Assembly: GCA_003427395.1 (NCBI GenBank)
Contig: BFEA01000008.1
Location: 5,124,291-5,183,268, forward strand
Length of the DNA stretch: 58,978 bases
Direction of reading: 5' to 3'
From: Chara braunii
Lineage: Eukaryota; Plantae; Charophyceae
A program made the position numbers and the translations under genes. The first letter of the stretch is position 1. Each line of letters begins with the position of its first letter. Positions 1-58,978 of the stretch are shown here, in pieces. The notes below the pieces were generated by a model that was not told the DNA's origin, searched no databases, and saw only the letters and a program-made list of their open reading frames with translations.

Positions 1-12349: not shown

Positions 12350-14400
12350 GCAGACATTGTCTACTCGTTAGAAAAAGAGCACTGTGTTGTCTGCCCAGAG
12401 GGAGAGTATGTGAACACACAACTCTTTTCCATGGCATTTATTGGAGGATGCCTGCAACTTCAGCCCGCTCCGTAGAACCACATGCCAGACATAGACCCGG
12501 ACATTCGTGCGTACATCATGCAGCGCCCAGAGTGTTGTTACCTTTGAGGATAACTCATGGACCCTATGGGATGGTGGCAGAGTGCACATGATGGGAAATA
12601 TTAACTCTTTCTATCACCCAGCGGCAGAATCCCACTTGGTCTGGCTGATCAATCAGGAACAGCATGTGGACGTACGCTCACAAGGTCTACAGCCTCCTGA
12701 GAACTATCCATCTGAACCTCCCCCCCTCCCCTCTACATGGCCAGGCAGCATCCCTCGTGTATACCAGACAGTTTCTACGGCGGGTAGAGAAGTGGTCTCT
12801 CTAATGGATAGTGGTTGTGTCATGCCATTCTGTTTGCTCCATGCTATTCGGTCTCCATACAGCTACAAATCGATGAGAATGCACACGGCATACTACTCCG
12901 AATGCTATGAAGGTATGGCCACTGCCAGGCTCTGCTGCAAAAACTGCAACCCATTGCCTTGCACTCATCATCCCCCCCCCCTCCCTTATTACTCGCCTGA
13001 TATGTCATTGTGGCCTAGGTAGTAGCTGTGAATGTCAGCCTGCTTGCCTGCTGGCATGCCAGCAACATGCCATGTGTCGTCAGCGTTTCCAGGAACATGT
13101 CATTGAAAGTACGTCTCTCTCCTGTGTGGACTATCCTCAATGCCATTACCCAGCCATATCCCCTGTCCCAGCATGCCCTACATGCAGCACTGGGCATACA
13201 CCAGAGCAGCAACAGCAGTCAGATCTCCTTGATCCTTGCCAGACAAACAACAGACACAGCAGCCTGTCTGAGGTGGAAAATAGACTATCACATGAACCAT
13301 CTACAGTGTGCTGTACTAAGAGGTTATCACTGCAACAGCGAGCTGTTGCAGACCGAATCTCGAAACAGCTAAACACCCTTATACTTTGGATCAGCCTTCG
13401 TCGCCGCCCGCCCACAGAGAGGGAACAATTACTGTGGAAACCCAAGAGACTTGCTCAATGCCGCTCTGTGATGGCCCACCTGAGATTCGGTTAGAATGTC
13501 CAATTTGTAGAAAGGGGCTGGATCGGCAATATGCCTATACAATTGTCGCCGGCATGCCTCTGTGTTCCTCTCATGTAGTAGCCTGTGACAGGTCTACACT
13601 GTGCCATTGCATGCCGCAGATGAAACTGCAAGAAATGGATGTGGTGCTTCCATCGCCCACACCCGAAGTGGTCCTGTCCAGTCTCCAGTCTGTAGGAGTG
13701 GCTACTTACCGTAGGGCCTACGCAATGGCAGCTCAACAGCCCAAAGTCTTCTGCAACCCAAACACTGGCTGGCCTCTTGTGCCATTTCTAGAGTAGTCTG
13801 CTCCAGCAGCGAGTATTCAGAACCCTGTGAAGTTCGTCTTTTTTCTTCTATTCGGTTCTTTGCCCCTCCACTTCCCTCCTCTACCTCTTCTCCCTCCCCC
13901 GCTCCCTTCCTATAGAACTCTCACCCCCAGTGCCTACCCCTTTCCTTCCTCCCTCCTCTTGGGTACTAGCAAATTCATATGAATGGGCATCACTAAGAGA
14001 ACAGATGAGATATAAGCTGAAGATCACAAGACAAATGAACAGGAGTATATCTCCCCCCTTTACTCTGCCTCCTTTGTGCAAGTGGGATGTTATGGCAGAC
14101 GGGGATGTGGGGAAACTGGCACTCATCAAGAATTAACATGGCCAGTTTTGCATGTGAGAGTCACAGTAAATAGGGAGCTGGCAAGAACAAATAAAAGGGC
14201 TACCCCAAAGAAAGCCAAAGTAAAGAAAGTCAAGAAAGCGATACAACGGGTCTATTCTGCTCCATATTGCTTGCTATAGAGGGAAAACTGCTTTCTTGTT
14301 GCATCGGCTCATCTCAAGCGTGCTTCATTGTCTGCAATAGAGGTAAAGCTGCTCAATTTTGGATCTACTCATCTGGGTAAAACAGGGGCTGTTGCGGTGA
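12350..14400 (+). pseudogene. Decayed Cys-rich coding-like region of unknown family (repeated at 16305-18355)
   Basis: A run of overlapping +-strand ORFs (12507..13022, 12907..13494, 13386..13796, 13930..14136) in non-repetitive sequence, with CxxC motifs (CVVC, CKNC, CPTC, CPIC). I recognise no family. Confidence 0.3.
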
Positions 14401-14547
14401 AAATCTACAACACAAACGAGTACACAGAAAGTACACAGAGACTGACAGAGTGTTGGTGCCACTAAAGTCCGCCACTTTTCTCAGGGGTCTCACTAACTCT
14501 TGGCAACGTGGTGAGTCCTTCTCCGTCAGTCAAATGCATCCTGGGGC

Positions 14548-14600
14548 GACTGTTGGGGTTCAACCTCGTGAGGAGTCCGTGAAAGTTCAACGAAACAGTC
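14548..14600 (+). ncRNA. Degenerate type III hammerhead ribozyme (subfamily B; artefactual repeat at 18503-18555)
   Basis: gactGTT-ggggttcaacctc-GTGAGGA-gtc..aac-GAAAC-agtc. Stem III gactgt/acagtc is intact. Core C3 is mutated to G and stem II is damaged. Confidence 0.6.
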
Positions 14601-14862
14601 TGGCACAGTCAAGCTTTTTTTGTGGAGTTCTGTAGTGAACATTACAAGACGCACACACACGCATGACCCCTTGTACACATGCACAGTCACTGCCTCACTC
14701 AGACTCAGCTCAGCACCTCACACTCACTCATGAGCTCTCATCCTCAGTCAATCACTGACTCGCCCAATCACCCACTCCCTCAGTCATTCACTCACTCACC
14801 CACAGGCCACCCTTATCGAAAACTCTCAATCAAACAACTCTCTCTCTCTCTCTCTCTCTCTC

Positions 14863-14900
14863 CTGTCTCTTATACACATCTAGATGTGTATAAGAGACAG
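14863..14900. other. Nextera mate-pair junction adapter (Tn5 mosaic ends, head-to-head); library contamination
   Basis: Exact CTGTCTCTTATACACATCT+AGATGTGTATAAGAGACAG. Confidence 0.97.
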
Positions 14901-15695
14901 ACATTAGACCAAGTGCATTGTATCTGTTCCAATCAACTTTAATATCCAATCCCTGGTCCATCAGTCCACATGATTTGATTTGATTTGATTTTTTTNCTCC
15001 GCGTATACGGCCAGCCAAAAGTGGAAACCGCGCCGTTTCCACTTGGCTGAATCGGGCCTACCGGCCCAGGCCCGTTCATTCCAAATTTCGCCCCGCGTAT
15101 ACGGGAGCGTTTTCAGGAAGTACTGGTGGTTTAAGTTTCCACCTATGCAGCTTTCGGATTTTGTCTGCGGAGGTGGCAATCAATCTGATCAGTTCAATGA
15201 TCTGAGCAGTGGTCCATTGGGTCCAAAAAAAAAAAGGGTTCTTAAGCCGCAAGTACACGGCCCCAGCCTTGCAGAAAGTTTTAGTCGCCACAAGCAAAAC
15301 TCGGAGGGGCCGTGCGGCGTTGGGCATCGTTGAAAACAAAAAAAATCGGCAACCAAAGTGGTCCAGGTTTCGTGCTGACACCCGCGGGCCGATGTGTGGT
15401 GTACTGGTGCTTTAAAAAGAAAGAAACCAGACCATGCTTCGGTGTCCTCGACCCAGTCCCAGATATTATAATAGCGACAAGTTGACTTCTCGAAGTTCTC
15501 GTCTAGGCACCAGCCACTCACTCGAGGTTTTTCAACTGCCCGCTGCCCAGGAAACAACAGCTCAGTTGCAGTCCAATGTGTTGTAACTTGTAAGCAACCA
15601 TCATTTCTGCGGTTCTTTTTTTTTTTTTTGGGGGGGGGGCGCGGGGGGGTCAAACTTGGAATGTTTCATTAGGTTATCTTGGCATCAAAACTGCC

Positions 15696-15784
<89 letters not shown>

Positions 15785-18700
15785 CGCCCGTCGCCTCGCC
15801 GCTAGTCAAATCATGCCACTTCCCGCTTCGGCCCCGCTCGTCGCCTCGCTAGTCAAAACATGCCACTTCCCGCTTTGACCCGGCCCGTCATGTCGCTTCA
15901 GCCCCGCTTCAGGCCCCACCCGTCTCAATTTTCCCGACTGCACGTGAGAGTGGTACCGCATCGGCCCATCTGACCGGGTCGGGTCTTCCCCCACACTTCA
16001 ACCGCCCCGCCCCTGTCCCCTGCCACCCGGCCCGGCCTTCCTTTCCCTACGGAACATGTCCGCCACCGTTCCTGCGATGCTGTGCTTCGCCGGCCTCCGG
16101 CGGCCAGCGCGATTCACTTCCCGGTGCCGGGCTGGACCCTCCCTCCGCCCTCAAGTGTACCGCTCGGCCCGCGCGCCGGCCGGGTTTCTGCTGGGCCCCA
16201 CGCTGGCCCCTTTGCATGCGTTAACAGTATATTAGAGACTACATTACAGGAAAAAAGGGATTCGGACCCTTAACCATAGCAAACTCTATACTGTTTCTGA
16301 TGTTGCAGACATTGTCTACTCGTTAGAAAAAGAGCACTGTGTTGTCTGCCCAGAGGGAGAGTATGTGAACACACAACTCTTTTCCATGGCATTTATTGGA
16401 GGATGCCTGCAACTTCAGCCCGCTCCGTAGAACCACATGCCAGACATAGACCCGGACATTCGTGCGTACATCATGCAGCGCCCAGAGTGTTGTTACCTTT
16501 GAGGATAACTCATGGACCCTATGGGATGGTGGCAGAGTGCACATGATGGGAAATATTAACTCTTTCTATCACCCAGCGGCAGAATCCCACTTGGTCTGGC
16601 TGATCAATCAGGAACAGCATGTGGACGTACGCTCACAAGGTCTACAGCCTCCTGAGAACTATCCATCTGAACCTCCCCCCCTCCCCTCTACATGGCCAGG
16701 CAGCATCCCTCGTGTATACCAGACAGTTTCTACGGCGGGTAGAGAAGTGGTCTCTCTAATGGATAGTGGTTGTGTCATGCCATTCTGTTTGCTCCATGCT
16801 ATTCGGTCTCCATACAGCTACAAATCGATGAGAATGCACACGGCATACTACTCCGAATGCTATGAAGGTATGGCCACTGCCAGGCTCTGCTGCAAAAACT
16901 GCAACCCATTGCCTTGCACTCATCATCCCCCCCCCCTCCCTTATTACTCGCCTGATATGTCATTGTGGCCTAGGTAGTAGCTGTGAATGTCAGCCTGCTT
17001 GCCTGCTGGCATGCCAGCAACATGCCATGTGTCGTCAGCGTTTCCAGGAACATGTCATTGAAAGTACGTCTCTCTCCTGTGTGGACTATCCTCAATGCCA
17101 TTACCCAGCCATATCCCCTGTCCCAGCATGCCCTACATGCAGCACTGGGCATACACCAGAGCAGCAACAGCAGTCAGATCTCCTTGATCCTTGCCAGACA
17201 AACAACAGACACAGCAGCCTGTCTGAGGTGGAAAATAGACTATCACATGAACCATCTACAGTGTGCTGTACTAAGAGGTTATCACTGCAACAGCGAGCTG
17301 TTGCAGACCGAATCTCGAAACAGCTAAACACCCTTATACTTTGGATCAGCCTTCGTCGCCGCCCGCCCACAGAGAGGGAACAATTACTGTGGAAACCCAA
17401 GAGACTTGCTCAATGCCGCTCTGTGATGGCCCACCTGAGATTCGGTTAGAATGTCCAATTTGTAGAAAGGGGCTGGATCGGCAATATGCCTATACAATTG
17501 TCGCCGGCATGCCTCTGTGTTCCTCTCATGTAGTAGCCTGTGACAGGTCTACACTGTGCCATTGCATGCCGCAGATGAAACTGCAAGAAATGGATGTGGT
17601 GCTTCCATCGCCCACACCCGAAGTGGTCCTGTCCAGTCTCCAGTCTGTAGGAGTGGCTACTTACCGTAGGGCCTACGCAATGGCAGCTCAACAGCCCAAA
17701 GTCTTCTGCAACCCAAACACTGGCTGGCCTCTTGTGCCATTTCTAGAGTAGTCTGCTCCAGCAGCGAGTATTCAGAACCCTGTGAAGTTCGTCTTTTTTC
17801 TTCTATTCGGTTCTTTGCCCCTCCACTTCCCTCCTCTACCTCTTCTCCCTCCCCCGCTCCCTTCCTATAGAACTCTCACCCCCAGTGCCTACCCCTTTCC
17901 TTCCTCCCTCCTCTTGGGTACTAGCAAATTCATATGAATGGGCATCACTAAGAGAACAGATGAGATATAAGCTGAAGATCACAAGACAAATGAACAGGAG
18001 TATATCTCCCCCCTTTACTCTGCCTCCTTTGTGCAAGTGGGATGTTATGGCAGACGGGGATGTGGGGAAACTGGCACTCATCAAGAATTAACATGGCCAG
18101 TTTTGCATGTGAGAGTCACAGTAAATAGGGAGCTGGCAAGAACAAATAAAAGGGCTACCCCAAAGAAAGCCAAAGTAAAGAAAGTCAAGAAAGCGATACA
18201 ACGGGTCTATTCTGCTCCATATTGCTTGCTATAGAGGGAAAACTGCTTTCTTGTTGCATCGGCTCATCTCAAGCGTGCTTCATTGTCTGCAATAGAGGTA
18301 AAGCTGCTCAATTTTGGATCTACTCATCTGGGTAAAACAGGGGCTGTTGCGGTGAAAATCTACAACACAAACGAGTACACAGAAAGTACACAGAGACTGA
18401 CAGAGTGTTGGTGCCACTAAAGTCCGCCACTTTTCTCAGGGGTCTCACTAACTCTTGGCAACGTGGTGAGTCCTTCTCCGTCAGTCAAATGCATCCTGGG
18501 GCGACTGTTGGGGTTCAACCTCGTGAGGAGTCCGTGAAAGTTCAACGAAACAGTCTGGCACAGTCAAGCTTTTTTTGTGGAGTTCTGTAGTGAACATTAC
18601 AAGACGCACACACACGCATGACCCCTTGTACACATGCACAGTCACTGCCTCACTCAGACTCAGCTCAGCACCTCACACTCACTCATGAGCTCTCATCCTC

Positions 18701-19539
18701 AGTCAATCACTGACTCGCCCAATCACCCACTCCCTCAGTCATTCACTCACTCACCCACAGGCCACCCTTATCGAAAACTCTCAATCAAACAACTCTCTCT
18801 CTCTCTCTCTCAAAACACCAATGCCAACTTTACTAGAAGTTTGTTTCCTCGCAAGAAGAACAAGAACAAGAACAAAACGGAAACGAAAAGAAGAAGAAGA
18901 AGAAGAAGAAGAAGAAGAAGAAGAAGCAAAGAAGAAAAAGGCAAAGGTAAGTGAAGGAGAAGGAAGAGATAGAGGAGGAGGAAGATAGAGTGGGCGAGAA
19001 ATAAAGATTGTGATGCCGACAGGGGTCGCCCACTGCCTTCATGACGGCACGGTGCAAGTGCATGGGGGGAGGAAGCGGTAGCTCCAACAGTCCGAATGCA
19101 CGACCCCATGTGCTCAAAGCCCATCCGAACCTGGCTCCATATGGCGCCTGGAACCAACCACAATTCAAAAACAATACAATGTGGCCTGTCGATACAAGCT
19201 GATCGATGGCCCAGATTGTTTGTTTTTTTTTTTTTTTTTTTTTCCCATTCTTTTTCAAGTTGTGTACCTCTCTGAGTCTCTGCCCATTTTTTTCTCCCCT
19301 TGGGCGTTACGACACCCCTCTCATAGCCCCTGATTACCTCGCTGCAGCCTGTGCCTATTTTGCACAGGACCAAGATACTCATTACCCAGGTCTCACACTT
19401 CCTTCTTTTCTTTTCCCCATTTTTTGGCTTTCCCAGGTAAAAAGGGGTTGGCTTGCCAGGGCCCAGCTGTCTGGTCAGGCCAACCTAAGCCACATACAAA
19501 AAAAGATAGAAAAACTTTGAACAATGGAATTTTCAATCT

Positions 19540-19648
19540 GGAAAGATGCATTCAAGCTCAACCTCAGGAAAGATGCATTCAAGCTCAACCTCAGGAAAGA
19601 TGCATTCAAGCTCAACCTCAGGAAAGATGCATTCAAGCTCAACCTCAT
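19540..19648 (+). repeat. 27-bp perfect tandem repeat x4
   Basis: Unit ggaaagatgcattcaagctcaacctca. Confidence 0.95.
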
Positions 19649-20089
19649 CCATTCAACTGCATGTTTGCTACCAAGACGGCGACCAAATCACAGTTTTCTT
19701 CTTCTTCTTCTTCTTAAAGGGCGACGGCCTCGAGATATCATCATTGAGCTGACCGGCCGCAAGTAATGAATTCAGAATTATCATTTATGTCTGATCGTTT
19801 CGGGGTTCGAAGTCGTGTCTGTATTTCAACAGTTCATGGGTGTACCAACAAATCATAACTCAATCTGAGCCTGAGAGTCATTTTTTAAATAATACACGAA
19901 AAGTCTTTGTTCCTTTGAAAATTACACAAGCCTCCTGTAGTATAACACCATACATCGTCATAGGGAACTGCCCAGTGAATAGTATACGACGAGTGAGGAG
20001 AGGACAACACACAATAGGACTGTGACAGACTTCTTCGTCGGAGTTTCACCGACTCATACCCTGTACATTATATACAAGTCCTTCATAAA

Positions 20090-20151
<62 letters not shown>

Positions 20152-20991
20152 CACACACACACACACACATACACACACAATCAGTTTTATGCCTGTCAAT
20201 CTTTTACCTGTTGTCTGTCCTCCCTCTGAATTTTTCTAAGTATTTGACCGTGTGCCCAACTGAGCACCCTTAAGTAGTGCCAAACAGTCGGTGGTTCCAC
20301 GTCTGGAGTGCCTACTGCACTCTTAGGGGGGGCGCTCGGGTCGGGGTGTATGTGTTGCCTGTGGGTGATGACGGATGCTCGTCCGAGTGTCTCCCTGGCT
20401 CAGTGGGTGGTGACAACCAACAGTCTGCGGGGTAATCGTGATGTGAGTAGGTCGTGTGCCGCTTTGCTCCGTGTTGGATGTGTGCACGGCCTCGTCTGTG
20501 CTCCGCCGCTGCCCTGCTCCCTGTCCCGCTTGCTTCGCATGTGGTTCTTTGCAGGTTGATGTGTTCGCTGTGTGGTGTGGCCGTGTTGTTGGTGTTGCCT
20601 TCCGCTTCGCTGCTCAGCTGCCTTGCTGCCCTTCCGCTGGTCATGCCTATTTGCTACTTGCGGGCCTTGTTGGATGGTTGCCTTCTCGCTGATGCCTTGT
20701 GCTTCGCTCCACGTTTGCTGAGCTGCTGGTCCGCTCGCCCTGTCGTCCCTTGCAGTGTGATTACCTTGCTTGTGCTGCCTTGTGCTTCACTACATGGCTG
20801 CCGCGCTGCATGTCGTGATTGCCATGTCGTTCCTTGCGGTCGTTTTTGGCGTTGTGCAGCCGTGTTGCCTCTACTGTGTTGCCTGGTGCTCCACAGGGTT
20901 GCTGCCCGCTGCTATGTTCCGCTTGGGGACAGCCTGCCTTCAACAAGGGCAAAGGGTTCATGACCCAAACCATCAAATATGGAGATTCCGC

Positions 20992-21047
20992 AGATTGTCG
21001 AGGGTTCAGCCTCCTGATAAGTTGGTGCAACTCCGACGAAACAATCT
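20992..21047 (+). ncRNA. Type III hammerhead ribozyme (G8->A variant, probably impaired)
   Basis: agattGTC-gagg(gttcag)cctc-CTGATAA-gttgg(tgcaact)ccgac-GAAAC-aatct. Confidence 0.8.
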
Positions 21048-21403
21048 CTCATCATCGGTTTTTATTTTTCTCGGTCTTTGAAACTTTTATGGACTTGTAC
21101 ATTTTTCTGATTTGCCTACCATGTATGCTCGTTTACCGTCTACAGTCCTATATCCGTCGGGCCTGCCTTCCAGCCCTCGTTCATTTTTTTGTTGCCTGCC
21201 GTGTCTGCTGCTTGTGTATTGTCTTGCCCTCCTTCCTCCCCCATGCCCTCCAACCTATGTGTTGTCATGCTGCTTGTGGCCTGTGTGTTTCATTGTCGTC
21301 CCTTCCTTGCCTTTTTTTGGACTCATCTCCACTCAGATGCGTATTGTCCTCCTCCTCCTGAAGTGTTGCGATGGTATGGTGCATCGTTTTTACTGTGCAC
21401 AGG

Positions 21404-21441
21404 CTGTCTCTTATACACATCTAGATGTGTATAAGAGACAG
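21404..21441. other. Nextera mate-pair junction adapter; artefact causing a 157-bp duplication
   Basis: Exact 38-mer. 21247-21403 is repeated at 21442-21598. Confidence 0.97.
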
Positions 21442-21642
21442 CCTCCAACCTATGTGTTGTCATGCTGCTTGTGGCCTGTGTGTTTCATTGTCGTCCCTTC
21501 CTTGCCTTTTTTTGGACTCATCTCCACTCAGATGCGTATTGTCCTCCTCCTCCTGAAGTGTTGCGATGGTATGGTGCATCGTTTTTACTGTGCACAGGTG
21601 TCCGTAATATGTGTTCACACACACATACACACACACACACAC

Positions 21643-22723
21643 AATCAGTTGCCTGTTTGTCTGTTTTCTTGTTGTTGTCTGTTCTCCCCCTAATCTTTTC
21701 TGTGTTTTTGTTACCCAAACTGAGCACCCTGAAGTAGTGCCAAACAGTCGGTGGTTCCTCGTTTGGAGTGTCTACTGCACTCTTATGGGGGCCGCTCAGT
21801 TCGGGTTGTCTGTGTTGCCTGTAGGTGATGACGGATGCTCGTCGGAGTAACTCCCTGGCTCAGTGGGTGGTGGGAACCAACAGTCTGTAGGGATCAACCG
21901 TGATGTGAGTAGGCCATGTGCTGCTTTGCTCCGTGTTGGATGTGTGGACTGCCTCGTCTACGCACCACCGCCGTCTTGCTGCCTGTCCCGCTTGCCTTGC
22001 ATGTTGCTCTCTGCAAGTTGCTGTGTTCATTGTGTAGTGTGGCTGTGTTGTCGGTGTTGCCTTGCGCTTCGCTGCTCCGCTGCCTTGCTGCCCACTCGCT
22101 GGCCGTGCCCTTCGTGTTTCCGCGCTGCGCGCCATGTCTTCCTTGCAGTCGTTTTTGGCGTTTTGCAGTNGGGTTGCCTCTACTGTGCTGCCTAGTGCTC
22201 CACAGGGTCGCCGCCCGCTGCTGTGTTCCACTTGGAGACAGTCTGCCTTCATCAAGGGTCAAAGGGTTCATGACCCAAACCATCTAATACGGAGATTCCC
22301 GCAGATTGTCGAGGGTTCAGCCTCCTGATGAGTCATTGCAATTCCGACGAAACAATCTTGTCATCATCAGTTATTATTTTTATTTTTTATTTTTTTCGGT
22401 CCTTGAAACCTTTATGGACTTTAATTTTTTCTGGTTTGCCTGCCTCGTGTGCTTGTTGTTGTCTGCTGTCTTATATCCATCGTGCCTTCTAGCCCTTGCC
22501 TTTTTTGCCTGCTGTATCTGTTGCTTGTGGGTTGCTTGCCCTCCCTCCTCCACCGTGCCCTCCAGCCCATGTGTTGTCTTTCTGTTTGTGGCCTGTGTGT
22601 TTCGTTGTTCTTACTTCCTTACCTTCGGACTCACTCCACTCAGATGCGTATTCTCCTCCTGAAGTGTTGCGGTGGTATGGTGCATGGTCTGTATACTGTG
22701 CAGACGCGTCCGCAATATGTGTT
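21643..22723 (+). mobile_element. Hammerhead-containing non-coding repeat, copy B (tandem with A)
   Basis: Diverged homologue of copy A (e.g. cccaaactgagcaccctgaagtagtgccaaacagtcggtggttcc; aatatgtgttcacacac end). Flanked by (CA)n at 21615-21642 and 22724-22850. Confidence 0.75.
22303..22358 (+). ncRNA. Type III hammerhead ribozyme (intact core)
   Basis: agattGTC^gagg(gttcag)cctc-CTGATGA-gtc(attgcaattcc)gac-GAAAC-aatct. Predicted cleavage after 22310. Confidence 0.85.
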
Positions 22724-22787
22724 CACACACATCATCACACACACACACACACACACACACGCGCGCGTGCGCGCGCAAACACACACG

Positions 22788-22846
<59 letters not shown>

Positions 22847-23712
22847 ACACCAGCCTATGCCCTCACACATGCATCGCTAAGAGTCCTAAGACTGACTCTT
22901 CGCTGTACAGAAACGACAAAAGAAACAGAAGGCATGGCAGGACGCAATTTGCATAGCGTTGAGAGAAGAGAAGTGAGGGATAAGCCCAAGCAAGGAGATG
23001 TAAAAAGCTCATAGTGAAAAGCTGAAAAGCTGAAAACCCATAACTATTATAATAACAACAAAGTTAGATAACTTGAATAGAGCTGATGAATTAGGCTTTT
23101 AGAGAAATTTGGAAACGCTCACTCCAGTTTGAAGTACCGAGTCCAGAAGAGAACAAATCTGGAATCAAAGCAACGCTAATACATGCTATACTATTGTGCA
23201 CACAGTATCGCAATTTCTTTCTTTTCACCAAACCATTCTTGTGGTTCTGTTTTTGCCATTTTAAACGATTCTTTTGAATTTCTTTTGGCCACTTCCACCG
23301 CCATTTTCGCAGCGGTTTGGCGATTATGACCCTACTGATCGGACTCTCCCCGCCTCCTTCAATAAGACTTCCTTATGTAAATATGTAAATGCGGAAGTCA
23401 ATCCAAGTGGTATTCACTATTTACTATTTACATAAGGAAAAGGATAAAGATAAGATTTTATGAATCCCAACTGAATCACAAGGAAGAAGGAAGAAAAGGG
23501 GAGCCGAATGTCGATGCCGTCGAGTCGCTGTCAAGTCCCCCTCGAGTCGCCGTCAAGTGGTGGCCATCGAGTCAAACGAAACCAAGAAGATAGTTGATTA
23601 TCGGGACCTGAGCAGCATGGTTCACAAATTCCGCAGCTTCCGCCTCTGCATACCAAGAAGGAAGGCTAGCGTTTTGGCAGCACCAAAGGAAAAAGCCTAT
23701 TCTTGTTGTCTT

Positions 23713-23883
23713 TTATAAGGACAAGATAGGCGCATGCACAGAGAAACACGGCGACGCCCAAGCTGGAGGTAGTTCCCGAGCAATCGCTTTCACGGCATCC
23801 AGTGTGGCAATCAACATCTTCTTCTCTATCCGAAGCAGCTTTGCAGCCACCACTTTTTTCGGATCCTCATTAGGGTTTGCGAT
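23713..23883 (-). CDS. SAFE1: Exon 11 ([31 protein letters not shown]...[13 protein letters not shown]), not in ORF track
   Basis: Translated by hand. gtgtag| acceptor; TAA at 23715-23713. Confidence 0.88.
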   Translation of the reverse strand: MANPNEDPKKVVAAKLLRIEKKMLIATLDAVKAIARELPPAWASPCFSVHAPILSL

Positions 23884-25250
23884 CTACACCCACGGATGAA
23901 GGCACATTTCACACACACACACACACACACACACAGAATGCATACACACATGAAAATCGATGAAATAAGTGTTCCGTGTCAGATGACATACAAGTCAGAC
24001 AGATTCGGCCATGAAATGCATGCCACACAGATTCACAGACAACGGAGGACATGCATGTCACATAAATGTGCGACATGTATGCCACACTGCTCATGCGTAA
24101 CAGACACGCGACACATGGGTGTCACCACATCACAACGGCTGTCAGGTGACATATATGTCATGGCAAACGACATCCATGTCACACACAGAAAAAAACGATG
24201 AGTTGGACATATGCAATTTGATCCCTCAACCTGTGTATCAACGGTCAGAGGCACTCACAATTTCGCACCAGGCAGAAGGACACACCCAGCATGACCTTCA
24301 CATTCAAGCAGATATAAAAAAACTAAAAATAAAAATAAAAATAAAATAAAAAAGAAACTCTTGCATAAAAGAAAGCCAACAGCTACCGAGTACTGGAGTG
24401 AACAGACAACAGCTTCTTCAATCAGGAACAATTCCAGCTAAGGCGGAATCAATGTAATCATGAAAGACAAATCAACTTGGTTTCATCTTGCTCCCTCTCT
24501 CTCTCTCTCTCTCTCTCTCCCACCACCACACACACACACACACACATGTAAAGCAAAACAGATTACAATGACCTCCCACACTCACATTTAATGGCGGAAT
24601 GGAGGGAGGGGAGGGAAGCCGCAGTGCCAAATTGTGTAGTTTGTAGGATTTGAGATGATAGTTCTAATCAACAACAGAGAGATATCAACCCCTGCCTACC
24701 TTCTTCCCCCGAATACAACGTACGGTCATTATAGCTGTATTTGAGGCATCTTTCAGTCTAGATACAGCTATAAAGACCATACGTTGTATTCGGGGGAAGA
24801 AGGTAGAGGATTTGTTTTGCACCCTCATGTTGCTTGCCGGAAAAGATTCCGCAGTCGAACAGAAAGGGAGACAATTATAAGCCCACTCGCACTAGGACTT
24901 TACAGGATGATCACACTAGAACTTCCTTGAATGAATCTGTCCGCAATTATGACCCATCAGTCAAGAAAGACCTGTGGAAGTCTGCACTCAGACATAGGTG
25001 TGAGATTCCTCCGACATAGGTGACTGACATCGGCAGAAGTGATCTTTGAGATGCCAGATGTCAGAGATCTCCCTGGCCGTCATCCGCCAAAGTCGTAATG
25101 CGAATGTCATGCCCTTAGAAAAGGGCATTATGCATTTACCCCAGGAGCATGCACTGCTGGGGCAAGTGATGCCCTACTGAAGGGCATTTAACAACACCCG
25201 ACACAGAATAAAATTCACTGAAATCAGTGAAATGGCTGAATCCCCTTACC

Positions 25251-25343
<93 letters not shown>

Positions 25344-25353
25344 NTCTCTCTCT

Positions 25354-25421
<68 letters not shown>

Positions 25422-25537
25422 GTGTGTGTGTGTGCGTGTGTGTGTGTGTGCGTGTGTGTGTGTGTGCGTGTGTCTGCTCGTTGTCTGTGAGTGGTGTGCA
25501 TGTGTGTTCCAAACAATCACCACTGCAACCCCTTTTC

Positions 25538-25598
<61 letters not shown>

Positions 25599-26665
25599 TT
25601 CTGAGGTGAATGTAGATGAAAGGGAAATCCAAGATAACACACAGGTGGGCAAATTTGTCTAGTTACCCTGGTTGGACTGCCTGCGAAGTACTCGTTGAGT
25701 TCAGTCCGGGACCATAGGAGCGGAGACTCTACTGCAAGCTGACCTCTTCCTCTTTGACGATCTAGCTCTCTGATATAGGGATACCAGAAAGACTCCTTGC
25801 CTCTCTTCTTTTCGTACATAAGATAGAGAGCCAGGCACGCAAGTTCCGACAACTTATTTGTCGTGAGCAGCTCCGCTGTTCCACATTACCATCATCAAAA
25901 CCAGACACAAATCAAATCAAATCGCATCAAACCAAATCGACGAAACAAGAGAAGAAACCAACAGCTTCAGAGAAGACACAGATAACACCACCTCAAGGAA
26001 ACAAACAGCCTTTTTTTTTTTTGACAAAACAGATTCAGAATCGGCTGAGCGTACCCAGGACTCGTCCATAATTCCATATTAGTTCCCGTCGACTCCATGA
26101 AACAAACTATAATGAAATCACAAAGTGTCCTAGTCGTACAAGCTACACAACGACCAAAGTTTCGTAAAATGAAATCACAGAGTGTCCGAGTCGTACAAGC
26201 TACAGAACGAGCAAAGTTCCAAACACACCTGGGCACAATAAAATCAGCCATCCACCACTCTCTACATCAATAAGCTTAAAAGAAAATCAAGAACGCAATG
26301 ACAATTAAAAAGAAGAGGGGATCTGCGGTTGGCCGGGAAGGGGGAAAACACAAAAGAGCAGCGATCGCAAGATAGACAGAGAGAAGAAAGCTGCGATGAT
26401 GTTTCTCCTCCTTCCTTGACCACAACATCGTCTGACAATTCACTGTCCCCTCATCAATTTGCTGAATGTTTTTCTTTTCTACGTGCCAACAATTCCAATC
26501 CATCCTCCTTCCAGACATCCGTGCAAAGTGGAACGATACAGACTATTACAGAGCAGATTTTTAGCATGGCCCCTGCGGACGAATGACCCGCATAAATCGA
26601 GAAATGGTGCAAGACTGCAAATTAATTGTCTTTTTTTAAGAGAAAAAAAATCCTGTGCTGTTGTG

Positions 26666-26722
<57 letters not shown>

Positions 26723-28514
26723 AAAACCCAAAAGTTAGGAAGGCATTACCCAAAGCTGTAAAGCTCAAATTCATTTTCCTGTCGAGGGGCCAGACACCTC
26801 AATACCATTTGAGGCAAACGGCCAGGCAACAGATTTTCTTTTTTTTTTTTTTTTTTTTTTTAGGCGACAGAAATTATGACCCTAGAACATATGGGTCCAT
26901 GAGGGTCAGGCCCCACCGGTGCTACGTGACTGTTTCTGTGACCAGGTTCAATGCTTCTTAGCAGAAAGTGCCAGAAACAATGTTCCCTGAAGACTCTGAA
27001 CATAAAATGCTCGATTTCAATAGTCAATACTATGTACAACAAAGGGCTATACAAAGTTGCTATACAAAGTCAACCTCGCAACTAAGTCCACCATGCAACA
27101 AAGTCAGGCTCATGAGAAGGTCAACCTTGTGACAAAGTCAACCTCGCTACCCTGAACATGAAATCCTCAATATCAATACTATGTACAACAAAGGCCTATA
27201 CGAGGTCAACCACGCAACTAAGTCAACCATGCAACAAAAAGGCAGGCTCATGACAAGGTCAACCTTGTGACAAAGTCAACCTTGTGACAAGGCCAACCAC
27301 AACAAAGGGGTATACAAAGTCAACCATGCAACAAAAAGTCACGCTCATGACAAGGTCAACCTTGTGACAAAGTCAACCTTGTGACAAGGCCAGCCACAAC
27401 AAAGGGGTATACAAAGTCAACCTCACAAATAAGCCAACCATGCAATAAAGTCAATCTCGTGACAAGGTCTACCTTGTAACAAAGTCAACCTCGTGACAAG
27501 GTCAACCTCACTGCTCTGAAGTTCTGAACATGAAATCCTCGATATCAATATGCCATGTGGAGCCAAGGGCTATACAAAGTCAACGCGACAACAAAGAACC
27601 TTGCACCTTGGAGTGAAGTCAAGCTTACGACAAAGTCAAGCTTGTGACAAGGTCAATCTTGCGACAAAGGCGGACTTGCAACGAAGTCAACCTTGCAATG
27701 GCCGGTCCTTGGACTAAATAGAATGATGGATCATGGATTCCTTTTATTTTATTTTTTTGTCATGGATACTCAAAATCACTCCATAGATAAGTAATAAGAT
27801 AGTGGCATTTATAAGAAGGATTTCTGGAAAGATGGATTTAGTAAAAAATTTAAAGATCATTGTCAAACATGGCTATCTTCTCTTTTTTGGTCGGTCCCTC
27901 CCCCCCCCTTCCCCCCCCTCTCTTGCCAAGGACGAAATGAACAAACATACAAAAAACTGTCAAAAGGCAGAAGCCGTGGATCGTGGGGGAAGCTCCCGAA
28001 AGTTCGGAGGTAGACGAGTGTTACATCTTCGACGCCACACGGGTCCTACCGGACCCGACTTAGGGCTAGAGGGACACATCAGGGCCTAAAGGCCCGACCT
28101 TGGGGGATAACAGGCCGAAAGGCCACGACTTGGACCCGATTACGGACCAGGCCCAAATGACATTTCGTCTTTGGGCCTGGCGGCGCCGTTTGAGGCTGCC
28201 GCTCTCCGGTTGGACCTGAATCGTCGATCTGGACGGTTCAGCCCCAACCAAGGCCTCGCAGCAGTGAGGCCGGTCCTCTTCGAACCAGTACTTAGTACTG
28301 GTCCGGCCTCACTTCGAAGGCATCGACCTACTGGCATTCTACCGGTACGGTATGGTACAGCGCAATACAGCGCTGGCGCTAAGTTTAGCGCAGGAGCAGC
28401 GAGGAGCACAGCAGCAGCGAGCGAGCAGCAGCAGCGGCGACTGAGTGTGCCGGCGGCCATAGCCGCCTGAGGTATCGGGAGTTGGAGGCCTCTCTCCTCC
28501 CTCCCCTCGCCAGT

Positions 28515-28605
<91 letters not shown>

Positions 28606-28615
28606 NNNNNNNNNN

Positions 28616-28664
<49 letters not shown>

Positions 28665-31013
28665 CTCGGCTCCTTCTTCTTCTTCTTCTTCTTCTTCTTC
28701 TTCTTCTCCCCTTCAGACTCCATCTTCTTCTTCTTCTTCTTCTTCAGATTGGAGACTTATACTAGTCGGACAGAGATCAGTGTTGGACTTCGGTGGTATG
28801 AGACTGTGGTACTTACCGGACTGGAGACTTGGAGATTGTTGGGGTTGATACTTGGCGGCATCACAGTTCGGACACCGGTTACATTTGGGCTCTGTATCTC
28901 CGACATTGGTGACTGATTGTCCTCGACATTTTGATCTTGTTGGATGACATTTTGGACTACCATATCGGTGACCTATCGGATTCTATTTCGGTGACCTACC
29001 GGTGCTGTCTACCTCCCCCACCTCCTTCGTCTCTCCTCCCACCTTTCATCTGTGTATGAGTGTACGGGATCTGGGCATCGTCCATGCTTGGCCCAGACCC
29101 CACCATCTCACGATTGTATGTGTGTGGAGTGATTCTTGAGTCAGTCTATGTGAGTCAGTCCATTTATCAGACTTCTGCTGCATATATGCTCATCCTACAT
29201 TGGTTGATCTTTGGTTCTGCCCATACTCATTGAAGTATGTAACAACCAGTACTTGTCGAAAATAGGCTCGGAGGTACTAGTGGTTTACGGGACGAAAAAG
29301 TTAGAAAACAGTTGAGCAGTGTCATCTGACAGGGACACTCTCCACCCTCCATTGCCAAGGAAAGAAAAAAACAAAAAAAAAACAAGAAAAAAAAAAAAAC
29401 AGCAAGGGCATTTGAGAGTGAAAATCATCATACCAGTCTGTCATCCTCTTCGACTGTGGTCTTGTATTCTCCGAGCCGCTGCTTCAAAAACTCCGATAAT
29501 TGGGTTACCACAGCTCTATCATTACATTCACTCACTCTGTTTTCCACCTGAAGAAATAAACACACATTCTATCATTACATTCACTCACTCTGTTTTCCAC
29601 CTGAAGAAATAAACACACATTGGACAGAAAACTTAGAAAAGGACTCAGTTGGTACACCCACAGTACACCCACAAACTGTTGAAAAGCAGACGGGAATTCG
29701 AACCCAGATGGAACCAGACGAACGAAATTCTTGAATTACCCCCTAGGGCTGGTCAGTTTCACGCCGATATCTCAAGGCTGTCACCCGTTTCAAAAAGAAG
29801 GGGAGAAATAAAGGAGTTTTAGTCCTTAGATTTAATCATATACAAATCTAGGAAGAAAATCCATGCGCCCAGGCCTAGGTAATTTAAAAAAGGGGTTTAA
29901 GAGGGGCGAAATCCAAGGTGTGTGTCTGGCCACCAAGTGGTGCCCAGACACACAACCAGTTGCCTGACCGGGCATGATCCCCGGGAAGAAAAAAAAAAGA
30001 TAAAAAAAGTTTAAAAAACAATTCTGGGAAAAAAATATGTTGTGTAGAATTGCAATCCAAAATTCCACATGACTTTTGGCTGATGGCCACCTTCAAATTC
30101 CTTGATGAATTGAACATAGAAAAGACAACAATGAAATCAGCCTGAGGCACCTCCCTTTAAACCCCTTTACTGCCCCCCTTTAAAGTTTAAACTTTAAACC
30201 CAATTTATACCTGCCTGTACCCCCTTGACGAACAACACTGAAAAAAGAAAGACCCGGATTTGAGCTCCTATTGGCAAGCGCAGAAGAACACCACCACCAA
30301 AACGAAAAAGGAAAAAGAAAAGAGACATTTTCGCACACCTGCGTAGCCCGGGCAGCAGACCGCCCCAGACATGACACACCAGCCGCCACCAGGAGGGAAA
30401 CAGTGTCCCTAGATATGAACTTGCAGTCTTGTAGGAGTAATACAAACCCATGCCCCTTCAGTTCGTCATCGGTGACACCATGCATGCATCTCCATGCGCT
30501 ATTTGTACAGAGGAGAGCGATCATGAGTTCACGATGAATTGCTTTGTTTGACTCGATTGTCCCAATTTGGAGTTAGAGAAAAACACAATCCCACTATTAA
30601 TCCACCAGTAGCGCTGAGCCTCTTTTTCACAACACAGATTTCTGCTGTGTGCCGAGTTACAGTACTCAGAGAGCCGAAAGGTGCAGTGTGCATTGACAGC
30701 CACGTTGGAACAAAACAGCTGGGAAACAAAATAGCTGGGAAAATTCAAAATTACTGGTGGTTTTAAGGATTGGCTGATTTGGGTTTCTAATACGTTTTTT
30801 AATCAGGATTGGCTAATTTGGGTGTCATCAAAATTCAAAATTGGCTAATTTGGCTTCAACCAGGGTTGGCCAAGCCTGATTCTCCTGTCTTCTAGAACAG
30901 ATCTGGACTTGAGCCGTAGACCAAAGCGAAACGTGGTGGACCCTGCGCAGTGAGACAGAATGATGACGTGTGGGAACAGGTTTGGCAGCCAAAAAATGAG
31001 TTTGTGAGGGAGA

Positions 31014-31088
<75 letters not shown>

Positions 31089-31109
31089 NNNNNNNNNNNN
31101 NNNNNNNNN

Positions 31110-31153
<44 letters not shown>

Positions 31154-34100
31154 GTTTTTGTGTATGTTTTTTCTTTCTTCAAGTTTCTTGTACTTTTCTA
31201 AGAACTTTTGGGGCCCCTAGCTGAGCACCCTCAAGCAGTGCCAAACAGTTGGTCATTCCTCGTTCGGAGTGCCTGCAACACTCTTAGGGGGGCCGCTCAG
31301 TTCGGGATGTCTGTGTCTTCTGCGGGTGATGACGGATGTTCGTCTGAGTGATTTCCTGCCTCAGAGGGTGGTGGGAACCCACAGTCAGTGGGGTTAACTC
31401 ATGATGTGAGTAGGTCATGAGCCGCTTTGCTCCGTGTTGGATGCTTAGACTGTCTTGTCTGCGCCACCGCTGCCTTGCTGCCCGTCCCGCTTGCTACACA
31501 AGTCTCCTCGCTGCTCTGCTGCCTTGCCGCCGACCCGCATGCCGTGCCTTCCGTGTCCATAATGCAGCTGTCTTTGGCGCTATGCAGTTAAGCTGCTTCG
31601 GCAGCGTTGCCTGGTGCTTCGCTGAGTTACGGCTTGCTGCTATGTTCCGCTTGTGTGCCTTACTCCTGTGCTGCCTTACTGCCCATCTGCATGCTGTGCC
31701 TTCAGCGTCCTGGAGTCGTCTTTGGCAATATGCAGTTGAGCTGCTCCTGCAGCGTTGCCTGGTGCTTCGCTGAGTTGTTGCGAAAGGCCTTCCACGATTC
31801 AGACCCAAATTCGGACTTCAGGGTCAGATGCCCAGGTCAAGAAAAGGCCGAGTTCGTCAAACTCAGAAAAGTCACAATCGGGTACCTCAGCAGTGTGGTC
31901 CAACAGGCACCCAGCAAACAGTCACGTCTCAAGGACAAGAGTCACGTCTCATAATAAAAACCATTCAGAAGAGTCACATCCCACGACTGAAAAGGCAGAT
32001 TCACCAAGCAAGAGTCATGTCTCAAAGGTAGGAGTCACGTTTCCTAATGAGAAGTCATATTGAAGAGACACATCCCACGAGTAAAAGGTAGAATCACAGG
32101 CAAAGGTCGTGACCCACAGGCAGGAGTCACTGTTCACAGTCAAAAGTCAGGTTCACAAGTGAAAAGTGACGACTCAAAGGCCCAAGCAGCAGCAGTCCAA
32201 TGGACATTCGGGAAGGTTCCAGGCCTTGACATTCAGTAGCAGACAGGCCGTGGGGATGTGGTACCGGAACCAGTCAGGACCCAAGAAACAGAGGCTGGCA
32301 CGAGTTGAAGTGCAAACCAAGACTACAAAAGGACTTGCCAACCTCACATTCAGGGAGATTGCTCATTCGCAAAGAGTGTGGAAGTGCTGGTGCACTTGTG
32401 CGCTATTGTGAGGGGCAGAGTGCTTAAGCCAGAGTGCTGCGCAAAGAGGGAGAGAGAGAGAGAGGAAGACAGCCCTGGCAGAGAGAAGGCAGCCATAGCT
32501 GCGCCAGCACAGGGTGTTAGTGTTAGTATTTAGTAGTAGTCTTCAGAGAGTTAGTAGAGTTAACAGTGGGTGTATTCCGAGTAGATCTTTGAAGGGTAGA
32601 AGTCGGTGTGCATGTGCATGCATGTAGGGAGAGAAGATACAGCGAGATCAGGAGCTAGAGAGAAGACCAGCAAGGAGGGTGATACAACTAAGAGAAAGAA
32701 GAGCAGGGAGGAAGGCGAAACTTACCTGGGTGATCATGTTGGATTATTGGATACCTCTGACATGCGCTGATGTGCGTTGGTGACTCGGAACTCTTATTGC
32801 TCTTGTATAACTTGTTGGAATTCATAAGCTGCGTTATTCTGGTCTTAATCTCTCTGGTCTTCAGTGTGAACTCCGTGTGATCTCGTATATGCATGAAGTG
32901 TGAATATGTGCATTCACTAGTGTTGAACTAGAAGGTTCATTGCAGTTGCCCCGCTGCTGTGTTCCGCTTGTGGACAGTCTGCCTTTCAAGGTTCATTGCA
33001 GTTGCCCAGCTGCTGTGTTCCGCTTGTGGACAGTCTGCCTTTCAACAAGGGGATCAAAGGGTTCATGACCCAAACCATCAATACGAAGATTCTGCAGATT
33101 GTCGAGGGTTCAGCCTCCTGATGAGTCGGTGCAACTGCGACGAAACAATCTATCATCATCCAGTGCTGGGCCGGCAACCGGCCGGTTGAGCTAACCCGGT
33201 CCAACCGGAGCCGGACCAGACCAAGGGGGGTGAACCGGGAAACCGGTTTTGAAAAAAAAGTGCCCAAATATCTTTTTTTTCTGGGGGGGGGGGGCAGATT
33301 CCGACTGCGCTCTTCAAGAGCTGTCCGAATCCGCAATAAAATTTTCAAGGTACAACACTTTTCAGGGGGCTTCCAGAGGGGGGCAGGGGGTTATTATTGA
33401 CATATTCAGGCAACTATGGCTTCCTCGGGGAGGGGTCAAGTAAGCAAGTTCACTAATCCGACCCCCCCGGTGGCTGGAGCACTTCGTGGAGTATGTCATT
33501 TGATATTGATAATACCCCACGAGCTGAACCAGATATGATGAGAGGAGGTCCTTGCCCGAAATTATAGCTCTTCCAGAGTATATTTCGACAGCAGAAAAGT
33601 TATGGTTCCAGCTTTCTGCTCGTGGAGGCAGAGCGTTTTCCGTTTGTTGGTTCCTACATAAGATGAGTTGTCAGTCCGGAAGTATCTTGCCTGGCAGTCT
33701 GTCCAGATACATGTAGTGGAGCAAGGTCCATTCGAGATAGATAGAGAGAAGAATATGGGCCTCGCTGCACTACTCTCGAAATGTGCAAAACGAGAGTGAA
33801 TCTTCCNCTAGAATTCGGAAAGATACACCGCCAAGATTTTTGCCTTTTGTGCATGTCGAGAGTAGTGCAGNGANGCCCTATAGCTTAGGTCCATTCTTGG
33901 GATTGCACCTCGGACGGCTCTGAAATCACAATTCCAAAATCCGAACCCATAACTTTTTCCACAGATGGCAGGGACGTCGCAGAAGGATATAATCTCAGCA
34001 GAGTCTCATCAGAAGCATAGTGTTCCCCTCGTAGCTGAGGGTGAAAGAGCATCAGATGTTGCCACTGGTAACTGGTCCATTGGACCACAAGATGACAAAT

Positions 34101-35914
34101 TGGATTAGGCCCATTAGGGGCCGGAAGACCCACATCTTAGGAAAAATGCATGGCTGTTCTCCGCTGCTGATCTGCACAGATCAGCGGCGGATATCCTCTG
34201 CCTGTTTTTCTTATAGAAATGGGGTCCTGGCCGATCTTTGCCGCTGATCTGCGACGATCGGCGGCCAAGATTGGCCACTTTCTGTACTTGAAAAATCCGG
34301 GCCTACAGGACCCGGTTTCGAAATTGCGGGGCACGGCCCGCCCCCACGACGCCTCGGGAACACATACGCGCCGACAAAAAAAAAAAATTCAGCCCCCAGC
34401 AAAAATGCGCTGGGGGCAACCGGGAGGGAACTGGCCCGGGCCACCGGCCGGTCCAACCGGGAGGACCGCGAATGGGGTAGGGGTCCCCGGTCCATCCGGG
34501 GACCAGCCCTGCCATCATCAGCTTTTATTTTTGTCGGTCTTTCGATTTTTTTGGGACCTGTATTTTTTTCTGGTTTGCCTGTTTGGTGTGCTTGGATGTT
34601 GTCGGCCTTCCCTCCTCCCCCCGTGCCCTCCAGCCTATGGTTCACCTCACTGCTCTTTTGCCTTCATGTCTCTTCGCTTGCTTGGTTTTGGCTGCCTTGA
34701 TGCTTTTCTTGTCTGCCTGGCCTTGGCATCCTGTTGAGACTGGTTTCTTTGGTTTGCCTGCTTGGTGTCTTTGCGCGTTGTCTGCCCTCCCGCCTCCCCC
34801 ATGCCCTCAAGCCTATATGTCTGGAACTTTGGACAGCTGGTCATGGATAACCACGTACGTATGTACGAGGTAGCTCGCTTCATGAGTAGTAATGGTAGAG
34901 TCGCAACATACAGCGTTACTTTGGTTACGGCAGGGTGGTGTGTACCATGGGTTCCTTCGGTGCATGGTGAGTACACCATGGGATGACATTGGACACGCGG
35001 TCACACACCCAAAAAAGACAAAAACAAACAGAGAGATCATCTGAGAATGAACCTATGTAAGAAGAGTTGGTGATTGCTGACTTACCGTTCCTGTTGCCGT
35101 AAATGGGAATGCATCTAACTCATTTTCATCAGTAATGTGAGCAAGGCGCAGGTAGGGAAGCATGTCCAAGACCGCCTCCCTCTCCTTGCCACGATAAATC
35201 TGCAGATGAAAACAATTGGACCAACCAAGGAACGCATAGTAAGTCATCACAGATTCACAATCACTCAATGCAGTTACAAGACGTAGACTCCTCTGTGTTT
35301 GTGCTTGCTTATTCTGCATGAGCATGAAGCAGCAATCCAACAATGAATTCTTGAACATTGTAGGTTAAAAAACAGCCACCAAGAGACAGAAACAAACCCT
35401 TCATCAAACAGTAATTCAACTTAATAGTTAGAAAATTAAGATTCTGCACAAACGACTCAGGGAGTCACTTTCACGGAGGTCTGTGATGACCAAGAAAAAC
35501 AGAGAGACGCACAGGCATCCAGAATACAGAAGCCCCGCTAACAGCATTGCATGCACTCGTAACGAGGACGGACTTACTATATGGCACATCTTGAGGGTGC
35601 TGCACGTAGACATTGAGGAGAACATGGGAGGAGGCCAGACCGTGCACAAAATGGACAACACAAACAACATACTTGAAATGAGGGCAAGAAAGGAAATAGA
35701 GAATATGAGTGTGTGCTGTCATTGTTCGTTACACACAAATACACACAAAAAAAAAAGGCAGGGATGTGCCCGACTCATCAGAAGGTTGAACCCTGGCAGT
35801 CTAAGTACGATGCATTTGACTAACGGATAAGGATTACCCATGTTACCCACAGTTAGCGATATACCCGTGAGAAAAGTGCTAGACTTTACTCACACCAACC
35901 CATGTGGGGGGGGC

Positions 35915-36000
<86 letters not shown>

Positions 36001-36001
36001 N

Positions 36002-36090
<89 letters not shown>

Positions 36091-36157
36091 AATAGACAGA
36101 CAGACAAAGAGAGCGGGAGAGAGAGGGAGAGAGAGGGAGAGAGAGGGAGAGAGAGGG

Positions 36158-36193
<36 letters not shown>

Positions 36194-37427
36194 CCCGCTG
36201 TCTGCCGTGGGTGAGGATGTGCAATCACATAACAAACACCTTTGTGGAGGAAAAGGGGGAGGAGGAGGAGATGCATGCATTCTAAACTTGAAGAAGATGA
36301 CGACAGGAGTGAACACCAGGACTTCTCACTCAACTTGATACACATGCAGGACAATGCGCTTTCACAATGGACCAGAGGGTGTCTCGTTTGCCTTTCAAAT
36401 GCCTCTGAGATGAGATATATGGCGGTGACAAAAAGACAGCCAGTGATCTTTACAGGGATGCCCTACCAAAAACTGAAGGAGGAGGAGGAGGAGGAGGAGA
36501 AGCATGAAGGGGAAGTTGAAATCCTTACAGGGATGCCCTACCAAAAACTGCTGCTTGGTGAACCGATCACTCTTCTGCACTATCGCCCGCTTCTTCTGGT
36601 AGAGAGGGTCCTCCGTATTGAGAGCAGCCTGCGAGGAATCCGCAACCATCATCCCAGCATACAAGGATGTGATTCAATATCAGACAGGCATCCTTTTTTC
36701 TTTTCCTCTTTTTCATTTTTTTTTCTTTTTGAAGCTTGAACCACATTTAGCAAACGAAATGACATTTAAACATTTTCAAAAGGTGTCATGTCAATAAGAC
36801 ACCGACAGCTACAACCCCGTCAGCCACGTCATGCAGATTAATAGATTATCCTTTTTAATAAGTTTTATTTAATTTCAGACTTTTCAGTACCATTACTTTA
36901 TTTCCTCATGGCCCTGCTCCTTCCATTCTGGAGAGCGACAGTCCGGTTCCCAGGCTCTTTTTTTTCCTCCTTACCATTTTTTTTAATTTCATTTTAACTA
37001 CAGCTGCTTTCTCCTCATACATGGGGGACAGATGTATTTTAACGGCAAGTCAAAAATGACGTATGATAAAACACCTTGACGCTTCCCCATGTCACGCCCG
37101 GGGGAATCCTGACAACATTGATTACTTCTTCACGGGAGGATTGACGACTGTTTGTTAAGCCCAAGCCCTGTAATAAACCCCCCTCCCCTGACCACACTCT
37201 CTCCCTTAAGAAACATTCCTGAATAAACATCCTTGAGCATCCCTCTCAGTCCTCCTTCAGTGTGACTACCAGATAAACCCCCAACCCTAGAATGCCCTTC
37301 GCTTGATGGCGCAGATGAACTTGTGAACGATGCATGCTAGTAGGTACAAAAGCAGAACAATGACACCTCCACACATCAAATTCATTCACGCAGAAACAAA
37401 CATAAGCCTTGTTCATACTTTGATAGC

Positions 37428-37517
<90 letters not shown>

Positions 37518-37583
37518 CCTCGACACATCAAATTCATTCACGCAGAAACAAACACAAGCCTTGTTCATACTTTGATAGCATCA

Positions 37584-37665
<82 letters not shown>

Positions 37666-40135
37666 TCAATTAAACAATTCAATTTCAGTTAGCAACAGCG
37701 ACGGCAGCAACTTCTGCAGAGCAGGGAGCATTATCATTAGTGGCAATAGCAGTAGGAGCAGTGGCAACAATGTGAATGCCGGTGCCAAAGCAAGCAAGAG
37801 CAGGGGCGGAAGTGCACAGGTGGCGATAATGCAGCTGACGACAGCACAAGTGCTGAGACCACAGGTGGCGATAATGCAGCTGACGACAGCACAAGTGCCG
37901 AGACCACAGGTGGCGATAATGCAGCTGACGACAGCACAAGTGCCGAGACCACAGGTGGCATGAGCACAGGTGGCGCGAGCACAGCAACAGAGTGACAGAG
38001 AGGGAGAAGGCATACAGCACCTACAGCAGCAGCAAGAACAGCGGTGGGAGCAGAAGCACCAACAGCAGCGGCAGCGACAGCAGAGGATGCAGCAAAAACA
38101 GCAGCACTCTGGTGAAGATACCACAGTTCACAAGGACGGTCGACAGGAGGGAGAGAAAGGAGAGGAGGGCAAAGACGGGGAAGAGGAGGGAGAGGAGGGA
38201 GAGATCATATATGACCATCTCTCATAGCAATGAGCAACATAACTTTTGAGAACGCTTCGCAAAGACAGACAGATTGGGTGTCTCTCTCAGGAAGCAGGCA
38301 CAAGTTTCACACAAGGAAACTACAGCAACAGTCAAGACAAAGCCAAGCATGGGTGGGCATACTTCTCAGCGCCACACCTAACAAACCACAACGACGCATC
38401 GCTCAAGTAAGTGGACGGGTACCGGTTAACTTCTACCCTAACTCACCCCAAGGAGGGTAAATAGTTGAAAAGTATTCATCGTAACTTTCATCCAAACTCA
38501 CCCTAAGTCTAAGGAAGAAAAATGATTCTCTTCAATTCAATCCCCACACACCCTAAGGAAGGAACATGGTTATCTTCGCTTTTATGGGATTTTATCGCAA
38601 CTACCCACACAACCTAAGGAAGGAACATGGTTATCTTCGCTTTTATGGGATGTTATCGTAACTACCTTACCCTGACTTTATCCTTTTAGAACTGTCATCC
38701 CAGCATCTTACCTCCAGAACCAATCGGTCATACTTATTGTCCTCGTCCACGTAACCGTAGTTGAGTAAGAGTTTTGCATTCGGTTGTGGGCCACACCTGC
38801 AAATACCAATCAATCCAGTCATGTGCATTCTCCATCAGCATATTCAACAGGGACATTTCCAAACAAATTCAAAAGAGCAACAGCTTAAGTAATTTATAGC
38901 TGTATAATACAGCCGTCTTCCACACACCAGCTTACGTAATTTATACCCTATCATCTTCCACGGCATAACATATCCGGCCATTATAGCTGTATCTGGGGCA
39001 AATTCCAGTCTAAATACAGCGATTATTATCATATGTTCTATTTGGGGGAAGATGGTAGGCTGCCGTGATTGCTTATTTGTAAGGACCTGCCAAACGCGGA
39101 CTGAGACACACAGCTGATTTCTGAGTTTTGCCAATGGGAAGTATGCCTTGCTGAGTTTCCTGCTTGTTGCTGAGTTTTCTAAGTCCGTGTGTGTGCGTGC
39201 TTGCTGGTCTGCATGCCTGTCTGAGTGCTTGTCGGTTTGAGAGTGTGTGTGAGACCCGCAAAGGTACTCGTCTGTACGAGAGGCCCGAAGGGCCGGTACT
39301 TACCTGTGGCCGTGACATTGAGGGTTGCAGCGGGGAAACCATCAAGTGGTGGGGAAAGAGGCCCACGACACTTAGAGCAGCGGAAAAACACTCAAGTAGA
39401 AGGAAGGCCGGTACCACACCAGGTAGAGGTAGATGTGCTGGGTACTCGAGACGAGCAGAAGAAGACAAAAGTCGGCATTCTTGAGGCCCAGTAGTTGTAG
39501 GCTAGGTCTAGGCAGGTGCCAGTCCAACCAGTCTGAGTCCAGGGCCTGTACGCTGGAGGAACAAAGAGCTCCTCCTCATTCTTCGGTGTGCAAGTTTGGC
39601 GACACTCTGCTTGGAGCGCTGGTTGGGAGGAAGGAGCGCCCAGCTCCCCATCGCGGCCATGTGTGGAGGAGTACGGGCTGGAGGAGGAGGACGACGAGGA
39701 CTAGGAAGGGGGAGCGCCAGAGGTACTTACCTGGCTATGGTGGATGCCATCTTCATCCGCTTGGCGAGCGCTGCATCTGGAAGGCCCCAGTTGGGGTAGA
39801 GCTACACCAAGAAGCTTCGAGGCAGAGTCAGGCATGGCGGCCTGAGCTAGCGCAGCCATAGCTGCTTTGAGTTGTCTTTTGCACATCAGGGCAAGACCCT
39901 AGCAGTCTGCCATAGCCTCGGCCTTCAGGAAGAGGAAGGAGAAGGGTGGCCATGGCTATGGTGGACCTCATGCTGTACCTGCAGTAGAAGAGGGATTTGG
40001 ACATTGATTCTGGTTCAGCCATTCAACATTATTACTATTATTATTATTTATTGTGAATAAAGAGGGGAGAAGAAAAGGAGGAGGAGAGTGGCTGGCGAGA
40101 AGAAGGGAATTATCATTGGTCTTTGCTGGTGTACA

Positions 40136-40166
<31 letters not shown>

Positions 40167-41797
40167 TATTTCTGCTTCTTCTTCTTCTTCTTTATTTCTG
40201 TTCTTCTTCTTCTTCTTTATTTCTGCTTCTTCTTCTTCTTCTTCTTTCCCTCTCTCTCCTCTCAAGTTCATTCATTTCTTTTTGCAATTGGACGCCCGTG
40301 TACTTTCTGATGAATGTGTACTTCGAAATTGGCCAGGATCATAACATATCCATTCTTCTCTCGCCTTCATGATCACAGTCCAAATTCAAAGTACGCACCC
40401 ATTTAATTTGCGCACAGCCAACATGTCAGGATTGTTTTGTGTAGTGTGCAGTAATTGGGCTTAAGTAGGCAGAAGGGAAGAAGCTCTAACAGGCGCCGTT
40501 GATGTATGAAGGGAGGGGTCTTAATGGGGACCCGACTCCCTCAAAATTGTGGAAAGACGTCTTCCCAGCAAGATTCAACGACCCTCGAACAAGGAAGGAA
40601 GGAAATTCTACGCCAACCCCTCTTCCGCAGTCCAAGAATCAGAGACAAACAGGGAAAACCCCTCATACCCTTACAGCAAGGGATACAAAGTGGGGAACTT
40701 GGGTGAAGCGTGGAGTACGGCAGATCAAGTATCTGTGGGAGGGAGATAAGCAGCGGTGGAAGACCGCCAGGGAACTCAGAACGGGACTGAAAGCCAGTCA
40801 TAGACTGCTGGAGAATTTGAACGACCTCCTCATATCAATTACAGAGGAACGAACAAGGAAGCTACAAGGGGAAACTCAGCGGGGGTTGGGAGACTGGGTC
40901 ACATGGAGGCAGGAGAGCGAACCAAGGGGTCGCATGGAGGCAGGAGAGCGAACCAAGGGGTCACATGGAGGCACGAGTGCGAACCAAGGGAAGCCTTCCG
41001 CATCTGGAGTCGGGAGTCGACAAGGAAGGAATGGTTACACGGCAGATATGTATACCATCGTGATCCCAGAAGGTTCCACTACCGTCTTCACCCGAATAGA
41101 ACACCCCGTCATTATAGCCGTATCTGGTTCAACTTTCAGTCTAGGTACAGCGATAATGACCGGGCGTTATATTCGGGCGAAGACGGTAGGATTCTCGACA
41201 AAAAACAACCACGATGCCGGTTACTATCCAGCGACAGCAAGTGCGCAAGGTAAGGGTGGTAGAAACGGAGGCGTTCATAATCTACAGCCCAACTACCCCG
41301 GTGGAAGATTTGGAAGTGGACCCGGGGGAATGGGCATGGAACCTGCCAGGGGGAAGACTACGAGTGGCCAGAAGGATCAACACGCTAAACTACACCACGC
41401 ACATAGGTTATCGCCTGAAAAGGCGTTCCTACCCTCTAGCAGCAACCCTGTCCAAACTCTGGGAGAGCAGGGTGTGGGTTCCCCGGAACAGCTGCCAGGA
41501 ATTCCAATGGACGTTGATAAATACGATACGCATGGGGAGGGTTAAGCGCATGCAGTGGCTGATTGCCCACGTGGCACTACCGGTCAATGTCTGGTTTAAA
41601 CGAACGCCGGAGCAAGGAACACAGAGACCCAGCCAACGCGCTCTGTATGGTCTGCCAGGAGGGGGTTCCGGAATCCATGACTCACTGTCTCCTGACATGC
41701 CCAGAGGCAGATTGCCTACGGGAGAAGGCCAAGGCATCGGCTCCATTTCCCGAGAACACAATCACACTTCTGTTAGGCAATGATAGGACATGGCAAT

Positions 41798-41878
<81 letters not shown>

Positions 41879-44800
41879 CCCGATCACATATGCTTTGTAG
41901 GGTTCCTCTTCCCAGATAGACAAAGCGCACCTTCCAGCTGAAAAGGCAGTACACGCTGTGGACAATTTGGAAGAGGCGCTGTCAGATCACCATCGAGGGC
42001 AACGCACAGGCAGGAAGCAGCTGAGATCCTTTACAGCCTACTGGACATAGACTTCCAAGCACAATGGAAAAGGACACGCAGGCAGCTCCGGCAGCACCCA
42101 GACCAGGCGCAGAAACTAAAGGGCCGGTTTTCTTCAAAAGGTTTTAGGCAGAGGCGGAGTAGCCACCATTCAGGGATCGAGGATTTGCTGCAGATGGAGA
42201 ATGGCGGGACGCAGTTAGAACGGGACAGGGAATAGAGTAGAGCACTTCGTTCCAAGAATAAGAATTTATAGAGGAGGTCCAGGAGGAGAAAAAGAGAGGT
42301 AAGTTAAAGAAAAAAGGTCATAGTCATATCCTTCCTGATTAAACAGCCGATGTGGGAATAGAAGGTAGTAGGGGAGGAAACCCATGAGAAGAAAGGCTGT
42401 TTAATCCAGAGTCACATTCTTCTCATGGGTGTAGTAAGGAAGGAAAGAGGGAGGAAACCCATGAGANNNNNNNNNNNNNNNNNNNNNNNNNNNNNNNNNN
42501 NNNNNNNNNNNNNNNNNNNNNNNNNNNNNNNNNNNNNNNNNNNNNNNNNNNNNNNNNNNNNNNNNNNNNNNNNNNNNNNNNNNNNNNNNNNNNNNNNNNN
42601 NNNNNNNNNNNNNNNNAGAGGGAGGAAACCCATGAGAAGAAAGGCTGTTTAATCAGGAAGGAGGGTGGTAAGAAAGGTCCAAATACGTTCAAACTTCAAA
42701 GAGAGCTGAAGGTAGTAGGACAGAATAGACAATGTTGGGATAGAAGATAGGACGAGGGGAAGAAGGGACAATAAGGGGTTGGTTAATAGATAGTGATTTA
42801 GGACACTAGGCTCTAAACCTAAGGGACCTAAGGAAACTACTTGCACAGGTCACATCATAAGCGAAACTGGCTAACTCCGGGTCGAATTGTGAGTACAGGC
42901 CCTAGACTCAGACTGTACGGGGAACTCACAATTCGACCCAGGTCACATCATAAGCGAAACTGGCGCAATTTTATTTTTTTTTCTTCTTAAGAGAAAGGCA
43001 AGTCATTTCAATAGAAGATTGAAAATCGATGCCGGATAACTCCGGGTTGAATTGTGAGTTCCCCGGCCTCGATTTTCAATCTTCTAAGGAAATGGCTCGC
43101 CTTTCTCTTAAGGAAAAATAAAAATAAAAATTGCGCACAACCTACCAAGGGGTGTGGCAATCTACCGGGCGAGAGGGGGGGGAGGAGGCAGGGGGGTATC
43201 AGGGCTTAGCCACAAAACATCTCAACTTTACACCCTCTCTATCTCGACACCATAGACTCTTGACTGTGACGAAGACCGGCTTCCCCGATACAGCAGAGAC
43301 GTCAGCACACACTGGGTCAAGCAAAGCATGGTTGACTTCTGTTAGTGCATGATCACGGAGCTCCGGCATGTCAGTTGTGCGGTGCAGTTGATGAAAAATC
43401 CACAGACTGACTTCGAAAAGCAATCATCAGCCGCATCATCACTTTGGCAACAGAGGAGAGTAAAAGGAGTAGCAAGAGAATAGAAGGGGAGTAGAGATGG
43501 AGAAAGAGAAGAAAAGAACATACGCAAATACGTAAAAAATCCGAACGCGACGTTAATTAAAAATATAGCTATGAAAACCAGCGGTATGACCCGACTAGTT
43601 TCGGCTGGCCCGCTAACCAGCCTTCATCAGGGGTCTTCAGTTGTTGTGTTGTGTGCGAGTTGGTTAGGTATATAGGTGGTAAGAATCTGGTCTAGTGTTT
43701 TCTCTAATGGACCAGTAACGGTCAACCAAAAAAAAAAGTAGTACTAATGAGCCAGACCAGTTCATATTTTGGTTACCTGAGGCTCGTGGCAAAGCCGAAA
43801 TGGCACCAACGGGCCTAGCTCAGTTGGGGCACCCATGAACTCTTGAAATACAGACCCAAGCTGAAGTCCAGACGTAATCAGATGAACAGAACAAAATCAT
43901 TCTGAATCCAGGCTACCAGAGTGGCCCGGGTCCACTTGCCCGGCCGGGCCGAAAAGATATTAAAAAATAAAAAATATATTTTTCTAATTAAAATTTTTGT
44001 TTCAAATTTGGTAAAGAATTTCGATGTGACCCTGAGGCAAAAGTTGTTCAGTTTATTTTTCTGCATAACATAGGTTTTTTTCGGATTTTTTGGATTCTTT
44101 TTTTTTTTTTTTGGCTTGGACCTTCCCTAGTCCTTGCACGGCCGAGCCGCCCGGAAAAATGGGGTGACCCGGGCGGTCCGGCTGGTAGCCTAGTTCTGAA
44201 TTACCTGAGGCCGGTCAGTTCAATGATGAAATCTAAGGGCCGTTGAAAAAAGGGGGGAAACAATAACAAAAAAAAAAAAGGTGGAAAAGGGAAATAGGAA
44301 AAAGGAAAACAAAGGAAAAACAACGCCTGAAAAACCCTTCAACAAAGGCAGAAACAATGTACTGCCTAACTAGCTTTCCAGCCCGGGCGTCCAGGGAACC
44401 CCACCGTGCGCAGAATGGCGCCCGGGGCGCCCGGCCAGGCTACCCCCCCAAGCAGGCACCCGGGCGCCTCTCGCACCGAGGCAGAAAAAGCCTCAAAAAA
44501 AGTTTCGCGCCGCCGCCATATTCCGAATGTGCCACCTTCTTTTTTGGCGGTCGGCACATTTTGGGGGGGGGTCCAGCCCGTTTGTAGGGCTTTTTTTTTT
44601 TTTGGATTCTGGCAGTCAATCTGCATCGATCGACAGCGCGCACTGATCCAATTTGAATCCTGGGCTCCTCCTTTGTTTCTTCTTCTTCTTGTTCTTCTTC
44701 TTCTTCTTCTTTTCCCCCCCAAAAATAGCTTGGCACCACATAACCCGGAAGACCTCCAAAGGTGGGTTGGGGATAATCGACCCCAAACAAGAAACAAAAG

Positions 44801-46282
44801 CCCTACAGATAAAATGGATAGTCAAATTACTAACCCAACCAAGAGTGGCATGGCACAAACTAGCCCTAGACAGCATCAGAGCCTTAGCTCCAGTTCAAAC
44901 TCCTGCCAATATGTTGGGCTTGTTCTGGGTAATGAATAAGGACTGGACCCCGAAAACCGGTAGGAGAAGACGACGACCTAACCCACAACGGAACGAAGCC
45001 CAACTGTCAACACCCTACTGGACAGCCCTTATCGTAATTTGGAGAGGACTTCAGCCGAACAAAGTAAAGAAACCCAAATCGAAAGAAGAAGTACTTCATC
45101 AGCTCCTATTCGGGAATCAATATGTGAGGGATGCAGGGGATCTCCCTCTGTCGCTAGCAAAGGGCCAAAGCTGGCTTTCGTGGGTCCGACATGGAGTACG
45201 GAGGGTAGAGCACATCTGGGACCAAGCGAAGAAGGACTGGATTGATGAAGAACAACTGAGACATCTGCTAAAGGGTTGCGGTAATCGGCATAACAATCTG
45301 ACAACGGTCGTGGACAGCATCCCCGATGGGTGGAAAGAACTACTAAAGAAAAAATTTCATGGAAATCAGGAGAATGGGGGGTGCTGATCCAGGATTCCGC
45401 ACCCGAGAAAGCATACCAGTTTCACCGCAGATGCCCGGGCTCAGACCTCTCAGGAGTATTCATGTCTTTTCCCATAAGCCGGTCCAATCCCAACTCGTTC
45501 TCCATCCACAATATTGACCCTCAGGAAACTTTCTTTTTTTGTTTTCCCCCTCTTTCTGCGTTTCTTCTTTTCCTTCTTCTTCGTCTTCGCCTCCCTCCTC
45601 CCTCCTCTGACGTCGCGCTCCTCCCTCCTCGCGCCCCCCTCCTCGCACCCCCTCCATCACCTCGCCCCCTCCCTCCTCCCTTCTCCCTCCTCCCTCCCTC
45701 CTCTGACGTGATGCTCCTCCATCCTCTCTCCCTCCTCTGACGTGGCACTTCTCCCTCCTCCCTCTGAATTGACACTCCTTCGTCCTCCCTCCTCCCTCTG
45801 ACGTGGCGCTCCACCACAGGTGGGACACAGCAGCTGCTGTACCCCCCACGCCGCAAACGGGCAGTCGATACTCCAGACCACTTCTACAAGCCCCCCTCCC
45901 CACAACATACAGAAATCGACATGCATGAAAATAAAATCAGAGGCCGGATTTGGGCACTACTCCCAAAGCCTAGCAAGGTCTGGCAGCCAAAAAAAAAAAA
46001 AAAAAAAAGCTCAGTGGTTTTTTTGCGTGCCCGGGGCACCCCGTGCGTGGTGCCTGGGGCGCCCGCCCAGCCATCCCGGGAAAGCTAGCTGCCTAGTACC
46101 TACTACCTACAGTGCATACCATTTAAAGACAAAAGAAAAAAGTCCAAAACAAACTAATCGATGGAAAAAGACAATGCCTGGAAACCCTTTCATTGCAGGC
46201 GGAAAGAATGCACCAGCTACCACTATTCATTCGCAAAAGAGAAAGTTTAAAAAACACATCGACAGTTGTTCAGGACATCCGT

Positions 46283-46314
<32 letters not shown>

Positions 46315-46818
46315 GGCCCCTGTGCAAGGATGACACGCATAAACCGAGAAATGGTCCAAATTTCACTTAGGAAACAAACAGAAAAAAAAAAGGTAACCAC
46401 CACAACAGCAGGTGTCAAATTATTATTATTAATATATTACCCAGAAAAAAAAAAAAAAAAACCAACAACAACAACAACAGGTATCCCTACCTACCATACA
46501 ACAATAGGTTCTCCAGCTTTATATGCTCTGTCAACTTGCAGCTGTACAAAGTCTCCATCTGCCCGAAGCATGGCCTTGGAGTCGCTTCTATATGAAAGAA
46601 GCGGCGGCCCAAGAGGTACCAGTGCAAATCGCCTAGCCAAGTTAACGCCCTGTTCATAGTATACAAAGAGAGAAAGAGAGAGAGACAGAGACACAGAGAG
46701 AGAGAGAGAGAGAGAGAGAAAGATTCAGTCCACAAGCGCATTCTACCCGTTCTGTCGCACACACTCCTACAGCACACGTACGTTTTCGCACCCCTACCGT
46801 CCTTTTTCCCCCGTCCTC

Positions 46819-46853
<35 letters not shown>

Positions 46854-48785
46854 AACCTCTCTACCCAATTCATGGGTGCTCTGACACCCCCATCCCAGAC
46901 CCTTCCCCGGGGCCTTCTCTCCCAGCCATGTAGCGACACATTGCAGTTCTGCAATGATCCCATGTTGCATCATCAGACCAACCCTGCCTGCACAAGAACA
47001 CATGCTTAGAACCCACCATGTGATCGCATCACACAAACATCAAGAGTGTTTTTTTTAACTTTTAACGAATCAAATTATCAATTCAGAACTCAGAAGACAC
47101 CACAACATACACACACCAGCCAGATTTGGTTCTTTATGCATTCCAAAATTCTAAATACTAATCTTTCATCCGTTCACGAATCATTTTCTGTGCAGCAGAA
47201 ATCTTCAGAGTCAAACAACAGTTGAAACTTCAAACATTTGAAGGGGGAAAAAAACAAAAAGACATTAAGCATTCCAGATTTGGTTAAGTCCCTCGGGACA
47301 TCTGCTAAAATTAGAACAACACACAGAAGATCAGCATGGCTCCTGTCACCCTGTCCAAGGATGACACACATAAATCGAGAAATGAGCCAAACTTCAGATA
47401 TATATGAAAAAAAATCAAAACAAAACAAAACAGTCGTCAAATATAGCTCATCTTGTAAAATAGTGAAAAAAAGGAGGAGGATGGAGTCATGTACAGGAAC
47501 GAAGAGGAAGAACGAGTGTGGAAGAAGGAGAAGAAGAAGAAGAAGAAGCGCATCACCTGAAGATGCACAACGCATGATTGAACTGCAACAAACGCCTGCC
47601 GAAAGATCTCGAAAGGAAAAGCCTCCGTTGGTATGTCGAATGGATATTTCTGAATGCCACAATCCACCGAAACACAGTTGTAATCAGTTCTTTGAAAAAA
47701 AAAACAGAAAAAAAAAAAAAATTGTTATCGGTTCTCGTGAACTTCTCATTCTTCATCAGTCTCCAAGCCTTATCAGTTCCCCACCCTCAGATTTTTCCTT
47801 CTTTTTTTTTTGTTTTGTTTTTCCAAATACTCACTGCCACTCTTTGCTTCGCAGCGGGCAAGCGTAGGAGATGGCCAAGAATTCAGGACAGCATCAGACG
47901 AGTCGGCCAAGAAGGAACAGTGCTGCCCAAACCTTGAGATAGGTCCAGGAGGAGTGCCCAAACCAGTTTTCAACAGCTCATCCGATTGCTAGGAACATCC
48001 ACCTCACCACAGTGCAACAAATTCGGGAAATAGGGAGAAAGTGTTGCAAATCAGGAACTGGAATAAAGGGAAGGGGTGAGGGGAAGATGGGGAAAGGGGC
48101 GAGGGGGGGAGGGGGGAGGAGGTAGGGGGAGGGGGAATATGAGAGGGGGAGAGAAAAGGGGCGAGGGGGCAGGAGAGTAGGGCGCAACGAGGGTTCATTG
48201 CCCTGTGGGACAGGGAGTCCGGGGCAAATAGCCTAAGAAAAAGAGGGGAATCAAGCTTGAGATATTTCAAATTCCGTCTGCTTTCAGAAAAGAAAAAAGA
48301 AAAACGAGTCGAAATTAAACACAGGGTGGTGGACCCCAATGACAGCCTGCTGGGAAGACACAGCCTGACATAACTTCTAATGAAGCCGACACTTACTCCG
48401 AAGTCTCCTCACCTTGAAAAGAGACCCTGCCATGAACCAAACAGTGTCGAGCTCCTGATATTCTCGTTTGATGCCCTCCAATCGTTCTGCGAAAATGTGC
48501 TGAGAAAAAGAGAAGCCACGACAAGACAGGATAATGTCAGATGAACGATAAGAGAGGGGAGGGGAGAGGGGACAGGGGACAGAGGAGAGGGGAAAGGGGA
48601 GAGGGGACAGGGGACAGAGGAGAGGGGACAGGGGAGAGGGGAGACCGTAGAGGGGAGAGGGCAGAGGAGAGAGGGGAGAGGAAGTGTTGGGCATCATCAC
48701 ACCGTAAAAGAAACCCTCAGTAAATACAAGCATCCACTCAAACAACGAAATCACAGGTAGCAACAAGTGATCAACGCATGAAGGA

Positions 48786-48867
<82 letters not shown>

Positions 48868-48877
48868 NTCTCTCTCT

Positions 48878-48945
<68 letters not shown>

Positions 48946-49061
48946 GTGTGTGTGTGTGCGTGTGTGTGTGTGTGCGTGTGTGTGTGTGTGCGTGTGTCTG
49001 CTCGTTGTCTGTGAGTGGTGTGCATGTGTGTTCCAAACAATCACCACTGCAACCCCTTTTC

Positions 49062-49122
<61 letters not shown>

Positions 49123-52100
49123 TTCTGAGGTGAATGTAGATGAAAGGGAAATCCAAGATAACACACAGGTGGGCAAATTTGTCTAGTTACCCTGGTTGGA
49201 CTGCCTGCGAAGTACTCGTTGAGTTCAGTCCGGGACCATAGGAGCGGAGACTCTACTGCAAGCTGACCTCTTCCTCTTTGACGATCTAGCTCTCTGATAT
49301 AGGGATACCAGAAAGACTCCTTGCCTCTCTTCTTTTCGTACATAAGATAGAGAGCCAGGCACGCAAGTTCCGACAACTTATTTGTCGTGAGCAGCTCCGC
49401 TGTTCCACATTACCATCATCAAAACCAGACACAAATCAAATCAAATCGCATCAAACCAAATCGACGAAACAAGAGAAGAAACCAACAGCTTCAGAGAAGA
49501 CACAGATAACACCACCTCAAGGAAACAAACAGCCTTTTTTTTTTTTGACAAAACAGATTCAGAATCGGCTGAGCGTACCCAGGACTCGTCCATAATTCCA
49601 TATTAGTTCCCGTCGACTCCATGAAACAAACTATAATGAAATCACAAAGTGTCCTAGTCGTACAAGCTACACAACGACCAAAGTTTCGTAAAATGAAATC
49701 ACAGAGTGTCCGAGTCGTACAAGCTACAGAACGAGCAAAGTTCCAAACACACCTGGGCACAATAAAATCAGCCATCCACCACTCTCTACATCAATAAGCT
49801 TAAAAGAAAATCAAGAACGCAATGACAATTAAAAAGAAGAGGGGATCTGCGGTTGGCCGGGAAGGGGGAAAACACAAAAGAGCAGCGATCGCAAGATAGA
49901 CAGAGAGAAGAAAGCTGCGATGATGTTTCTCCTCCTTCCTTGACCACAACATCGTCTGACAATTCACTGTCCCCTCATCAATTTGCTGAATGTTTTTCTT
50001 TTCTACGTGCCAACAATTCCAATCCATCCTCCTTCCAGACATCCGTGCAAAGTGGAACGATACAGACTATTACAGAGCAGATTTTTAGCATGGCCCCTGC
50101 GGACGAATGACCCGCATAAATCGAGAAATGGTGCAAGACTGCAAATTAATTGTCTTTTTTTAAGAGAAAAAAAATCCTGTGCTGTTGTGAAAAAAAAAAA
50201 AAAAAAAAAAAAAAAAGAAGGGGTGAGATCCAACAAGAGCACAGTCCAACTTGTCCCCCTTCTCTGCTCCTGCTCTCATTTGAGTTCTCCCCTCTCCATT
50301 GACAACATCCTTCGACGGAAAACAAATTGAATCAATAATACATCATTAATACATAATGAATACATAATTAATACATAACTAATACATAATTAAATTAAAT
50401 TAATACATAATTAAATTAAATTAATAGTAATTTAATACATACTTAAATTAAATTAATACATAATTAAATTAAATTAATACGTACTCATCCATGCGGCAAA
50501 ACACAGCATAAAAAATCGAGCCCAAAAAAAAAAAATTGCCATTGCGCCGTTTCCTGACATAACCCACCTTGGTAATGAAAGTGTACAAGCTATTTTTTTA
50601 TATTCTAACGCTGTCAGGGGGGGAGGAGGGAGCCGGGGGGGAGGGAGCCGGGGGGGAGGGAGCCAGGGGGGAGGCACAAGGACGACAGTAGGTTGCCCAT
50701 GCACACAGATCAGAATGCGGTATTGCCTTGTGGCGCTCTCAGCGAAGAGGCCCTGGGCCGGGGCGAGAAGGAGCGCAGGCCCGCTCAGGCCCAGACAGGC
50801 GACCCTTGGTAGTGTTCCTTGAGGCCCCGTACAGGGCATGGCCGTAGCCAGAGAACTCCAGAAGGCAGTCCCTACCAGCTGAACAGGGAGCCGGGAACGC
50901 AGTCAGGAACCCGGTAGAGAACCCCCAAACAGCCCTAGGGGGTCCCTGTCTAGGCCTGACAGGACCACTGCGGCTCTGGTATTGAAGGAACCCATTTCTG
51001 TCGGACCCCCTAGGGCCGTTTGGGGTTCTCTACCGGGTCTAGACAGCTATGGATGCCGCTGGTTGCATGCTAGGCCTGACAGGACCCCTGCGGCTCTGGT
51101 ATTGACGGGAAGGCCTGGGCAGGTCCGAAAACCATCATTCCAGTAGATGTAGGACAACAATGGCAGGCTTCCAGAGCGCTAAGTCAATCAGCACTAGCAG
51201 GAGACGGCAGCACCTAGCATCCAACCAGCGGCAGCCATAGCTGCTCTGAGAGAGCAGACCGGCAGCCAGAGCTGCTCTGAGACAGAAGAGCGGCAGCCAT
51301 AGCTGCTCTGAGACAGAAGAGCGGCAGCCATAGCTGCTCTGAGACAGAAGAGCGGCAGCCATAGCTGCTCTGAGACAGAACAGCGACAGCCATAGCTGCT
51401 CGGAGACAGAAGAGCGGCAGCCATAGCTACTCTGAGACAGAAGAGCAGCCCCACAGCCTTGGGCACTGAGGTGGTCGAGGAGGGTGGTGCTAGAATGGGA
51501 GATAGTTGGGAGGAAGGGGAAGTCCGCTGAGGAGGAGTTGGCGAGGGACTTGCCGGGGGGACTCCAAGTCGAGCTCCAGCGTGACATGTTGTTCGAGCAG
51601 GGATCAGTGGGAGCAGCTCAGAACTCTGCAGCGCCATTGGGGGGGGGGGGGGGNGANAAAGGGAAGCTTTTCATCTCAGCTCAAAATCCGCAGAATCATT
51701 GAAGTTCATTAAACCCCTAAGCCCAGCCTGACGGAATCTAGTTCATCGAACTTCATCCTGAACGTGCAGTTGCCCCAGATCTTGGATCTTGGGCCACGCA
51801 GGGGTTCAAAACCCGCCTGAGCCCAAATGTCCCCTCTTTTTAATTATTTCTATATTTTCTTTGCCTTCTTTTCCTTTACATATGCACACAACATTCCATT
51901 CCTTGATGTCAGGCCTACTAGTTTCGCAAATGCTCTGCTTGCACACAAGCCACCCAACCTTTACACTAGTTTCGCAAAAGCTCTGCTTGCACACTAGCCA
52001 CCCAACCTTCTGTCACACAGAGAGAGATGTCATGGCAATCAAATGCAATCAAATGCAATCAAATGCAATCAAATGCAATGAATGCATTGCAATGAAATGC

Positions 52101-52655
52101 AATGAAATGCAATGAAATGCAATGAATGCATTGCAATGAAATGCAATGAAATGCAAGGAAATGCAAGGAAATGTAAATGCAAGGAAATGTAAATGCAAGG
52201 AAATGCAATGAAATGTAAATGCAATGCAATGAAATGCAATGAATTGAAAATGCACGCCACACAAAAAATACACAAAACGTACCAAGTGTCTCATCTCCTA
52301 GCACTCTTTCAAGGGTGACGACCAATGATAGAGGCACTCGTAACACAGTGTCGCCTGCCTGCACCCAACATAAAAAAGCACACATCCGGAGTCAGACTAT
52401 GGCTAGGCCCAAAATTGCTCTCGGCCCTTGGTCCTCCCCACCTACTGTAATCCCAAAAAATTGCTCTTGGTCCTTGGTCCTCTCCCCCCCTAGCCCATCC
52501 CAAAAGTCCCTACCCAATTTGACCGTGTCGCCTGCCTGCACCCAACACCAAAAACGCACATCCCTCTCCTCCCCCCCCCCTCTCCTCCCCCAACCACCCC
52601 ACCCCACAGCCAGACTATCATTTCCCATAGTCCCCCCTCCCCCCCCCGTCCTTCT

Positions 52656-52690
<35 letters not shown>

Positions 52691-55600
52691 TAGCCCGTTC
52701 CGAAAACCCCTAAACCCAATCCAATTTGACTGGGTCCCCTGCCTGCACCAACAACACAAGCCCCACGTCCCCAGTCCGATTATCATTACCCATGGTCCCA
52801 AATTTGCGCTCGGTCCTTCTCGCCCTCCCCACCTACCGGTAGTAGGCTGTTCCAAAATCCCTTATGCAGTTTGACCGTGTCACCGTGCTACAACAACACC
52901 TCAAGCACACATGCCCAGTCAGATTATCAATACTGTCCTCTCCCGAATAGAACGCCCGGCCATTATCGCCCGTTTTATAGCTGTATTCGGGGCAACTTTC
53001 AGTCTAAATACAGCGATAATTACTAGGCACTGTAGGCAGGCAACTCTCAGTATAAAACGGGCAACTCTCAGTATNGATAATTACTAGGCACTGTAGGCAG
53101 GCAACTCTCAGTATAAAACGGGCAACTCTCAGTATTCGGGGCAACTTTCAGTCTAAATACAGCGATAATTGCCAGGGGTTCTTTCTATTCCCAGTCAGAT
53201 TATCAATACTGTCCTCACCCGAATAGAACGCCCGGTCATTATCGGACATTATAATTATAGCTGCATTACGGGCAACTTCCAGTCTAAATACAGCGATATA
53301 TACTACGCACTGTAGGCAGGCAACTCTCAGTATANNNNNNNNNNNNNNNNNNNNNNNNNNNNNNNNNNNNNNNNNNNNNNNNNNNNNNNNNNNNNNNNNN
53401 NNNNNNNNNNNNNNNNNNNNNNNNNNNNNNNNNNNNNNNNNNNNNNNNNNNNNNNNNNNNNNNNNNNNNNNNNNNNNNNNNNNNNNNNNNNNNNNNNNNN
53501 NNNNNNNNNNNNNNNNNNNNNNNNNNNNNNNNNNNNNNNNNNNNNNNNNNNNNNNNNNNNNNNNNNNNNNNNNNNNNNNNNACTTAATTTTGTCCCAGTC
53601 AGGCTATGGCTACCACAGTCCCAATTGCTTGCTTGCCCCTCTCTCCACTTACCCCCTCCCAAAAAGTCCTCCTTAATTCTGTCCCAGTCAAGCTATGGCT
53701 ACCACAGTCCCAATTGCTTGTTTGCCCCTCTCTCCACTTACCCCCTCCCAAAAAGTCCCACTTAATTTTGTCCCAGTCAGGCTATGGCTACCATAGTCCC
53801 AATTGCTTGCTTTCCCCTCTCTCCATTTCGCGGTCCCAAAAAGTCCCCACTTAATTTTGCCTCAGTCAGGCTATGGCTACCATAGTCCCAATTGCTTGCT
53901 TGCCCCTCTCTCCACTTCGGCTGTCCCAAAGAGTCCCTACTTATTTTTTTATCCATGTCGCCTGGCGGCACCAATTCCCACCAAAAAGAAAACGCCCTTC
54001 TCTCTGCCAAGCTATCACTATTCACTCCCCCAATTGCTGCCCTTCCCAACTTCGCCCATCCAACTAAAAACGTCCAACTTCAATTTGACCAACATAACGC
54101 CTCCTGAAAATGAACGTATACAAGCTATGTTTCCGGCCCGATGCAGTCAAAATAAGGGTGCGTCGTGTTCCGGGGAAGACGGTGGTAATGGCACGACGGT
54201 GGGTTATAGTATTACGTAGTAGTTGAGGAGGGCAAGGCCGTTGCGGTCCTCCATACTCAGCTCAGTTGAGTTGATTGGGAGATCAGTAGGTGGGGACCAC
54301 AAGGCAAGGCATGGTAGTGCGGAAAGCCCCCTGAGGATGATCAGAGGGCAGCAGCCGATCGAAACGGCGCGTCGGGGAACGTGCGCGTTCTCTGAGACAA
54401 GTCTACGGTAGGCGGATTGGATTTGTGATGGACATATTGTGGAGCGTGTGACGCAAGACGGGTGGCCTCCGTTTTCACTATTCCTCTTTTTCTTCTTCTT
54501 CACTATTCTTCCTCCTCCTCCTCTTCTTCTTCTTCTTCTTCTTCTTCTTCTTCTTCTTCTTCTTCCTCTTCGTCTTCTTGTTCCGTGCTGGGCTTGGGGC
54601 TTAACTTTCATCCCAGTCAGCTTAGCCGTTTGGTTGAGCGTCCAACTCCCATTTGGGCGGTCCCGTGTTCGGTTTCTGGCATCGGCTCGTGCACGTAGGA
54701 TTCAATTCAATTCAATTCTTCTTCTTCTTCTCCTCCTCCTCCTCCTCCTCCTTCTTCTTCTTCTTCTTCTTCTTCTTCTTCTTCTTCTTCTTCTTCTTCT
54801 TCTTCTTCTTCTTCTTCACCGGGTCGCGGGGAAAAACGAGTACCCGTGCTGGGGTGGGGTTAAGTACTCATCTTGGGGCTTAACTTTCACCCCAGTCCAC
54901 TTAGCCGTTTGGTTGAGTGTTTGCCTCTTGACGTGGAGGTCACGTGTTCGATCCTTGGATCGGTGCGGACGGACAGATTGCTGTCTGGAGTAAGTTTCAC
55001 TTCACTTCTTCTTCTTCTTGTTGGGGAATGTGCACGTGGCTGAGTGCTTTTGTTTCCTCTGTGAAACGTGAGCGGAAGCACCATTGGGGACTAATTAGCA
55101 ATTGCCACTGTTCTTCAGCTTCTTCTTCGTGGGCAATGTGCGCATTTCTTCTAAATTCAGTGCATGCGGAGTGCATTGCAATTCTGCAGAAGGATGTACG
55201 TAAGACAGAGTTGGCATCTGTTTATCACACTTTTCTTCTTCTTCTTCTTGTTTTCTTCTCCTTCTTCTTCTCCTCCTTTTTCTTCTTGAAATGCGTGTGC
55301 GGAAGGCAGCTTTGGCCGCTGCTGGTCGCTATTCTTCTTCTTCTTCGCCTTCTTCTTCCCTTGCCCTCTCGCTTTCGTTTCCGTCTGCTTCTCCTCTTAT
55401 CTTGCTGTTAAGCCGGAGGGTAGGACAAATTCCTTTTCTCCTTTTCTTCTCAGCCACAAAAAACGCAATGTACATCACCAGAAGAGGGGGCAGAGAGGGA
55501 GAGAGAAAGAGGGAGAGAGAGAGAGAGAGGGAGACAGAGGGAGAGAGAGGGAGAGCGAGGCAGAGAGAGGGAAGGAGAGGGAGAAAGAGGGAGAGAGAGG

Positions 55601-56470
55601 GAGAGCGAGGCAGAGAGAGGGGGAGGGAGGGGGAGAGAAAGGGAGAGCAAGAGAGAGGAAGGGAGAGGGAGAGAGAGGGAGAGAGAGGGAGAGAGAGCGA
55701 GAGAGGGAGAGAGAGGGAGAGAGAGGGAGAGAAGGTACATCACCGAAAGAGAGGGAAGAGAGGGAGAGAGAAAGGGAGAGAAAGGGAGAGAGAGAGAGAG
55801 AGAGAGGAGAGAGAGGGAGAGAGGAGAGAGAATGGGAAGAGAGAAGTGACACAAAAGACGAGACGCAAGGATCTACGAGATGATAAGTACTGACTTGCAG
55901 GTCTTCGCTGGCGACCACGTGATGAATAGGCTTCTGTCCTCGTGCAAAGCATGGCCTATCTGCCAGCGTCACCTTGCTAGGAGGTAGCCCATTTTCTTCC
56001 ATCCATTGCTTCAGGTCGATCGTCATATCCGTTGACGACAACTCCCTCTGACGCTGACTGGTGGCATTGACAACCGCCCCAGGTTCCGGTGCCTTTGCAT
56101 TTGGACGCAAATGCGCTCCGCCGAAGCGCGCGGAGTCTGGGCCCGCGAACGACTGCCGCCGCCCGGGCCGCTGTCGAGACGTCGAACAGATACCGACCTC
56201 AGGCGCCGACGTTGCTGACGTGGACCTGCCGCCTGACGACCGTCGGCCACAGCATCTTCGCCACGTGTCACGATGATGATCCTGCCGCTGATGACTCCAG
56301 GAGGAAGGTGCCAGCGGCGACACGTGGCCGCATCCCAAGCACCGACGATTACACACGGCTGATGATGACGCCAACACCCCCATCGCCTCAGACGACCGGG
56401 AAACGGGATTGGCCCCGAGCAAATGACCACCGCTGATGCCAGCGCTCGCTTGTACGGCCGTCGTCGCCAT
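23713..56470 (-). CDS. SAFE1: Plastid-targeted SET-domain Rubisco-LSMT-family protein (At5g14260/SAFE1-like), 11 exons, 588 aa
   Basis: Hand-spliced exons 56470-55895, 52358-52283, 49399-49191, 48499-48413, 47649-47557, 46649-46495, 38796-38712, 36628-36542, 35199-35086, 29547-29434 and 23883-23713. All junctions are GT-AG with consistent phases, 1767 nt in total. Peptides such as [46 protein letters not shown] and [15 protein letters not shown] match my recollection of Arabidopsis At5g14260. The Ser/Arg/Ala-rich N-terminus looks like a transit peptide. Orthology is recalled, not searched. Confidence 0.88.
24697..24805. mobile_element. 109-bp Tc1/mariner-type MITE (TA TSD)
   Basis: TA-CCTTCTTCCCCCGAATACAACGTA ... 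TACGTTGTATTCGGGGGAAGAAGG-TA. Homologues at 38949-39057, 41080-41188, ~7185-7390 and 52930-53330. Confidence 0.75.
25345..26690. other. Identical second copy of 48869-50214 (exon 3 plus U6 copy); probable misassembly
   Basis: Offset 23524 with identical ORFs. Both copies begin after an N, and this copy sits between two poly(A) runs. Confidence 0.75.
27030..27700 (+). repeat. Degenerate ~17-bp minisatellite (caaagtcaaccttgtga)
   Basis: Recurrent aagtcaacc/aggtcaacc units. Confidence 0.8.
29434..29547 (-). CDS. SAFE1: Exon 10 ([38 protein letters not shown]), not in ORF track
   Basis: Translated by hand. tcttcag| acceptor and |gtatga donor; LSMT substrate-binding motif YxTTxEED. Confidence 0.88.
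30597..30766. mobile_element. TTAA-flanked MITE, CCACCAGTA terminal family
   Basis: TTAA-TCCACCAGTA ... TACTGGTGGTT-TTAA. Confidence 0.55.
31779..32944. mobile_element. Putative solo LTR
   Basis: TG...CA termini, 5-bp TSD gttgt/gttgc (1 mismatch), 1166 bp. It interrupts otherwise contiguous copy C. Confidence 0.6.
33096..33151 (+). ncRNA. Type III hammerhead ribozyme (intact core)
   Basis: agattGTC^gagg(gttcag)cctc-CTGATGA-gtcg(gtgcaactg)cgac-GAAAC-aatct. Confidence 0.88.
33161..34511. mobile_element. Non-autonomous hAT-like DNA transposon
   Basis: Termini CAGTGCTGG / CCAGCCCTG, 8-bp TSD tcatcatc/ccatcatc, and accgg-rich subterminal repeats. Confidence 0.7.
35086..35199 (-). CDS. SAFE1: Exon 9 ([24 protein letters not shown]...TGT)
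   Basis: ctgcag| acceptor and |gtaagt donor. Confidence 0.9.
35480..35900 (-). mobile_element. Diverged hammerhead-element copy D (truncated HHR at 35761-35802)
   Basis: Minus strand: 35899-35803 matches 14451-14547, then agactgcc-agggttcaacctt-CTGATGA-gtcggg (GAAAC missing), then gcaccctcaagatgtgcc...cctcgttacgagtgc, which matches the start of copies A-C. Confidence 0.6.
36542..36628 (-). CDS. SAFE1: Exon 8 ([29 protein letters not shown])
   Basis: tcgcag| acceptor and |gtaggg donor. Confidence 0.9.
37815..37960 (+). repeat. 45-bp tandem repeat x3
   Basis: Unit cacaggtggcgataatgcagctgacgacagcacaagtgccgagac. Confidence 0.9.
38712..38796 (-). CDS. SAFE1: Exon 7 ([28 protein letters not shown]), not in ORF track
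   Basis: Translated by hand. ttgcag| acceptor and |gtaaga donor; SET post-motif LLLNYG. Confidence 0.92.
38949..39057. mobile_element. 109-bp Tc1/mariner-type MITE
   Basis: TA-TCATCTTCC ... GGAAGATGG-TA, with the core attatagctgtat..cagtctaaatacagc shared with 24697. Confidence 0.65.
40499..42230 (+). mobile_element. Degenerate LINE ORF2 C-terminal region (zf-RVT)
   Basis: [40 protein letters not shown] and [20 protein letters not shown] (CCHC). The same motifs occur in 1300-2260 and 44727-45530. Confidence 0.8.
41080..41188. mobile_element. 109-bp Tc1/mariner-type MITE inserted in LINE remnant
   Basis: TA-CCGTCTTCACCCGAATA ... TATTCGGGCGAAGACGG-TA. Confidence 0.8.
42963..43136. repeat. 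Long imperfect palindrome (TTAA-bounded MITE-like core 42987-43111)
   Basis: gcgcaattttatttt..cttaagagaaaggc..tagaagattgaaaatcga..gccgg pairs with ccggc..tcgattttcaatcttcta..gcctttctcttaag..aaaataaaaattgcgc. Confidence 0.85.
43588..43635 (-). ncRNA. Minimal type I hammerhead ribozyme of Penelope-like-element type
   Basis: Minus strand gaccc-CTGATGA-a-ggctgg(ttagcggg)ccagcc-GAAA-CTAG-TC^gggtc. Stem I is 5 bp, stem II is 6 bp, and stem III is the palindrome ACTAGT. Confidence 0.85.
43908..44193. mobile_element. Non-autonomous TIR element with 8-bp TSD
   Basis: CCAGGCTACCAG ... CTGGTAGCCTAG with perfect TSD TTCTGAAT (43900-43907, 44194-44201). Confidence 0.8.
44370..46088. mobile_element. TIR element with 8-bp TSD enclosing a LINE fragment
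   Basis: CTAGCTTTCC ... GGAAAGCTAG, TSD ctgcctaa/ctgcctag, and GC-rich cccggg subterminal repeats at both ends. Confidence 0.7.
44727..45530 (+). mobile_element. LINE ORF2 fragment (post-RT region)
   Basis: [40 protein letters not shown] and [17 protein letters not shown]. Confidence 0.85.
46265..46363 (+). ncRNA. U6: U6 snRNA copy (near-intact; gene or young pseudogene)
   Basis: ggacatccgttaaaattggaacgatacagagaagattagcatggcccctgtgcaaggatgacacgcataaaccgagaaatggtccaaattt differs at only a few positions from plant U6. The 5' stem is degenerate and no USE/TATA is evident at the proper spacing. Confidence 0.9.
46495..46649 (-). CDS. SAFE1: Exon 6 ([18 protein letters not shown]...GEPIVVW)
   Basis: aacag| acceptor and |gtaggt donor, phase 2. 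Confidence 0.92.
47288..47394 (+). pseudogene. U6: U6 snRNA-derived copy
   Basis: gtccctcgggacatctgctaaaattagaac...agaagatcagcatggc...caaggatgacacacataaatcgagaaatg. The ACAGAGA box is mutated. Confidence 0.85.
47557..47649 (-). CDS. SAFE1: Exon 5 ([11 protein letters not shown]...SCVVHLQ)
   Basis: attcag| acceptor and |gtgatg donor. Confidence 0.92.
48413..48499 (-). CDS. SAFE1: Exon 4 ([29 protein letters not shown])
   Basis: ttctcag| acceptor and |gtgagg donor. Confidence 0.92.
49191..49399 (-). CDS. SAFE1: Exon 3 ([14 protein letters not shown]...GSPTR)
   Basis: aacag| acceptor and |gtaact donor. Confidence 0.92.
50030..50136 (+). pseudogene. U6: U6 snRNA-derived copy (duplicated at 26506-26612)
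   Basis: gacatccg..tggaacgatacaga...ttagcatggcccctgcg..gaatgacccgcataaatcgagaaatggt, with insertions. Confidence 0.85.
51229..51450 (+). repeat. 31-bp tandem repeat x7
   Basis: Unit gcggcagccatagctgctctgagacagaaga. Confidence 0.9.
52035..52245. repeat. (AATGC/AATGA)n simple repeat
   Basis: Directly visible. Confidence 0.9.
52283..52358 (-). CDS. SAFE1: Exon 2 ([25 protein letters not shown])
   Basis: gtgcag| acceptor and |gtacgt donor, phase 1. Confidence 0.9.
53582..53945 (+). repeat. 89-bp minisatellite x4 next to an assembly gap
   Basis: cttaattttgtcccagtcaggctatggctacc... starts at 53583, 53672, 53761 and 53850. Confidence 0.9.
54593..54965 (+). mobile_element. Two tRNA-like (SINE-head) copies at 54593-54690 and 54872-54965
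   Basis: A-box-like TAGCCGTTTGG and B-box GTTCGATCC (copy 2) at tRNA spacing. Shared leader cttggggcttaactttca(t/c)cccagtc. Confidence 0.55.
55895..56470 (-). CDS. SAFE1: LSMT/SAFE1-like exon 1 (transit peptide to ...[16 protein letters not shown]...VASEDLQ)
   Basis: ATG in ggcgATGg context; donor CAA|gtcagt. Confidence 0.85.
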
Positions 56471-56494
56471 CGCCTCCTCTGCCTATATAATCTT

Positions 56495-57300
56495 ATCCAA
56501 ATCCTATCTTATCTTATCTTTTCTTATCCAATCTTATCTTCCCTTATCTTACCCAAAATCCAATCTTATCTTACGTTATGTTATCCAATCTTATCTTCCC
56601 TTATCTTATCCGATCCTGCCTTGTCTTATCTTATCGTATCTTGTCCAATCTTTTATCTTATCTTGCCCAATTTTTTATCTTTAGCTTAATATAATACTAG
56701 TAATAATTGCTACCTTATCCAAGAAAACTTTATTTGATCCGTTGTTATCACCCAAACTTCTCCACCCTCTCTCTCTCACTATTAAAAAATCGCCCTATTT
56801 ATATTTATATATCGTCACAAACAGAACTGCCCGGTAAACCGTAGGCAGAGAGAGAGAAGAGGACAACAAACGAGGGGCTGTATAGGGCTGTATATATATC
56901 ATATATATCGTCACAAACATATATATATATATATATTTATTATATTTATTCTAAAATATCTTATTACTACCTTATCCAAAAATTTATCCAACCTTATCCA
57001 TCAAATCTTCCTATCCAAAAAACTGATCTTATCCAATGTTCTCCAATCTTATCTTTTATCTACTCTTATCTTTTATCCACTCTTCTTATCCAATCTTATC
57101 TTATTCTCATCCAATCTTTTTTTTTTTAATCGTTGTCTAAATTTGTACCTTAATCTAGGAGATGTCTTTTTTTATCCGTTCTTAATCTCATCGCTCTATT
57201 TATCTATAAATATCTCATCATTTTATCATCATATCCGCAACCTTATCCACACGTTATCCATCAAATCGTCCTATTCAAAACTTATACAAAAAGATCCGAT
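56495..57300. repeat. Degenerate (TTATC)n tract in the upstream region of the gene
   Basis: Recurrent cttatcttatccaat units. Confidence 0.8.
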
Positions 57301-57654
57301 TGTCCAATCTTCACCTAATTGTCGTCCTATCGCAAACTCATCCAAAACTCTTATGTATAACACCTAACGGCATCCGTATCCAGAAACCTTAAGCAATTTT
57401 TTTTTTTTTTAAGGCAATCAGACCTTCTCCGCAAAATACACGCAAAAAGAGAGATCCAGATCTTATCCACAACTTCTCTACCTCCCAATAGTGGCCGTCA
57501 GATCACCAGGTCGATCGACGAAGTGTGTCTGTTAGTTTTTAGCACCTACCATAAGCAATCCAGACCGTTGATGCCCTCGCTCTACATATCACCACCCAGA
57601 GCAAACAAAAGATACTGTACGTAACAAACATCCAACATTTTTCAAGCCCCCGAG

Positions 57655-58270
57655 CGCGGCTGCCACGTGTCTTTCCGGAACGGCTGCCACGTGTCTTTTT
57701 CCGGAACGGCTGCCACGTGTCTTCCTGGCAAGTGTAAGGGTCTGCTCAGCATGTATCTGCCGGCTGCCACGTGTCTCTCTGGAACGGCTGCCGCATTTCT
57801 GGGTCCAAAAAGACGACTGCCGCGCGACTCTGCCCAGCGCGGCTCGGATCGCAAGTCTCCGCCAAGATCGGCTTCCACGTGTCTACCCACGGCGGCGACC
57901 ACGTGTCTGTCCAAAACGACAAAACTGCTACATGCCTTCTCGAAACGAAACGACACACCTCCTCCGTGTCTGCACAAAACGACAAAACTGCCACGCGTCT
58001 GCCAAAGCGGCTGCCACGTGTCTTCACAAGGCGACTGCTGCCACGTGACTCTGCCCAGCGCGGCTTGGATGCCAAGAGTCCGGCAAGGCCGGCTGTCACG
58101 TATCCGCCCAGAGCTGCTGGCACCTGTTCCCCACGTGTCTTGACTTGAGCGGCTGCCACGTGTCTGCCCACAGCGGCTGCCACGTGTCTTCCGCAAGAAG
58201 CAACTTTTATAGGTTGCCAAAAAAAGAATCGAACGAACTCCCAGACGCTTTCAGACTTCGCCACGTGGAT
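57655..58270. repeat. Cluster of ggctgccacgtgtc repeats (G-box/ABRE cores)
   Basis: About a dozen CACGTG hexamers, mostly GCCACGTGTC. Confidence 0.8.
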
Positions 58271-58978
58271 GAGCAGAGAAGACAAAAGACAATCTACGGT
58301 CTTGGATCGACCCTCTCACATCCGGGCTATGGCCATGCACGACGTAGGCTATGGCCATGCACGACGTAAGCCCATGTGCATGAGACGAAGCAGCTTTACC
58401 GAACGAAGCACGAGCTATGGGGAATCGAGAGGAAGACGAAGCAGCTTTACCGCAGCACGAGCTATGGCGACGATGCATGAGCTACGGTGAATAGCGGTTG
58501 CAGTACCATGCAGGCTAACACCTAATTAGGGAAAGGGAATGACACGTGTTTGCCTACGTTCGTCGAGAGAATTCAACGAATCTTCTTCCCCCCCCCCACG
58601 TGACCTTGCTCTTCCATCTCACCATTGGTCCTCGCTGCAGTACTCATCAAATGAGCAAAATGAAAATGAATCTTCCGCTACAACATGGACACACTGCCAT
58701 ATCTTATCTTTTGTCTTTTGTGCATGTCGAGAGTAGTGGCGCAAGACCCATCATTTCATTATCTTATTACCGCGAGTCGATAATCGAGCGCCACTTGTCA
58801 CCCTCGGTGCTGTCGTCTTAGCCTCTAGCTTCGCTCGTCCGTTGATTTTTTTGGGGGGGGCCGGGTCCCGTCCGGTTGCCCGTGGATTTCCCACCCACTC
58901 TCGGAGTTTACGACAGCCTGTCTAGACCACCTTGGTAGACTGGGGGGCTCGGGGGGGGGGAAAAAAAAAAAAAAAAAA

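Follow-up and report, generated by a model that had tools for sequence, protein, structure and literature searches.

Three related units of non-coding DNA, here called A, B and C, lie within a 58,978-nucleotide stretch of the Chara braunii genome (the window), each carrying a type III hammerhead ribozyme and each bordered by (CA)n microsatellite sequence. They are old, decayed insertions that belong to one subfamily of a very abundant non-coding retroelement. This element was probably, in our moderately confident reading, a non-autonomous one copied into (CA)n by the Chlamys-type Penelope-like elements of the same genome, and the units accordingly look like a variant of published hammerhead-bearing Penelope-like systems, not a new kind of replicon. 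The system at this locus is dead or nearly so, since the ribozyme appears intact only in C and C is itself disrupted by two insertions; it has no functional consequence.

Units A and B are arranged head to tail and are colinear over their full length in self-BLAST and MAFFT alignments, at 81-84% identity, with a divergence of about 13-19% that is compatible with one dimeric insertion or two separate ones and cannot tell these apart. Unit C is 80-90% identical to A and B, with two interruptions (Table 1). The shared plan starts with a 77-nt leader beginning AATCAGTT and a conserved 5' domain of ~250 nt, continues through a variable block of GCTGCCTTGC-like repeats, a conserved block that precedes the ribozyme and the hammerhead itself, and ends in a 3' module of 365-410 nt which closes, as predicted from A and B, in a small UGUGU/ACACA hairpin. 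A circularly permuted organisation was considered and rejected: local alignments of the leader with post-ribozyme sequence reached 21-28, within shuffle maxima of 25-35.

All units are adenine-poor (14% A) and run to about 1.1-1.2 kb, B measuring 1081 nt and A ~1241 nt once an assembly artefact is subtracted. An earlier note on this DNA had claimed a 195-bp adapter artefact in A, and the artefact is real: a Tn5 mosaic-end palindrome is accompanied by an exact 157-nt direct repeat (21247-21403 equals 21442-21598, 100%). The spacing claimed in the same place, 1311 nt from cleavage site to cleavage site (22310 minus 20999) and ~1116 nt without the artefact, holds as well.

Table 1. Features of the hammerhead-bearing units and their surroundings, in positions of the window
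Feature	Position	Strand	Basis or remark
Decayed sister-family hammerhead fragment, abutting the (CA)n before A	20027..20081	-	Own covariance model R1, 22.8 bits, E 6e-4
(CA)n upstream of A	20087..20180	+	
Unit A	20179..21614	+	Self-BLAST, MAFFT
Conserved 5' domain of A	20258..20500	+	81.5-87.5% identity between copies
Type III hammerhead of A	20992..21047	+	End-to-end RF00008 match, 32.4 bits, E 0.0012; CUGAUAA
Assembly artefact in A	21401..21602	.	Tn5 mosaic-end palindrome 21401-21444 (22-nt perfect) and repeat
(CA)n between A and B	21615..21647	+	
Unit B, 1081 nt	21643..22723	+	Self-BLAST, MAFFT
Conserved 5' domain of B	21718..21968	+	81.5-87.5% identity between copies
Type III hammerhead of B	22303..22358	+	End-to-end RF00008 match, 42.1 bits, E 2e-6; stem II 3 bp
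3' module of B, subfamily-specific	22359..22723	+	Low DNA depth; hairpin prediction; hairpin runs into (CA)n
(CA)n downstream of B, short (CG)n interruption	22724..22851	+	
(CA)n upstream of C	31108..31153	+	Preceded by (CT)n tract and N gap
Unit C (end approximate)	31150..34830	+	Insertions ~31780-32930 and 33165-34507; last ~170 nt and 3' (CA)n missing
Conserved 5' domain of C	31219..31470	+	81.5-87.5% identity between copies
Type III hammerhead of C, best preserved	33096..33151	+	End-to-end RF00008 match, 47.1 bits, E 8e-8; stem II 4 bp

The boundaries of the units are set by the microsatellite. All three open with AATC(A)GTT directly 3' of (CA)n, and A and B terminate in ...AATATGTGTT(CA)n. 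CA-rich tracts make up 0.88% of the window; four of the ten flank units, always with CA on the ribozyme strand. The tract map thus bears out the claim that (CA)n stands before every unit and also after A and B. A lack of (CA)n enrichment at copy boundaries had been named as a point that would tell against the earlier reading, and it is not what is seen: unit edges abut (CA)n both in the window and in an independent copy described below.

The claim that all three units carry the same type III hammerhead is supported by end-to-end matches to the Rfam model RF00008 (Hammerhead_3), whose E-values, down to 8e-8, are too low for these to be chance matches. The Rfam run that had been proposed as a check returned a full-length match in each copy of the window, none of which reaches the Rfam gathering score of 48.5 bits. 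The topology in the RF00008 alignment is type III: loops close stem I (4 bp) and stem II (3-5 bp), and stem III (6-7 bp) carries the open 5' and 3' termini. Cleavage is predicted after C20999 in A, C22310 in B and C33103 in C.

The three copies have not decayed equally. Scored against the RF00008 core (CUGANGA...GAAA plus an NUH triplet), B and C both retain CUGAUGA, GAAAC and a GUC triplet. The core of A reads CUGAUAA (G8 to A) and departs from the canonical one, and its hammerhead is probably inactive; the minimum-energy fold of this region is an alternative structure, while that of the C ribozyme is a hammerhead. B keeps an intact core but a stem II of only 3 bp, two pairs having been lost through private changes at 22335, 22336 and 22342. 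The family-majority letters at these positions, taken from sequencing reads, give a 5-bp stem II, and with them the minimum-energy fold of B is a canonical hammerhead (-16.9 kcal/mol). At one position of stem III, A, B and C have a U-A pair and three relics of a sister family a C-G pair, a compensatory change. On the evidence of the three full-length matches, the majority-letter fold and this compensatory pair, the hammerhead motif is, as far as sequence can tell, real and under constraint. Within the window, the ribozyme is predicted to be intact only in C, weakened in B and dead in its core in A.

The earlier note had found no conserved ORF, no LTR pair and no primer-binding site, and shuffles, the A-B alignment and a primer-site scan all agree. 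Coding potential was rejected: open frames are as 14% A predicts, the longest open piece being 124 codons against a mean of 127.5 in adenine-poor shuffles, and variable sites fall 9/4/4 and 16/21/23 by codon position, with no third-position excess. There is no LTR pair, because A and B align over their whole length, and no separate central region lies between the two. A tRNA-Met primer site is absent from every unit at up to two mismatches, the count across the window being at chance level. A Pfam scan of the ten largest ORFs in the window found no reverse transcriptase, GIY-YIG or other nuclease, or gag domain.

The conserved 5' domain shows no codon periodicity. RNAalifold predicts 91 pairs for it, including a CUGAGC/GCUCAG closing helix, with a both-side change in only one pair among the three sequences. 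The domain also holds a degenerate hammerhead-like string, CUGAGCA...CCAAAC, for which Rfam gives no match.

Sequencing reads place the units within a far larger family. When reads were examined on the B copy, summed DNA word depth reached 110-197 thousand over the 5' domain and 300-537 thousand over the ribozyme, and only 0.4-3 thousand over the 3' module; RNA depth over the 5' domain was 120-500. The 5' domain and ribozyme therefore belong to a very abundant, transcribed family. The departures of B from the family majority within the 5' domain are private to it and absent from A, and this, together with the high family depth, marks the units as copies of a mobile element, not local duplicates. 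RNA reads over the 5' domain show a 10:1 strand bias, which points to element-driven transcription; with the strand convention of the library uncalibrated, most transcripts of the A/B/C subfamily may be antisense to the ribozyme. Two groups of reads cover the ribozyme with opposite strand biases, so at least one must be sense to it.

An independent copy emerged from a metagenome scan. A first scan with a 36-nt ribozyme pattern gave zero matches, and a second returned two contigs, one of which (L001) was discarded as a hammerhead because it is a chance 22-mer match. The other, BFBZ01011546.1 (L002), has a (CA)n tract followed by a ATCAGTTTTATG start, and a hammerhead with the cleavage triplet GUA that matches RF00008 at 37.1 bits, likewise below the gathering score. 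This contig closes on itself through an exact 86-nt overlap into a 1448-bp cycle, which implies two copies head to tail there too. Protein searches with spurious ORFs found nothing for a 180-aa frame of A, and only itself for a 135-aa frame of this contig. A LINE-like ORF gave a single weak match, to a JGI metagenome protein.

The window also holds three relics of a sister family, whose ribozyme core is nearly that of A, B and C. One of them, listed first in Table 1, is an inverted, 5'-truncated fragment across the (CA)n tract from A. Together with the A ribozyme it makes up an inverted repeat of 35 nt at 80% complementarity, and its post-ribozyme tail resembles the majority tail in the reads. 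The fragment belongs to the sister family and not to A's own unit. Most reads that cover the ribozyme carry this short post-ribozyme tail of the sister family. Compared with the sister family, the A/B/C units add the 250-nt 5' domain, the variable block and the 365-nt 3' module, and sit in (CA)n.

Much of this anatomy has a precedent in the same genome. Chlamys elements of Chara braunii have a very high copy number and include two types with canonical hammerheads, one of them 3' (Craig et al. 2021, PMC8557442); their group targets insertion to (CA)n and (C)n, is frequently 5'-truncated and forms partial tandems (PMC8557442). In Naiad, the animal sister group of Chlamys, an adjoining inverted and 5'-truncated copy is found (Craig et al., PMC8557442). 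The published hammerheads and (CA)n targeting of Chlamys would account for an LTR-less, tandem, microsatellite-bound element, and the reported insertion bias is matched by the unit ends in the window and in BFBZ01011546.1. Chlamys-2_cBra and the endonuclease-less PLE-X (PMC8557442) share with the units their host, a canonical hammerhead and very high copy number, and form partial tandems where the units lie in head-to-tail pairs; the Chlamys group shares (CA)n insertion as well. The published Chara elements differ in being 3.3-8.2 kb long and encoding a reverse transcriptase, to which GIY-YIG and a gag-like protein may or may not be added, whereas the units, likened to them by description, are ~1.1 kb and non-coding; non-autonomous hammerhead families are not described in the text of that paper. 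The ribozyme of the units lies 365-410 nt from their 3' end, deeper than the published label "3'-HHR" (PMC8557442) would lead one to expect.

The mechanism favoured here, which the balance of the evidence makes the likelier account, would run as follows. The unit, encoding nothing, would be copied in trans by a Chlamys-type reverse transcriptase and GIY-YIG nuclease, through target-primed reverse transcription at a nicked (CA)n; products in partial tandem characterise this class. The RNA's own (CA)n run or its AC-rich 3' hairpin would probably be where reverse transcription begins; for a Penelope-like element studied in vitro, Frangieh et al. 2024 (PMC11167929) place the start in an AC-rich stem loop. 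The hammerhead, for its part, would cut read-through or multimeric transcripts down to the length of one unit. The earlier note had proposed a new hybrid replicon family. Its description as LTR-less, (CA)n-delimited, tandem and type III stands; a new replicon family is not supported, given the Chlamys precedent (PMC8557442).

The strongest competing account, unlikely though not negligibly so, is that of a true retrozyme. Here a ~1.1-kb monomer, (CA)n included, would be excised by the hammerheads and closed into a circle by a host ligase, and the circle would be the template for reverse transcription, possibly in rolling-circle fashion and primed on genomic (TG)n. The two accounts overlap on the supplier of reverse transcriptase and differ by the circular RNA intermediate that this one requires. 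Head-to-tail units, each with a hammerhead and with (CA)n inside the repeat period, are seen in the window and in BFBZ01011546.1, whole numbers of monomers between (CA)n tracts agree with priming on the (CA)n of a circular template, the consensus ribozyme of the family is predicted to fold canonically, and at least one of the two ribozyme-covering read groups has to be sense. That said, in the window two ribozymes out of three are damaged. Extensive structure is typical of the circles of viroid-like RNAs and plant retrozymes, and the 1117-nt monomer from hammerhead to hammerhead folds no better than shuffles (z = +0.10). Two oligo-dT RNA-seq runs, an ill-suited source in that poly(A) selection misses circles, show no surplus of read termini at 22310/22311; no back-joined reads are reported, and such joints would in any case resemble linear tandem sequence. 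For one Penelope-like element, Frangieh et al. 2024 (PMC11167929) found cleavage dispensable in vitro and the ribozyme site free of RNA-seq read ends, the same absence as in the Chara reads.

That the units are SINE-like and owe their mobility to a LINE is distinctly improbable. Under this account the (CA)n would be the element's own tail, annealing to nicked (TG)n, and the hammerhead a passenger, as it is in the SINE-like Sm-alpha element of Schistosoma. The units do end in (CA)n and have a defined 5' end in common, an 11-mer that matches the Pol III A-box consensus (TRGCNNAGTGG) exactly occurs in the 5' domains of A and B at 20396-20406 and 21856-21866, and ORFs at 40499-41783 and 44653-45387 resemble, by eye, the C-terminal part of a LINE. 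However, the 5' domain has no tRNA, 5S, 7SL or other Rfam similarity, there is no conserved B box, and the A box is broken at two positions in C. A tail alone does not suffice, since (CA)n also precedes every unit; head-to-tail pairs with an adjacent inverted fragment typify Penelope-like elements, not SINEs; and no LINE was seen to share the 3' end. Least probable is an immobile satellite or local duplication, segmental or tandem, with a relic hammerhead: A and B are adjacent, C is 8.4 kb off and the rare 3' module is common to all three, but the enormous DNA depth and expression of the 5' domain and ribozyme bring this account close to refutation, and the further copy in an unrelated contig, the mutations private to B and the precise coincidence of unit boundaries with (CA)n also count against it.

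Set beside other hammerhead-bearing retroelements, the Penelope-like passenger proposed here resembles two groups in part, and the evidence supports the view that its anatomy matches neither. Metazoan non-LTR retrozymes (Cervera and de la Pena 2020, PMC7229834) are likewise non-coding, devoid of LTRs and primer-binding sites, arranged head to tail with a hammerhead in each unit, and likely dependent on Penelope-like elements, from which, on one proposal, they derive as non-autonomous forms (Li et al. 2026, bioRxiv 10.64898/2026.07.22.740005). The metazoan elements also lack a polypurine tract; their ribozymes are type I with a weak stem III, their units of ~150-400 nt form long arrays, and circular RNAs have been demonstrated; the Chara units are type III with a stem III of 6-7 bp, measure 1081-1241 nt, occur only in pairs and are microsatellite-bound. 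Angiosperm LTR retrozymes (Cervera et al. 2016, PMC4918200) share the type III hammerhead, the green lineage, a non-coding sequence and ~0.6-1.1 kb between ribozymes. They differ in that their ribozyme sits within LTRs of ~350 bp, and in showing a primer site for tRNA-Met, a polypurine tract, 4-bp target duplications and a dependence on Ty3/gypsy elements; the units lack an LTR pair and tRNA-Met primer site, and their (CA)n flanks mask any target duplication.

A 2020 review (de la Pena et al., PMC7761336) divides hammerheads by where they occur, type III in plants and their circular RNA pathogens, type I in animals and in Penelope-like elements, leaving open the origin of the ribozyme in plant LTR retrozymes, for which horizontal transfer was suggested. 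In the units, a ribozyme of type III and a build like that of a non-LTR passenger of Penelope-like elements appear to come together, and the host lineage is a close one to land plants. Should the connection to Chlamys and the activity of the ribozyme both prove true, the view of retrozymes as non-autonomous Penelope-like elements extends beyond animals into the green lineage, and C (intact), B (weakened) and A (dead, G8 to A) form a natural variant series with which the role of cleavage in retrotransposition becomes testable in a second, very distant Penelope-like group. It is quite unlikely that this streptophyte alga harbours a very abundant, LTR-less, microsatellite-targeted type III retrozyme that is cut and ligated into ~1.1-kb circular RNAs. 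Were that true, it would be the missing link between animal retrozymes, which are non-LTR and type I, and those of flowering plants, which have LTRs and type III ribozymes, together with the viroid-like RNAs of these plants. The type III ribozyme seen in plant retrozymes would then have been in the green lineage before land plants, and horizontal transfer would not be needed to explain it.

Units A, B and C are three diverged copies of a hammerhead element of about 1.1 kb set in (CA)n (see the table). By self-comparison, A and B are colinear end to end with 81-84% identity, and C, which stops ~170 nt short of the unit's end, is 80-90% identical to both. All three start with AATC(A)GTT immediately 3' of (CA)n, while A and B end in ...AATATGTGTT(CA)n, in line with the (CA)n borders given in the earlier note. 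The window has 10 CA-rich tracts, together 0.88% of its length; 4 of them flank units A, B and C, always with CA on the ribozyme strand. The units also lack an LTR pair, a tRNA-Met primer site and a real ORF, as had been noted from the sequence. The longest open piece (124 codons, against a shuffle mean of 127.5) is of the length expected for units that contain 14% A, as the shuffles agree, and the unit comparison gave no third-position excess at variable sites. One variable block (20570-20894 in A, 22032-22203 in B) is built of degenerate ~41-nt repeats of the type TTGC..GTGCTGCCTTGTGCTTCGC; A has four copies and B two, which accounts for the 170-nt difference in length between them.

Features of the window, with the evidence or value for each
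Feature	Position	Strand	Evidence or value
Unit A	20179-21614	+	self-comparison
Unit B	21643-22723	+	self-comparison
Unit C	31150 to about 34830	+	self-comparison
Type III hammerhead of A	20992-21047	+	RF00008, 32.4 bits
Type III hammerhead of B	22303-22358	+	RF00008, 42.1 bits
Type III hammerhead of C	33096-33151	+	RF00008, 47.1 bits, E 8e-8
77-nt leader of B			summed DNA word depth about 2 thousand
5' domain of B	21717-21968		summed DNA word depth 110-197 thousand
Pre-ribozyme block of B			summed DNA word depth 140-254 thousand
Ribozyme of B			summed DNA word depth 300-537 thousand
B-type 3' module	22365-22720		summed DNA word depth 0.4-3 thousand
Insertion in C	about 31780-32930		1.15 kb
Second insertion in C	33165-34507		1.3-kb element directly after the ribozyme
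Sister-family relic	14547-14601, repeated by artefact at 18502-18556		own covariance model
Sister-family relic	20027-20081	-	own covariance model; inverted, on the far side of the (CA)n tract that precedes A
Sister-family relic	35756-35802	-	own covariance model
U6 snRNA match	46265-46365		94.7 bits, above Rfam cut-off
U6 snRNA match	8856-8959	-	63.2 bits, above Rfam cut-off
U6 snRNA match	47288-47396		59.1 bits, above Rfam cut-off

The hammerhead anatomy is as first described, and RF00008, the Rfam type III model, aligns over its full length at all three sites. AGAUUG(U)/(A)CAAUCU makes up stem III, with a GUC cleavage triplet; GAGG/CCUC pairs as stem I and carries a 6-nt loop; and a closed stem II sits between the core boxes CUGAUGA and GAAAC. 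All three matches fall slightly below 48.5 bits, the curated cut-off, and a default Rfam scan therefore lists none. The copies differ in places: the core of A reads CUGAUAA, altered at the catalytic G8, and B is short of two stem II pairs. Judged from its sequence, the ribozyme of A is most likely dead through the G8 change. Folding made the hammerhead the minimum-energy structure only in C among the three window copies. Nearly all reads have G, G and C at 22335, 22336 and 22342, which extends stem II of B from 3 bp to 5 bp, and with these majority letters the canonical hammerhead is the minimum-energy fold of B (-16.9 kcal/mol).

Some of the local structure is a product of assembly. Unit A contains a palindrome of two Tn5 mosaic ends (21401-21444), and 21247-21403 is repeated exactly at 21442-21598; this is an assembly artefact, and removing it brings the distance between cleavage sites from 1311 nt to about 1116 nt, as the earlier note had calculated. 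A second mosaic-end palindrome, of 38 nt (14863-14900), lies between 3.8-kb blocks that are 99.6% identical (11042-14856 and 14997-18811) and is an artefact of the same kind. In unit C, motifs resembling AGTCACGTCTCA recur in the 1.15-kb insertion, which also has a (GA)n run and, at its right edge, a 56-nt local duplication (32935-33046). The second insertion resembles a non-autonomous DNA transposon of the hAT type, with terminal inverted repeats beginning CAGKGCTGG and a 7-8-bp target duplication YCATCATC read by eye; the repeat finder reported only internal inverted repeats there. Elsewhere, a 1348-bp stretch (25345-26692) recurs with 100% identity 23.5 kb away (48869-50216); either the assembly has duplicated it or a segmental duplication took place very recently. 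Within it lie (TG)n/(CA)n tracts and, at 26509-26618 and 50033-50142, a U6-like match below threshold. The two weaker of the listed U6 matches contain indels and look like retro-copies. Translations of the ORFs at 40499-41783 and 44653-45387 resemble, by eye, C-terminal parts of non-LTR (LINE) ORF2; they had no Pfam match and one weak protein match only.

The abundance of the family was gauged from reads mapped on unit B at 85% likeness, drawn from two oligo-dT RNA-seq runs, one DNA run and one run of uncertain kind, all under one species label. Word depth along B assigns the 5' domain and ribozyme to a family of very high abundance, and the low depth of the B-type 3' module marks that module as the signature of a minor subfamily. 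Most ribozyme-covering reads diverge from B past GAAACA into another tail, which is uniform (agreement 0.93 among 644 and 1440 reads), and (TA)n precedes many others; these reads come from a sister family, a related hammerhead element of the same genome. Three decayed relics of this family were picked up within the window by our covariance model. The relics have a short tail after the ribozyme, and the one at 35756-35802 has lost sequence internally, from stem II into the tail, and is followed by a T run and (TG)n. One stem III pair is C-G in the relics and U-A in A, B and C, a compensatory change; in a covariation shuffle test with the weak statistics of six distinct sequences, 59 of 500 shuffles reached the observed score.

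The family is also transcribed, with an RNA depth of 120-500 over the 5' domain and a 10:1 strand bias. This bias argues for transcription driven by the element itself, since read-through from host genes would yield both orientations. RNA of both orientations covers the ribozyme region, where reads of other families are biased the opposite way, so one of the two groups must be sense to the ribozyme under either strand convention. Locus-specific reads are few (10 and 21 at a level of at least 99%). A circular RNA intermediate, the stage that the earlier note had inferred, found no support and seems unlikely: reads in the oligo-dT RNA-seq on B span the cleavage site with no reported beginning or end of molecules, and the monomer of 1117 nt is no more structured than its shuffled versions (z = +0.10).

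In the 5' domain, TGGCTCAGTGG (20396-20406 and 21856-21866) is an exact instance of the Pol III A-box consensus TRGCNNAGTGG; the motif is off at two positions in C, and no B box is conserved across the copies. A LINE-dependent SINE ending in a (CA)n tail would account for this A-box-like motif and for the 3' (CA)n tract, but it leaves the upstream (CA)n and the tandem habit unexplained, and we regard such an origin as improbable.

A second head-to-tail case emerged when metagenome contigs were scanned with a 22-nt ribozyme pattern. In the public contig BFBZ01011546.1 (L002; 1534 bp, NCBI assembly GCA_003427375.1), the stretch from the 5' domain through the variable block and the ribozyme shares 80-88% identity with A and B; its ribozyme has a GUA site and scores 37.1 bits against Rfam. 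The contig runs from a divergent 3' region through (CA)n and ATCAGTTTTATG into a second 5' domain, and its first 86 nt exactly equal its last 86, so that the ends join to give a 1448-bp cycle. This places at least two copies head to tail; a tandem array and a circle both fit. A short internal (CA)n at about 1008-1020 is followed by about 290 nt unlike the units, so the repeat period may equal element plus spacer. The scan also returned the 22-mer GGGTTCAGCCTCCTGATGAGTC at 4237-4265 of a GC-rich metagenome contig, Ga0310121_10001590, probably a chance match; neither Rfam nor our model found any hammerhead beyond that stretch. Purely local duplication, contradicted by L002 and by the family-level read depth, deserves very little credence.

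On balance, the units are probably non-autonomous passengers of Chlamys-type Penelope-like elements, to which we liken them by published description. This reading draws on the (CA)n targeting, the head-to-tail pairs, the hammerhead, the inverted fragment beside A and the lack of coding capacity, the units encoding nothing. Published work already covers the ribozyme, the host elements and the targeting of (CA)n, and the derivation of retrozymes from Penelope-like elements is an existing idea for animals, where Li et al. (2026 preprint) proposed the same passenger relation for non-LTR retrozymes. The earlier suggestion of a new replicon family is not supported. Our literature search found no description of a non-coding, (CA)n-bound type III hammerhead family of ~1.1 kb in a streptophyte alga.

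Craig et al. (2021; PMC8557442) reported Chlamys-type elements at very high copy number in Chara braunii, two element types of this alga with canonical hammerheads (one a 3' hammerhead), insertion targeted to (CA)n and (C)n, and frequent 5' truncation and partial tandems; the hammerhead, (CA)n targeting and head-to-tail pairing of the units match these descriptions. In Naiad, the sister group in animals, the same authors described adjoining copies that are inverted and 5'-truncated; here, an inverted fragment of a sister family lies across (CA)n from A. In one Penelope-like element studied in vitro, ribozyme cleavage is dispensable, no RNA-seq reads end at the ribozyme site, and reverse transcription starts at an AC-rich stem loop (PMC11167929). 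At their 3' end our units have a small UGUGU/ACACA hairpin, which recalls that loop and may be its parallel.
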